Below, one piece after another: positions 1-64,000 of a stretch of DNA of 64,000 nucleotides. The position numbers were made by a program, and so were the translations under genes. The number at the start of each line of letters is the position of its first letter. Position 1 is the first letter of the stretch. Source of the stretch: Candidatus Limnocylindrales bacterium (lineage in GTDB: Bacteria > Chloroflexota > Limnocylindria > Limnocylindrales > CSP1-4); contig JBBQRX010000014.1 of NCBI GenBank assembly GCA_038214375.1, forward strand, positions 1,961-65,960. Direction: 5' to 3'. Below the pieces are notes generated by a model. It saw only the letters and a program-made list of their open reading frames with translations, was not told where the DNA came from and made no database searches.

Positions 1-667
1 CCCCGGTGACCACATCGCCCTCGCGAATGCCGGCCGCCTCCGCCGGGGACGCGGCGATGGCCGAGACAACCGTCATCCGGCAGTCCGGAGCGAGAATCGT
101 GCACGTGCCGCCGGACGCGGCGGTTGACCGGGCCGAGATGACCGCGCCGATCCCCCCGAACTGGCCGCCCAGGTCCTCCCGGGCGCGCTGGAGGTCGGCG
201 GGGCTCATGTACGAGGAGTACGGATCGCCGAGGGCCTTGATCAGACCGTCGATCGCCCCCTCGACGAGCTTCTTCTGGTCCACCGCGCCGACGTAGCTCC
301 GGTTGATCGAATCCCAGGTGTCCCAGAACGGCGCGAAGAGGGCCTGGTCCGCGGCTGGTGTTCCGGGCGTGGTGGCCGTCCGCGCCCCCAGCGTGTAGCC
401 CGAGAGGAAGAGGGCGGCGCCGGCGAGCAGCGCCACGACGGCCAGGGCGAGCTGGAGCGGCCCGACCCCGCGCCGCGGCGGCTCGATGGGCTGGACGGCC
501 GGCCCCACGGGTACGACCGGGACGGGGGTCCCGGGCGCGACCGCGCCCGGCCCGGTCGCGGCTTGCCCCGGGTCGGGGGTCGCGGGCGCGGGCTCGTGTT
601 CGCCCGGGACCGGGACCTCGCCCGGGAGCTCCGGGGAGGCGAAGCTCAGGCCGCCGGGGGTCGTCAT
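1..667 (-). CDS. S41 family C-terminal processing peptidase (CtpA/CtpB-like), 3' end beyond the window
   Basis: Not in the ORF track. ATG at 667, just after the ftsX stop. Manual translation gives a Pro-rich N-terminus, a TM helix (LALAVVALLAGAALFLSGY), then FWDTWDSINRSYVGAVDQKKLVEGAIDGLIKALGDPYSSYM...FGGIG...SPAEAAGIREGDVV, typical of the S41 N-domain plus PDZ. ftsE-ftsX-ctp synteny. Confidence 0.9.
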   Translation of the reverse strand, partial: MTTPGGLSFASPELPGEVPVPGEHEPAPATPDPGQAATGPGAVAPGTPVPVVPVGPAVQPIEPPRRGVGPLQLALAVVALLAGAALFLSGYTLGARTATTPGTPAADQALFAPFWDTWDSINRSYVGAVDQKKLVEGAIDGLIKALGDPYSSYMSPADLQRAREDLGGQFGGIGAVISARSTAASGGTCTILAPDCRMTVVSAIAASPAEAAGIREGDVVTG

Positions 668-673
668 CTGGAC

Positions 674-1585
674 CTACCTCGTGAGATAGCTGCGGACAGA
701 CAGCCACGAACCCAGGACGCCGACCCCGAGGCCCGTCCCGAGCACCAGCAGGGTCACGTCGCGCTGGAGTGAACCGAGCTCGAGGGGCAGCACCCGGAAG
801 AATCCGTACATGAACTCGGTGACGGGCCCGGAGGCAAGCCCGATGACCGCGAGGGCCGCCGCGGCGCCCAGCAGGCCCACGAAGGCGCCCTCGAAGATGA
901 ATGGCCAGCGGATGAACGCGTCCGACGCACCGACCAGCCGCATGACCTCGATCTCCTCGCGACGAGCGACCACGGCGAGCCGGATCGTGTTGACGATGAT
1001 GAACAGGACGACAAGACCGACGAGCACCAGGAGCCCGAAGCCGCCGGTTCGCAGCACGCCCGTGACGGTCGTCAGCTGCTGGACCAGCTTCTGGACCTCG
1101 ACCACGTCGTCCACGACGTGGCTGCGATCCTGGAGCAGCTGGACCACGGCCTGGTATTCGCGAGGGTCCACCAGCTTGACCTCCAGGCTGGCGGGGAGCG
1201 GATTCCGGTCCAGGAATCCCGTCAGGTCCACCTGGTTCCGCTGCTGCAGCCGGTCCCGGAACTCGGCGAGGGCCTCGTTCTTGGAGACGAAGGTCACGCT
1301 GCGGACCGACGGAAGCGCGGCCACGTCCGCGGCGAGGGCGACGGCCTGGACGGTGAGCGCGCCCTCCGCGCCTGGGACGTCGTGGAGATCGGCAACCACC
1401 TCCACCTTCTGCTCCACGTACTGCACGCCCGCCGCGAGCCCGGCCTGGAGGAGCCAGAAGCCCGCGAGCAGGAGGAGCATCAGGAGCATCGTCGCGGTCG
1501 CCGCGAGCGTCATGAGCCCGTTCCGGCGCAATCCCTGCAGGCCCCGGGTGACGCTGAACGTGACGAATCGGAAGAAGCCGAACAC
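674..1585 (-). CDS. ftsX: Cell division permease FtsX
   Basis: 4-TM layout; NPLPASLEVKL and IVNTIRLAVVARREEIEVMRLVGASDAFIRWPFIFEG motifs; adjacent to ftsE. Confidence 0.95.
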   Translation of the reverse strand: MFGFFRFVTFSVTRGLQGLRRNGLMTLAATATMLLMLLLLAGFWLLQAGLAAGVQYVEQKVEVVADLHDVPGAEGALTVQAVALAADVAALPSVRSVTFVSKNEALAEFRDRLQQRNQVDLTGFLDRNPLPASLEVKLVDPREYQAVVQLLQDRSHVVDDVVEVQKLVQQLTTVTGVLRTGGFGLLVLVGLVVLFIIVNTIRLAVVARREEIEVMRLVGASDAFIRWPFIFEGAFVGLLGAAAALAVIGLASGPVTEFMYGFFRVLPLELGSLQRDVTLLVLGTGLGVGVLGSWLSVRSYLTR

Positions 1586-1587
1586 CT

Positions 1588-2361
1588 TCAGTCCTCGCGG
1601 TGGTAGCCGCCAACCTCGTCGCGGACCACGCGCCCCTCCTCGAGCGCGACGACCCGGCGGCGAAGGGCGGTCACCACGCCCGCGTTGTGGGTGGCCATCA
1701 GGACCGTGACCCCCAGCTGGTTGATCCGGAGCAGGAGCTGGATGATCTCCCAGCTGATGAGCGGGTCGAGGTTCCCCGTCGGCTCGTCGGCGATGATCAG
1801 GCGCGGCTCGTGGACGAGCGCCCGGGCGATCGCGGTCCGCTGCTGCTCACCCCCGGAGAGCGTGGTCGGCAGCTGGTCCGCCTGCGCGCCGAGCCCGACA
1901 ACCGCGAGCGCCCGGTCAACGGCCGGCCGGATCCGCCCGCGGGGCGTGCCCGTGACCTCGAGAGCGAACGAGACGTTCTCCCTGACCGATCGAGCCGGGA
2001 GGAGCTTGAAGTCCTGGAAGACGATCCCGATAGTGCGGCGGAGCTCCGGGACCTTCCGGCGCGGCACGCGCGACAGGTCCCGCCCGTCGAGGACGACCTC
2101 GCCGCTCGTCGGCAGCTCGTCGCGGATCAGGAGCTTGAGGAGCGTCGACTTCCCGGCACCCGACGGCCCCACGAGGAAGACGAACTCCCCCTCCCCGAGG
2201 CGCAGATCGACATCGTGCAGGGCCGCCTTCCCGTTCGGGTAGACCTTGCCGACGCCGCGGAGCTCGAGGACCGGCCGTGCCGTCAACGGCGTGCCCGTGG
2301 CTGCCTCGTCCGGCCGTGGAGCGGGCGCAGCGTCGGGCCGGAGGATGGTGGGGGTCGTCAC
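1588..2361 (-). CDS. ftsE: Cell division ATP-binding protein FtsE
   Basis: Walker A GPSGAGKST, VFQDFKLL, LSGGEQQR, DEPTGNLD; next to ftsX. Confidence 0.95.
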   Translation of the reverse strand: MTTPTILRPDAAPAPRPDEAATGTPLTARPVLELRGVGKVYPNGKAALHDVDLRLGEGEFVFLVGPSGAGKSTLLKLLIRDELPTSGEVVLDGRDLSRVPRRKVPELRRTIGIVFQDFKLLPARSVRENVSFALEVTGTPRGRIRPAVDRALAVVGLGAQADQLPTTLSGGEQQRTAIARALVHEPRLIIADEPTGNLDPLISWEIIQLLLRINQLGVTVLMATHNAGVVTALRRRVVALEEGRVVRDEVGGYHRED

Positions 2362-2370
2362 GTCTGCCCG

Positions 2371-2379
2371 AGGCTACCA
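2371..2379 (-). promoter_or_regulatory. Putative extended -10 element (TGGTAGCCT) 9 nt upstream of the ftsE GTG
   Basis: Minus strand reads TG-G-TAGCCT-CGGGCAGAC-GTG; no SD. Confidence 0.4.
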
Positions 2380-2454
2380 CCGGCCCGCCGATCCGTCCGG
2401 TCCGGTCGCACGCCCGTCGGCGGGTCGCGGCTGCCCGACGCGGCCCGGCCGCGG

Positions 2455-3501
2455 CTACAGGACGGCCAGCGTGATCGGCACGTACCGCTCGAAGTCGGCG
2501 AATGGCCGGTCCCAGCAGAGCAGGGCCGGGTAGTCCTCCAGCCGAAGGCCGGCCGCCAGGAGCGTTGTCACCGCCGCGCCCGCCGACCCGGGAACCCACG
2601 CCGAGAACGCACCAGCCGGTCGAACCGAGCCGAGGAGGTGGCCCGCGACGGGCCCCATCAGTCCCGCGTCCTCGACGGCGATGGGACCCAGCCGCCCGAT
2701 CTCCGAGGCGTACCCGTAGCCGAGCACGCTCCCGTCGCCGCCCTCGTACAGGAACCCCGTACGGCCCTGCGTGCCGAGGAAGGCATGATCGTCCGGGTGC
2801 GCGTACCCGAGCGTCGCGCGATCGAGGTGCTCGATCGCGGCCGCCAGGCGAAGCGGCCCCGGCCCGTCGGTCGGCCCGGCGCGGAGCAGGTCGAACGGGA
2901 CCGCCCGAACGCCGCCCGGCAGCCCGGGAACAGGCCGCTCGAGGCGGCCGACCAGCTCGAGCACCGGCACGCGGGGCACGATCCCGATGCGGCTGTACAG
3001 CGCATTCGAGATGGGCTGGACGCTGTCCGTGCAGGTGGCGTGGGTCACATCGTTCGTATCGGCGATCACGGCGGAGAGGAGCCGCTGTCCGAGGCCGCGG
3101 TCCTGGTGGTCCGGCTCCACGAAGAGCATGGAGAGGAACCAGACGTGTTCGCGCCGGAGGGCGGACACGAATGCGACGACCGGACCCTCCGACGCGACCG
3201 CACCTTCCGACGCGACCGCACCCTCCGAGGCGACCGGACCCTCCGCCGCCGTCGGACCGCCCGGCATGGCCCCGCCGTGATCGTCCTCCACGGCGACCCA
3301 GAACCCGTCCGGGTCCGTCGACAGCAGGTGGCCGAGCAGGCCCAGCAGCGGGCCGAACGCAGGCGGCATCGGCGAGCGTCCCACCCTGGTCCCGTACTCG
3401 GACGTGCCCGCGTGCCAGACCCCGGCGCAGGCAGACAGGTCGCCCGGGCGCGCGCGGCGCAGGCTGATCGCCGGCGCCCCCGCCCGGAGTGCGGCCGTCA
3501 C
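2455..3501 (-). CDS. GNAT family N-acetyltransferase (two-domain, YitH-like)
   Basis: LSMLFVEPDHQDRGLGQRLL acetyl-CoA motif A, ALYSRIG; C-terminal RLGPIA. Confidence 0.8.
   Translation of the reverse strand: MTAALRAGAPAISLRRARPGDLSACAGVWHAGTSEYGTRVGRSPMPPAFGPLLGLLGHLLSTDPDGFWVAVEDDHGGAMPGGPTAAEGPVASEGAVASEGAVASEGPVVAFVSALRREHVWFLSMLFVEPDHQDRGLGQRLLSAVIADTNDVTHATCTDSVQPISNALYSRIGIVPRVPVLELVGRLERPVPGLPGGVRAVPFDLLRAGPTDGPGPLRLAAAIEHLDRATLGYAHPDDHAFLGTQGRTGFLYEGGDGSVLGYGYASEIGRLGPIAVEDAGLMGPVAGHLLGSVRPAGAFSAWVPGSAGAAVTTLLAAGLRLEDYPALLCWDRPFADFERYVPITLAVL
3177..3248. repeat. Four imperfect 18-bp tandem repeats inside the GNAT gene (encode EG[PA]VAS)
   Basis: cgaccggaccctccgacg / cgaccgcaccttccgacg / cgaccgcaccctccgagg / cgaccggaccctccgccg. 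Confidence 0.85.
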
Positions 3502-3546
3502 CTGCGGAGGCCGCGCGCAGCCGTCATGTGCCGGGGTCCGGTGTGG

Positions 3547-4690
3547 TCACCGCCGAGGGCCGCCACGATCACGCGGGCTCGGCCGCGCCGCTGAGCGGGC
3601 GCCGGTCGCCTCCCGCTCGAGCTCCGCCGCCATGAAGACGTCGAGATCTCCGTCCAGCACGGACGCCGTGTTCGACGTCTCCACGCCGGTCCGGTGGTCC
3701 TTGACCATCTGGTACGGGTGCAGCACGTAGCTCCGGATCTGGTTGCCCCAGCCGGCCTCGACGTGCTCGCCGCGGAGCTTGCGCAGCTCGATCTCCTTCT
3801 CCTCGAGGCGCCGCTCCAGGAGCCGGGCCGCGAGCACCTTGGCCGCCGTCTCCCGGTTCTGCGTCGCCGAGCGCTCGTTCTGGCAGGTGACCACGATCCC
3901 GGTCGGAACGTGCGTCAGGCGCACGGCCGAGTTCGTCTTCTGCACGTGCTGCCCGCCGGCCCCTGACGAGCGGTAGTTCTCCACGCGGATCTCGTCCCAG
4001 TCGAGCTCGACCTCGGCGACGTCGTCGACCTCGGGCATCACCTCGATGAGGGCGAACGTCGTCTGGCGACGCTTCTGCGAGTCGTACGGGCTGATCCGCA
4101 CGAGCCGGTGCACGCCGCGCTCGGCGCGCAGCCAGCCGTACGCCCGCCTGCCGTCCACGTCGAAGGTCACGCTCTTGAGGCCGGTCTGCTCGCCCTCCGT
4201 CTGGTCCAGGACCTCGGTCGAGAAGCGGTGCCGCTCGGCCCACCGCAGGAACATCCGGAGGAGCATCTCGGCCCAGTCGGTGGCCTCGGTCCCGCCGGCT
4301 CCCGCGCTGATCGTGACCAGCGCGCCTCGTTGGTCGTACTCCCCGGAGAACATGAGCGCCGTTCGCTCGCGCTCGAACGAGAGGCGCAGCGTCTCGGCGT
4401 CGCGATCGATCTCGGCGAGCATCTCGGCATCCTCGGCCTCGCCGGCCATGTCGGCCAGCTCCTCGAGCCCGGTCGCCCGAGACTCCAGGTCCCGCCAGAG
4501 CGTCAGCTCGTCCTCGAGTCCGGCGGCTTCGCGGAGGATCCGCTGCGCGCCCCGCTGGTCGTCCCAGAACCCGGGGACGCCGATCAGCCCGTTGAGCTCC
4601 GCGACGCGCGCTTCCTTCGAAGGGAGGTCAAAGACGCCCCGAGGTCGCGTGGATCCGCTCGACAAGATCGCGGAGGCCGGACCGATCCAT
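3547..4690 (-). CDS. prfB: Peptide chain release factor 2, programmed +1 ribosomal frameshift after codon 20
   Basis: ATG at 4690 gives MDRSGLRDLVERIHATSGRL, then CTT TGA C. The +1 frame continues DLPSKEAR... with GAGGTEA, SPY (SPF-type) and GGQ (GAGGQHVQKT) motifs. Confidence 0.96.
4627..4641 (-). promoter_or_regulatory. prfB frameshift site (GGGG CGT CTT TGA C)
   Basis: Canonical CTT-TGA-C slippery stop with an upstream SD-like GGGG. Confidence 0.93.
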
Positions 4691-4915
4691 CTAGGCTCGG
4701 CCTCGCACGTCCTGGAGGAGGATCGGCCGGAGCTCGATGAGCCGCAAAGCGGTCTTGCTCCGGGCGACGACGGGGTTCACGCAGGCGCAGTACGCGTTGT
4801 GAGGGCAGACGCCGCAGTTGCCGTCGCAGTCCAGCGCGGCGGCGTAGCTGCAGTTCCTGCAGTCCCGCTCGCACGCGATGAGATCGACGAAGGCGGCGTC
4901 AGTGATCTGCTTCAC
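4691..4915 (-). CDS. Small Cys-rich protein (two CxxxCxxC motifs plus CxC), putative metal/Fe-S binding
   Basis: MKQITDAAFVDLIACERDCRNCSYAAALDCDGNCGVCPHNAYCAC...; GAGGGAG upstream of GTG 4915 (alternative start 4930); TAG stop abuts the prfB ATG. Confidence 0.7.
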   Translation of the reverse strand: MKQITDAAFVDLIACERDCRNCSYAAALDCDGNCGVCPHNAYCACVNPVVARSKTALRLIELRPILLQDVRGRA

Positions 4916-5006
4916 CGCTCCCTCATGCACAACTCTGGCAACGTCAGGCCGGTGAGATCCCGCGGGGGACGCGAGCTAGGCGGCACCGACCGGATGCAAT
5001 GGTGTG

Positions 5007-5035
5007 AGTATACGGGGGCAACGCGCAGTGGCCAA
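5007..5035 (-). promoter_or_regulatory. Sigma70-type promoter TTGGCC-N17-TATACT for the Cys-rich ORF/prfB
   Basis: Read directly from the minus strand; 17-nt spacer. Confidence 0.6.
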
Positions 5036-5073
5036 GAGGGAGTTTTCTTCGGGCCACGTGGACCATGGCAACG

Positions 5074-5700
5074 TCAGGGCGAGCTGCTCGTCCCGAGCTC
5101 CGGGCCGAGCGCGCCACCGACCAACCCGTAGAAGGCCAGCGCGCCGAGCTCGTGCAGGGTCGCATCCAGGCGCGACCCGAGGCTCGCATCCGTGGGGCTC
5201 GTGGTCGTCGGCGACCCGAAGGACTCGATGTCGAGATCCTTGCCCACCCGCAGCACGCGCAGCATGTGCGTCCGGTCCGAGACGAACAGCGCACGTCGCA
5301 TGCCGTGCAGGCGGAGAATCTCGGCGACCGCCTCGAGCGACTCGAGCGTGGACCGGCCGTGATCCTCCTGCAGGATCGCCTCGTCGGGAACGCCGTGGGC
5401 GACCGCGTACGCGCGGGCAACGGCCGCCTCGGTCGTCCGATCGCCTTCGCGCCGGCCGCCCGTCACGATCAGGACGCGTGCAAGGCCCTCCCGATAGAGC
5501 TGGACCGCGTGGTCGATGCGGCTTGCGAAGACCGCGGACGGCGTCCCGTCGTACTCGGCGGCGCCCATCACCACGATCGCGTCCACCGGCCGCGCCTCGT
5601 CCATCGTGCCGCGCTGCCAGATCCGGAACGACGCGTATCCAGTGACGAGGACGCCACCCGTGACGACTGCGAGACCGACCAGCGCGAGCTCACGCCCCAC
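5074..5700 (-). CDS. YdcF/DUF218 family protein
   Basis: C-terminal part of the 5074..8238 ORF: N-terminal TM, DAIVVMGAA, IVTGG, EDHGRSTLESL, VSDRTHMLR, HELGAL. Start codon inferred. Confidence 0.85.
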   Translation of the reverse strand: MGRELALVGLAVVTGGVLVTGYASFRIWQRGTMDEARPVDAIVVMGAAEYDGTPSAVFASRIDHAVQLYREGLARVLIVTGGRREGDRTTEAAVARAYAVAHGVPDEAILQEDHGRSTLESLEAVAEILRLHGMRRALFVSDRTHMLRVLRVGKDLDIESFGSPTTTSPTDASLGSRLDATLHELGALAFYGLVGGALGPELGTSSSP

Positions 5701-5720
5701 CGACCGCCTGCCGTGAGCGG

Positions 5721-8762
<3,042 letters not shown>

Positions 8763-8771
8763 GGGACGGTC

Positions 8772-8777
8772 AGTATA
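8772..8777 (-). promoter_or_regulatory. -10 element TATACT 9 nt upstream of the secA ATG (near-leaderless)
   Basis: TATACT-GACCGTCCC-ATG; no SD. Confidence 0.5.
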
Positions 8778-8828
8778 GGGGGGGACCCTGGCGGCGGCCG
8801 GCAGGCCCCCAGGTCCCGGGCCTCCTGG

Positions 8829-9059
8829 CTACTTCCAGAACCCGGAGCCGTACCCGGCCACGAGCAGCACGAACGTCAGGCCGCCCAGCGCCAGCCAGAA
8901 CAGGACCGAGACCGATGTCCGGGTCGGGTTCATCTCGCGGTTGACCAGGGGCGCGACGTTCCAGCGCGACGAGCGCAGCTGGGTTCGCCAGTCCTTCGGG
9001 ACTTCCGTGCGCGGCTCGAGGCCGCCCTCGCCGTCGGGTTGATGCAGCTGCAGTGTCAT
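8829..9059 (-). CDS. Small hypothetical membrane protein (76 aa, C-terminal TM helix)
   Basis: MTLQLHQPDGEGGLEPR...VLFWLALGGLTFVLLVAGYGSGFWK; ATGA overlap with the prs stop. Confidence 0.7.
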   Translation of the reverse strand: MTLQLHQPDGEGGLEPRTEVPKDWRTQLRSSRWNVAPLVNREMNPTRTSVSVLFWLALGGLTFVLLVAGYGSGFWK

Positions 9060-10168
9060 CGGCCGCCGAACGTCCTTGCCGGCGCGACGCCGGCGATGTC
9101 GGCGGGATGGGCCGGGTCGTGGCGGGTGGTGAGGTGCTCGGGCGGCAGGATCGCGCCGGTGCGGGCGTCCAGCGTCTGTTCGATGCCGTCCTCCCAGAGG
9201 ATCATCTCCTGCGTCAGCGACGCCTCGCTGCTGAACAGCGCCCCGACCGACTCGCCGCGATGGATCCGCCGGATCGCCTCGCCGATGAGGGGCGCAACCG
9301 AGAGCGTCGTGATCTGGGGCAGGCGCTTGGCCGTCGGCAGCGGCACGGAGTCCGTCAGGACGAGCTCCCGGATGGGCGAGCCGACGATGCGGTCGACCGA
9401 TCCCTCCGACAGGATCCCGTGAGTGGCGCAGGCATAGATCTCCTCGACGCCCTCGCGGACCAGTGCGCGGACGATCTCCATGAGCGTCCCTGCCGTGTCG
9501 ATCTCGTCGTCGACGATGATCGCCCGCCGCCCGCGGACGTCGCCGATGACATTCAGCAGCTCGGCCCGGTCGAGGTTGCCGACGCGCCGCTTCTCGATGA
9601 TCGCGAGGGGCGCGTCGAGCAGCTCCGCGAAGGTCCGGGCGCGCTTTGCGAAGCCGAGGTCCGTCACGACCACGATCTCGGTCAGTGCCTTCTGGCGGAA
9701 GTAGTTCGAGAGCAGGTGGACCGCGGTCAGCTCGTCGACCGGGATGTTGAAGAAGCCCTGGATCTGGCCCTGGTGGAGGTCCATCGTGAGGACCCGGTCG
9801 GCGCCGGCCACCGTGATCATGTCGGCGATGAGGCGTGCCGTGATCGGGACGCGCGGCTGGTCCTTCTTGTCGGAGCGCCCGTACGCGTAGTACGGGATGA
9901 CCGCCGTGATCCGCCCGGCGCTCGCGCGCTTGAAGGCGTCGATCATGATCAGGACTTCCATGATCGACTGGTTGACCGGGTGGCACGTCGGCTGGACGAG
10001 GAAGACGTCCTTCTCGCGGACGTTGTCGAGGATCTTCACGAAGATGTTCTCGTTGGCGAACGAGAAGACTTCGGCCTGCCCGAGCGGCACGCCGAGGTAG
10101 CGGCAGATCTTCAGGGCAAGACCGCGGTTCGCGTTGCCCGTGTAGACGTCGAACGAGTCGGAGTACAC
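9056..10168 (-). CDS. prs: Ribose-phosphate pyrophosphokinase
   Basis: GTG at 10168 after GAGGAGG; FANENIFVKI, PYYAYGRSDKK, DLHQGQIQGFF, IVDDEIDTAGT. Confidence 0.95.
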   Translation of the reverse strand: MYSDSFDVYTGNANRGLALKICRYLGVPLGQAEVFSFANENIFVKILDNVREKDVFLVQPTCHPVNQSIMEVLIMIDAFKRASAGRITAVIPYYAYGRSDKKDQPRVPITARLIADMITVAGADRVLTMDLHQGQIQGFFNIPVDELTAVHLLSNYFRQKALTEIVVVTDLGFAKRARTFAELLDAPLAIIEKRRVGNLDRAELLNVIGDVRGRRAIIVDDEIDTAGTLMEIVRALVREGVEEIYACATHGILSEGSVDRIVGSPIRELVLTDSVPLPTAKRLPQITTLSVAPLIGEAIRRIHRGESVGALFSSEASLTQEMILWEDGIEQTLDARTGAILPPEHLTTRHDPAHPADIAGVAPARTFGGR

Positions 10169-10194
10169 GAACGCCTCCTCCGCGCCGAAGCCCG

Positions 10195-12759
10195 TCATCC
10201 TCGAGGCGGGCTCGCTCCCGGCGCGTTCGGACCCGCGTCGGGGGCGCCATTGTCGCCCATGCCCTCGCGCTCCGCCAGCCCCTCGCGGAACGCGGCGATT
10301 CCCACGACCCGGTCGCCCTCGTTGAGCCGCATCGTGATGACGCCGCGCGCCCCCGACGAGTAGCGGTTGATCGTCTGCGTCTCGGTCCGGACCACCTGCC
10401 CGCCCGCCGAGATGAGGAGGAGCTCCTCGTCCGCCTCGGTCACCTGCTGGACCGCCGCCACGCGACCGGTCTTGCGGCCCTCCAGCGGGATCAGCATCAC
10501 GCCCTGGCCGCCGCGGTGCTTGCGCCGGAACTCCCGCAGCGCGACGCGCTTGCCGTAGCCCGTCTCGGTCAGGACCAGCAGGTCCGTGCCGGGCTGGACC
10601 ACGCTCATCGCGACGACCTCGTCGCCGGCGCGGGCAAGGCGGATCCCGATGACGCCGGCGGCGTCCCGGCCCATCGCCCGAACCTCGCCCTCCGCGAACC
10701 GGGCGAGCTTGCCCTGGGCGGTGGCGATGATCACGTCGTCGCTGCCCGTCGCGAGGTCGACCCAGGCCAGCTCGTCGCCGTCGGCGAGCGTGATCGCCCG
10801 GATCCCGGACGAGCGGACCTTCTCGAACTGCTCGAGCGGCGTCTTCTTGATGATCCCGTTCCGGGTCGCCATCACGAGGAAGGCCGCGGCCGTGAAATCC
10901 GGGACCATGAGAGTCGCCGTCGGGACCTCCCCGCCCTCCACCTGGACGCCCGGAAGGTTGATGATCGCCATCCCCTTCGCCTGGCGACTGGCGTCCGGCA
11001 CGAGATGCACCTTGGCCGAGAAGACGCGCCCACGATTGGTGAAGAAGAGCGCCCAATCGTGCGTGTTGGCGACCAGGAGGCTGTCGACCGCATCCTCCTC
11101 GCGGGTGACGTGGCCGATGATGCCCTTGCCGCCGCGGCCCTGGCGCCGATAGGTCGCCACGGGCTGGCGCTTGATGTAGCCGCGCCGGCTGATCGTGACG
11201 ACCACGTCCTCGTCCGCGATGAGGTCCTCGTCGGTCATCTCGCGCGACGAATCGTCCACGACCCGCGTGCGCCGCTCGCCGGCGTACTTCCGCTTCAGCT
11301 CGGTCAGCTCGTCGCGGATGATGGCGAGGATCCGCGCCGGGTTCCCGAGGATGTCCTCCAGCTCGGCGATCAGCTGGATGATCGCGAGGTACTCGTCCTC
11401 GATCTTCTTGCGCTCGAGCGCGGCGAGGCGGGCGAGGCGCATGTCCAGGATCGCCTGCGCCTGCAGCTCGCTCAGGTCGAAGCGTTCCATGAGGTTGCGG
11501 CGCGCCGTCTCCACGTCGGCCGACTCGCGGATCGTCCGGATGACCTCGTCGAGGTGGTCGAGCGCGACCTTGAGCCCCTCCAGGATGTGGGCCCGCTCGC
11601 GGGCCTTGCCCAGGTCGAACTCGGTCCGCCGCCGGACGATCTCGCGGCGATGGTCCACGTGGTGCGCGATGACGGCCTTGAGCGGGAGGATCTGCGGCTG
11701 GCCGTCCACGAGGGCGAGCATGTTGAGGTTGAAGGCGAGCTGCATCGCCGTGTGCTTGAACAGGTTGTTCAGGACCGTGTGCGGGTTCGCGTCGTTCTTG
11801 ACCTCGATGTAGATCCGCATCCCGTCGCGGTCCGACTCGTCGCGGAGGTCCGCGATCCCGTCGATCCGCTTGTCCTTCACGAGGTCGGCGATCTTCTCGA
11901 GGAGCGTCGCCTTGTTGACCTGGTAGGGCAGCTCGCTGACGATGATCGCCACCCGGTCGCGCCGCGCGTCCTCGAACGCGACCTGGGCCCGCATGATCAC
12001 CCGGCCGTGCCCGTGGGCGTACATCTGCCGGATCGCGTCGACGGTCTCCGTGACGCCGGTCAGCGCGTTCCGCTGCTGTTCGTACCGGAAGATGGAGCCG
12101 GCCGTCGGGAAGTCGGGTCCCTTGACGTAGGCGCACAGGTCGTCGGTGGTCAGCTCGGGGTCGTTGATGAGCGCGATCGTCGCGTCCACGACCTCGCCGA
12201 GGTGGTGCGGCGGGATGTTCGTGGCCATCCCCACCGCGATCCCGGAGCTCCCATTGACCAGCAGGTTCGGGAGCCTGGCCGGGAGGATCGTCGGCTGGCG
12301 GTGCTGGCCGTCGTAGTTGTCGACGAAGTCGACCGTTGCCTTGTCGATGTCGGCGAGCATCTCGGCCGCGATCGGGGCGAGACGCGCCTCCGTGTAGCGC
12401 ATGGCCGCCGCCGAGTCGCCGTCCACCGAGCCGAAGTTGCCCTGCCCGTCGATGAGCGGGTAGCGCATCGAGAAGTCCTGGGCGAGACGGACCAGGGTGT
12501 CGTAGATCGCCGAGTCGCCGTGCGGGTGGTACTTGCCCATCACCTCGCCGACGATCGCCGCGCACTTGCGGTACGAGGCGTTCGAGGCGAGCCCCATCTC
12601 GCCCATGGCGTACAGGATCCGGCGGTGGACCGGCTTCAGGCCGTCGCGGACATCCGGCAGCGCGCGGGCCACGATCACGCTCATCGCGTAGTCGAGGTAG
12701 CTCGTCCGCATCTCGTCCTCGATGCGGATCGTTCGGACGTCGCCCAGGTCGTCGGTCAC
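10195..12759 (-). CDS. gyrA: DNA gyrase subunit A
   Basis: [32 protein letters not shown], GyrA-box QGRGGKG. Confidence 0.98.
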
Positions 12760-12775
12760 GGATTAGGTCTCCGGT

Positions 12776-13753
12776 TCAGGTCAGCGGGCTTCGCGAGGCG
12801 GCTGCGCCCTGCCCGGCCGCCACGAAGGCGGCGGCGGTCTCGGCGGCCGTGGAGGTGTTCGCGGAACGTGGCGTGCGGCGCACGCCGGCGAGCAGGCCGC
12901 GGATCTCGCCGGCATCGGCCGGGGCGAGCTTGGCGAGTGCGTCGCGGACGACCCACGCCCGCGCGCCGTCGGACGTGGCTGCGGCGCGGACCGCCTCCTG
13001 TCGGCAGAACGCCGTCACGGCGGCGGAATCGACGGCCGCGAGGTTGCGGAGCGCCCAGCTGAGCGCCTTCTGGACATCTGACTCCGGGTCCCCGATCAGG
13101 AGCCCCACGAGCGCGAGGCCTCGATGCGCGACGTCCGGGGTCCGTCCGGTGGCCCCATCCACGAACGGGATCGTCGCGACCGTGGAGCCGACGAGCCGGC
13201 GCTCCCAGCGGCTGGGGCTGTAGACGAGCTGCTCGAGCTCCGCCCAGCGGTAGGGCTCCCCGAGGATACCGGACCCGATCGTCGTCGCGAGCGTGTCGAC
13301 GGTGATCCAGTCGTCCGCCTCGGCCGCCAGACCGCGGATGACCTGCCAGGCCTGCTCGGGCTCGTCCGGCAGGATCCGGGCGAGGAGCCAGCAGGCGAAC
13401 CAGCGCAGCTCCCGGATCGGGTCGCGGACGAGCGCCTCCGCGACGGGAAGCAGCCGCGCGGCACGGACGCCCCGCAGCTCGCGCGAAAGTGAGTGGTGGA
13501 TGGCGCCGAGGAGCGGAAGCCGGACGCCGAGCAGCGGCCCGATCCCGGGCGCCACCAGCCGCTGGCCAGCCAGGTACACCGGATCGGCCAGCGCCGCGAG
13601 GCCGTCCCGGACGGCGGCGACGAAACGCGCCGGCTCGTCGATCGCGTCCGCGAGGTCACGCCCCAGCGCACGCGCCGGGCCTATGTGCGCCGCGACGAAC
13701 GCAGTCGAGGCGAGCGTCGTCGGGCTTGGCGTCTCGGATGCCGGGACGGCCAT
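12776..13753 (-). CDS. DNA alkylation repair (AlkD-like HEAT repeat) protein
   Basis: LLGVRLPLL, DDWITVDTLA, SPSRWERR, DPESDVQKALSWALR; ATG overlaps the upstream stop (TGATG). Confidence 0.75.
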   Translation of the reverse strand: MAVPASETPSPTTLASTAFVAAHIGPARALGRDLADAIDEPARFVAAVRDGLAALADPVYLAGQRLVAPGIGPLLGVRLPLLGAIHHSLSRELRGVRAARLLPVAEALVRDPIRELRWFACWLLARILPDEPEQAWQVIRGLAAEADDWITVDTLATTIGSGILGEPYRWAELEQLVYSPSRWERRLVGSTVATIPFVDGATGRTPDVAHRGLALVGLLIGDPESDVQKALSWALRNLAAVDSAAVTAFCRQEAVRAAATSDGARAWVVRDALAKLAPADAGEIRGLLAGVRRTPRSANTSTAAETAAAFVAAGQGAAASRSPLT

Positions 13754-14277
13754 CACAGCGCGGCCTTCCCGAGCCCATCGAGGGTATCGAGCGCGGCCCC
13801 GGCCGCCGTGTCGTCCTCCGGGATCAGGCGGAAGCGGTACCGATCCTTAAGTGCCTGCTTACGGTCAAGAGGAGCGGCCACGTACAGGGCGTCGGCCGTT
13901 GCCAGCAGCTCGCCGGACTCGACGTCCACCAACTCCGCTCGCGTCGTCAGGACCCGCCGGCGGCGCTCGACCAGGTGGCCCTCCGCGCGCACGCGGCGAC
14001 CGATCGGCGTCGGGCGCCGATACTCGATCGTGAGCTTTGCCGTGTACCCCCACGAGTCGGCGCTCGCGAGCGCCCAGCCCATCACCTCGTCGAGAATCGT
14101 GGCGACGATCCCGCCGTGGGTGATCTCCTCCCAGCCCTGGAAGTCCGGCGCGAGCGTCGTCTCCGTCCAGCAGGTGTCGCCGGCCACGTGGAGCACGAGG
14201 CGCAGGCCCACGGCGTTCAGCTCGCCGCACGCGAAGCAGCTGTGGGGTGCGACCTCGAAGCGACCCGCCGTGGTCAC
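13753..14277 (-). CDS. PaaI family (hotdog) thioesterase
   Basis: CFACG...FQGWEEITHGGIVATILDEVM, TAKLTIEYRRPTP; GTG after GAGG. Confidence 0.85.
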   Translation of the reverse strand: MTTAGRFEVAPHSCFACGELNAVGLRLVLHVAGDTCWTETTLAPDFQGWEEITHGGIVATILDEVMGWALASADSWGYTAKLTIEYRRPTPIGRRVRAEGHLVERRRRVLTTRAELVDVESGELLATADALYVAAPLDRKQALKDRYRFRLIPEDDTAAGAALDTLDGLGKAAL

Positions 14278-14281
14278 GACC

Positions 14282-17162
<2,881 letters not shown>

Positions 17163-17166
<4 letters not shown>

Positions 17167-18134
17167 CCGGGGCCTCCCGGGACGGCGATGCCGGTGGCGA
17201 TTGCGGCCCGAGATCGCCCACGGGCGAGGGAGGGCGCGCCTTCAGCGGAGCCGGACATGACATCGGTCACCGCGCCCCCCTCGTGGGCCGCCGGCACGCC
17301 GTCGGAGATGACGGACGGTCCCGCGTGCACCGGCGCACCGTCGCGCTCTCCGGTCGGCCGCCCGGCCTCGTGTTCGAGCCTCCCCCACAGCTCGGTCGCC
17401 AGGTCCCGGTAGGCCGTCGCGCCCCGGCTCTCGGGTGCGTACGCGGCGATCGGGCGGCCGTGGCTGGGTGCCTCGGCGAGCCGCACGCTGCGTGGCACCA
17501 CGGTCCGGAAGACGGCCGTCCCCAGGTGATCGCGGACCTCGGCGGCCACTTCCGCAGAGAGGTTCGTCCGTGCATCAAACATCGTGAGCAGGACGCCCTC
17601 GACCGCAAGGTCGGGGTTCAGGTGGTCGCGGATGAGGTGGATCGTGGCGATCAGCTGCGACAGCCCCTCGAGGGCGTAGTACTCGCACTGCATCGGGATC
17701 AGCACGGCGTCTGCTGCGGTCAGGGCATTGACCGTGAGCAGCCCGAGCGACGGCGGGCAGTCGATGAACACGACGTCGAACTCGGTCCGGATGGACGCGA
17801 TGACGCGGCTCAGACGTCGCTCGCGCTGAGCTACACCGGCGAGCTCGACCTCGGCGCCGGCGAGCGCGATCGACGACGGCACGAGCGAGAGCCCGGGTGT
17901 CTTGGTCTGCACGATGAGCGTGCCGAGGTCCACGCCGCCCATGAGTGCGTCGTAGACGGACGCGCCAGCCGCAGCCCGCCGCGCACCGAGGCCGCTGGTG
18001 GCGTTTCCCTGGGGGTCGAGATCGACCACGAGCACCCGACGGCCATCTCCGGCAAGGAACGCCGCGAGGTTGACGACGGTTGTGGTCTTCCCGACGCCAC
18101 CCTTCTGGTTGGCGCACGCAAGCATCCGGCCCAC
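17163..18134 (-). CDS. parA: ParA/Soj ATPase
   Basis: MGRMLACANQKGGVGKTT, DLDPQGNAT, DCPPSLG, RSVRLAEAPSHG; GTG start inferred; Ala/Gly-rich C-tail. Confidence 0.95.
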
Positions 18135-18370
18135 TACAGGCCACTCTCCCTGGGAATCACGCCCCAAGTCTACCATTCCGACCCCCTCCGACCTTCGGAT
18201 GGGAGCGTGACGGGCGTGCCTTCGCTGGCACGTATCGCCCGCTTTCGTCCGTCTGCACGGGCGCTCGCTCGCACGAGAAGCGGGCGTGCGGACAGCCGCC
18301 GGTGGGGCGAAGACCGGGCACGGCGCGGGTATCGGGTCGCGCCGCCCGTCTCCTCTAGTTCGCGTGGAAC

Positions 18371-18386
18371 TGTTTCACGTGAAACC
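18371..18386. promoter_or_regulatory. parS site
   Basis: TGTTTCACGTGAAACC, 15/16 match to TGTTTCACGTGAAACA, about 240 bp from parA; a degenerate copy (tagttcgcgtggaact) directly precedes it. Confidence 0.9.
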
Positions 18387-18528
18387 GAGCGGGAGCTCGA
18401 CGCCGACCTCTGCCAGCCGGACGTCCGGGTGGGCAAGTTGTTCCCTCTCGGTATACTCGGAAGGCAGGTCCGGCGGTTCGAGCGATTGCCGTGCAGTCGG
18501 GCTGCCGGTTCACTGAGGAACGACCGCC

Positions 18529-19035
18529 ATGAGCCTGGTTCTCGCAGCGGTCGGGGCGGCAGTGGCTGCGCTGATCCAGTCATCAATCCTGCCGTTCACC
18601 GCCGCCGGTGGCGCGGGGCTCGATCTCGTCCTCGTTCTCGCCGTCGTCTGGACGATGACGGTGGGCCTCGACGGTGGCCTTGTCTGGGCCTTCCTCGGAG
18701 GGCTGATCATCGACGTACTGCTCATGCGGCCGCTCGGCCTGACCGCGTTCGTGCTCCTTCTCGCCGTCGGCGCCGCGTGGCTCGTCGGCCGGATATCGCC
18801 GCGCGCCTTCTATCCGGTCATCGTGGCGACCGTGGCGATCACGGCGGGCCTCGCGTCCGTCCTGACCGTCGTGCTCTTCGGTGCGCTTCGTGGGCTCCCA
18901 CCCGGCGTCGAGCCGCTTTCACAGGTGGTCCCGACCGGCTTGCTCGCCGGTCTCGTGGCCGCCGTGTTCGCACCCGTCCCGATGATCATTCGCCGCCGAC
19001 GGTTCGCCGAAGAGACCGAGCGGGTGGACTGGTGA
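18529..19035 (+). CDS. mreD: Rod shape-determining protein MreD
   Basis: Multi-TM; DLVLVLAVVW, GGLVWAFLGGLIIDVL...PLG; first gene before PBP2/rodA. Confidence 0.85.
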   Translation: MSLVLAAVGAAVAALIQSSILPFTAAGGAGLDLVLVLAVVWTMTVGLDGGLVWAFLGGLIIDVLLMRPLGLTAFVLLLAVGAAWLVGRISPRAFYPVIVATVAITAGLASVLTVVLFGALRGLPPGVEPLSQVVPTGLLAGLVAAVFAPVPMIIRRRRFAEETERVDW

Positions 19036-20969
19036 GCGTTCTCCAGACCCCCGCGACGCACGAGCGACGCCCAGCCCGGTTCGTCGCCTTTGCCCTCGTG
19101 GCAGTCCTCGCCTTGGGTGGGTTGACCACGCGCCTCTTCGCGATGCAGCTCGCCGCGGCTCCGGCGCCGGCTCAGGCCCCGGCGGTCGTCCTGCCCGTCG
19201 CCGAGGCGGGCCGCCAGATCGTGACCGAGCCAGTTCCATCGACGAGGGGGCTCATCTACGACCGAAGCAAGCATCTCCTCGTCGAGAACGTTCCGACCTT
19301 CACGGTATCGGTTCGACCGGCCGACCTGCCGTTGAGCCAGCAGCCCGAGGTGATCGGGAGGCTCGCAGGATTGCTCGACCTCGCGGCGACCACGATCACG
19401 GAGACACTCGACGGGGCAATCGGCTCCCGGTTTGATCCGGTGGCGATCGCGCACGACGTTCCCGAGCAGACGGCCCGCCTGATCTCCGAGGACAGCCTGA
19501 CGCTCCCCGGCGTCGAGGTGACGGTCGAGGCGCGGCGTGACTACCTCGATGGGCCGCTGTTCACCCAGCTGATCGGCTGGACGGGACCGATCGACGCGGC
19601 CAGCTACGCGTCGCTCAAGCGCCAGGGCTACCTCCCCGACGACCGGATCGGGAAAGCCGGAGTGGAATCGACCTACGAATCGGCGCTCCGCGGCGCCTAC
19701 GGGGTTCGGGAGGTCGAGAAGGACGGCACTGGACGCACGCTCCGCGTGCTCTCCACGACCACGCCTCCGCAGGCCGGCGACTCGCTGGTCCTGACGATCG
19801 ACGCGAAGGAGCAGCGCCTGGCGCAGCAGGCGCTCGACTGGGGCCTCAAGAAGGCCGGCGTGCGGCGGGGTGCGATCGTCGTGATGAATCCGCAGACGGG
19901 CGAGGTCCTCGCCATGGTCAGCGAGCCCACGTATGACGCCAACCTCTTCTCCCGAGGGATCACGACGGCCGCGTTCCAGAAGCTCCTTGCGGACAAGGAT
20001 CTGCCGCTCATGAACCACGCGATCGGTGACATCCAGCCGCCCGGATCGACGTACAAGCTGGTCACCGGCTCCGGAGTGCTCGCTGACAGGAAGCTCGGCC
20101 TGACCGAGACCGTGCTGAGCAAGCCCTACGTCCAGCTTGGGTCCACGCTCTTCTGGGAGTGGAATCGAGCCGGTTGGGGACCCCTCGACATCAAGGACGG
20201 GTTCGCCCACTCCAGCGACACTTTCTTCTACCAGCTCTCGGAGCGACTCGGAATTGCCCGACTCGCGTTCTGGGCTCGTCAGTACGGGTTCGGCTCGACG
20301 ACCGGGATCGACCTTCCGGCCGAGGCAGGCGGCCTCGTGCCCTCGGATCCGTGGAAGCTCGACACGTTCGGCCAGACGATCTTCCCGGGTGAGGTGCTCC
20401 AGGCCGGGATCGGTCAGGGCTACGACCTCGCCACACCGCTCCAGGTGGCCAACGCGTATGCCGCGATGGCGAACGGCGGCACGCTCTACCAGCCCCAGGT
20501 CGTGCGCGAGATCGTGAGCCCGGATGGCGCGGTGATTCGGCCGTTCACGCCGAAGGTGGTCCGAAAGATCGCCGCGCCGAGCTGGGTCTTCACGACGATG
20601 CGCGAGGCGGCACGCCGCGTGGTCACGAGCCGGCACACCTACAACCTCGTCGACCTCCCGATCGTCGTCGCCGGGAAAACCGGTACGGCCGAGTTCGGCC
20701 TGCGCGACAAGAACGGCGTGCTTCCCTACCACAACTGGTTTGCCGGCTTCACACCGAAGAAGGCCTGGACGAAGGACAACCCGACGGGCGACGTCTCGAA
20801 GCCGGACTCGCAGCTCGCGTTCGCGGTCTTCATCTACAACGCCGGCACGCTCGGCAACACGGCGACCGAGGTCGCCAAGTACTACCTGCAGCTCCACTAC
20901 GGGATCACCAAGGATTACCGGCTGCCGCAGCTCGTCGTCCGCTCCAACTTCTACGAGGGCGGCCGCTGA
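19032..20969 (+). CDS. mrdA: Penicillin-binding protein 2 (class B)
   Basis: GTG overlapping the mreD stop; RGLIYDR, GKAGVE, STYK (SxxK), SSD, KTGT. Confidence 0.95.
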   Translation: MSVLQTPATHERRPARFVAFALVAVLALGGLTTRLFAMQLAAAPAPAQAPAVVLPVAEAGRQIVTEPVPSTRGLIYDRSKHLLVENVPTFTVSVRPADLPLSQQPEVIGRLAGLLDLAATTITETLDGAIGSRFDPVAIAHDVPEQTARLISEDSLTLPGVEVTVEARRDYLDGPLFTQLIGWTGPIDAASYASLKRQGYLPDDRIGKAGVESTYESALRGAYGVREVEKDGTGRTLRVLSTTTPPQAGDSLVLTIDAKEQRLAQQALDWGLKKAGVRRGAIVVMNPQTGEVLAMVSEPTYDANLFSRGITTAAFQKLLADKDLPLMNHAIGDIQPPGSTYKLVTGSGVLADRKLGLTETVLSKPYVQLGSTLFWEWNRAGWGPLDIKDGFAHSSDTFFYQLSERLGIARLAFWARQYGFGSTTGIDLPAEAGGLVPSDPWKLDTFGQTIFPGEVLQAGIGQGYDLATPLQVANAYAAMANGGTLYQPQVVREIVSPDGAVIRPFTPKVVRKIAAPSWVFTTMREAARRVVTSRHTYNLVDLPIVVAGKTGTAEFGLRDKNGVLPYHNWFAGFTPKKAWTKDNPTGDVSKPDSQLAFAVFIYNAGTLGNTATEVAKYYLQLHYGITKDYRLPQLVVRSNFYEGGR

Positions 20970-22132
20970 TGGGTGTCCTCCGCGTCGAGCGCGACGCCCC
21001 CACCGGGCTCGCCGCCCGCGTCGGCGGGGTTGCGTGGCGCGACTTCGACGTGCAGCTCTTCGTCTACGCGGTGCTGCTCGCCACGCTCGGGCTCACCATG
21101 GCCTACAGCAACACCGCCGCCCAGCTCGCCGGCGAGGCGTCGCAGGGCGGGACCACGTTCGTCCGCGGCGTGGTGTGGGCCGTGGTGGCGCTCGTCGCCT
21201 TCGCCGCGGCCATGGCGTTCGACTACACGTGGCTGAAGGCGTTCTCGTGGCCCATCTACGTCATGAATCTCGCGCTCCTGGTTGCCTCCCTCGCCCTTGG
21301 CAGCTCCGACGCGGTCTCGGCCCGCTGGGTTTCGATCTTCGGGCTCCAGTTCCAGTTCAGCGAGATTGCCAAGATCCTCATGATCGTCGTGCTCGCGCGG
21401 TACCTTGCGGACCGCGACCGGCGCCTGGATTCGCTGGCGGCGATCGTCGGCGCGTGCCTCGTCGTAATCCCTCCCTGGGTTCTCGTGCTGCTCCAGCCGG
21501 ACCTCGGGACGTCGCTCGTGTTCATCGCCGTCCTTGTCGGGATGCTGTTCATGGCGGGCGCCAGCCTGCGCTGGCTCGGAGCGCTGGCCGTCGCGACCCT
21601 CGCAGCGCTGCCGCTGGTCTGGACGTATGTGCTGCACGACTACCAGAAGGAGCGCCTGACGAGCTTTCTCGACCCGGCGAAGGACCCCCTCGGCGCCGGC
21701 TTCCAGCTGCTCACGGCGCAGAAGGCCGTGAGCTCCGGCGGGCTGCTCGGCGCAGGCCTGACGAACGGCGCCCAGAGCCAGTCGAACCTGCTCCCGGTCC
21801 AGGCAACCGACTTCGTCTTCGCCGTCCTCGCGGAGGAGCTCGGGTTCATCGGCTGCGTCGTCGTCTTCCTGCTCTTTGCAGCCCTGCTGTGGCGGATTCT
21901 CACCATCGCCTGGCGCTCGCGCGACCCGTTCGGGCTGATGTTCGGGGCGGGGGTCGCCTCGATGATCCTGTTCCAGATCGTGGTCAACGTCGGGATGGTG
22001 CTGGGCATGATGCCGATCACCGGCATCCCGCTCCCGTTCATCACGCACGGCGGCGCATCGCTCGTCAGCATCGCGATCGGGCTCGGGATCCTCCAGAGCA
22101 TCGCCATGCGCCAGCAGCGCGCCGAGTGGTGA
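20969..22132 (+). CDS. rodA: Rod shape-determining protein RodA (SEDS)
   Basis: QFSEIAK, QPDLGT, TDFVFAVLAEELG, PITGIPLPFITHGG. Confidence 0.95.
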   Translation: MGVLRVERDAPTGLAARVGGVAWRDFDVQLFVYAVLLATLGLTMAYSNTAAQLAGEASQGGTTFVRGVVWAVVALVAFAAAMAFDYTWLKAFSWPIYVMNLALLVASLALGSSDAVSARWVSIFGLQFQFSEIAKILMIVVLARYLADRDRRLDSLAAIVGACLVVIPPWVLVLLQPDLGTSLVFIAVLVGMLFMAGASLRWLGALAVATLAALPLVWTYVLHDYQKERLTSFLDPAKDPLGAGFQLLTAQKAVSSGGLLGAGLTNGAQSQSNLLPVQATDFVFAVLAEELGFIGCVVVFLLFAALLWRILTIAWRSRDPFGLMFGAGVASMILFQIVVNVGMVLGMMPITGIPLPFITHGGASLVSIAIGLGILQSIAMRQQRAEW

Positions 22133-22232
22133 CGCGCCACGGGGGCTGCCCGGCAGTCCCGACCGATTCGCCCGAGGACGTGGATCGACGCGCAGTTCGA
22201 CGGCACCCGCCGGCCAGATTGCGCCCCCGGCC

Positions 22233-23138
22233 GTGACCCAGGGGAACCCGGCCGCGCCGCCGTCGGGTGGACTGCCCGACGCGCCAACGCCGGGTGGGCG
22301 TCCCGGGCCACCCACGGGCACGTCGGGTGGAATGCCCGGCGCGCCCGCGCCGCCGCCGGGTGGACTGCCCGGCGCCGCGCCAACGAATCCGCCGGCGGTC
22401 GGACCCTCGAGCGCCCGGCCGGGCGCGCGGCCCCCGAACCTGCCGCGCCAGCGCTGGCGACTCTGGCTGCGCTTGCCGGCGGTGCACGTGCCGGGCGAGC
22501 TCCCCGCCGGCGCAGGTGCGTGGGCGACCCTGCTCGAGCGGGGCGGGTTGCCACTCGCCGGCGAGCCCGGGCGCGGCCGCGTCGTGCCGGCTGCGCAGCT
22601 CCCGCTGGGCTTCCTCGGGGAACGCGAGATCCTCGACGTGATGCTCTCCGTGCGACTCTCGCTCGTCGACGTGCGCGAGCGAGTCCAGGCCGCGCTCCCC
22701 GCCTCGGTCGAGCTCGTCGATCTCCACGACGTCTGGGTCGGCGCGCCATCCGTGCCGGCGGCGCTGATCGCGGCGGACTACCGGGTCGAGATCGCCGGGG
22801 CCCCGGTGCCGCAGCTCCGGGTTGCGGCCGAGGCGCTCCTCGGGGCCGCGGAGCTGCCCCACGAACGGCGCCGCGAGAAGAAGACCCAGGCCTTCGACCT
22901 GCGGCCGCTCATCGTCTCGATCTCGGTAACCGCTGTCATCCCGCCCGCCGGCGCGGCGGCGAGCGACAGTCCCTCGGCCCACCTGCGGGTCCGCCTCCGC
23001 CACCGCCCGGATGCGGTGGGGCGACCCGAGGACGTCATCGCGGCGCTCGGCGCCCCGCCGGCACCACCGCTCGGCGGCGAGATTCGCGTGCTCGGGATCG
23101 CCCGCGAGCGGCTGGTGCTCCGAGGTGACGGAGCCTGA
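22233..23138 (+). CDS. DUF2344 / TIGR03936-like radical-SAM-linked protein (divergent), repetitive N-terminus
   Basis: AAQLPLGFLGEREILDV, KKTQAFDLRPLI, GRPEDVI, IARERL; sits between rodA and rplU as usual. Confidence 0.7.
   Translation: MTQGNPAAPPSGGLPDAPTPGGRPGPPTGTSGGMPGAPAPPPGGLPGAAPTNPPAVGPSSARPGARPPNLPRQRWRLWLRLPAVHVPGELPAGAGAWATLLERGGLPLAGEPGRGRVVPAAQLPLGFLGEREILDVMLSVRLSLVDVRERVQAALPASVELVDLHDVWVGAPSVPAALIAADYRVEIAGAPVPQLRVAAEALLGAAELPHERRREKKTQAFDLRPLIVSISVTAVIPPAGAAASDSPSAHLRVRLRHRPDAVGRPEDVIAALGAPPAPPLGGEIRVLGIARERLVLRGDGA
22255..22385. repeat. Imperfect repeats cg(t/c)cgggtgga(c/a)tgccc at the DUF2344 N-terminus
   Basis: Encodes GGLPDAP / GGRPGPP / GGMPGAP / GGLPGAA. Confidence 0.65.
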
Positions 23139-23200
23139 GGTCCGGCGCCAACTCGGGTCGACGGCTCATCGATCGCGCGGTCGTGGCGGTCGCCGGCCGT

Positions 23201-23229
23201 TTGACCTGAGCGGCGGACGGCCGTACACT
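23201..23229 (+). promoter_or_regulatory. Sigma70 promoter TTGACC-N17-TACACT for rplU-rpmA-rpmE
   Basis: Near-consensus hexamers, 17-nt spacer. Confidence 0.7.
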
Positions 23230-23317
23230 CCCCATTCGCGCCCGAGTCCACCGGGCGATCCGTTTGCGCCCACCACAGGCCGGCACGTCGCGCCCGCCGA
23301 GCACCACCCGGAGACCC

Positions 23318-23944
23318 ATGTACGCAGTCATCGAGACCGGCGGGAAGCAGTATCACGTCGAAGTCGGAACCGAGCTCGCGGTCGAGCTCCTCGACGTCGA
23401 GCCCGGCCAGGAGATCACCCTCGACCGCGTCCTGCTGGTCGCGGACGGGGACGAGGCCGCGATCGGCCGACCTCTCGTCGAGGGGGCCGTCGTCAGCGCC
23501 ACGGTCCTGCGGGCCGACCGCGCCGACAAGGTGATCTCGTTCAAATACAAGCCGAAGGCCCGACGCCGCGTGAAGAAGGGCCATCGCCAGGAGCAGACGA
23601 TCCTGCGAGTCACGGACGTCATGCTCAACGGCAAGAGCGCCGCAGAGACCGAGCGGGTCGCCGAGGAGGCTCGGAAGACCGAGCGCCAGCGACTCGCCGA
23701 GGCTGCTGCCACGCAGGCAACCGCCGACGCGGCCCTCGCGGCGAGCCTGGCCTCCAAGGCTGCCGCGGCCGAGGCAGCCGCTGCCCCCGCCGACGCGACG
23801 AAGAAGCCGGCCCGCGCCCCGACCCCGAAGGCCACGTCGCCCGCCGCGGACAAGGCAAAGCCCGGAGCCGCGAAGGCGAAGCCCGCAGCGACGAAGGCGA
23901 AGCCCGCAGCCAAGCGCCCCGGCGCCGCGAAGAAGGAAGACTGA
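23318..23944 (+). CDS. rplU: 50S ribosomal protein bL21 with long Ala/Lys-rich C-terminal extension
   Basis: MYAVIETGGKQY...KGHRQEQT; about 100 extra residues with AKAKPAA repeats. Confidence 0.95.
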   Translation: MYAVIETGGKQYHVEVGTELAVELLDVEPGQEITLDRVLLVADGDEAAIGRPLVEGAVVSATVLRADRADKVISFKYKPKARRRVKKGHRQEQTILRVTDVMLNGKSAAETERVAEEARKTERQRLAEAAATQATADAALAASLASKAAAAEAAAAPADATKKPARAPTPKATSPAADKAKPGAAKAKPAATKAKPAAKRPGAAKKED

Positions 23945-23947
23945 TCG

Positions 23948-24250
23948 ATGGCCCACAAGAAAGCAGGCTCGAGCTCGAAGAACGGCCGCGACTCGGTCGG
24001 CCAGCGACTGGGCGTGAAGGTCGGTGACGGCCAGCTCGTGCCCGCCGGCTCGATCATCGTCCGCCAGCGGGGAATGACCTTCATCGCCGGCACCGGAACC
24101 GGCCTTGGTCGCGACTACACCGTCTTTGCGACGGTCGAGGGTCGCGTCCGCTTCGAGCACCAGACTCGACACAAGAAGCGCATCCGCGTCGAGCCCGTCA
24201 CCGAGGCAGCCCCGGCTGTCGAGGCCGAGCCCGCCGTCGCCGGCGCCTGA
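23948..24250 (+). CDS. rpmA: 50S ribosomal protein bL27
   Basis: [16 protein letters not shown]...IIVRQRG. Confidence 0.97.
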
Positions 24251-24290
24251 CCCCGGCACGAATCCCAGCCACACCGCCCCCGGAGACCCG

Positions 24291-24506
24291 ATGAAGCCGA
24301 ACATCCACCCCAAGTACCACGCCTCGAAGGTGCACTGCGCCACCTGCGGCACCGAGTTCCTCGTCGGGTCCACCCGCCCCGAGCTTCGCGTCGACGTCTG
24401 CGGCAACTGCCATCCGTTCTACACGGGCAAGCAGATGATCATGGACACGGCCGGCCAGGTCGAGCGGTTCCAGAAGCGCCTCGAGCGCGCCGCGACGGGC
24501 CGCTGA
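24291..24506 (+). CDS. rpmE: 50S ribosomal protein bL31 (Zn-binding type)
   Basis: MKPNIHPKY, CATC, CGNCHPFYTG. Confidence 0.97.
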   Translation: MKPNIHPKYHASKVHCATCGTEFLVGSTRPELRVDVCGNCHPFYTGKQMIMDTAGQVERFQKRLERAATGR

Positions 24507-24576
24507 CGGCTGGGTCGCATACGCCACGGCGGGCCGCCCGGCCCGCCGTCGTGATTCCCGGCCGGTAGCGTTGCCC

Positions 24577-25671
24577 ATGGCTCGTTTCTCGTACGGTGGC
24601 CAGGCCCTCATCGAGGGCGTCCTGATGCGCGGTCGCGACGTGGTCGCCGTGGCGCTGCGGCACCCGGACGGACGCATCGTGTGGGCCGACGAGAAGCTCG
24701 CAGTCGGGTTCCGCGCCACGCGTTGGGCGCGGCTCCCGTTCGTCCGCGGCCTCGTCGTCCTCTACGAGACGCTCGTCGTCGGGACACGATGGCTCGTTCG
24801 ATCCGCCGGCGTCGCGGCGGTCGAGGGCCTTGCGCCTGCAGCGGCGCCGGTCCCGCTGCCTCCCGTGGTCGCCGATCCGCGCGAGGCGCTGGGCCCGGAT
24901 GTCTCGCCGGATATGTCGCCTGTCGCCTCGCCGGTCGTCCTGCCGGCTCCCCCGGCTCCCCCGGCGCCTGCCGCCGACAGTGCGGAACTGGGGAAGGGCG
25001 CCGTCGCGCTCATGCTCGGCCTGACCCTGGTCTTCGGAGTCGGTCTCTTCTTCTTCGTGCCGCTCCTCCTCGCGAAGGCGATCGCCGGCGGCCAGAGCGG
25101 CCCCGTGGAGCGCGCCGTCGAGGGCGTCATCCAGGTGGTGATCTTCCTCGGCTACCTCTCGCTGATCGGGCGGACGTCGGACGTCCGGCGGACCTTCCAA
25201 TACCACGGCGCAGAGCACATGTCGATCCACGCCCTCGAGGCGGGAGACCCGCTGACGGTCGAGGCGATCCGCAAGTACCCGACCGCCCATCCGCGCTGCG
25301 GAACCGAGTTCCTGGTCGTCGTGATCCTCGTCTCGATCGTCGTCTTCAGCCTGGTCGGACGCCAGGAGATCCCGATCATGGTCGCCAGCCGGATCGTGCT
25401 CATCCCGGTGATCGCCGGGATCAGCTACGAGCTGCTCCGGTTCGGGGCGCGCCACCGTGCCAGCCGGCTCGTCCGCTGGCTCTTCCAGCCCGGGATCTGG
25501 GTCCAGAAGATCACCACCAAGCAGCCCACCGACGACATGCTCGAAGTCGCAATCGTCAGCCTCGAGCAGGCCCTGCTCGCCGACGGCGAGGCCCTGCCCG
25601 AGGGCTCCGGGCGAATCGGGCGCAGCCCGCTGGCCCTGTCTGCCGAGGCGCGACCGGCCACTGGGGCCTGA
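24577..25671 (+). CDS. DUF1385 domain membrane protein
   Basis: YGGQALIEGVLMR, YHGAEH, HPRCGT; conserved rpmE-DUF1385-prfA context. Confidence 0.9.
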   Translation: MARFSYGGQALIEGVLMRGRDVVAVALRHPDGRIVWADEKLAVGFRATRWARLPFVRGLVVLYETLVVGTRWLVRSAGVAAVEGLAPAAAPVPLPPVVADPREALGPDVSPDMSPVASPVVLPAPPAPPAPAADSAELGKGAVALMLGLTLVFGVGLFFFVPLLLAKAIAGGQSGPVERAVEGVIQVVIFLGYLSLIGRTSDVRRTFQYHGAEHMSIHALEAGDPLTVEAIRKYPTAHPRCGTEFLVVVILVSIVVFSLVGRQEIPIMVASRIVLIPVIAGISYELLRFGARHRASRLVRWLFQPGIWVQKITTKQPTDDMLEVAIVSLEQALLADGEALPEGSGRIGRSPLALSAEARPATGA

Positions 25672-25674
25672 CCG

Positions 25675-26781
25675 ATGGCCGATGGGGTCCTGGATCGGAA
25701 GCTTCGGGAGCTCGTCGACCAGTACGAGCACGTCCAGGCGGAGCTCTCGACCCCCGAAGCGTCCGCGGACATGGACGCGCTCCGGCGGCTCGGCCGGGAG
25801 CTCGCGCGGCTCGAGCCCGTGGTCTCGTCGTACCGCCGCCTGGAGGCGTTGCGCGCGGAGCTGGCCGGCGCCCGCGAGATGCGCGACGCGGAGCACGACG
25901 ACGCGATGCAGGCCATGGCTCGCGAGGAGATCGACCGGCTCCAGGCGGCCGAGGCAGCCGAGCTCGAGGGCCTGACCGTCCACCTCCTGCCGCGCGACCC
26001 CAACGACGACCGGAACGTGATCCTGGAGATCCGGGCGGGCGCGGGCGGCGACGAGGCCGCGCTCTTCGCCGGCGACCTGCTTCGGATGTACCTCCGCTAC
26101 GCGGACCGGCACAGGCTCCGTGCTGAGGTCATGAGCCTCCACGAGACGGGCATCGGCGGCGTCAAGGAAGCGGTCGTCGAGATCTTCGGCGAGGGCGCGT
26201 TCAGCCGGCTCAAGTTCGAGAGCGGGACCCACCGCGTCCAGCGCGTGCCCGCCACCGAATCGTCGGGCCGGATCCACACCTCGACCGCGACGGTCGTGGT
26301 GCTGCCCGAGGCGGAGGAGGCCGACCTCTCGATCGACGAGGACCGCGACCTCCGGATCGAGGTCAAGCGCTCGTCGGGCCCCGGCGGCCAGGGCGTCAAC
26401 ACGACCGACTCGGCGGTCCGGATCACCCACCTGCCGAGCGGCCTGGTCGTGGAGATCCAGGACGAACGGAGCCAGCACAAGAACAAGGCCAAGGCGATGG
26501 CGATCCTGCGCGCCCGCCTCCTCGACCGGGAGCAGTCCCGGCAGCGGGAGGCGGACTCTCTCACGCGCCGCTCGCTGATCGGCGCCGGGGATCGCTCAGA
26601 CAAGATCCGGACCTACAACTTCGCGCAGGACCGGGTGACCGATCATCGAATCGGGATGGATCTCTCGAACCTGCCCGGCGTGCTCGACGGGAACCTCGAC
26701 CGGCTGCTGGAGGCGCTCAGCGCGACCGACCAGGCCGAGCGTCTGGCCTCCCTGGCCGACGATGGCGAAGGCGGATCCTGA
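25675..26781 (+). CDS. prfA: Peptide chain release factor 1
   Basis: EIRAGAGGDEA, PAT anticodon motif (VPATES), GPGGQGVN. Confidence 0.97.
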   Translation: MADGVLDRKLRELVDQYEHVQAELSTPEASADMDALRRLGRELARLEPVVSSYRRLEALRAELAGAREMRDAEHDDAMQAMAREEIDRLQAAEAAELEGLTVHLLPRDPNDDRNVILEIRAGAGGDEAALFAGDLLRMYLRYADRHRLRAEVMSLHETGIGGVKEAVVEIFGEGAFSRLKFESGTHRVQRVPATESSGRIHTSTATVVVLPEAEEADLSIDEDRDLRIEVKRSSGPGGQGVNTTDSAVRITHLPSGLVVEIQDERSQHKNKAKAMAILRARLLDREQSRQREADSLTRRSLIGAGDRSDKIRTYNFAQDRVTDHRIGMDLSNLPGVLDGNLDRLLEALSATDQAERLASLADDGEGGS

Positions 26782-27734
26782 CGACGGGCCCGGCCACGAC
26801 CGTCGGCGAGCTGCTGGCCGCGGGCACCGACCGGCTCCGCGCGTCCGGCTCGCCGAGCGCCCGGCTGGACGCGGAGCTGCTCCTCGCGGATGCGCTCGGC
26901 ACCGATCGGACCGGGGTGCTGGCCCATCCTTCCGGCCTCGCGGGCGACGGTCCGGCGGCCCGGTTCGGCGCCTCGCTCGAGCGGCGCGCCGCCGGCGAGC
27001 CGGTGGCGTACATCCGCGGCATGAAGGAGTTTCACGGCCTCGCCCTCGCGGTCGACGCCCGCGCGCTCGTGCCGCGCCCCGAGACCGAGCTGCTGGTGGA
27101 CCTCGCGCTCGCCGAGCTGGCCGACGTGCTGGGCCGCGCCCCGCGCCCCGCCGGAACACCGCGCGTCCACGTCGCGGACGTCGGGACCGGCAGCGGTGCC
27201 ATCGCGGTCGCGATCGCGGTCTCCCTGCGGCGCCGGGGCATGGCGCGCGAAGTGGAGACTATTGCCTCCGACCGCTCGGCCGAGGCGGCGGCGCTCGCGG
27301 CCGAGAACGCGGTCGCGCATGGGGTCGCCGATCATGTCGGGGTCGCGGTGGCCGACCTGCTGCCGGCGGACGGCACGGCGGCGGGCCTGCTCCGCGTCCC
27401 CGGGCGCTTCGACCTGGTGTGCGCGAACCTGCCCTACATCCGGACGGGCGACCTCGCCGGACTTCCCGCGCCGGTCCATTTCGAGCCTCGCGACGCGCTC
27501 GACGGGGGACCGGACGGCCTCGACGTGATCCGGCGCCTGCTCGAGCTCCTGCCCGCGAGACTGGCCCCGGCCGGGCTGGCCCTCCTCGAGATCGGGGCGG
27601 ACCAGGCGGACGGGATCGGCCGTGCGGTCGGCGTCCTCCTGCCCGGCTGGAGGTGCGATGTTGTGGATGACCTCGCCGGGATGCCCAGGATCGCCCAGGT
27701 CGTGCCACCGACGCGCCCCGCACCCGTCCCGTGA
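26778..27734 (+). CDS. prmC: Release factor glutamine methyltransferase PrmC/HemK; apparent CTG start
   Basis: [35 protein letters not shown]. The conserved N-domain (TVGELL...[18 protein letters not shown]) lies upstream of the first GTG (26916); in-frame CTG at 26778 overlaps the prfA TGA. Confidence 0.9.
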
Positions 27735-27740
27735 GCACAT

Positions 27741-27777
27741 CGCGCATGCCGGTGCCACGCATGCCGGTGTCGCGCAT
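27741..27777. repeat. 15-bp tandem repeat (about 2.5 copies) between prmC and glyA
   Basis: cgcgcatgccggtgc / cacgcatgccggtgt / cgcgcat. Confidence 0.7.
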
Positions 27778-27927
27778 TGGACCCGCCTCGGCGGACCGCC
27801 GCTCGCCGGCTCCCGGACGCGTGGCGGGTCCTTCGGCGACAATGGCGCGGATGGCCTGGCGGGTCGCGCTCGGCGGATCGAGCGACGCTCGTGGGGCGGC
27901 GGCCGGGGGGAGCGGGAAGGAGTCGGG

Positions 27928-29208
27928 ATGAGCGTGACGGACGCCGCGCGAGCCGCGTGGGCGACGGTCGCAGAGCTGGACCCTGAGGTCTGGTCGGCGC
28001 TGCGCGGCGAGGCGGACCGCCAGCGCTGGAAGATCGAGCTGATCGCGAGCGAGAACTACACGTTCGCCGCCGTCATGGAGGCCCAGGGCTCCTGGCTCAC
28101 CAACAAGTACGCGGAGGGCCTGCCGGGCAAGCGCTACTACGGCGGCTGCGAGTACGTGGACGTCGTCGAGCGCCTGGCGCAGGATCGCGCCCTCGCGCTC
28201 TTCCCCGGCGCGGTCCACGTGAACGTCCAGCCGCATGCCGGCGCGCAGGCGAATTTCGCCGCGTTCTTCGCCGTGCTCTCGCCAGGCGACCGGATCCTGG
28301 GCATGAACCTGGCCCACGGCGGCCACCTGACCCATGGCTCGCCGGTCAACGTCAGCGGCAAGTGGTTCGAGGTCCATGCCTACGGCGTGGATCCCGAGAC
28401 GAACGTGATCGACTACGACGCGCTGGAACGGCAGGCGGCCGAGGTCCAGCCGAAGCTCGTGATCGCCGGGGCCAGCGCGTACTCGCGGATTCTCGACTTC
28501 GAGCGCTTCGCGGCGATCGCGCACGGCGTGGGCGCCTACCTCCTCGTGGACATGGCGCACATCGCCGGGCTCGTCGCCGCCGGGCTCCACCCGTCGCCGT
28601 TTCCGCACGCGGACCTCGTCACGACCACGACGCACAAGACCCTGCGGGGTCCGCGCGGTGGCCTCATCTTCTCTACCGAAGCACTCGCCAGGCAGGTGGA
28701 CCGGGCCGTCTTCCCCGGCACCCAGGGTGGGCCGCTGATGCATGTCATCGCGGCCAAGGCGGTCGCGCTGCGACTGGCCGACACGCCGGAGTTCCGTGCC
28801 GACCAGCGCCGGACCGTGGAGAACGCTCGCACCCTCGCGGCGGAGATCGCCGCCCGCGGCGGCCGGCTCGTCACCGGCGGAACGGACAACCACCTGATGA
28901 GCGTCGACGTGACGCCGTTCGGGGTGACCGGCCGGGAGGCGGAGCGCCTCCTCGACACCGTCGGGATCACCGTCAACAAGAACGCCATCCCCTTCGATCC
29001 GAACCCGCCCAACATCGCCTCGGGGATCCGGATCGGGACCCCGGCCATCACGACGCGCGGGTTCGGCGCCGCGGAGATGCGCGAGGTCGGCCGGCTCATC
29101 GTCGCGTCGCTGACCTCCCGCGACGAGCCCGCCGAGCAGGCGAAGATCGCCGCCGAGGTGCGCGACATCTGCGGGCGCTTCCCGGTCCCGGGGCTGCCCG
29201 AAGCGTGA
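27928..29208 (+). CDS. glyA: Serine hydroxymethyltransferase
   Basis: ATG after AAGGAG; [33 protein letters not shown]. Confidence 0.97.
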
Positions 29209-29212
29209 CCCG

Positions 29213-30277
29213 GTGAGCGAGGGCATCGCGGGACCAGCCCTCGCTGCGTTCGCCACCGCCGCGATCCTTGCCCTCGTCCTCACCCCGGTGGTCCGCCGGA
29301 TCGCTCACCGGTTCGACGTCCTCGACCGGCCCGAGGAGCGTCGTGTCAACACGTCGCCGATCCCGCGCGGCGGCGGGATCGCGGTCGCGGCCGCGTTCGT
29401 GATCACGGCGGGCGGCCTCCTCGTGGCCGACTCGGTCTTCGAGATCTGGCCGGCCTCGGACGCACCCGTCGCGAGCGAGGTCGTCGCGCTCGTCGGCGGC
29501 GCCGCGCTGGCGGCCCTCATCGGCAGCCTGGACGACTGGTTCGACCTGCGCGCCCGCTGGCAGCTCGCCGGGCAGCTCGTGATCGCCGGCCTGGCGGTCG
29601 GGCTCGGCATCACCGTGACCCTGCTGGCCAACCCGTTCGGGCCGGGCTTCATCCGCCTTGGCGGGATCTTCGGGGCCGCCTTCGCCGTGCTCTGGGTCCT
29701 GGGGATGATCAACAGCATCAACTTCATCGACGGGCTCGACGGGCTCTCGTCGGGCGTGGCCCTGATCGCGGCGCTGACGCTGGGGATCATCAGCCTGACC
29801 GGTCCGATCGACCAGCCGGCCATCGCGCTCTTCTGCTTCGCGCTGGCGGGGGCGCTGCTGGGCTTCCTGCGCTGGAACCTCCACCCGGCTTCGATCTTCC
29901 TCGGGACAAGCGGCGTGATGGTCATCGGCTACGTGCTGGCCCTCCTCGCCATCCTCGGGAGCGCCAAGGTTGCCGTCGCCCTCCTCGTCCTGGGCGTCCC
30001 GATCATCGACACGTTCTGGATCATCGTCCGGCGCCTCTCGGAGGGACGCTCGCCGTTCTCGCCGGATCGCGGCCACATCCACCACCGGCTCCTCGACTTG
30101 GGCCTCTCCCACGGCCAGACGGTGCTCGTCATCTACGCGGTCTGCATCGCGCTCGCCGTGCTGTCGCTGCTCCTGTCCGGCACCGGCCAGCTGTACGCGT
30201 TCCTGGGCGTCTTCGTGATCTTCGGGCTGGGGCTCTACGTGCTGAGCCGCGCCGCCGGAGGGGACGGCGCCGCCTGA
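29213..30277 (+). CDS. MraY/WecA/TagO family undecaprenyl-phosphate GlcNAc-1-phosphate transferase
   Basis: PIPRGGG, LDDWFDL, NSINFIDGLDGL, IFLGTSG, DRGHIHHRL. Confidence 0.9.
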   Translation: MSEGIAGPALAAFATAAILALVLTPVVRRIAHRFDVLDRPEERRVNTSPIPRGGGIAVAAAFVITAGGLLVADSVFEIWPASDAPVASEVVALVGGAALAALIGSLDDWFDLRARWQLAGQLVIAGLAVGLGITVTLLANPFGPGFIRLGGIFGAAFAVLWVLGMINSINFIDGLDGLSSGVALIAALTLGIISLTGPIDQPAIALFCFALAGALLGFLRWNLHPASIFLGTSGVMVIGYVLALLAILGSAKVAVALLVLGVPIIDTFWIIVRRLSEGRSPFSPDRGHIHHRLLDLGLSHGQTVLVIYAVCIALAVLSLLLSGTGQLYAFLGVFVIFGLGLYVLSRAAGGDGAA

Positions 30278-30415
30278 GGAATCGGCGCAGCCTGGGAGAT
30301 CGGCGCGGCGGCAGGGCGCGCGGCGTGGCGGCAGGACGCGCGGCGCGGCCTGGAGGGACGGCGCCGCCGGAGGCGCGCTACCCTTGGCCTGCCTGGCCCA
30401 CCCGGGCAGGACGCG
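30257..30415. repeat. Local duplications: end of the wecA-like gene repeated at 30352-30373, plus (g)cggcagg(a/g)cgcgc units
   Basis: ggaggggacggcgccgcc vs ggagggacggcgccgcc; three ggcagg.cgcgc units. Confidence 0.55.
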
Positions 30416-30434
30416 CCGGTCGTGAGGAGCAGCC

Positions 30435-31502
30435 GTGAAGCGGTCGCGGCAGGAGTCGTGGGCGCTCGACGCCGTCATCGCGCTTGTCGAGGCTCCGGGC
30501 CTCCGGGTGTGGCTGGCGATCGTTGCCGCGGCGCTGGTCATCGGGACCGCGGGTTACATGCTCCTCGAAGGCTGGGACCTCTCGGACGCCCTCTACATGA
30601 CGGTCATCAGCGTGACCACGGCCGGGTTTCGCGAGGTCCGCGAGCTTGACGACGGGGGCCGCCTGTGGACCATGCTGGTCACCGGCTTCGGCGTCATCCT
30701 GATCTTCGGCAGCGTGGGCCTCGTGACCGAATACCTGGTGATCGGGGCGACGAGCGGACGGAGGCTGAGGCGACGCATGACTCGCGAGGTGGACGAGCTC
30801 CGGGACCACTTCATCCTGTGCGGCTATGGCCGGGTCGGGTCCACGGTTGCGCGCGAGCTGGTCCACGACGGCGAACCGTTCGTGGTCATCGACGCCAACC
30901 CGGAATCCCTCGAACATGCCCGCGACGACGGCTACCTGGTCGTGGAGGGCGACGCGACCGACGATGCGGTGCTTCGCGCCGGCGGGATCATGCGGGCGAA
31001 AGGCCTGGTCGCGATGATCGATTCCGACGCCCAAAACGTCTACGTGATCCTCTCGGCCCGCGCGCTCAACCCGGGCCTCTTCGTGGTCGGTCGCGCCAGC
31101 ACCCCGGCCGCCGAGGAGAAGCTGGCCCGCGCAGGGGCCGACCGGGTCGTCTCCCCGTACACGATGGCGGGCCGGCGGCTGGCAGAACTCGCCGTGCGGC
31201 CGCGCGTGGTGGACTTCCTCGACGCGGCTCTCTCGCACGGCGAGCTCTCGTTCAGCCTGGAGGAATTCCACGCCCGGGCAGGCGGCCCACTCGAAGGGGT
31301 GAGCGTCGGCGAGCTGCGCAAGCGCGGGCTCTTCGTGCTCGCGATTCTCGAGGCGGGCGACCGCTACGCGGCGAATCCGCCGGACGACCGACGCCTCGCC
31401 GGCGACGAGACGTTCATCGCGTCTGGATCCGCGGATGCCCTCAAGGCGGCGCGGGCGGAGCCGACCGACACGGGCCGGCGTCCGAGCGCCGCGCGACGCT
31501 GA
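30435..31502 (+). CDS. Potassium channel protein (2-TM pore, RCK/TrkA-N and TrkA-C)
   Basis: LYMTVISVTTAGFRE pore, ILCGYGRVG, GDAT, ADRVVSPY. Confidence 0.88.
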   Translation: MKRSRQESWALDAVIALVEAPGLRVWLAIVAAALVIGTAGYMLLEGWDLSDALYMTVISVTTAGFREVRELDDGGRLWTMLVTGFGVILIFGSVGLVTEYLVIGATSGRRLRRRMTREVDELRDHFILCGYGRVGSTVARELVHDGEPFVVIDANPESLEHARDDGYLVVEGDATDDAVLRAGGIMRAKGLVAMIDSDAQNVYVILSARALNPGLFVVGRASTPAAEEKLARAGADRVVSPYTMAGRRLAELAVRPRVVDFLDAALSHGELSFSLEEFHARAGGPLEGVSVGELRKRGLFVLAILEAGDRYAANPPDDRRLAGDETFIASGSADALKAARAEPTDTGRRPSAARR

Positions 31503-31576
31503 GGGCCGGGGGCCCCAGGGCCGGGGCGGTGGGCGGTGGGCGGTGGCGCCCTCGCCGGGGCGCCCGGGATGGGGGT

Positions 31577-31606
31577 TTGCCGCCCGGACACACCCGTTGC
31601 TATACT
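31577..31606 (+). promoter_or_regulatory. atp operon promoter (TTGCCG-N18-TATACT, extended -10)
   Basis: TGC-TATACT at 31598-31606. Confidence 0.6.
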
Positions 31607-31636
31607 CGCGCGGCTTCGCCAGGGAGCCGAATCAAC

Positions 31637-31855
31637 GTGCCCGAACGGGCCTGGGGCTACTTCGCACTGTTCTCCGAGATCGGCCTCGTGCTCCTCGTGA
31701 CGGTCCTGGTGGGCGTGCTGAGCGGATACTGGGTGGACCAGCAGCTTCGAACGCTGCCGATCTTCGTCCTCGTCGGGCTCTTCGTCGGGCTCGGAGCGGG
31801 CGCCCGGGCGGTCTACCAGCTTATCAGCAGGTTCCTGGCGACCTTCGAGGACTGA
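31637..31855 (+). CDS. AtpZ/AtpI-family (ATPase gene 1) small membrane protein
   Basis: MPERAWGYFALFSEIGL...GYWVDQQLRTLPIFVLVGLFVG; first gene of the atp operon; AGGGAG SD. Confidence 0.85.
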   Translation: MPERAWGYFALFSEIGLVLLVTVLVGVLSGYWVDQQLRTLPIFVLVGLFVGLGAGARAVYQLISRFLATFED

Positions 31856-31958
31856 CCCGGGAGAGCGCGGCGGTCGGCCTTCCCCCGGTGCATGGAGAGA
31901 GCGTGGCGAGCAGCGGCAGATGGAGGGACCCGCACGAGGCGCCCGCGGAGCCGGCACG

Positions 31959-32954
31959 GTGAGCCGGTTCCTGACGCGGCGCACCCTCGGCTATCTCGTG
32001 CTCGCCGTCCTCGCGCTGGACGTCCTTGCGTTCCTGGCCATTCCCCCGGCCGAGAAGGGCGAGGCCTCCGGCACGACCTGTGCCTACCCGGTCTGCTTCA
32101 TCAACGGCAACCTGGAGCTTCCGGCGCCGCACGTCATCCTGGACCTGGACGCGGCGAACCCCACGCCGACCGGGCCGCTCGTGGTGGGCTTCTGGCCCAG
32201 CATCACGAGCACGATCTTCACGATGTGGATCGTGATCCTGCTGGTCCTCGGCCTCTCGATCGGGATGACGCGCCGCCGGGACGTCATCCCCGGACGCCTC
32301 CAGAACGCGGCCGAGCTGGCCTACGAATCGCTGGAGAATTTCGCGGTCTCCCTGGGCGGCGATCGTGCCCGGCCGTACGTTCCGTGGTTCGCGGGGCTCT
32401 TCATCTTCATCGTCGCCGGCAACTGGATCGGCCTCGTTTCGCCCGTCGGCAAGCTCGAGGAGCTGCGCGCGCCGACCAGCGACGTCAACGTGACGCTCGG
32501 CCTGGCGCTCGTCAGCTTCACGGTCTTCCAGGTGGAGGGGTTCCGCGCGCTGGGCGTCGGCGGGTACCTCGGCAAGTTCTTCCCGCTGTACGAGTTCAGG
32601 AACGGCGTCGGCGCCGGCATCATCGCGCTCTTCGTGGGGCTGATCGAGCTCCTCCTCGAGTTCATCAAGCCCATCACGCTGTCGATGCGACTCTTCGGCA
32701 ATATCTACGGGGGCGAGGTCGCCCTCGGCGTGGTCACCGGCCTCACGGTCGCCATCCTGCCGGTCGCGCTCTACGGGCTGGAGTTCCTGCTGAACCTGGT
32801 CCAGGCGCTCATCTTCAGCGTCCTCTCGCTGATGTTCATCCTGATCGCCACGGAAGGTCACGAACACGAGGAGGGCCACCTCGCCGAGGAGATCCTCGAC
32901 GCTCCCGCGGACATGACCGCACCCGCCATGCACACGAGCCCGTCAGGGGCCTGA
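31959..32954 (+). CDS. atpB: F0F1 ATP synthase subunit a
   Basis: PGRLQN, PTSDVN, LSMRLFGNI (essential Arg), QALIF; extra N-terminal TM plus loop. Start 31959 or 31920. Confidence 0.95.
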   Translation: MSRFLTRRTLGYLVLAVLALDVLAFLAIPPAEKGEASGTTCAYPVCFINGNLELPAPHVILDLDAANPTPTGPLVVGFWPSITSTIFTMWIVILLVLGLSIGMTRRRDVIPGRLQNAAELAYESLENFAVSLGGDRARPYVPWFAGLFIFIVAGNWIGLVSPVGKLEELRAPTSDVNVTLGLALVSFTVFQVEGFRALGVGGYLGKFFPLYEFRNGVGAGIIALFVGLIELLLEFIKPITLSMRLFGNIYGGEVALGVVTGLTVAILPVALYGLEFLLNLVQALIFSVLSLMFILIATEGHEHEEGHLAEEILDAPADMTAPAMHTSPSGA

Positions 32955-33004
32955 TCCACCGTCACCAGACCCCGGGAGACCCCGGAGGCAGGAGGGAGTA
33001 ACTC

Positions 33005-33217
33005 ATGGAGCATCTCGGCGCAGGCCTTGCGGCCCTCGGGGTCATCGGCCCCGGCATCGGCATCGGCATCCTCGCGGGCCTTTCGAGCAGCGCGATCAGC
33101 CGGAATCCCGACGCCGCATCGCAGATCCGCGGCCTTGCCATCATCCTCGCGGCGTTCGCCGAAGGGCTCGGCGTCCTCGCGGTGGTGGTCGGCCTCCTCG
33201 CGATCTTCATCAAGTAG
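33005..33217 (+). CDS. atpE: F0F1 ATP synthase subunit c (H+-type)
   Basis: GPGIGIG, RNP loop, FAEGL; lacks the Na+ signature residues. Confidence 0.96.
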   Translation: MEHLGAGLAALGVIGPGIGIGILAGLSSSAISRNPDAASQIRGLAIILAAFAEGLGVLAVVVGLLAIFIK

Positions 33218-33238
33218 GCGACGAGCCGGAGTCCCATC

Positions 33239-33937
33239 GTGGCATTCGTCGACGCCGGCCAGGCGGCCCGCGAGGTCGTCCGCCTCCAGGCCGAGGCCGC
33301 GACCCCCGGGTTGACCATCAACCTGTTCTGGATCATCGTCGCCGCCCTCAACTTCCTGGTCTTCTTCGCCGTGCTCTACCTGGTCGTCCTCAAGCCGATC
33401 GCGGCCACCCTGAAGGACCGCCGCGCGCGGATCGAGCAGGGCATCCACGACGCCGACCAGGCGCGGATCGAGCGCGCCGCGGGCGAGGCGGCCGCGCTGG
33501 CCGAGCTCACCAACGCGCGCCGCGAGGCTCGAGAGATCCTCGACCGCGCCCAGAAGCTCGCGGACGAGAGCCGCGCGGCGGACGTCGCGGCCACGCGCGA
33601 GGAGCTGGAGCGGATGCGCGTCCGCGCGTCCGCGGAGATCGAGGCCGAGAAGACGCGCGCCATCGCCGACCTGCGGACCGAGGTTGCCACGCTCGCCCTC
33701 GATGCCGCTGGCCGCGTGGTGGGCGAGACGATGAGCAGCGACCGGCAGCGGCGGCTGGTCGAGGAGTATCTCGCCGAATCCGTCGTCGGCAGGCCTGCTG
33801 CGGCGGGGGCGCCCGCCGCGGGGGCGCCCGCCGCGGGGGCGCACGCTGCCGGAGCGAACGCCGCCGGCAGGCCCGCGGCCGACAACGCGGCCGACAACGC
33901 GGCCGGCGAATCCGCACCCGACCGGCCCACCGCCTGA
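33239..33937 (+). CDS. atpF: F0F1 ATP synthase subunit b with repetitive C-terminal tail
   Basis: N-terminal TM, KPIAATLKDRRARI, coiled coil; operon position. Confidence 0.93.
   Translation: MAFVDAGQAAREVVRLQAEAATPGLTINLFWIIVAALNFLVFFAVLYLVVLKPIAATLKDRRARIEQGIHDADQARIERAAGEAAALAELTNARREAREILDRAQKLADESRAADVAATREELERMRVRASAEIEAEKTRAIADLRTEVATLALDAAGRVVGETMSSDRQRRLVEEYLAESVVGRPAAAGAPAAGAPAAGAHAAGANAAGRPAADNAADNAAGESAPDRPTA
33800..33905. repeat. 15-bp (AAGAP) and 12-bp (AADN) tandem repeats in the atpF tail
   Basis: gcgggggcgcccgcc units; gcggccgacaac x2. Confidence 0.8.
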
Positions 33938-34482
33938 TGGCGACCGCCACGACCGCCGCTCGCCGCTATGCGGAGGCCGCCCTCGAGCTCGCCCGCCGTG
34001 ACGGGACCCTCGACGCGTGGCTCGTCGACCTGCGCCTCGCCGCGGAGGTCGTCGGCGCGAAGGAGGCGGCCACGGTCGTGGACAACCCGGCGATCGCCTG
34101 GGAGGTCCGCCGCGCGACCATCACAGGCCTGCTCGGTGACCGCGTCGGCGCACCGACCCGGAACCTCGTCCTGCTCCTCGCCCGGCGCGGCCGGCTCGCG
34201 ATCCTGCCGCGCGTCGCGGACGAGCTCAAGCGACTCGTGGACCGCGAGCACAACGTCGTGGTTGCGACCGTGACGAGCGCCCAACCCCTCGAGCCCGGCG
34301 AGCTCGCGGCCGTCGCCGAGCGCGTCGCGGCCACGTCCGGCGCGCGCGTCGAGACCCACGAGGTGGTGGACCCCGGGCTGATCGGCGGCCTGACCGTCCG
34401 CGTCGGCGACCGACTCATCGATGCCAGCGTGCGGGGACGGCTTGCGCGGCTCCGCGAAAGCCTCGTCGCTGGAGCTCGCTGA
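33937..34482 (+). CDS. atpH: ATP synthase subunit delta
   Basis: ARRYAEA, VTSAQPL, VDPGLIGG...IDASVRGRL. Confidence 0.95.
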   Translation: MATATTAARRYAEAALELARRDGTLDAWLVDLRLAAEVVGAKEAATVVDNPAIAWEVRRATITGLLGDRVGAPTRNLVLLLARRGRLAILPRVADELKRLVDREHNVVVATVTSAQPLEPGELAAVAERVAATSGARVETHEVVDPGLIGGLTVRVGDRLIDASVRGRLARLRESLVAGAR

Positions 34483-34507
34483 CCCCCGCACCTGAACGGA
34501 GCACCGA

Positions 34508-36043
34508 ATGGCCATCCGATCCGACGAGATCATCAGCATCATCAAGGCGAACATCGACAACTTCGACCCGACCGCGGAGACGCGCAACGTCGGGACGGTC
34601 GTCGAGGTCGGCGACGGCATCGCCACGATCTACGGCCTCGAGGGCGCACTCGCGTCCGAGCTCCTGGAGTTCCCCGCCGGCGTCATGGGCATGGCCCTGA
34701 ACCTTGCCGAGGAGACCGTCGGCGCCGTGATCCTCGGCAACGCGTCCGCGATCAAGGAGGGCGACGTCGTCAAGACGACGGGTCGGATCGTGGAGGTGCC
34801 GGTTGGCGCGGCGCTGCTCGGGCGCGTCGTGGACCCGCTGGGCCGCCCGCTCGACGACAAGGGCCCCATCGAGACGACGAAGCTCCGACCGGCCGAGCGG
34901 ATCGCCCCGGGCGTCATCGCCCGCAAGGGCGTCGACACGCCCGTCCAGACCGGCATCAAGGCGATCGACGCGCTGATCCCGATCGGCCGCGGCCAGCGCG
35001 AGCTCATCATCGGCGACCGCCAGACCGGCAAGACTGCCATTGCCATCGACACGATCATCAACCAGAAGGGCCAGGGCCTCGTCTGCATCTACGTGGCGAT
35101 CGGCCAGAAGCTCTCCACCGTCGCCGCCACGGTGGCGATCCTCGAGCGGCACGGCGCGATGGACCACACGATCGTGGTCGTCGCCGGCGCCGAGGATCCC
35201 GCCCCGCTCCAGTACCTCGCCCCGTACGCGGGCGTGGCGATGGGCGAGGAGGTCATGGAGAACGGCGTGGAGGTCCCCGGGCAGGGGCTCGTGAAGGACG
35301 CCCTGTGCGTCTACGACGACCTGAGCAAGCACGCCTGGGCGTACCGCGAGATGTCCCTGCTGCTTCGCCGGCCGCCCGGCCGCGAGGCGTATCCGGGCGA
35401 CGTCTTCTACCTCCACAGCCGCCTCCTGGAGCGCGCGGCGCGCCTCAACGACGACAACGGGGGCGGCTCGCTGACCGCGCTCCCGATCGTCGAGACGCAG
35501 GCCGGCGACGTCTCCGCCTACATCCCCACGAACGTGATCTCCATCACGGACGGCCAGATCTTCCTGGAGACCGACCTCTTCAACGCTGGCCAGCGACCCG
35601 CGCTCAACATCGGCATCTCGGTCTCCCGCGTCGGCTCCGCGGCCCAGACGAAGGCGATGAAGAAGGTGGCCGGGCCGCTCAAGCTGGACCTGGCCCAGTA
35701 CCGCGCCCTTGCCGCGTTCGCCCAGTTCGCCTCGGACCTGGACAAGGCCACGCGGGACCAGCTGACCCGCGGCGAGAAGCTCTCCGAGATCGTCAAGCAG
35801 CCCCAGTACCAGCCGCTCCCGGTGGAGAAGCAGGTCGCGATCCTCTACGTCGCCACCAAGGGCCAGCTCGACGACATCCCGACCCCGCGGGTCAAGGAGT
35901 TCGAGGCCGGCCTGTACCGGTACCTGGAGACGGAGAAGCCCGAGGTCCTCGAGAAGCTTGGCCGCACGAAGGACCTCGACGACGAGATCACCAAAGGTCT
36001 CGACGACGCGGTCGCGGCCTATCGCACCACGTTCCTCGCGTAG
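34508..36043 (+). CDS. atpA: ATP synthase subunit alpha
   Basis: [29 protein letters not shown]. Confidence 0.98.
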
Positions 36044-36070
36044 CGGCCGGACGGGGCGCAGGAGCGGCGA

Positions 36071-38363
<2,293 letters not shown>

Positions 38364-38373
38364 AGGATCGCCG

Positions 38374-38802
38374 ATGCCGTTCCGGCTGGAGATCGTCACC
38401 CCGGAGAAGCGCGCCTACGCCGACGACGTGGACTTCGTGGCGCTGCCCGGCAGCGAGGGTGAGCTCGGCGTGCTGCCGCACCACGCCCCGCTGATCTCGA
38501 TTTTGGGGGCCGGCGAGCTGCGCGTCCGCAAGGGCGGCGTCGAGGAGTCGTTCGCCATCATCGGCGGGTTCGTGCAGGTGCTCCCCGACAAGGTGGTCGT
38601 GATGGCGGAGACCGCGGACCTCGCATCCGAGATCGACCTGGAGCGGGCGCAGGCAGCCCGCCACGCCGCCGAGCGCGCCCTCGAGGCCGGGATCGTCGAG
38701 CGGATCGACCTCGACCAGGCCAGGGCGCAGCTGGAGGCGGCCCTCGTCCGTATCCGGGTTGCCGAGCGCCGTCACCGGGAGGGGCCGCACCGGCGCGGGT
38801 AG
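38374..38802 (+). CDS. atpC: ATP synthase subunit epsilon
   Basis: EIVTPE, GELGVLPHHAP, GGFVQV. Confidence 0.96.
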   Translation: MPFRLEIVTPEKRAYADDVDFVALPGSEGELGVLPHHAPLISILGAGELRVRKGGVEESFAIIGGFVQVLPDKVVVMAETADLASEIDLERAQAARHAAERALEAGIVERIDLDQARAQLEAALVRIRVAERRHREGPHRRG

Positions 38803-38826
38803 CGCCGGAGGCGGCCTGGAACAGCC

Positions 38827-40173
38827 ATGGCGGACGCCCGCCCGTTCCACTGGGAGTACACCCCCGAACCGGTGGCCCGCGAGGTCTTCCGGATCGAGGG
38901 AGGCCGTCCGCTGGCCGGCACGGTCCGGGTCAGCGGCGCGAAGAACGCCGCCCTCAAGCTGCTGGCGGCCTCGGTCCTGACCGGCGAGCGGTGCCGCTTC
39001 ACGAACGTCCCCGAGATCGAGGACGTCCGCGTCATGGTCGCCACGCTGATGGACCTCGGCGTCGTGGTCGACCACCCCGGGCCCGGTGTCTACGAGGTGG
39101 CGTCGGGCGACGTGGACTGGCTGTTCGTCCCGCTCGAGGCGGCCGCGAAGATGCGGGCCAGCTTCATCCTCCTCGGGCCACTCCTCTCGCGCTTCGGCCG
39201 CGTGATCATGAGCAACCCGGGCGGCGACCGGATCGGGCGGCGGCCGGTCAACCTGCACGTGGACGCGATGCGCGCCCTGGGCGCCGAGATCGAGTACCGC
39301 AACGGCTACTACTTCGCCAAGGCGCCCGGCCGGCTCCGCGGCGGGGACGTCACGTTCCCGTTCGTGTCGGTGATGGGGACCGAGAATGCGATGCTGGCCG
39401 CCACCCTTGCCGACGGGCGGACCACGATCCGGCCCGCGGCGCAGGAGCCCGAGGTGGACGACCTGATCGCCTTCCTCCAGAAGATGGGCGCGGCGGTGGA
39501 GCGGGTCGGGCCGGATGCGATCGTCGTGGACGGGAAGCGACGACTACGCGGCGCAGATCACCACGTCATCCCGGACCGGATCGAGGCAGGCACGTTCGTG
39601 GTCGCGGCCGCGGTCGCCGGCGGGCAGGTGACGCTGGAAGGCGCGCCGTGCGAGCATCTCGGCGCGTTCCTCGAGACGGTCGCCGCGATGGGCGTGAACG
39701 TCGCCTGCGGCCGCGACTCGATCGAGGTCCGCGGCATCCCGCCCGGTGAGGGCGCGTACAAGGCCTGCGACGTGGAGACTGCGCCGTACCCGGGCCTCGC
39801 GACGGACCTCCAGTCGCCGGTCAGCGTGCTCCTCACGCGCGGCGAGGGGACCAGCCGCATCCACGAGACGATCTTCGAGGACCGTCTCGAGTGGCTCGGG
39901 GAGCTGGGCCGGATGGGCGCAAGCGTCGAGATCGCGGATTCGCGCCACGCGTCCATCACGGGACCCACGCGGCTGCACGGCGCCGAGGTCTCGATCTCCG
40001 ACCTGCGGGCCGGCGCATCGCTCATCCTGGGTGCGCTCGCCGCCGACGGGACGTCCGTCATCCACGGCGCCCATCACGTGCAGCGCGGCTATGAGAACAT
40101 CGACCGCAAGTTCCACGACCTCGGCGCCCGTATCGAGCGCCTCCCAGAACCGGTGAGCACCCCAACTCCATGA
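38827..40173 (+). CDS. murA: UDP-N-acetylglucosamine 1-carboxyvinyltransferase (Cys-to-Asp type)
   Basis: [45 protein letters not shown]. Confidence 0.96.
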
Positions 40174-41168
40174 AGATCGGCATCGACCTCGGCACGGCCA
40201 ACGTCATCGTCTACGTCAAGGGCAAGGGCATCGTCATCCAGGAGCCATCCGTCGTCGCGGTCTCCGACGACAACCGCATCGTCGCGGTGGGGGAAGAGGC
40301 CCGCGAGATGATCGGCCGGACGCCCGGCAACATCTCCGCCATCCGGCCGATGAAGGACGGCGTGATCGCCGACTACGTCATCACCGAGGCGATGCTCCGC
40401 TACTTCATCGGGCGCGCCCGGAAGGGCTCCTTCGGGCTGTCGCGGCCCGAGGTGATGATCAGCGTCCCGGCCGGCGTCACGTCGGTCGAGAAGCGGGCCG
40501 TCCGCGATGCGGCGCTCAAGGCCGGCGCCCGCGAGGCGTACCTGATCGAGGAGCCCTTGGCCGCGGCGATCGGGGCGAACGTGCCGATCAGCGGACCGTC
40601 CGGGAACATGATCATCGACATCGGCGGTGGGACCAGCGAGATCGCGGTGATCGCGCTCGGCGGGATCGTCGTGAGCAACAGCCTCCGCGTGGGCGGCAAC
40701 CGCTTCGACGAGTCGATCGCGACGTACATCCGCAAGAAGTACAACCTGATGGTCGGCGACCGGACGGCGGAGGAGGTCAAGATCGCGATCGGAACGGCCC
40801 TGCCGCTCGAACGCGAGCTCCAGATGGAGGTCCGCGGGCGGGACCTGATCGCCGGGCTGCCGCGGACCATCCCGATCACCAGCTCCGAGGTCATGGAGGC
40901 GATCGAGCTCCCGCTCCAGCAGCTGGTCCAGGCGGTCCGCAGCGTGCTCGAGCAGACGCCGCCCGAGCTGAGCTCGGACATCATCGACAAGGGGATGGTG
41001 ATGTCCGGCGGCGGCTCGCTCCTCCGCAACATCGACCGGCTCCTGACGCAGGTGACGGGCGTGCCCTGCCACGTCGCCGAGAACGCGCTCAACTGCGTCG
41101 CGCTCGGAACGGGCCTTGCCCTGGAGCACTTCGACTTCTTCAAGAAGTCGCTCGTCCAGCAGATCTGA
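40170..41168 (+). CDS. mreB: Rod shape-determining actin MreB (Mbl-like position)
   Basis: [31 protein letters not shown]. Confidence 0.95.
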
Positions 41169-41176
41169 CCGCATTC

Positions 41177-41935
41177 GTGGATACACGCGAGGCGGGGGAT
41201 CCCCACGGGGCGGCAGACCGAGCAGCCCCAGAGTCCGTCGCGTTCCTCGACCTTCACTGTCACACGAACGCATCGTTCGATTGCCTCTCGGATCCCGTCA
41301 AGGTGACGCGCGCGGCCGAGCGGCGGGGGATCACGCACCTTGCGATCACCGACCATGACCGGATCGACGGCGCGCTCCGGGCGCGCGACGGCGCACCAGA
41401 CGGCCTGATCGTGATCGTCGGGGAGGAGGTCAGGACCGCGTCGGGCGACCTGATCTGCCTCTTCCTGGAGTCCGCGATTCCTTCCGGCCTGCCGCCGGCC
41501 GAGACGATTGCGCTCGTTCGCGAGCAGGGCGGCCTGGTCGGCATCCCGCATCCGTTCGACAGGCACCGCAGCTCGATGGCGAACGTCGCCGACGAGCTCG
41601 ACGCCCTCGCCGCGCTCGTGGACTGGGTCGAGGCGTACAACGCGCGGGTCGTCTTCAGCGAAGGCAACGAGCGCGCACAGGCGTTCGCGCTGCGCTCGGG
41701 CCTCCCCGGGGTGGCAGTCTCGGATGCCCACTCGCTCCTCGAGGTCGGGGTCGCTTCCACCCGTGTCGTCGGCACCCCGTCGACGCCGTCCGGGCTCCTC
41801 GAGGCGCTGGCGACCGCGGAGGTCCAGCCCGGCCACGCCACGTACTTCGCGCGCAGCCTGACGCCGTTCGCGAAGCTGGTCCAGCGCGCCCGGGGAAACG
41901 GCCGCGCGCCGCGCGCCCCGACCGGCGAGCGGTGA
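41177..41935 (+). CDS. PHP domain metal-dependent phosphoesterase
   Basis: DLHCHT, ITDHD, GEE, HPF, SDAH. Confidence 0.88.
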   Translation: MDTREAGDPHGAADRAAPESVAFLDLHCHTNASFDCLSDPVKVTRAAERRGITHLAITDHDRIDGALRARDGAPDGLIVIVGEEVRTASGDLICLFLESAIPSGLPPAETIALVREQGGLVGIPHPFDRHRSSMANVADELDALAALVDWVEAYNARVVFSEGNERAQAFALRSGLPGVAVSDAHSLLEVGVASTRVVGTPSTPSGLLEALATAEVQPGHATYFARSLTPFAKLVQRARGNGRAPRAPTGER

Positions 41936-43155
41936 TGACGACCGCTCCTCCGACCGACCCGCGCAACGCGGACGAGCCGGGCGATGCCGACGAGGCTGGG
42001 CCCGCCTCCGCCTCCGGGGCCGCCCCCGGAGCCGTGGTCGCGGAGACCGGCGCCCCCACCGCCGCCCACGCCGCCTCCGCCGCCGACGCCGCATCCGCCG
42101 ACGCCACCGGCGCCGCCGAGACCGGGGCCGACCAGCTCTCGCTCGGCCGCCGCCTGCGCCAGCCCCGGACGATCCTGAGCCTCGTCGCCCCGCTGATCCT
42201 GCTGGTGCTCGTCTTTCGCGTCGCGCTGAACGTGAACGTGGAGGAGCTGGTCGCCGCGGTTCGAGCGGCGAACCCGGTCCTCCTCCTGGCAGCGTTCCTC
42301 GTCTTCTATGCCGGCTTCCCGCTGCGGGGCGTTCGCTGGGTGCTCCTCCTCCGGGGAGCGAGCTTCCGGCTGGGTGCGATGGACGCCACCCGCATCCTCT
42401 TCCTCTCGTGGCTGGTGAACTGCCTCGTGCCCGCGAAGCTCGGCGACGTCTACCGCGCCTACCTCCTCAAGATCAACAGCACCGCATCGCTCTCGCGCAC
42501 CTTCGGAACGGTCTTCATCGAGCGGATCCTCGACCTTTTCGCAATCGCGATCCTGGGCCTGGCGGCCGGCTTCTGGAGCTTCCGGAACGGGCTGCCGCCA
42601 TCGATCCAGGTGGTCTTCGCGATCGGCGTCGGGGTCGTGGTGATCCTGGCCCTGCTGCTCCTGACGCTGCGCAACTTCGGGCGGCGGATCCTGGTCCGGC
42701 TGCCGATCCCGCGCCGCGAGCGACTCCTGGGCCTCTACGACCGGTTCGAGGAGGGCGTCTTCGGAGCCGTCGGAATCCGGGCGCTGCCGGGCCTCGTGGT
42801 GGTGACCGGGCTCATCTGGGCGACCGAGGCCATGCGGCTCTACTTCGTCGTCCAGGCGCTCGGCTTCCATGGCGTCGCGCTGGGCATCTCCGGGGCGTTC
42901 TTCGTGGCCCTGATCGGCTCGCTCCTCACCGCGGTCCCGCTCAGCCCGGCCGGCCTGGGGATCGTGGAGCTCGGCGTCGTCGGCGTGCTGACCGCCGCGT
43001 ACGGCATCCCGCTGACACAGGCGACGACGATCGCGCTGGTGGACCGGACGATCAGCGTCTTCTCGATCATCGTGCTCGGGGGGATCTTCTACGCCATCTC
43101 GCCGCTGCGCCGGGGCGGCGGGCACGTCGGCGAGGAGATCGTCGCCCGAACCTGA
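41932..43155 (+). CDS. UPF0104 / lysylphosphatidylglycerol-synthase-TM flippase-like protein
   Basis: RW, VPAKLGDVYR, ERILD, PLSPAGLGIVE, DR motifs; multi-TM. Confidence 0.85.
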   Translation: MMTTAPPTDPRNADEPGDADEAGPASASGAAPGAVVAETGAPTAAHAASAADAASADATGAAETGADQLSLGRRLRQPRTILSLVAPLILLVLVFRVALNVNVEELVAAVRAANPVLLLAAFLVFYAGFPLRGVRWVLLLRGASFRLGAMDATRILFLSWLVNCLVPAKLGDVYRAYLLKINSTASLSRTFGTVFIERILDLFAIAILGLAAGFWSFRNGLPPSIQVVFAIGVGVVVILALLLLTLRNFGRRILVRLPIPRRERLLGLYDRFEEGVFGAVGIRALPGLVVVTGLIWATEAMRLYFVVQALGFHGVALGISGAFFVALIGSLLTAVPLSPAGLGIVELGVVGVLTAAYGIPLTQATTIALVDRTISVFSIIVLGGIFYAISPLRRGGGHVGEEIVART

Positions 43156-43271
43156 TTCATGCCGACCGGCGTGCCCCGGGAGTACCAACGGGTCATGGTT
43201 CCGCGCCGCGCCACTTCCGATAGTGACCACGACGCGGTTCCCCCGCGTGACCAGGGAGCGCTCAGCCGAAC

Positions 43272-43793
43272 ATGACCACGCAGATCGGTCGACCCTTTAA
43301 CGAGTGGCTTCGAGCCCAGCTCAAGGCAAAGAAGATGTCCCAGCGCCAGCTTGCGCAGGCGTCGGGCGTGGACCATTCGACGATCTCGCGCCTCGTGCGA
43401 GGCGATCGGACGCCCTCGCTCGGGACCGCGACCGCGCTCGCCCGCGGCCTCCGCGAGATCCACGACGATGCGGACGCCCCGCAGTACCTCGGACTCGTCT
43501 CCGGCGGCACGACGATGAACCCGACGGCCCGCATCGAGTACGCCCTCCGCGCCGACGAGGCGCTCGGCGAGGCGCAGGTCCGGCAGGTCATGGAGTACTA
43601 CCTGGCCGTCCGCATGCGCCGGTACGCGCGTCCCGTGGCGCCGACATCGACCCGACCCCTCTACCCGCCGAACCCGGCCCGCCAGGGCGTGACCGCGCTC
43701 GCCTCCGTCGTCGGCGGATCGTCGGTGCCCGACCGCGGGATCCTGGCCGCTCGACCGTCGAGCATCCTGACCCGGCGGCCGTCGACCCGCTGA
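43272..43793 (+). CDS. XRE-family HTH transcriptional regulator
   Basis: MSQRQLAQASGVDHSTISRLVRGDRTPSL. Confidence 0.85.
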   Translation: MTTQIGRPFNEWLRAQLKAKKMSQRQLAQASGVDHSTISRLVRGDRTPSLGTATALARGLREIHDDADAPQYLGLVSGGTTMNPTARIEYALRADEALGEAQVRQVMEYYLAVRMRRYARPVAPTSTRPLYPPNPARQGVTALASVVGGSSVPDRGILAARPSSILTRRPSTR

Positions 43794-43836
43794 GCCGGAG
43801 AGTCTCGCCGCCGGTGGGTCCCTCCGCTTCGCGGGG

Positions 43837-45420
43837 CTACCGGGCGGCGCGCTCGTAGACCGAGATCGTTCGGCCGGGAGCGGGCTCGAAGCGATCCAGG
43901 AGCACCGGCCCGACGACGCCCGCTCGATCCAGCGCAGCGGCCTCCGCCGGGCCCCGGCATGCAGCGCCCACGACGTGCTCGAACAGGTCGTCGCAGATGA
44001 CGACCACACGGCGTGCGGCCGACACGTCCACCGGCGTGATGCCCAGCAACCCGAGCGGGTACGAGTACGCCGTGACAGGCTTGAACGGCGGCACGTCCAG
44101 GAGCGCGGTCGGGACGTCCCGGAGCTCCGGCTCCAGCCGGGCAGCGGCCGCCCGCGCCGCGGGCCAGTCTCCGTTCGCCGCCACGGCCGGAGGCTGCGTG
44201 CCCAGGTTCCACGCGACGAGCGCCGTCACGCCGACGACCGCGAGGCCGCGCCCGACCTGGTCACGCTTCCAGAGCGCCGCCGCGCCGAGGGCAACCAAGA
44301 CGATCACCGCGGGATCCACGAAGGCGTGGTAATGGTCCACCGGGAGCGGCGTCACGGTCGCCAGCGACGAGATGAAGAGCGTCAGCAGGAGAGTCGAGGA
44401 GACGACCCAGCCCGCCAGCCAGCGCGTCGCGGTTGCCTCCTCGCCGCGTGATGCCATGACCCGCCATCCCACGAGCGCGACGGCCCCGACCACGGCGATC
44501 ACTGCGACTGCCGGGGCATCGGTCACCAGGCCGACGAGCGGCCAGGCGGCGACCCGCAGCGGCACGAAGAAGAGCCGGAAGGCGAAGCCGGGTCCCGACG
44601 CGTCGCCGCCGGCACGCAGGTAGTCGAGCGCCGCCCGCGTCTGATCGAACCCTGATCCCACTTCGTGCACCAGGAGCGGGAGATAGCCGAGCGCGATCAC
44701 GACCCCGGCCGCGAGTCCCCAGCGGACGATCGATCCCCGGCGATCCGGCGCGCGTCGAAGGTCATCCAGCCACAGGGCCATGAGCGCCGGGAGCGCCACG
44801 ATTCCGAGGAGGTGGGCCTGCTGGACCACCGCCTGGGCGGCGCCCGCGGCCAGCCACCAGCGCGCGTCGTGCGAGGTCCAGGCACGCCACCCGAAGGCGA
44901 TCGCCAGCGCGGCCGCGAGTGGCAGGAGGTTCGGGTTCCAGATGAAGGTCGAGCCGCCGACCGCCGTGGCCGAGGTGGCGGCGAGCAGGCCCGCGACCAG
45001 CCCGGCCACGGGGCCGCCCATCGCGCGGCCGACCCACCAGGCGACGCCGACCGCAACGATCCCGGCCAGCGCGATCCAGAGCACCACGGCGGTCGGGTCC
45101 GTGCCGCCGCCCGGGATCGCGGCCGGGGAGAGCAGGTAGTAGTAGAGCGCCCCGTGATGGACGTTGCCGATCGACGTCTGCGGACCCAGGAGCGGCACGA
45201 CGCCATGGGTGACGAACGCCTGGAGCGTCGCCATGTCCACGCCCTGGTCGGAGTCCCACCCGCCGCGCTCAGCGAGACCCGGCAGCCGCAGGAGCGCGGC
45301 GATGAGAACGACGCCCGCGAGGACGGCGAGATCACGTGTCCGCGCCCCGAGGCGTGTCACGCGGCTCAAGGCGTGCGTTCCGATCACGCCGGCCCGGCCG
45401 AGCGGGCGCGGTCGCCGCAT
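43837..45420 (-). CDS. GT-C fold membrane glycosyltransferase (ArnT/PMT-like)
   Basis: ALLRL...WDSDQG, PLLGP, GALYYYL, WNPNLLP; many TMs. Start uncertain. Confidence 0.75.
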   Translation of the reverse strand: MRRPRPLGRAGVIGTHALSRVTRLGARTRDLAVLAGVVLIAALLRLPGLAERGGWDSDQGVDMATLQAFVTHGVVPLLGPQTSIGNVHHGALYYYLLSPAAIPGGGTDPTAVVLWIALAGIVAVGVAWWVGRAMGGPVAGLVAGLLAATSATAVGGSTFIWNPNLLPLAAALAIAFGWRAWTSHDARWWLAAGAAQAVVQQAHLLGIVALPALMALWLDDLRRAPDRRGSIVRWGLAAGVVIALGYLPLLVHEVGSGFDQTRAALDYLRAGGDASGPGFAFRLFFVPLRVAAWPLVGLVTDAPAVAVIAVVGAVALVGWRVMASRGEEATATRWLAGWVVSSTLLLTLFISSLATVTPLPVDHYHAFVDPAVIVLVALGAAALWKRDQVGRGLAVVGVTALVAWNLGTQPPAVAANGDWPAARAAAARLEPELRDVPTALLDVPPFKPVTAYSYPLGLLGITPVDVSAARRVVVICDDLFEHVVGAACRGPAEAAALDRAGVVGPVLLDRFEPAPGRTISVYERAAR

Positions 45421-45460
45421 TGCGTCACCGACGCGGGCGCAGGGTAGCCGTGCGTCCCGG

Positions 45461-46450
45461 TCACGCGGGCCCGGCCGAGCGGGCGCGGCTGCCGCGCATC
45501 TCCAGCGCTTCCGGCGGCAGTGCCGGCGGCCGCACCCCGGCCGCGAGGTCCCGCGCCCGCTCGATGTTGACCGCGTCGTAGCCATCGTCCATCCCGGGCG
45601 TCTCGAGGTAGAACGCGACGTGGGCCAGCGCGGGGTGGGTCAGGATCCGGGCCAGCCCGTCGCCACCGATCTCGCCGGCGGCAAGGTGCTGGTGCCGATC
45701 CCCGCGCGACGCAAACCCCACCCTGGAGTCGTTGAGGTGGACCATCGCGAGCCGCTGGAGGCCGATCCGGGTCGCAAACGCCTCCACGAGCGCATCGACG
45801 TCCTCGCCAGTCCCGATCGCGACCCCCGCGCCCCAGAGGTGGGCCGTGTCGAGGCAGAGCCCGACCCGGGCGGTCGCGACGCCCCGCGCCCCGATCGCGT
45901 CGAGGATCCGGGCGAGCTCGTCCACGGTCGTGCCCAGTCCGTCGCCGCTCCCCGCCGAGTTCTCGAGGACCAGCGTGGCGGCGTCGGGGCCCGCGGTCGT
46001 GTCGGCCAGGACGCGGGCGACGCCGTCCGCGAGCCGCTGGATCCCGGCATCGACGCCCGCGCCACGGTGCGAGCCAACGTGCACGTTGACGAACCGGGCC
46101 CCGTACGCCGGTGCCACCGCGAGCTCCCGCGACAGGACGCCGATCGAGCGCTCGAAGAGGTCCGGGTCCGGCCCTGCCAGGTTCACGAGGTACGCGGCAT
46201 GGATGGCGAGCGGCCCGAGACCCAGCTCCGCGACCTTCGACCGGAACGCCGGCAGCTCGTCCGGGAGGCCGTCCCGTCGGCGCCACGCGGTCGGGTTGTC
46301 GGCGAAGAGCTGGAGGCTGTCGGCACCGATCGCGCCGGCGCGCTCCGCAGCCCGCACCATCCCCGGCCCGAGCGGCAGGTGCGCCCCCAACCGCCGACCG
46401 CCGGGCAGCGCGGGGCGGGGCTCGGCCGACGGCAACGAGCCAGACGTCAT
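45461..46450 (-). CDS. nfo: Endonuclease IV
   Basis: HAAYLVNL, HVGS, LENSAG, CLDTAH, HLNDS, DRH, LETP metal ligands; ATG overlaps the HEPN stop. Confidence 0.93.
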   Translation of the reverse strand: MTSGSLPSAEPRPALPGGRRLGAHLPLGPGMVRAAERAGAIGADSLQLFADNPTAWRRRDGLPDELPAFRSKVAELGLGPLAIHAAYLVNLAGPDPDLFERSIGVLSRELAVAPAYGARFVNVHVGSHRGAGVDAGIQRLADGVARVLADTTAGPDAATLVLENSAGSGDGLGTTVDELARILDAIGARGVATARVGLCLDTAHLWGAGVAIGTGEDVDALVEAFATRIGLQRLAMVHLNDSRVGFASRGDRHQHLAAGEIGGDGLARILTHPALAHVAFYLETPGMDDGYDAVNIERARDLAAGVRPPALPPEALEMRGSRARSAGPA

Positions 46451-46878
46451 GGCGCGGCCGCGACGATCTGACGAGCACCCGCGACCAGGCGACGCGCCCA
46501 TGTGACCGCCGATTCGGCCTCGTCCCCCGGGAGGATCAACATTCCATACTGCGCATTGCCCTTCAGGCCGAGCAGACGTCTCAGGTCGCGGGCCAACTGG
46601 TCTCCGCCAGGGTTGACCAGTTGAAGCAATGCCACCGCCTCCTCGTGGTCCTGCCCACGTGCCCGCTGTTTCAATGCCGCGCAGCATGCCGCATCAGACG
46701 CAGCGATCCCGGCGAGCACCGCGAGTGATGCCGCGACACTGGACAGTGCGAGGAGTGGATCGTCAGCCTGCTCGCGCACCAGGTCCGCGACGAACAGGAA
46801 GGAGTCGGCATGCCGAAGACGGATGCGGGCGTCATCGAGGTTGCAGGGCGCTGAGCGTCCGCGCATTCGAGGGCTCAC
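46447..46878 (-). CDS. HEPN-like protein (partner of the MNT)
   Basis: All-helical; SLAVLAGIAASDA, DH...LL, LLGLKGNAQYG (degenerate Rx4H/Y); directly downstream of the MNT. Confidence 0.65.
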   Translation of the reverse strand: MSPRMRGRSAPCNLDDARIRLRHADSFLFVADLVREQADDPLLALSSVAASLAVLAGIAASDAACCAALKQRARGQDHEEAVALLQLVNPGGDQLARDLRRLLGLKGNAQYGMLILPGDEAESAVTWARRLVAGARQIVAAAP

Positions 46879-47513
46879 GGTGTCCTGACCTCCGTCGAAG
46901 ACGATGCAAGGAGGCTACGAAGGTTTGAGCCGGCGAGGTGAACACCGTCATCGAGCCAGGCGTCAACGAGCGGGTCGTGGGCTGCGACATGTTCCAGCAG
47001 GCGGCTGCGCCCGATGTCGAATGCATGGCAGCGGTTACCCGTCCACCTGGGAACGCCGTCCCGAAGGCGGTCGACCTGCTCGTCCCACCTTTCGGCGAAG
47101 TCGATCTCGTCGGGCCTGATCAACAGCAGATCGATATCGCTCGAGCTGTCACCATCGCCGCGCGCGGCGCTTCCGAATATCGAGGCATGCAGGGCCGCGA
47201 TCGGCCAGGCGGTGATCTCCATGCTGAGCCGAGCCTGGAGCGCGACCCGAAGCCGAACCATGCTTTCCAGGGCGGGCCACGCCAGGTGGTCACGGTTTGC
47301 CCGGTAGAACACTGCGTTGCTTCGCTCGTCGGCAAGGACGATCCCCTGGGCGACCAGGCGACGCAGGACCAGTCGCACGCCACGCGTGCTCCCGACGCCG
47401 GCAAGCCGGTTAACCTCCCGGCCGCTCAGCGGCCGGGAGGTTCCTGCGAGCGTCTCGATAACGGGGGCGTCAAGGGTAGGAATGACCCCCCGGAGCGGAT
47501 GGGAGACATCCAT
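46875..47513 (-). CDS. wHTH + minimal nucleotidyltransferase (MNT) domain protein
   Basis: N-terminal HTH (LSGREVNRLAG...LRRLVAQGIV); IFGSAARGDGDSSSDIDLLLI. Confidence 0.85.
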   Translation of the reverse strand: MDVSHPLRGVIPTLDAPVIETLAGTSRPLSGREVNRLAGVGSTRGVRLVLRRLVAQGIVLADERSNAVFYRANRDHLAWPALESMVRLRVALQARLSMEITAWPIAALHASIFGSAARGDGDSSSDIDLLLIRPDEIDFAERWDEQVDRLRDGVPRWTGNRCHAFDIGRSRLLEHVAAHDPLVDAWLDDGVHLAGSNLRSLLASSSTEVRTP

Positions 47514-47519
47514 GAGTGG

Positions 47520-47547
47520 ATACTATGCTATTCACATGGATAGTCAA
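47520..47547 (-). promoter_or_regulatory. Leaderless promoter TTGACT-N16-TAGTAT with overlapping inverted repeat (putative operator)
   Basis: -10 is 6 nt from the ATG; imperfect palindrome CTATTCA-CA-TGGATAG at 47528-47543. Confidence 0.6.
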
Positions 47548-47742
47548 GTACTCACATAAGGGTTGATCGTCCACCGGGGGGAAGAACCAAGGGTGCGGCT
47601 CGCGGCTTCGCGTAGCGTGCCAACGGCAGAGGGGAGGTCCAAGAGAGCAGCCGGTTAACGCCGACGTTTTCGGACACCGACACGTTGTTCAGTGCGATCT
47701 CCGTCCTCTGGTCACTCGCGGCCCGGTCTGGCCCTGGGCGCC

Positions 47743-48330
47743 TCAGCGGGCCCGGGGCGCCTTGCTCGACGTGTAGTCGCCGGCGACGATCGGTTCGATC
47801 AGTCCGAAGTCGCCGTCGCGGCGCCGGTACAGCACGTTCACCCGCTCGTTCTCCGCGTTCACGAAGACGAAGAAGGCGTGCCCGAGCGACTCCATCTCGG
47901 CGATCGCGTCCTCCTCGAACATCGGCTGGATCGCAAAGCGCTTCGACTTGACCACGCGGCGCTCACGCTCGACGTCGGCGGTCCCGTCCGCGATCTTCGC
48001 CAGAATCTCCTTCTCCTCGGGCCCGCGGGCCCGGACGCGCGGCTTCTCGCGGTGATCCACGGCGCGCCGTTCCACCTTGTCCACGACATCGTCGATGGCC
48101 GCTTCGTACGTCACTGCGTCAGCCCGACCGCGCAGCGGCTGGCCATCGATGACCAGGGTCACCTCTGCGATCCGCGAGTCGTCGGTGCTCCGGTGATGCT
48201 CGACTGAGATCTCGAGAATCGCGTCCGTCCGGTCATCGAGGAAGCGCTCCAGGCGTCGCATCTTCCGCTCGGCGTACTGCCGCACGGCATCCGGGACGTC
48301 GAGGTTCTTGCCCTTGACGATCGTCCTCAC
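47743..48330 (-). CDS. hpf: Ribosome hibernation promoting factor (long HPF)
   Basis: MRTIVKGKNLDVPDAVRQYAERK, AAIDDVVDK, C-domain PMFEEDAIAEMESLGHAFFVF...YRRRDGDFGLIE; GGAGGT SD. Confidence 0.93.
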   Translation of the reverse strand: MRTIVKGKNLDVPDAVRQYAERKMRRLERFLDDRTDAILEISVEHHRSTDDSRIAEVTLVIDGQPLRGRADAVTYEAAIDDVVDKVERRAVDHREKPRVRARGPEEKEILAKIADGTADVERERRVVKSKRFAIQPMFEEDAIAEMESLGHAFFVFVNAENERVNVLYRRRDGDFGLIEPIVAGDYTSSKAPRAR

Positions 48331-48460
48331 GGGTGACCTCCAGGGTGGCGGCGCCCGCGACGCGAGGAGCGACGCGAGCGACCAGCAGGCGTGGCCCGAG
48401 TATAGTCCCGACCCCCCGCGGCTCGATCGGCAGGGCTGAATCGGCGGCCCGATCGGCGGG

Positions 48461-49156
48461 TCACGCCTCGCGCGCCACCGTGCACGCGGAGACACCCGAC
48501 GCGCCTGCCGCGAGGAGCGCGTTCGCGCACGCGACGAGCGTCGCGCCGGTCGTGGCCACGTCGTCAATGAGCACGACCCAGCGTCCCGCCACGACCCGCC
48601 GCGACGCGTCCTGCACGCGAAAGGCGTCCGCAACGTTCTCGGCCCGGCGCTCGCGCCCGAGCTCGAACTGCGGTCGGGTCGCGCGATCACGCGCCAGCGC
48701 CACGACGGCCGAGAGCCGGAGATGCGCCGCGGCCGCGTCGGCGAGCAGGACCGCCTGGTCGTAGCCGCGCCGGCGCCGACGCTCCTCGTGGATCGGGACC
48801 GGGACCAGCATCTCGCCGCCCGCCCCCGCCTCGGCCCAGCGAGCCGCGATCGCAGAACCGAGCGGCTCCGCCAGCCGCCGCTCACCCGCGTACTTGAGCG
48901 CATGGAGCGCATTCCGCACGACGCCCGAAAACGGCGCGCACCACTCCAGCTGGAGCAGTGGCAACGGCACGGTCGACGGCAGCCCGAGCGGCACGCCCGG
49001 CGGCGTTCCCCGCCGAGCATCGAGCGCGGGCAGGCATTCCGCGCAGATGGGAGCGCCCTCCACGCCGCAGCCGGCGCAGACCGCCGGGAATGCCGCGTCG
49101 AGGAGGCGCGCGGCGACCCGGGATGGGGAGGCGAACAGGAACTTGGACGTGAGCAT
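48461..49156 (-). CDS. comF: ComF family protein (Zn finger + PRTase)
   Basis: FPAVCAGC...CAEC, LKY, VPVPIH...RRRGYDQA, LIDDVATTGAT. Confidence 0.9.
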   Translation of the reverse strand: MLTSKFLFASPSRVAARLLDAAFPAVCAGCGVEGAPICAECLPALDARRGTPPGVPLGLPSTVPLPLLQLEWCAPFSGVVRNALHALKYAGERRLAEPLGSAIAARWAEAGAGGEMLVPVPIHEERRRRRGYDQAVLLADAAAAHLRLSAVVALARDRATRPQFELGRERRAENVADAFRVQDASRRVVAGRWVVLIDDVATTGATLVACANALLAAGASGVSACTVAREA

Positions 49157-49259
49157 TTCCTGCGATGGTGACGTCGGGCGCTCACCGCGCGCGTATCGGC
49201 GCATGCACGGCGAGTTCATTCGCGCGGTCGGGCGGCATGGGCGACGGCTGCCCGTGCCC

Positions 49260-49447
49260 GATCCCGCCTTGCCGAGTCGATCATCGAACCTGCGACTGGC
49301 TCGGCGGGCCTCGGGAGGCCGTCTGGCGGACTCCGCTTCGTCCGGATTTCGCGTGGTAGTAGTGGTGGTGCTGGTATGTCGGTCCGCACCGGGTTCGACG
49401 GCGAGTCGCGGCCTTCGCCCGGGAGCCCTGAGCACGAATCGGGAACG
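49260..49447 (-). ncRNA. ssrS: Probable 6S RNA
   Basis: About 188 nt. The ends pair (GUUCCCG...CGGGAUC), inner GAACC/GGUUC and UGCG/CGCA pair, with an unpaired A/C-rich bubble (ACAUACCAGCACCACCACUACUACCA). The 3' arm CCCGCC...GCAGGUUC...CGGCA...GGGA resembles the 6S consensus as I recall it. Confidence 0.7.
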
Positions 49448-49483
49448 CATGGCGCGCCTGAGGCCCGCGCGGGCGTCGCGATG

Positions 49484-49574
49484 GGCGCTTACCAGCACCG
49501 GTAGTGCTGCCGAGTGCGGGAAGGGCGTCCCAGGTCGCTTATCAGCACCCGGAGTGCTGGCGCGGCCGGGAAGG
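49484..49574. repeat. Two direct repeats with exact 50-bp period, each holding the palindrome CAGCAC-N5-GTGCTG
   Basis: cgcttaccagcaccggtagtgctg...cgggaagg and cgcttatcagcacccggagtgctg...cgggaagg. Confidence 0.85.
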
Positions 49575-49645
49575 CAGATCCCGCGGCCCCGCCGCCGCCC
49601 CACGGCCCCGGCCCCACGCCCCACCGCCGCGGCCCCGCCCGCGTC

Positions 49646-50014
49646 CTACCCCACGGACTCCAGCAGCACCACGTCCCCCGGCCGCGTGCCCGTGGCGGCC
49701 GCGGTCCCGGCGGGCAGCTCCAGGCAGCCGTCTGCGCCGCGGGCGTAGAGAACGACCCCGATCCACGGTCGCAGGTCGGGGTGCACGGCCACCACGCGGC
49801 GGGTCCCGTCCGAGGCCGGACGGTCCAGGAAGACCGCGTCGATCGGGAAGCGCATGAAGAACATGTGGATGTTCGACGTACCGGTGAGCCAGAGCCCGCT
49901 GCCCGGGGGCAGCGACGGCCGGCCCATCAGGCCGCGGAAGCGCGACCCAAACGAATCGGCGATCTCGACCCCGCCGGCGAGCTCGGTGCCGCGCGTCAGG
50001 TTGAAGGCGCGCAC
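49646..50014 (-). CDS. DUF192 domain protein
   Basis: ADSFGSRFRGLMGR, IHMFFMRFPIDAVFLD, LELPAG. Confidence 0.9.
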   Translation of the reverse strand: MRAFNLTRGTELAGGVEIADSFGSRFRGLMGRPSLPPGSGLWLTGTSNIHMFFMRFPIDAVFLDRPASDGTRRVVAVHPDLRPWIGVVLYARGADGCLELPAGTAAATGTRPGDVVLLESVG

Positions 50015-50069
50015 AGGGGACGCATCCTCCGGCGGATGGGTCGGGTGGGCGTCGAAGCCGAGCGTGGCG

Positions 50070-51014
50070 CTAGAAGCCGGTACTCGCACCGCCGAGGTTC
50101 TTGATGATCAGGATAATCGCCGGACCCAGGATGACCACAAAGAGAGACGGGAAGATGCAGCCGACAAGCGGGAAGAGCATCTTGATCGGCGCCTTGGCCG
50201 CCATCTCCTCGGCGCGCTGGCGCCGCTCGATGCGCATCTGCTCGGACTGGACCTGGAGCACCTTACTGATCGAGACGCCCAGCTGCTCGGCCTGGATGAT
50301 CGCGCCGATGAAGTTCGTGAGCGGACCCACCTCGGTACGCGCGACGATGTCGCGCAGCGCGTCGCGGCGTGCCTTGCCCATCCGGACCTCGGCGAGCGCA
50401 CGCCGGAACTCGTCCGTCAACGGGCCGTTCATCTTCTCGACCACCTTGGCAAGAGCGGCATCGAACCCGAGGCCTGCCCGCACGCTGATCGTCAGCAGGT
50501 CCAGCGCGTCGGGGATCTGGAGGATGATCGCGTGCTGGCGTCCGCGCACGCGGCGACCCAGCCAGAACTCGGGGGCGATGTAGCCGAACACGATACCGAC
50601 GACGCCCCCGAACAGCCCGACCACGGGGCCGGTCACCAACAGGAAGACGAAGAGAAGGAAGAAGACGATCGCGAAGACGATCGACGACACGGCCTTGATC
50701 CCCAGCCAGTCGGCCACCCGCAGCTCGCCCGGGTTGCCGGCCATCGCGAGGCGTTTCTCCGTTGTCTGCGAGAACGACGCCGACGTGAAGCGGGAGACGC
50801 CACCCGACAGGCGGTTGGCCAGCGGCCGGAAGGTGCGGTCGAGGAACGGCTGCTGAAGCTCGATCTCCTCGAGATTCTTCGCCTGCATGGTCCCCAGCTG
50901 GGTCAGCCGGGCCTGCACGGGATCGACGGACGAACCGCCGGCCAGTCCAAGGGCGATGAGGAGGATCGCGAATGCCGCAGCTGCGGCGATGACAATTGGG
51001 AGCAGGGTGCCCAT
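50070..51014 (-). CDS. tadC: Tad pilus platform protein TadC
   Basis: PDALDLLTISVRAGLGFD, AEQLG, AEEMAAKAPIKMLFPL. Confidence 0.93.
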   Translation of the reverse strand: MGTLLPIVIAAAAAFAILLIALGLAGGSSVDPVQARLTQLGTMQAKNLEEIELQQPFLDRTFRPLANRLSGGVSRFTSASFSQTTEKRLAMAGNPGELRVADWLGIKAVSSIVFAIVFFLLFVFLLVTGPVVGLFGGVVGIVFGYIAPEFWLGRRVRGRQHAIILQIPDALDLLTISVRAGLGFDAALAKVVEKMNGPLTDEFRRALAEVRMGKARRDALRDIVARTEVGPLTNFIGAIIQAEQLGVSISKVLQVQSEQMRIERRQRAEEMAAKAPIKMLFPLVGCIFPSLFVVILGPAIILIIKNLGGASTGF

Positions 51015-51016
51015 GG

Positions 51017-52030
51017 CTAGACCTCGATGTCCACGATCTTGCGGATGATCATGAAGCCGATGAACATCATGGTCCCGCCGATCGCCATCAGGACGATTCC
51101 CGTCGGAATCCCAGCAATGCTGACGGCCGGGTCGAACATCGGCGTCATGAAGGTCGGCGCCAGGACGAACAGGGCGCCGACCAGGCCGATCGGCAGAAAC
51201 GCGACGACATAGCCGGAGATCCGCTGCTGCGCGGTGAGCGTGCGGATCTCGCCCTTGATCCGCACCCGCTCGCGGATCGTGTACGCGATCGAGTCGAGGA
51301 TCTCGGCCAGGTTGCCACCCACCTGGTACTGGATGGAGATCGCCGTCGCCATCAGGTCCAGGTCCTCCGACTTGACGCGCCGGACCATGTTCTCCAGCGC
51401 CTTCTCGAACGGGAGGCCCAGGTTGACCTCACGGATGACACGCTGGAACTCCGTGGAGATGGGCGGCCGCGACTCGCGGACCACCAGCTCGATGGCCTGG
51501 AGGAACGACGACCCCGCCCGGAGCGCGTTCGCGAGGAGCGTGATCGTATCCGGCAGCTGCTTGTTGAACTTGTTGAGCCGCCCGCCCTGGCGTCGCTTGA
51601 CGTAGGAGCGGGGCAGGAAGAAGCCGATCACGGCGCCAACCAGCAGCGCGATGGGGTTCTGCAGGGCCGGCATGAAGAAGCCGAAGATGAACATGAAGGC
51701 CGGGATCCCGACGATTGCGCCGGCCCAGATCAGGAGATACTCGCTGACCTTGAGCTTGAGGTCGGCGCGGGCGAGCTCCCGGGAAATGTTCGCCCCGAAG
51801 TCGCGCTGCTCGACGATCCGGTTGAGCGCCGCGATCGAGGTCGACTGCGCCAGCATGTCGCTGATCGGGCCCTGGCCGGTGGAGGCGGGCTTGGCCTGCT
51901 CCTGGCGCCCGGACGCGTAGCGCTCGAGGCGCGCGGTCACGCCGCCCCCGCGACCGGACGTGGCGATGCCGAGGGCGATGAAGAGGATCGCGAGCGCCGC
52001 CACGCCGGCGACGAGGATGGTAGGCGGCAT
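51017..52030 (-). CDS. tadB: Tad pilus platform protein TadB
   Basis: QLPDTITLLANALRAG, VGGNLAEIL, IRTLTAQ. Confidence 0.93.
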   Translation of the reverse strand: MPPTILVAGVAALAILFIALGIATSGRGGGVTARLERYASGRQEQAKPASTGQGPISDMLAQSTSIAALNRIVEQRDFGANISRELARADLKLKVSEYLLIWAGAIVGIPAFMFIFGFFMPALQNPIALLVGAVIGFFLPRSYVKRRQGGRLNKFNKQLPDTITLLANALRAGSSFLQAIELVVRESRPPISTEFQRVIREVNLGLPFEKALENMVRRVKSEDLDLMATAISIQYQVGGNLAEILDSIAYTIRERVRIKGEIRTLTAQQRISGYVVAFLPIGLVGALFVLAPTFMTPMFDPAVSIAGIPTGIVLMAIGGTMMFIGFMIIRKIVDIEV

Positions 52031-52053
52031 GATGGAGCCTCCCGGGCTTCGAC

Positions 52054-53478
52054 CTAGAAGACGAAGCCGAAGAGCCCGGGCGGCAGGTGGATCCCCTGCA
52101 CCTCGAACTTCTCGACGAACTTCGGGCGGATGCCCGTGGGCTTGAGCCGGCCCTGGATCTTGCCCTCGACGATCCCGGTCTGCTCGAAGACGAACACGTC
52201 TTGCATCACGATCACGTCACCTTCCATGCCCTGGACCTCGGTGATGTTCGTGATGCGGCGGGTGCCGTCCTTGAGGCGGGCCTGGTGGACGATCAGGTCC
52301 ACGGCAGACGAGACCTGCTCGCGGATCGCGCGGAGCGGAAGGTCCACGCCGGCCATCAGGACCATCGTCTCGAGCCGCGAGAGCATGTCGCGCGGGCTGT
52401 TCGCGTGGCCGGTGGACATCGAGCCGTCGTGGCCCGTGTTCATGGCCTGGAGCATGTCCAGCGCCTCGCCGGAACGGCACTCTCCCACGATGATCCGGTC
52501 GGGCCGCATCCGGAGGGCGTTGCGGACCAGCTCGCGGATCGGGATCTGGCCCTTGCCCTCGATGTTCGGCGGGCGGGACTCCAGCGTGACCACGTGCTCC
52601 TGGCGGAGCTGCAACTCGGCCGCGTCCTCGATCGTGATGATCCGCTCGTCGTTCGGGATGAACGAGGAGAGCACGTTGAGGGTCGTGGTCTTGCCGGAGC
52701 CGGTTCCGCCGGAGACGAAGATGTTGAGGCGAGCCTCCACGCAGGCCTTGAGGAAATCGAACATGTCCGGGGTCGCCGTCCCGAACCGGATCAGGTCGTC
52801 CACCGTGAACGGCGATGCCGCGAACTTCCGGATCGTGACCACCGGGCCCACCAGGGAGAGCGGCGGGATGATCGCGTTGACGCGCGAGCCGTCCGTCAGC
52901 CGCGCGTCGACCATCGGGCTCGACTCGTCGACCCGGCGGCCGATCGGGGCGATGATCCGGTCGATGATCCGCATGACGTGGTCGTCGTTCTGGAAGACGA
53001 CGTTCGTCAGCTCCAGCTTGCCGGAGCGCTCGATGTAGACCTGCCGCGGGCCGTTGACCATCACCTCGGTGATCGTCTCGTCGCGCAGGAGCGGCTCCAG
53101 CGGCCCCAGGCCGATGATCTCGTCGGTGATCTGCTCCAGCATCCGGACCCGCTCGGCGCGGGTGAGGGCAAGGCCCTCCTCGTCGATGACCTTGCCGAAG
53201 ATCTCCTCGATCTGGCGGCGCACCTCGACCTGGTTGGAGAGGTCGAGCTTGGGGTCCAGGTCCTGGATGACGCGCGACTGGATCCGGAACTTGACGTCGC
53301 GGAACGATTCTCGGACGGGCGCCGACGACATGAGGCGCTGGCTGCTGGGCGCGGCCAGAGGCGGCGGTGCGGGCTGTCCGCCACCCTGCCCGCCCGAGGG
53401 CGGGCCGGCGGGTGCGGTCGGCGTGACGGGTCCCGGTCCGCCGGGCCGCGCGCTCTCGATTCGCTTCAGCAGGGACAT
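52054..53478 (-). CDS. tadA: Tad pilus ATPase TadA/CpaF
   Basis: GLGPLEPLL, GGTGSGKTT, IEDAAEL, LRMRPDRIIVGECR, MNTGHDG. Confidence 0.96.
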   Translation of the reverse strand: MSLLKRIESARPGGPGPVTPTAPAGPPSGGQGGGQPAPPPLAAPSSQRLMSSAPVRESFRDVKFRIQSRVIQDLDPKLDLSNQVEVRRQIEEIFGKVIDEEGLALTRAERVRMLEQITDEIIGLGPLEPLLRDETITEVMVNGPRQVYIERSGKLELTNVVFQNDDHVMRIIDRIIAPIGRRVDESSPMVDARLTDGSRVNAIIPPLSLVGPVVTIRKFAASPFTVDDLIRFGTATPDMFDFLKACVEARLNIFVSGGTGSGKTTTLNVLSSFIPNDERIITIEDAAELQLRQEHVVTLESRPPNIEGKGQIPIRELVRNALRMRPDRIIVGECRSGEALDMLQAMNTGHDGSMSTGHANSPRDMLSRLETMVLMAGVDLPLRAIREQVSSAVDLIVHQARLKDGTRRITNITEVQGMEGDVIVMQDVFVFEQTGIVEGKIQGRLKPTGIRPKFVEKFEVQGIHLPPGLFGFVF

Positions 53479-53524
53479 TGTCCAACCACCCCTTCAGCCC
53501 CCGAGGGGACGAGATCCGGCGTTC

Positions 53525-54763
53525 CTAGCGCCATGCGAACAGCGACTTTCGCGGAGCCTGCCTGCGGGCCCCATCGCGTGCCTTCTCCGGTTCCCCGGTC
53601 AGCGACCGGGCCAGGCGAAGGATGTCCTGCGAGACCTGCGCCTCGCGATTGCTCAGGAAGAACGGTACTCCCCGGTTGAGCGCATACACAACACTCCGGC
53701 CGTCGCTGACGACCGTGTGATCCACCTTGCGGCCGATCGAGTGCTCCACGTCCGCGACCCGGATCCCCAGGGCGGAGTCGGCGCGGTTGAGGACCAGCTG
53801 CACCTTGTCCCCCGGGTAGCCCAGCTGGTCGGCCACCTCCAGGAAGAGCCGGAGGTTCTTGATGCTCGTGATCTCGAGCGTGAGGACCGTCAGGATCGTG
53901 TCGGCGATGTCGAGGATGGCCAGGGTCGCGTCGCTGAACGACGACGCGCAGTCCACCACGACGAGGTCGTAGCGGCCGCGGAGCACTTCCAGGACGCGCT
54001 TTGCCGACGACGGCGTCACCGTCTCGGCGAGCTCCGGGGATGGTGGCGCCAGGAGGACCTTGAGGCCCGAGGAATGCGTCATCAGGAACGTGTCGAGCGA
54101 TTCCGGCTCCCCGCCCGCCTCCAGCTCCGGCACCAGGTCGGCGATCGACTTGTTCTTCGGGTTGAGGTTGAGCAGCACGCCCACGTCGCCGAACTGGAAG
54201 GAGCCGTCAACCAGCGCGACGCGGCTGTTCGGCTCGGACGCGGCCGCGACAGCCACGTTCACCGCGATCGTCGTCCGGCCAACGCCGCCCTTCGGTGAGA
54301 AGACAGCCACCACGCGCCCCGGCTCGCGGGAGGCCGAGGCGCGCGCCTCGATCGCCGCCGGTGCGCCGTAGCGGACCCGCTTCTCGTGTTCCCGCGCGTG
54401 GACCTGTCGGATGGACGCCGTCAGCTCGTCGGAGCTGAACGGCTTGACCAGGAACTCGCGAGCCCCCGCCAGCATTGAGCGCCGGAGGTAGTCGGCCTCG
54501 CCCTGGACGGACATCATCACGATCGCGGTGGTCGGCACCTGTGCCGAGAGGAGCTCGGTCGCGGTGATCCCGTCCATGTCCGGCATGTTGATGTCCATCA
54601 GGACCACGTCCGGCAGGAGCGCGGCGGCCATTCGGAGCGCCTCGGCGCCGGACGAGGCCGCACCGACGACCTCGAAGTCCTTCTCGAAGCCCAGGAGCTT
54701 CGTCAGGTGATCGCGGGTCTCGGGGATGTCATCGACGATCAGGACGCGGATCTGGTCACTCAT
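53525..54763 (-). CDS. cpaE: CpaE/TadZ-like protein with N-terminal receiver domain
   Basis: REC: LIVDD, LMDINMP, VKPF; deviant Walker A SPKGGVGRTT. Confidence 0.9.
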   Translation of the reverse strand: MSDQIRVLIVDDIPETRDHLTKLLGFEKDFEVVGAASSGAEALRMAAALLPDVVLMDINMPDMDGITATELLSAQVPTTAIVMMSVQGEADYLRRSMLAGAREFLVKPFSSDELTASIRQVHAREHEKRVRYGAPAAIEARASASREPGRVVAVFSPKGGVGRTTIAVNVAVAAASEPNSRVALVDGSFQFGDVGVLLNLNPKNKSIADLVPELEAGGEPESLDTFLMTHSSGLKVLLAPPSPELAETVTPSSAKRVLEVLRGRYDLVVVDCASSFSDATLAILDIADTILTVLTLEITSIKNLRLFLEVADQLGYPGDKVQLVLNRADSALGIRVADVEHSIGRKVDHTVVSDGRSVVYALNRGVPFFLSNREAQVSQDILRLARSLTGEPEKARDGARRQAPRKSLFAWR

Positions 54764-54817
54764 GGGTTTCCGGTGCGAACGGTCAGGGGTGAGGGCGGCT
54801 CTGTCGGGCGCGAAGGG

Positions 54818-55723
54818 TCAGGGCTGCTCGGTCAGGATGATCTTCGGTGGGATGACGCCGTAGCTGTCCACCAGCTGGCGCAGCGTGATGCCCGTCGTCT
54901 TGACGGCCGGCGCGTCCTTGTCCTTCGGTGAGCGGAGGACCAGCGAGAGGTTGCCGTCCAGCTGGGTGAACCTAACGAGCTCGGCCTGCTGGGCGGTCAG
55001 CGCCAGGATCACGATCTGCGACTGGCCGTTCAAGGTGGTGGGCGTTTCCTGAGTCGTGCCGGTGCCTGCCGCCGGGGCCGGGGCGGCGCCCTGCTGCGCG
55101 GTGGGCGGTGGCAGGATCGTGCCCAGCACCAGGACGTTCTGGACCAGTACCTTGACGGTAGTGTTGTTGACCAGGGAGTCCTCGGTTTGGAAGTTGCGCA
55201 CCGTGACCGGCGGCTGGCCCTCCTTCGTTGGGGCCTTTTCGACGACGATCGGGTTCTTGTTGTCGGCCTCGGTCATCGAAAGCACGACGTCCACCCGGTC
55301 ACCGGGCTTGATCAGCGTACCGACGCCAGAGATCTGGTCCACCTGGACCGACTGCGCAAGACTCCCAGGGTCCAGGAGCTGAGAGATATCACCGAGCGAC
55401 GCTGTCGCGCTGAACGTGGAGGACGAGAGGTAGGCGCCCGACGTCACGTCCGTGCGGACGATCTTGCCGATGACCGCCTCGGGCAGGGCGAAGGAATCGC
55501 CCGGCTTGTCCGCCAGGGGGACATCCTTCGTCGTAACCATCGGCGCGGTGATGGTCGTCCCCAACGGGATGTCCTGGGCCGCCACCACGATCTTCGCGGT
55601 GGTCGGCGCGGCGGGCGTGCCGGTGCCCGAGCCGCCGTTTCCCGTGAGGAGGATGACCCCCACGAATGCGACCACGGCCAGGAACAGGCCGATGAGCAGG
55701 ATGAGCCGGTTGCTCCGCTTCAA
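54818..55723 (-). CDS. cpaB: Flp pilus assembly protein CpaB/RcpC
   Basis: N-terminal TM, SAF domain VVAAQDIPLGT, PGDRVDV, LSLVLR; TTG start after GGGGAG. Confidence 0.9.
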   Translation of the reverse strand: MKRSNRLILLIGLFLAVVAFVGVILLTGNGGSGTGTPAAPTTAKIVVAAQDIPLGTTITAPMVTTKDVPLADKPGDSFALPEAVIGKIVRTDVTSGAYLSSSTFSATASLGDISQLLDPGSLAQSVQVDQISGVGTLIKPGDRVDVVLSMTEADNKNPIVVEKAPTKEGQPPVTVRNFQTEDSLVNNTTVKVLVQNVLVLGTILPPPTAQQGAAPAPAAGTGTTQETPTTLNGQSQIVILALTAQQAELVRFTQLDGNLSLVLRSPKDKDAPAVKTTGITLRQLVDSYGVIPPKIILTEQP

Positions 55724-55915
55724 GGTTCGTTCTCCCCAGGCTGCCGGGTGACAGGTGGCACCACTCTAGCATCGTGTGAGAGCGGCGCGACTATACGATT
55801 GGGCCATGACCATTGGGAGGATTTGGCCAGAAATCGAGTGGGAACGCCGAGAAGCGGCCCGGTCGCGATCGGGCGCCGGACGCCATCCAGCCGGTCACGG
55901 CTTCGGGCGCTGGAG

Positions 55916-55955
55916 GAAAGAAAGAAGGGCCGCCGGGTCAACCCGGCGGCCCTTC
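55916..55955 (-). terminator. Intrinsic terminator after the major Flp pilin
   Basis: Perfect 14-bp stem GAAGGGCCGCCGGG / CCCGGCGGCCCTTC followed by TTTCTTT on the minus strand. Confidence 0.88.
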
Positions 55956-55967
55956 AGTACTTGGGTG

Positions 55968-56141
55968 CTAGATCGAGTTCCCGACGGTGCTCAGGACCGT
56001 GTTGATCTTGCCACCGAGGAAGAGAAGGGCGACGATCGCGAGGATCGCGATAAGGGCGAGGATCAGCGCGTACTCGGCGAGTCCCTGGCCCTCCTCGTCG
56101 CGGACGAAGAGCGACGTGATGAGTGCGTACAGACGAGTCAT
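55968..56141 (-). CDS. Flp family type IVb pilin (probable major pilin)
   Basis: MTRLYALITSLFVRDEEG|QGLAEYALILALIA; GGAGGTG SD. Confidence 0.93.
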   Translation of the reverse strand: MTRLYALITSLFVRDEEGQGLAEYALILALIAILAIVALLFLGGKINTVLSTVGNSI

Positions 56142-56273
56142 TGTGTTGTTCACCTCCTTCCCTGACGAAGGTCCCCCGTCACGACGGGGGCCGCGGTCCC
56201 GATGGACCGAACGCGTGGGACGCGCAATTCGACGATAGGTGCCGAACCCGGCGTTGCCTCACAGCGCTCCCGA

Positions 56274-56302
56274 AGGCTAGGTACCGGTGAGAGGCTTGTC
56301 AA
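56274..56302 (-). promoter_or_regulatory. Sigma70 promoter TTGACA-N17-TAGCCT for the major pilin
   Basis: Consensus -35 and 17-nt spacer. Confidence 0.7.
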
Positions 56303-56354
56303 GGGTTCCAATAGTCCTGTGGTGCGCTCCGGCGCCGGCCAGCTCACACATTGG

Positions 56355-56525
56355 TCAGACCGAATTCCCTAGCGTGCTCAGCATGGTATTGATTCTGCCG
56401 CCCATGAACAGCAGGGCGACAATCGCGAGAATGGCGATGAGGGCGAGGATCAGGGCGTACTCAGCGAGTCCCTGCCCCTCTTCGTCGAAGTGCAGACGTG
56501 CCCAGACCGAGCTGACAAGTGCCAT
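56355..56525 (-). CDS. Flp family pilin 2 (56 aa)
   Basis: Below the ORF-track cutoff; manual translation MALVSSVWARLHFDEEG|QGLAEYALILALIAILAIVALLFMGGRINTMLSTLGNSV; GGGGAG SD. Confidence 0.9.
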   Translation of the reverse strand: MALVSSVWARLHFDEEGQGLAEYALILALIAILAIVALLFMGGRINTMLSTLGNSV

Positions 56526-56618
56526 AGGCTCGACTCCCCGGATGATTGCGCCCCAGATATTCGAGGCAGCGCGAGTCTAGGGTCACGGCGCACAGAAGGC
56601 CAATAGGACCTTCGTACC

Positions 56619-56783
56619 TCACCTGGCCTTGTCGATCTGCGTGCCGATCAGGCTCAATGCCCACGCAAGCTGCGGCCCGAAGAAGAGCAGCGCGATCACC
56701 GCGATGACCACGACCAGGGCGAGAATCAGGCCGTACTCCACCAGCCCCTGGCCCGCTGCCGCGACCGACGCAGGCCGGTTCAT
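56619..56783 (-). CDS. Flp family pilin 3 (54 aa, divergent)
   Basis: Manual translation MNRPASVAAAG|QGLVEYGLILALVVVIAVIALLFFGPQ...; ATGA overlap with the upstream kinase stop. Confidence 0.85.
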   Translation of the reverse strand: MNRPASVAAAGQGLVEYGLILALVVVIAVIALLFFGPQLAWALSLIGTQIDKAR

Positions 56784-57958
56784 CCCGCGTCGGCGGGGGT
56801 CGCCTCGTCGGCCGGCGGCGGGATCGGGACCACGACCTCGATCGTCTGCCCGTCGGCGGCCACGCCAACGCGGCCCCCGAGCGCCGTTGCGCGATCCGTG
56901 ATCTCGCGTCGGACGTCGGCCGGCACACCACCGGCGGCGACGACGGCCGCGCGGTCGGCACGCCGCGACTCGATCATCGACACGAGGGCAGCCGGCACAT
57001 CCGCGCCGGGCGCGGGCAGCACCGGCTCCTCGTCACGCGCGGCGAGGTGCGCGCGAACCGTGGCGGTCAGCTCGGCCGCGCCCCAGAAGAGCGTGACGGT
57101 GACGCGCTCCGGGTGCGTGGCAGCGAGGGCCGTGACCGACTCGTCCACGATCCGGAAGACGCCGCTCTCCAGCTCCATCGGGAGGCGCCGGTCCGGGCCC
57201 AGCGAGTCGAACTCCACGGGAACCTGGGCGCGCCGGCTGCGGTCGCGGGCGACACGGCGGAGCGTCGGCACGAGGCCCAGGTCGTCGAGCACCATCGGTC
57301 GAACGTCGAAGATGAACGTCTTGGTCGTGTCGAGCGTCCGCTGGACCATGCCGACCAGCTCGCGAACCTCGGCCCGGGCGGCCTCCGGATCGCGGTCGAT
57401 CAGCCGCTCCACGATCTGCGCCTGGAGGACGATGTTCGTCAGGCTCTGGGCTGGGCCGTCGTGCATCGCCCGCGAGATGTCGCGTCGGAGGTCCTCCAGC
57501 GCCGACTGGAGCATCCGGTGCGTGGTGGCCGAGGTGGCACCCGACCACGGGGCCGCGGGCGCACCGGGCCCGACCGATGCCGGCGTCGATCGTGGCGCAT
57601 CGAGGCCCGCCAGCTCCGCCACCTCGCGCCGCAGGTTCGCGAGGCCGTCGCGATAGCGCGCCAGCACCTTGTGCTTGCCCTGGAGGACCTCGATCTGGGC
57701 ATCCATCAGGGCGAACCGCTTGGTGAGCGTGACCAGCTGGGCGTTCTGTTCGGCGATCTCGGCCCGGTCGGCGCCGGGCGCCGCGAGGAGCTCCGCGACC
57801 TTTTCAGCCAGGTGGGCGCGCTTCTGTTCGTGGCGGCCCGCTTCGCTTCGCGCCTGCCCGGCCAGGAGCTCGATCTCGGACAGCTCGCGTTCCAGGCCCG
57901 CGACCTCGCGGTCGAGGGAGGAGGCGAGGTCGGCGGGGGTACGTTCGGGCTCCGTCAT
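56780..57958 (-). CDS. DegS-like HisKA_3 protein with degenerate ATPase domain (pseudokinase / possible phosphotransferase)
   Basis: Coiled-coil N-terminus; H-box SRAMHDGPAQSLTN and FDVRPMVLDDLGL are intact. N-box reads ESVTALAATH; no DxGxG or GxGL. Confidence 0.8.
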   Translation of the reverse strand: MTEPERTPADLASSLDREVAGLERELSEIELLAGQARSEAGRHEQKRAHLAEKVAELLAAPGADRAEIAEQNAQLVTLTKRFALMDAQIEVLQGKHKVLARYRDGLANLRREVAELAGLDAPRSTPASVGPGAPAAPWSGATSATTHRMLQSALEDLRRDISRAMHDGPAQSLTNIVLQAQIVERLIDRDPEAARAEVRELVGMVQRTLDTTKTFIFDVRPMVLDDLGLVPTLRRVARDRSRRAQVPVEFDSLGPDRRLPMELESGVFRIVDESVTALAATHPERVTVTLFWGAAELTATVRAHLAARDEEPVLPAPGADVPAALVSMIESRRADRAAVVAAGGVPADVRREITDRATALGGRVGVAADGQTIEVVVPIPPPADEATPADAG

Positions 57959-57969
57959 TCGGTTCGGTG

Positions 57970-58707
57970 TCAGTCCTCCGGCATCCGGATCCAGCCCTGG
58001 CGCATGGCATAGACCACGGCCTGGGTCCGGTCGTTCACGGAGAGCTTCCGGAGGATCGAGCTCATGTGGTTCTTGACGGTCTGCTCGCTGATCGACAGCG
58101 CGTAGGCGACCTGTTTGTTGGTCATGCCCTGGGCGATGTTGTCCAGGATCTCCACCTCGCGCGGGGAGAGCGGGGCGAAGATCGGGGCGGCCTCCTGGCC
58201 GTAGACGGCCAGCTCGCGGAACTCTTTGAGCACGCGGCTCGCGACGGCCGGCTTCGCGAAGACCTTGTCGTTGATCAGGAACTCGCCGTCGCTCACCCGC
58301 CGGATGATCGTCACGAGGTCGTCCGGGCCGACGTTCTTCAGGATGAACGCGGCTGCCCCGGCACGGATCGCCTGGAAGAGGGCCTCCTCGTCCTCGTCGG
58401 ACGCGAGGAGGATGATCCCGGTCGCGGGGAGGTCGCGCTTGATTCGTTGGGTCGCCTCGATCCCGCCCGGGGCCGGGAGCGAAAGGTCCATCAGGATGAT
58501 CGCGGGATCGGTCTCTAGCGCGACGTCATGGGCCGTGCGACCGTCCTCGGCCTCGCCCACGATCTCGAAGTCGGGCTCCCGCTCCAGGATCGACCGCATG
58601 CCCACGCGGACGAGGGCGTGGTCGTCGACGATCAGGATCCGGATCCGTTCGCCGTCCGCTCGCCGGTCGGGGCCGCCCCGCCGACGGTCGGGTCCACCAT
58701 ACGACAT
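57970..58707 (-). CDS. NarL/DegU-family response regulator
   Basis: LIVDDHALVR, LMDLSLP, FILK; LuxR HTH LSPREVEIL...TVKNHMSSILRKL. Confidence 0.95.
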   Translation of the reverse strand: MSYGGPDRRRGGPDRRADGERIRILIVDDHALVRVGMRSILEREPDFEIVGEAEDGRTAHDVALETDPAIILMDLSLPAPGGIEATQRIKRDLPATGIILLASDEDEEALFQAIRAGAAAFILKNVGPDDLVTIIRRVSDGEFLINDKVFAKPAVASRVLKEFRELAVYGQEAAPIFAPLSPREVEILDNIAQGMTNKQVAYALSISEQTVKNHMSSILRKLSVNDRTQAVVYAMRQGWIRMPED

Positions 58708-58714
58708 CGTCTGC

Positions 58715-59782
58715 CTACCTCCTGACGGTCCCGATGGGAATCGCGAGCCGGAGCACGGTGCCCTCGGACGGCCGCGATCGGACGTCGAAGTGCGCGCCGA
58801 TCAACTCCGCCCGGTCGCGCATGAACTGGAGCCCAAAGCTGCGGCGGCCCCGCGCGCTGACGGAGTCGATGTCGAAGCCGCGCCCGTCATCGGTCACCTC
58901 GAGCGTCCACCCGTCGTCCTCGAGGCGGGTGCTCACCCGAACAACCGTTGCCTCGGCGTGGCGCCGCACGTTCTGGAGCGCCTCCTGCAGGACGCGGAGG
59001 ACGACGACCTGGCTCTCGTCGGAGAGTTCGCTTGCGGGCGCGGCGAGGTCCGTCTCGATCGTGGCGCCGGTCAGCGCGCGGGTGGTCGCAACGGCGTCCT
59101 CGATGGATCCATCCAGCCCGAGCTCGGCCAGGAGCGGCGGCCGCAGCTGGGTGATGAAGGCGCGCACGTCGTCCAGCTGGCGGCGCAGCCGCTCGCGCAG
59201 GAAGCGCACCTCCGTGCGCACCGTGCCAGGGTCGGTGTCGAGGACCCGCTCGATGTAGTCGGCCTGGAAGATCGCGTTGACCAGCGCCTGTGCCGGGCCG
59301 TCATGGACCTCCTGGGCAAGGCGGACGCGCTCCGCCTCGCGGGCCTCGACGAGCCGCATCCGCAGGTCGTCAGGGAGGTCCGGCGCCGAAAGGTCGCCCT
59401 GGAGGCTGGCATCGCCGCGCTCGAGAAACAGCCACGTGCGCTCCAGGCCACGGACTGCGAGCTCCAGCCGCGACAGCTCGGTCGCGCGCGCGCCGAGGTC
59501 GCTGGCCCCGAGGGCGACGGTCCGCCGAAGCTCGCCGGGGTGGACCGGCTCTCCGCTGGCCATTCCATTGCCCATCTCCGGTTCGAGCGCGTCGAGCTCC
59601 TCGCGGTCCAGCTCGTCGTGCTCCGCGTGCCACACGCCGAGGTCCGCGTGGTACGCCTCGCGGTATTGCTCGGTCAGCGCGCGGAGGGTGTTGGCGGCAT
59701 AACCGAGCGCGGACTTGGCCTCCGCGTACACGCTGTCGAAGCGGCCCGTCCCGGCGTCCCCGATCCTGGTCTCGGCGCTCAT
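58715..59782 (-). CDS. Soluble DegS-like sensor histidine kinase
   Basis: EVHDGPAQ, QEALQNVRRHA, DDGRGFD, FGLQFMRDRA; no TM; ATG 9 nt after TATACT. Confidence 0.92.
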   Translation of the reverse strand: MSAETRIGDAGTGRFDSVYAEAKSALGYAANTLRALTEQYREAYHADLGVWHAEHDELDREELDALEPEMGNGMASGEPVHPGELRRTVALGASDLGARATELSRLELAVRGLERTWLFLERGDASLQGDLSAPDLPDDLRMRLVEAREAERVRLAQEVHDGPAQALVNAIFQADYIERVLDTDPGTVRTEVRFLRERLRRQLDDVRAFITQLRPPLLAELGLDGSIEDAVATTRALTGATIETDLAAPASELSDESQVVVLRVLQEALQNVRRHAEATVVRVSTRLEDDGWTLEVTDDGRGFDIDSVSARGRRSFGLQFMRDRAELIGAHFDVRSRPSEGTVLRLAIPIGTVRR

Positions 59783-59805
59783 CTGCGGGCCAGTATAGGG
59801 GCCGC

Positions 59806-61449
59806 TCACGGGCAGGCGACCCGGTAGACGGCGAAGTCGGCGGCGCTTGTTGCCGTGCCTGGCGCCGGCGGGAGCGCGACCGGTGCCAGGCAATGGGCAT
59901 CGGGATCGGTGGCGAGGCGCGCTGGCCAGCCTCCGTGGGTCCCGTCGAGGACCACGTAGCGCGCCCCGAACGTCCGGGCGATCTCGAGCACGCTGGAAAC
60001 GGGCTCGTCGGGGAGTGCGAGCGCGCGGACCCGGTTCGCCTCGGCCACCCAGATCGGGTGGTTGGCGATCACGGGGACGGATGGGTCCAGGCGGTCACCG
60101 AGCGCGGCAAACCGGGCCGTCAGCGCGGAGTAGCGTGCCTCGGTTCCGGCCGCATTGCTGCCGTACGAGGGAATCCCGAGCCCCAGGAAGAGGAGCGCAC
60201 CCGCGCCCGCGAAGAGCGGGCCCAGCCAGGCGACCGGATGCGTCCAGCCGCGATGCCGGCCCACCCATGCCAGACCCGCGTCGAGCCCGGCGAGGCCGCT
60301 CACGATGAGCAGGACCTGGGCCGGCGCCGAGGCGTGGAGGTAGGTGCCCCAGGTGGTCTGGACGGGGAAAACGAGCGTCGTGATCGTGAAGGTGGCAATG
60401 GACGAGATCACGAGCAGCCGGAGCGACCGGCTTCGAACGACCCACGGCAGCCCAGCCAGGCCGACAGCCGCCACCGGCATCCCGGGGAGCAGGAGGACGT
60501 TCACCAAGTTGTGCGAGAAGCCGGTCACTCGATCGTCGAGCCATGCTGCCGGGCCAGCGGCCAGGTACGCGGCCAGCGCGGCCGGCTCCTTCCACGCGAA
60601 GATCTCGAAGCCGGAGATCGCCCAGGCGTTTGTGATGGCCTGGCCGGGCAGCGGGCTGCCGAAGACGAGCCAGTTGCGAGCCAGCCACGGCGCGACGACG
60701 ACGACGGCGACCACGGCGGGCACCAGGACAAGCCGCGCCCGCTCAGCGCGGCTCGGTGGGCCCTGCCACCACGCGAGGGCCGCCCAGCCCATCGCGACCC
60801 AGAGCGCCTCGTTTCGTGTCAGGGCGGCGAGCCCCAGAGCCAGCCCCAGGCCAATGAGGCGCGGGTCGCGAACTCGGGCGCCGCGCGGCTCGCGGAGGAG
60901 GCGTGTGGCCAGGAGACAGGCCGCGAGCACGGTCACCCCGAACGGAATCGTCGAGTCGAGCAGCGCCGACGGCAACACCAGGGGCAGAGCCACCGCGCTC
61001 ACGAGCCCGCAGCCCAGCGCGAGTGTCCGGGCCCGCTCGCGCGGAAGGCCACGTTCCGCCGCGAGATCCGCGCCGATCCGCCATGCGAGGACGGGGATGA
61101 CCGCCCCGAGCAGAACCGGCACGGCGAGGGTTGCCGCGTAGCTTGTCGAGCCGAGAAGCAGCATCGGAAAAGCCGCGAGGAGCGTCGGAAGCGGCAGCCA
61201 GATCTCGAACGCCGGGCGTGGGAAGAAGAGCCCGAAGCTCCCCGTCAGCGGATCGCGTGCCGGCGTGACATAGCTCCAGAGCGCGTCGGACACGAGCCCG
61301 TGGCCCTCGACCAGGTTGCGGGCGATACCCCAGTAGTAGGTCGCGTCCTCCGGGATGGGGAACGGGACCTGAGCCGCGGCCCACGCGCGAACGAGCAGAG
61401 CGACCAGGAAGATTCCGATGGCGCTTGACCGCGTCTCGATGCGACTCAC
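59806..61449 (-). CDS. GT-C fold membrane glycosyltransferase
   Basis: LLVR...PEDATYYWGIARNLVEGHG, WLPLP, LAALTRNE; multi-TM. Start 61449 or 61470. Confidence 0.78.
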   Translation of the reverse strand: MSRIETRSSAIGIFLVALLVRAWAAAQVPFPIPEDATYYWGIARNLVEGHGLVSDALWSYVTPARDPLTGSFGLFFPRPAFEIWLPLPTLLAAFPMLLLGSTSYAATLAVPVLLGAVIPVLAWRIGADLAAERGLPRERARTLALGCGLVSAVALPLVLPSALLDSTIPFGVTVLAACLLATRLLREPRGARVRDPRLIGLGLALGLAALTRNEALWVAMGWAALAWWQGPPSRAERARLVLVPAVVAVVVVAPWLARNWLVFGSPLPGQAITNAWAISGFEIFAWKEPAALAAYLAAGPAAWLDDRVTGFSHNLVNVLLLPGMPVAAVGLAGLPWVVRSRSLRLLVISSIATFTITTLVFPVQTTWGTYLHASAPAQVLLIVSGLAGLDAGLAWVGRHRGWTHPVAWLGPLFAGAGALLFLGLGIPSYGSNAAGTEARYSALTARFAALGDRLDPSVPVIANHPIWVAEANRVRALALPDEPVSSVLEIARTFGARYVVLDGTHGGWPARLATDPDAHCLAPVALPPAPGTATSAADFAVYRVACP

Positions 61450-61453
61450 GGCG

Positions 61454-63127
61454 TTACGGCGACCGGGCATGGTCTGCCGTCGCGCACCGCCTATCGTCCG
61501 GTGCAACGCAGACCGGGTAGACGGCAAGGTCGACAGCTCCGGAAGGTTGGGTCGGACCGCCTGCAACGCTCACGGCAGAGCGAGATGCGACCGGCGACCC
61601 GATCCAGGCTGGTCGAGCCGCGCCGTCGAGGATCGGGGCAATCGCGGGTACCGCACTGGCGCGATCCAGGATCAGCCACCGGATCTGGTAGGCGCCGGCG
61701 ACCTGCTCGATCGTGGACAGTGGGTCGTTCACCAGGACCACGCCGCCACGGCCGCTCCAGTACCGCGTCCCCGACGCATCGATGGACATCACCCGGTCGG
61801 TGATCGGCGCGCCAGCAGCGTCGAGCGCTCCCGCCGCGAACCTGAGGTCGTCGGCCTTATGGGTCCACCCGGCGTGTATCACGAGAGTGGCGGCGGCGGC
61901 GGCGATAACCGCAAACGCCACCGTCGCGCCCGAGAAGAATCGCATCGCCTGGTCAGCGTTCCAGCGCTGCCGGCGGCGGGCTATCCACCCGATGCAGGCA
62001 GCCAGCCCTTCCAGCACCAGCACATACGTGTGCGGTGCCAGGCCGATCGCGGAGTGGATGAAGGTGCCGCCCGAGACGTGGACCGCGAAGACAAGGGCAT
62101 TGAAGGCGACCAGGATTCCGGCGTAGACGAACGCGGGTGAGAAGTCCGTCGAGTGCCGGCGACACCAGCCGCCGATCAGCATGAAGGGAACCAGGATGAC
62201 GCCGCCCACCAGAACGGCGTAGATCGTGAGGGCCTGAAGCAGGCCGTCGATCCGGGTGGCGACCAGCGGCCCCAACCCCTGGCCCAAGAAATGATCAACG
62301 GTGGCCGGGATCGTGAGGCTGTTCCACTCGGAGAACGTGCGAATGAGCAGCACCTTGCCGGTGGCCGAGGACGGCGACAGGCTGCTGAAGACGGCAAGCT
62401 GGCGGGCGAACCAGGGGGCCGCGACCGCGAGGAAGAGCCCCGCGCAGGCGACAGCCGCCCAGAGCGGGATCGCGGTTTGCCTGGAGCCCCTGCTCCGCCA
62501 CGCTCGCCAGCGATCAGCGAAGAATAGGAATCCTAGGGCGACACCTACCAGGATCCCGTCAGAGCGGGCCAACGTCGCAAGGGCCACCAGCGCCCCAGAC
62601 ATCGCGAAGCTTTGGCCGTGGCCCCGGAGGCCACGCGCGCCCAGCCACAGCGCGCCCACAACCAGCGGTCCGTAGAGCCCGAAGCTGTCGGGCTGGGCGA
62701 GATACGGCGTCGTGAGGACCGGGACCGCCGTCAGGAAGCCGGCTCCGAGTGCCACGGTCTCGCTCGCGCCGGCGTCGCGGGCCAGCCCCCACGCCATCGG
62801 GGCCGTGAGCGCGCCCAGCAGGATGAAGGGTAGGGACGACGCCAGGGTCGTCGGGCTCAGGAGCCAGATGAAGGGGACCTGGACGATCGAGGCGAGGGGC
62901 ATCCAGTGCGCGTTGCTCGGCACCGGCAGGACCGGGATGGCCGGCATCTTTCCGCCCACTTCCACGAAGATCCAGATGAAGTCGACGCTGAACCCGTGGC
63001 CGGCGGCGACGCGCCGCGCGACGTCCACGTAGTAGTACGAGTCCGGGTACCCGGGATCCGGGAAGTGGAGGTACACGAGCGCCCGGACCAGGACGGCGAG
63101 CACGAACAGCAGGAGTGGCTTCCGCAC
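61454..63127 (-). CDS. GT-C fold membrane glycosyltransferase (paralog of its neighbour)
   Basis: VLVR...YPDSYYYVDVARRVAAGHG, HWMPL, LATLARSDG; multi-TM. Confidence 0.78.
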   Translation of the reverse strand: MRKPLLLFVLAVLVRALVYLHFPDPGYPDSYYYVDVARRVAAGHGFSVDFIWIFVEVGGKMPAIPVLPVPSNAHWMPLASIVQVPFIWLLSPTTLASSLPFILLGALTAPMAWGLARDAGASETVALGAGFLTAVPVLTTPYLAQPDSFGLYGPLVVGALWLGARGLRGHGQSFAMSGALVALATLARSDGILVGVALGFLFFADRWRAWRSRGSRQTAIPLWAAVACAGLFLAVAAPWFARQLAVFSSLSPSSATGKVLLIRTFSEWNSLTIPATVDHFLGQGLGPLVATRIDGLLQALTIYAVLVGGVILVPFMLIGGWCRRHSTDFSPAFVYAGILVAFNALVFAVHVSGGTFIHSAIGLAPHTYVLVLEGLAACIGWIARRRQRWNADQAMRFFSGATVAFAVIAAAAATLVIHAGWTHKADDLRFAAGALDAAGAPITDRVMSIDASGTRYWSGRGGVVLVNDPLSTIEQVAGAYQIRWLILDRASAVPAIAPILDGAARPAWIGSPVASRSAVSVAGGPTQPSGAVDLAVYPVCVAPDDRRCATADHARSP

Positions 63128-63227
63128 GATGGTGCACGGTAGCACCGCGCGAGGCGCCGTCCGGCGGTACGGATGGACTACTGGAGGGTGCGGCCCCGCG
63201 TGAGGGAGCAACGGGCGCGCCGTCGGC

Positions 63228-64000
63228 CTACCCGCCGAGGAGGGTCGTATCGGGGACTGCCGTTGGGCCGTCGGTGCGTTCGAGGATCATCGGGAGGGGA
63301 TCAGCGAGGACGAGCGCTGCTGTCACGAGGGGAACCGCGAGCCAGAGCCCGTGGAAGGTGTACGTCGCGACGAGGGCGGCGCAGATCAGGCCGATCTCTC
63401 GGCGCACGACGAGAAACGCCGGGAGCGCGAAGACGACGCCGTACATCCGGAGCGACGGTGCCCCAATGACGGCCAAGAGGCCGGTCCAGGCACCCAGTCT
63501 CGCCGAGGGGACAACGAGGCAGAGCAATCCGGTGGCCATCGCGATCATCAGCTGCACGGCCGCCGGGAACGCGTGAGCGAGCGAGCCGCCCGGCAACGGC
63601 CACGCTGGGTCGCTGGCCCGTCCGAGCTGCTCGAGCCACGCCCGCCACAGGTCCAGCCCGAGTAGGGGGACGCACAAACCGGCGATGCCGCCCAGGACCA
63701 GCAGACCGGCGAGTGCCGAGCCGGGACGCCGACGAAGGAGCGCCAGCCATGGGTGCGGGACCGAAGCCTTCAGGGCCGGGATGATCCCGGCCAGCAGGCC
63801 GTCAATCGGGGCCGGACGGGTCGACGTGCGTGGGTCTCGCGGCTGCGCCCGGATCGGGTCCTGTGCCCCTCTCGCCCCGGCAGCGCTGCGACCGCCTTCC
63901 CGATCCCAGAAGACGGCCACGAAGGCGCCGAACAGAATGATCTGGACGTTGCCGCCGAGGATTCCTTCGGCGAACGGCGGCCAGCACAGCACCAGGGGGA
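63228..64000 (-). CDS. GT87-like membrane glycosyltransferase, 5' end beyond the window
   Basis: WPPFAEGILGGNVQ, ALK..P, hydrophobic segments. Confidence 0.6.
   Translation of the reverse strand, partial: PLVLCWPPFAEGILGGNVQIILFGAFVAVFWDREGGRSAAGARGAQDPIRAQPRDPRTSTRPAPIDGLLAGIIPALKASVPHPWLALLRRRPGSALAGLLVLGGIAGLCVPLLGLDLWRAWLEQLGRASDPAWPLPGGSLAHAFPAAVQLMIAMATGLLCLVVPSARLGAWTGLLAVIGAPSLRMYGVVFALPAFLVVRREIGLICAALVATYTFHGLWLAVPLVTAALVLADPLPMILERTDGPTAVPDTTLLGG

Follow-up and report, generated by a model that had tools for sequence, protein, structure and literature searches.

Several described proteins are comparable to the one that forms the subject of this report. Spo0B (Bacillus) and ChpT (alphaproteobacteria), both histidine phosphotransferases, have a degenerate ATP domain, and DivL carries a tyrosine in place of the histidine. 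DivL, RetS and PsmA belong to the HisKA type or are hybrids. Among Tad pilus systems, PprAB of Pseudomonas aeruginosa is a two-component system encoded beside flp/tad, and TadZ/CpaE is a ParA/MinD-like Tad protein with an atypical N-terminal receiver-fold domain.

Spo0B and ChpT are listed under 'bears a DHp domain' in Table 6 of PMC5231405, and DivL is termed a pseudo-histidine kinase (PMC9430884). PsmA, according to PMC12963549, is missing the His, shows a variable residue at that site and functions independently of it. For HisKA_3 proteins, one report states that the His is dispensable for phosphatase activity and unavoidable for phosphotransfer (10.1101/2025.06.23.661182). Both AbrC kinases are described as autophosphorylating with ATP in vitro (PMC4428217), and in Pectobacterium transcription of flp/tad is reported to be controlled by an adjoining two-component system, whose regulator is required for it (PMC3767616).

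Here, we analyse a 64,000-nucleotide stretch of DNA (the window), in which a soluble kinase (HK1), a response regulator (RR) and a second HisKA_3 protein (HK2) would constitute a three-protein NarL-type signalling module. HK2 keeps its histidine and has lost recognisable ATP-binding motifs, and its probable role is to relay or remove phosphate rather than to make it.

Results

Gene order and its conservation

The minus-strand genes run in the order HK1, RR, HK2, three Flp genes, CpaB, receiver-CpaE, CpaF, TadB, TadC and DUF192 (Table 1), with 7 nt between HK1 and RR, 11 nt between RR and HK2, and a 4-nt overlap between HK2 and Flp1. This overlap of the HK2 stop with a pilin start, already noticed in the preliminary description, is a shared ATGA, and Flp1 is the first of the three Flp genes. 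Flp1 scored under the Pfam cut-offs (Class_IIIsignal 20.6 bits, Flp_Fap 15.1 bits) and is called a pilin because of its G-x4-EY-type leader and its same-position orthologues, which lie immediately 3' of HK2 in several loci of the window's family (f1). Flp2 and Flp3 share a 131-nt direct repeat (82% identical). The strong hairpin after Flp3 has 12 G-C pairs out of 14 and includes a 15-nt perfect inverted repeat. The DUF192 gene after TadC is conserved in f1 and f3 loci.

Table 1. Features of the window on the HK1-RR-HK2 and tad side, with positions numbered along the window
Feature	Coordinates	Strand	Basis
UP1 membrane-protein gene	59806..61566	-	586 aa ORF upstream of HK1
HK1, soluble HisKA_3 kinase	58715..59893 (longest ORF)	-	Pfam HisKA_3 (E 1.6e-15) and HATPase_c (E 1.3e-12)
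RR, NarL/FixJ-type (receiver + GerE HTH)	57970..58707	-	Pfam Response_reg (E 1.7e-23) and GerE (E 1.3e-22)
HK2 (392 aa), HisKA_3 protein, ATP-binding motifs unrecognisable	56780..57958	-	Pfam HisKA_3 only
HK2 N-terminal helical hairpin, residues 8-117	57608..57937	-	AlphaFold2 (predicted)
HK2 DHp domain, residues 142-223	57290..57535	-	Pfam HisKA_3, residues 158-224
HK2 C-terminal alpha/beta domain, residues 229-378	56825..57274	-	Model (predicted) and Foldseek
Flp1 prepilin, 54 aa	56619..56783	-	Weak Pfam, leader, orthologues
Flp2 pilin, 56 aa	56355..56525	-	Pfam Flp_Fap 3.5e-07
Flp3 pilin, 61 aa	55968..56153	-	Pfam Flp_Fap 2.5e-08
Terminator-like hairpin and T-rich tract, directly 3' of Flp3	55924..55955	-	14 pairs
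CpaB/RcpC	54818..55723	-	Pfam RcpC 5.4e-15, SAF 1.2e-11
Receiver-CpaE/TadZ-type ParA-like ATPase	53525..54763	-	Pfam Response_reg 5.5e-29, AAA_31 1.5e-13
CpaF/TadA secretion ATPase	52054..53478	-	Pfam T2SSE 5.6e-65
TadB	51017..52030	-	Pfam T2SSF 8.4e-22
TadC	50070..51014	-	Pfam T2SSF 7.5e-22
DUF192 gene, end of tad cluster	49646..50089	-	Pfam DUF192 5.6e-18

UP1 matched no family in a Pfam scan; a homologue stands upstream of HK1 (of RR in locus L050) in 19 of 20 f1 loci. Its TGA stop overlaps a GTG at 59809 (shared GTGA), which is one of three candidate HK1 starts, the others being TTG 59893 and ATG 59782; the true start is likely 59809 or 59782.

The order RR-HK2-Flp is found in 20/20 f1 loci, and HK1 and HK2 are encoded together in 19 of these and in 20/20 loci of families f3 and f5. 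One genome rated 94% complete (G074) carries UP1-RR-HK2-Flp and no HK1 orthologue, the best match being limited to the catalytic core (E 1.7e-21, 33% identity); HK2 thus does not need HK1. The preliminary description had the triad as such wired to the Tad pilus, governing both pilin transcription and assembly, and here the wider sampling is less favourable. The triad adjoins flp/tad only in f1 (20/20 loci); no tad gene occurs within about 7 kb of it in f3/f5 (0/20 loci), and in f4 HK1-RR lies beside flp/tad without HK2 (5/5 genomes). HK2 was found in none of 50 f4 genomes, and the receiver-CpaE fusion in all 50. The link between triad and Tad is therefore weaker than first proposed. On the putative heterodimer and the putative branch to CpaE, the single complex prediction gave support that was weak and generic. 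A search for sigma-70-like promoters returned 0 sites, and a search for an operator of RR returned nothing convincing.

HK2 keeps its histidine and lacks recognisable ATP-binding motifs

The H, N, G1 and G2 boxes of HK1 can all be read in its translation (HDGPAQ, QEALQNVRRHA, DDGRGF and FGL), as described previously, and every scored motif residue is retained in 40/40 orthologues. HK1 would be the sole member of the module able to use ATP. Both kinases had been described as free of transmembrane segments, and none was found in either (top 19-residue Kyte-Doolittle mean 0.64 for HK1 and 1.08 for HK2).

HK2 agrees with its earlier portrayal as a protein with a DegS-like DHp domain, an intact H-box (His166, codon 57461-57463) and no N-box Asn or G-boxes. 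At E <= 0.1, Pfam returned no HATPase_c and, besides HisKA_3, a weak FCD match alone; all NCBIfam matches were far under cut-off (best 49.9 bits against 408). The AlphaFold2 model predicts N-terminal helices at residues 8-59 and 65-117 (pLDDT about 90, range about 86-94), in keeping, for HK2, with the coiled coil proposed for both kinases; an RHEQKR block is conserved in this hairpin. The C-terminal domain is predicted to retain the fold of a kinase ATP domain (pLDDT 85, pTM 0.74) with the N, G1 and G2 residues missing, and in f1 an insert occupies the position of the ATP lid. Foldseek matched this domain to the CA domains of VraS (4gt8, TMt 0.69) and DesK (3ehg, TMt 0.73), and DesK was also the top match (E 5e-8) of the full model, composed of DHp and alpha/beta domains.

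The sequence features hold in orthologues from two families of Limnocylindria, a class in which HK2 occurs in 90/151 genomes. In a set of 41 HK2 orthologues (21 from f1, 20 from f3/f5), His166, Asp167 and Gln171 are invariant, even though HK2 outside the window's family is only 27-34% identical to that of the window. Neither the N-box Asn nor the first Asp of DxGxG occurs in any HK2 sequence (0/41 each), and both occur in every HK1 sequence (40/40 each); the final Gly of this motif is present in 1/41 HK2 and 40/40 HK1. The G2 Gly is substituted in all 21 sequences from f1, and its position is gapped in all 20 from f3/f5. HATPase_c was matched in 0/22 HK2 rows versus 6/6 HK1 rows of one alignment (A2), and the best 120 database relatives of HK2 carry PF07730 only. 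Recent decay of HK2, a doubt attached to the original proposal along with possible loss of the His among orthologues, was rejected: frames are open in the 40 loci used, the gene is widespread, and dN/dS against the closest orthologue is 0.16 for the DHp and 0.13 for the C-terminal domain (dS 0.48), which is under purifying selection.

In a tree rooted with four other HisKA_3 kinases from the same genome, one branch (SH-aLRT 97) sets all 41 HK2 sequences apart and another (99) does so for the 40 HK1 sequences, which places HK2, on sequence grounds, as a single old clade and an old paralogue of HK1. The age and separation of these clades speak neither for nor against a pairing of the two proteins.

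Two receivers

RR residues D28, D29, acceptor D74 and K124 are retained in 21/21 f1 sequences. Between f1 and f3, RR identity is 89.5% in the HTH and 41% in the receiver. In f3/f5 the acceptor of the adjacent RR is Glu in 15 and Asp in 2 of 17 scored sequences, and the second acidic residue is missing in all 17; the neighbouring RR is thus hardly a phosphorylated substrate there. Despite this, HK1 and HK2 of f3/f5 retain all DHp residues, and the real partner of HK2 in these families may be another receiver.

The CpaE receiver (residues 7-118) is canonical and, with its acidic pair, Asp and Lys, as noted earlier, looks phosphorylatable: D11, D12, D57, S85 and K107 are kept in 27/27 tblastn rows and in 30 rows from three families.

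Discussion

With His and Asp-x3-Gln kept and the nucleotide-binding residues gone, the most likely role of HK2 is an ATP-independent one, exerted on a phosphorylated receiver. We give about even weight, for and against, to its being an ATP-independent partner of the Spo0B/ChpT kind or a dedicated phosphatase, acting on a receiver. In the first case, the phosphoryl group would move to the His of HK2 and from there be handed on or drained; in the second, HK2 would dephosphorylate the receiver. The invariance of the His, which HisKA_3 phosphotransfer needs, favours a His-using role. In f1, where the module heads the flp-tad cluster, RR phosphorylation and hence pilin expression would depend on how HK1 and HK2 are balanced. 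We infer from sequence and predicted structure that HK2 is unable to bind ATP, and likewise infer its contact with RR, the direction of transfer and the control of flp by RR. Several points tell against this explanation. HK1 shares the Asp-x3-Gln, which makes a phosphatase of its own kind beside it seem superfluous, and the HK1-RR-tad arrangement of f4 can dispense with HK2. The Glu acceptor of most f3/f5 RR sequences, the consistent difference between HK1 and HK2 in the helix after the His (below) and the failure of the searches to reveal an RR operator or a promoter also weigh against it.

A rather unlikely alternative is a split or heterodimeric kinase with branched output, in which the ATP domain of HK1 phosphorylates His166 of HK2, in a DHp heterodimer or between dimers, and HK2 then serves a receiver that HK1 does not. 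The DHp domains can be aligned (34% identity over 115 aa, E 1e-17), the two genes are regularly co-encoded and the HK2 His never varies. Each paralogue also has a separate conserved surface after the His: this helix is 48% (f1) and 47% (f3) identical between HK1 and HK2 and 58-63% identical within the same paralogue between f1 and f3, a consistent difference that could mean different partners. Mycobacterium tuberculosis offers a comparable case in Rv0600c/Rv0601c, described as a kinase split into ATP-binding and His-carrying proteins. Against such pairing stands G074, which retains RR-HK2-Flp without an HK1 orthologue.

It is less probable again that HK2 is a non-catalytic regulator of the DivL, RetS or RocA kind, binding HK1 or RR and altering activity or location without ever being phosphorylated. 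Its Foldseek matches include DivL (4q20) and RetS (6dk7, 6dk8), the predicted long N-terminal hairpin could be a docking module, and the Glu acceptor of f3/f5 RR would suit phosphorylation-independent binding. This sits poorly with His, Asp(+1) and Gln(+5) unchanged over deep divergence; the pseudokinases described in the literature compared have lost the His or do not need it.

That HK2 is a working kinase with unusual ATP binding, or a decaying gene, is highly improbable: the predicted C-terminal fold and the name 'sensor histidine kinase DegS' given to its relatives agree with the former, but the N-box, DxGxG, G2 and lid changes described above oppose it, and decay is excluded by the open frames, distribution and dN/dS.

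Comparison with known systems

Returning to HK2 as an ATP-independent partner or phosphatase, its likeness to Spo0B and ChpT lies in a DHp-type bundle with a phosphorylatable His, followed by an alpha/beta domain related to the kinase ATP domain that in HK2, too, probably makes no use of ATP. It differs from them in a clear HisKA_3 match (E 6.2e-14) with Asp-x3-Gln beside the His, in a 120-residue N-terminal hairpin, and in its neighbours, which are a complete kinase and a regulator that binds DNA, rather than a place linking a single-domain receiver to a regulator; no Pfam match to the Spo0B or ChpT families was obtained at E <= 0.1. DivL, RetS, PsmA and RocA are likewise kinase-like proteins that have partly lost the catalytic cycle and still take part in two-component networks, two of them being structural matches of HK2, but HK2 is of HisKA_3 type, in contrast to the HisKA-type or hybrid DivL, RetS and PsmA, and unlike PsmA it has kept its His. 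A literature search found no paper combining 'HisKA_3' and 'pseudokinase'.

DegS-DegU of Bacillus subtilis also pairs a soluble HisKA_3 kinase with a NarL-family regulator, and source databases name HK2 relatives 'DegS'; HK2 has no ATP-binding motifs and does not match the Pfam DegS N-terminal family at E <= 0.1. AbrC1/AbrC2/AbrC3 of Streptomyces coelicolor forms a similar operon-like unit of two kinase genes and one regulator, but HK2 lacks the residues for the ATP autophosphorylation of those kinases.

Pectobacterium ECA0785/0786 is a kinase-regulator pair that adjoins flp/tad as here, but this OmpR-type pair and PprAB are ordinary systems of two proteins, whereas in the window a kinase paralogue without an ATP site separates the regulator gene from that of the first pilin. 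The CpaE of the window departs from TadZ in having all five receiver active-site residues, without variation. In this uncultured Chloroflexota bacterium, a conserved third partner, HK2, thus joins an ordinary kinase-regulator pair beside pilus genes.

Results

Gene layout of the locus

ORF, Pfam and hydropathy analyses confirmed the genes that the preliminary description had named at 53525-59797, namely a complete HisKA_3 kinase (HK1), a NarL-type regulator (RR), a HisKA_3 paralogue without ATP-binding motifs (HK2), Flp pilin genes and a receiver-bearing CpaE. A hydrophobic stretch of the kind that spans the membrane is absent from both HK1 and HK2. Spacers of 7 nt (HK1-RR) and 11 nt (RR-HK2) separate the three regulatory genes, which we refer to as the triad; the stop codon of HK2 overlaps the start codon of Flp1 as ATGA, and a candidate GTG start of HK1 overlaps, as GTGA, the stop of the 586-aa membrane-protein gene directly upstream (UP1).

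Features of the locus in the window
Feature	Position	Strand	Remarks
UP2, large membrane-protein gene	61454-63211	minus	PMT_2 match
UP1, large membrane-protein gene	59806-61566	minus	no Pfam family
HK1	58715-59893	minus	ORF; Pfam HisKA_3 and HATPase_c
RR, NarL-type regulator	57970-58707	minus	ORF; Pfam receiver and GerE
HK2	56780-57958	minus	ORF; Pfam HisKA_3 only
Flp1 pilin gene	56619-56783	minus	
Flp2 pilin gene	56355-56525	minus	
Flp3 pilin gene	55968-56153	minus	
Direct repeat, copy in Flp2	56357-56487		
Direct repeat, copy in Flp3	55970-56100		
Hairpin and T-rich tract	55924-55955	minus	
CpaB	54818-55723	minus	Pfam
CpaE with N-terminal receiver	53525-54763	minus	Pfam
CpaF	52054-53478	minus	Pfam
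TadB and TadC	50070-52030	minus	Pfam
DUF192 gene	49646-50089	minus	Pfam; closes the tad cluster 3' of TadC
ComF-like phosphoribosyltransferase gene	within 48461-49624		
Ribosome hibernation factor gene	within 47743-49185		
PMT_2-like membrane glycosyltransferase gene	43837-45585	minus	

The Tad/Flp (type IVc) set recognised by Pfam comprises Flp pilins, CpaB, CpaE/TadZ, CpaF/TadA, TadB and TadC; no prepilin peptidase (TadV/CpaA) and no minor pilins TadE/F were found among the ORFs scanned, which cover 41260-63992 of the window. Flp2 and Flp3 are products of a gene duplication, visible as a 131-nt direct repeat with 82% identity. Between Flp3 and CpaB lies a hairpin of 14 pairs, seen also as a 15-nt perfect inverted repeat, with a T-rich tract behind it; a hairpin after Flp3 is the usual layout for pilin transcripts that end before the assembly genes. 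A promoter search at the locus returned no sigma-70-like site, and a repeat search gave no candidate RR site; apart from the Flp2/Flp3 duplication and the terminator hairpin, it picked up short matches rich in G+C. A look for expression data returned 22 runs, none of them listed as an RNA source.

Immediately 5' of HK1 come two genes for large membrane proteins, UP1 and, beyond it, UP2, the latter with a match to the PMT_2 glycosyltransferase family (E 7.6e-07). Homologues of both are found upstream in the same 19 of the 20 loci fetched from f1, the window's own family within the class Limnocylindria, and weaker relatives of UP2 occur in 5/5 loci of family f4 and 16/20 loci of families f3 and f5. 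We can only guess that UP1 and UP2 take part in the glycosylation of pilins or of the envelope. A third PMT_2-like membrane glycosyltransferase gene (E 1.7e-05) is located downstream of the tad cluster, with the genes for the ribosome hibernation factor and the ComF-like phosphoribosyltransferase in between.

HK2 has a HisKA_3 helix and a catalytic-type domain without ATP-binding motifs

The HisKA_3 DHp domain of HK2 spans residues 158-224 (PF07730, E 6.2e-14), with His166 as the phosphorylatable residue. At E <= 0.1 the only other Pfam match is a weak one to FCD, and HATPase_c is not matched. HK1 and HK2 are 34% identical over 115 residues (E 1e-17) that cover the DHp together with the first helix of the following domain; in their alignment the N-box Asn is replaced in HK2 by Ala or Gly, DxGxG and the G2 Gly-Leu are gone and, in f1, the position of the ATP lid is taken by an insert that is about 30 to 65 residues long and has a helix of its own. 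With such a sequence, ATP binding by HK2 is not to be expected.

An AlphaFold2 model built from 27 homologues (mean pLDDT 76) resolves HK2 into an N-terminal hairpin (helices 8-59 and 65-117), the DHp helix pair (142-223) and an alpha/beta domain (229-378). A separate model of this C-terminal domain, built on 20 orthologues, reached a pLDDT of 85 and a pTM of 0.74, and the best Foldseek matches were the ATP-binding domains of VraS (4gt8, TMt 0.69) and DesK (3ehg, TMt 0.73), both HisKA_3 kinases, followed by RetS, CheA and others. Since its best matches are ATP-binding domains of kinases, the C-terminal domain is predicted, from a model and not a solved structure, to keep the GHKL/Bergerat-type catalytic-domain fold. 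A sequence search of solved structures matched DesK alone, in the DHp only (E 0.004), and left the C-terminal domain unmatched. The preliminary description had proposed HMM and AlphaFold analysis of this domain, and the outcome agrees with its reading of an ATPase-dead kinase, with HATPase_c motifs absent and the fold of an ATP-binding domain predicted.

The loss of the ATP site is old and maintained

Our sample consists of 41 HK2 and 40 HK1 sequences, taken from the window, 20 f1 loci and 20 f3/f5 loci; locus L050 is left out of the HK1 set, the best "HK1" match there being HK2 itself, and L039 does not enter the C-terminal alignment (A3), the anchoring motif not having been found in it. Intact G-boxes in orthologues and variation at the His were both looked for, and neither was found: the His, Asp(+1) and Gln(+5) are kept in 41/41 HK2 sequences, none of which (0/41) has the N-box Asn or the first Asp of DxGxG, whereas HK1 has all these residues in 40/40. 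In alignment A2, HATPase_c (Pfam, E <= 0.01) was detected in 6/6 HK1 rows versus 0/22 HK2 rows.

In a tree rooted on four other HisKA_3 kinases of the window's genome, the 41 HK2 sequences fall on one side of a branch with an SH-aLRT of 97 and the 40 HK1 sequences on one side of another (99). Against its closest orthologue (dS 0.32-0.48), HK2 has a dN/dS of 0.16 in the DHp and 0.13 in the C-terminal domain. Recent decay of HK2 is ruled out by the loss of motifs common to orthologues of two families and by the low dN/dS; taken together with the separate HK1 and HK2 branches, these data indicate that the ATP-site-less state predates the split of f1 and f3/f5 and is maintained by selection.

Of the 8000 candidates scored in a search of 5.8 billion proteins with HK2, 4397 were relatives at E <= 0.001; the best 120 of these are 56-100% identical over nearly the full length and carry PF07730 alone. 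A profile of the C-terminal domain gave 186 clusters at E <= 1e-10 among 1.84 billion representatives. Confirmed genomic relatives numbered 548, and the best 80 all come from Chloroflexota metagenome-assembled genomes, many labelled Candidatus Limnocylindria or Limnocylindrales. Within the class, HK2 was found at E <= 1e-20 in 90 of the 151 sampled genomes (the window's genome counted), a tally that includes four genomes flagged unpublished (G067, G091, G106 and G112) from which no locus was taken and which support no other claim made here. The count by family is 41/44 for f1 besides the window's genome (n = 45 with it), 47/49 for f3, 1/1 for f5, 0/50 for f4, and 0/6 for f2, whose genomes are only about 1 Mb. 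HK2 is single-copy in the window's genome, where HK1 is the next best match.

HK2 lies beside the pilin genes in one family

The preliminary description saw the triad as a phosphorelay or heterodimer wired to a Tad pilus and controlling both pilin transcription and pilus assembly. Gene order, followed by tblastn with the window's proteins, agrees with a tad-linked triad in f1 and departs from it elsewhere. The order RR-HK2-Flp holds in all 20 f1 loci, with HK1 upstream in 19 of them, one to seven Flp copies per locus, and CpaB-CpaE-CpaF-TadB downstream in 19/19 loci long enough to show them. The exception is genome G074 (L050/L085), in which UP2-UP1-type membrane-protein genes are followed directly by RR-HK2-Flp without HK1. 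Queried with the window's HK1, this 94% complete genome gave no HK1 orthologue, the best match (E 1.7e-21, 33% identity) being to the catalytic core. The presence of HK2 without HK1 in G074 argues against an obligate HK1-HK2 pair.

In f3/f5, HK1 and HK2 are adjacent in 20/20 loci and RR stands between them in 19; in the f3 locus L064 (genome G130) the two genes are separated by about 60 nt and no regulator gene intervenes. Across both groups, a regulator and a kinase partner stand beside HK2 in 39 of the 40 loci. No flp/tad genes were found within about 7 kb of the triad in any f3/f5 locus (0/20), which rules out, as a general statement, the triad as a Tad-specific device; the tad cluster of these families, receiver-CpaE included, lies elsewhere in the genome, about 460 kb from the triad in G016. 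Among the triad's neighbours in f3, Pfam matches to 10 ORFs of locus L057 were limited to GT87, His_biosynth and Metallophos, none of which suggests an output.

The f4 genomes (5/5) have HK1-RR, a gap of 0.3-3.5 kb, and then Flp-CpaB-CpaE-CpaF-TadB-TadC, and HK2 is absent from all five loci by tblastn at E <= 1e-3. Their regulator is 72-75% identical to the window's RR, and their HK1 retains the His, the N-box Asn and those G-box Gly residues that were checked. At one f4 locus (L173 of genome G030, 6469-9368), a 3.5-kb interval that holds two unrelated ORFs, of 479 aa and 383 aa, separates regulator and Flp, so the distance from HK1-RR to flp is not fixed. The DUF192 gene 3' of TadC recurs in f1 and f3 genomes (L037, L040, L082-L084); no DUF192 match was seen in the f4 loci, three of five of which have a receiver-like match 3' of TadC. 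The widespread arrangement is an ordinary HK1-RR pair beside flp/tad. Two families add HK2 as a third component, and f1 is the only one where HK2 stands between regulator and pilin genes.

Candidate receivers

RR has the residues of a NarL/FixJ regulator, with the acidic pair D28/D29, the acceptor D74 and K124, as well as a GerE/LuxR helix-turn-helix (Pfam), and D28, D29, D74 and K124 are kept in 21/21 f1 sequences. The acceptor position of the f3/f5 regulators (L056-L075) holds Glu in 15/17 and Asp in 2/17, and the second acidic residue is lost in 17/17 of those scored; three of the 20 stand outside the acceptor count, two as incompletely extracted ORFs and the third being L064, where no RR lies between HK1 and HK2. 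Between f1 and f3 the DNA-binding domain is 89.5% identical and the receiver 41%. The f3/f5 regulator looks like a pseudo-receiver type with an intact kinase still at its side. With the acceptor Asp mostly gone from RR in these families while the residues of HK1 and HK2 are intact, some receiver other than the neighbouring RR must, judging from this pattern, be served there.

One candidate partner of HK2, among dozens of receivers (23-51 matches per genome), is the receiver of CpaE. Its five active-site residues are present in 27 tblastn rows, and none of them varies across 30 aligned rows drawn from f1, f3 and f4; the window's CpaE receiver shares 60-69% identity with those of f3/f4. At E <= 1e-40, 144/151 genomes of the class have a CpaE match, most of the rows listed being full-length with the receiver and a few covering part of the protein; the tally includes six genomes flagged unpublished (G067, G087, G091, G096, G106 and G123), none of which supplied a locus or supports any other claim. 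With CpaE in 50/50 and HK2 in 0/50 of the f4 genomes, a CpaE receiver that needs HK2 is ruled out.

A complex prediction for two copies of HK2 residues 143-392 with CpaE receiver residues 1-125 scored 0.39 ("weak support"), against 0.00 for the best of three controls, which were unrelated proteins and not receivers; the runs agreed in at least 91% of contacts, with a partner pLDDT of at least 85. In the calibration of the tool its mark was reached by 58/80 solved complexes and 2/110 mismatched pairs, and at a score of 0.60 or under by 7/80 solved complexes and both passing mismatches; such a low-score pass, the tool warns, will usually be wrong if the pairing was not already likely. As DesK-DesR complexes have been solved, the score may come from likeness to them, and the prediction says nothing on which receiver HK2 serves.

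Discussion

From the sequences compared here, HK2 is a real and conserved HisKA_3 paralogue that lacks an ATP site and has an invariant His. A HisKA_3-type helix has two ATP-independent activities, phosphotransfer via the His and receiver dephosphorylation via Asp-x3-Gln. HK2 retains the residues that handle the phosphoryl group on this helix, and would thereby retain an activity that does not depend on ATP. The accessible part of a preprint on these domains (10.1101/2025.06.23.661182) describes the His as dispensable for HisKA_3 phosphatase activity and indispensable for phosphotransfer, and as absent from only 0.3% of HisKA_3 domains. Because the His is needed for transfer and not for the phosphatase, its invariance makes us lean towards a role in which HK2 would itself be phosphorylated on the His, with either a receiver (by reverse transfer, the Spo0B and ChpT mechanism) or HK1 (in trans) as the donor. 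HK2 may instead be a dedicated phosphatase, which would make use of the equally conserved Asp and Gln.

The neighbouring RR is the obvious candidate partner of HK2 in f1, and would control flp transcription; we infer such control from adjacency, from the operon-like packing and by analogy with Pectobacterium, where, in the accessible text of the study, a regulator encoded beside flp/tad is required for flp/tad expression (PMC3767616). A more far-reaching proposal, which we rate as improbable, would make HK2 the first histidine phosphotransferase of HisKA_3-kinase origin, charged by a receiver or by HK1 and shuttling phosphoryl groups between RR and the CpaE receiver, such that pilin transcription and pilus assembly would be switched together. 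The proposal is kept open by the invariance of the five CpaE receiver residues in 30 sequences, by the identity of this receiver across families (60-69%) against that of the RR receiver (41%), and by f3/f5 regulators mostly without the acceptor Asp beside kept catalytic residues of HK1 and HK2. The hypothesis that the triad is wired to pilin transcription and pilus assembly fits f1, in which a link to pilus control is plausible, and does not describe a general property of the module.

Retention of a phospho-His helix without use of ATP is known from a few hand-picked cases, among them Spo0B, ChpT and some pseudokinases. HK2 represents a whole conserved family of such proteins that arose inside the HisKA_3 branch and, with a working paralogue and a regulator beside it, constitutes a natural experiment in the change from a kinase to a transferase or dedicated phosphatase. 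The host organisms are uncultured; HK1, HK2, RR and the CpaE receiver are short, and HK1 and HK2 have no TM segment, which should suit them to in vitro work. Labels such as "sensor histidine kinase DegS" in databases conceal non-kinases. HK2 itself was rejected as a DegS, with no match to the Pfam DegS family at E <= 0.1 and none to an NCBIfam model at cut-off.

Comparison with known systems

Literature searches, with subscription journals and supplements outside their scope, returned no paper containing both "HisKA_3" and "pseudokinase" and none on pili in Limnocylindria; broader searches found the comparison cases below and no description of the HK2 family. Set against a bona fide HisKA_3 kinase, HK2 has the DHp, the His and, by prediction, the fold, but not the N-box Asn, DxGxG or G2 of HATPase_c.

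The ATP-type domain of Spo0B and ChpT is degenerate. These proteins, whose accessible description includes a DHp domain (PMC5231405), are closest to HK2 in architecture, a DHp with a His joined to a dead ATP-type domain, which in HK2 is known from sequence and a model. By sequence, however, HK2 is not a member of either family (Pfam, E <= 0.1), being a HisKA_3 protein with its phosphatase motif intact. Like the pseudo-histidine kinases DivL, RetS and PsmA, HK2 has lost a kinase function inside a two-component setting, as seen from its motif loss and gene context. DivL lacks the His, and unlike those pseudo-histidine kinases in which the His is lost or dispensable, HK2 keeps it throughout. PsmA, too, is described in the accessible part of its report as being without the His (PMC12963549). 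The two AbrC kinases of Streptomyces, according to the available text, both autophosphorylate (PMC4428217), whereas HK2 is without ATP-binding motifs. In kind, HK2 would belong with the histidine phosphotransferases or the pseudo-histidine kinases, a concept that is already established.
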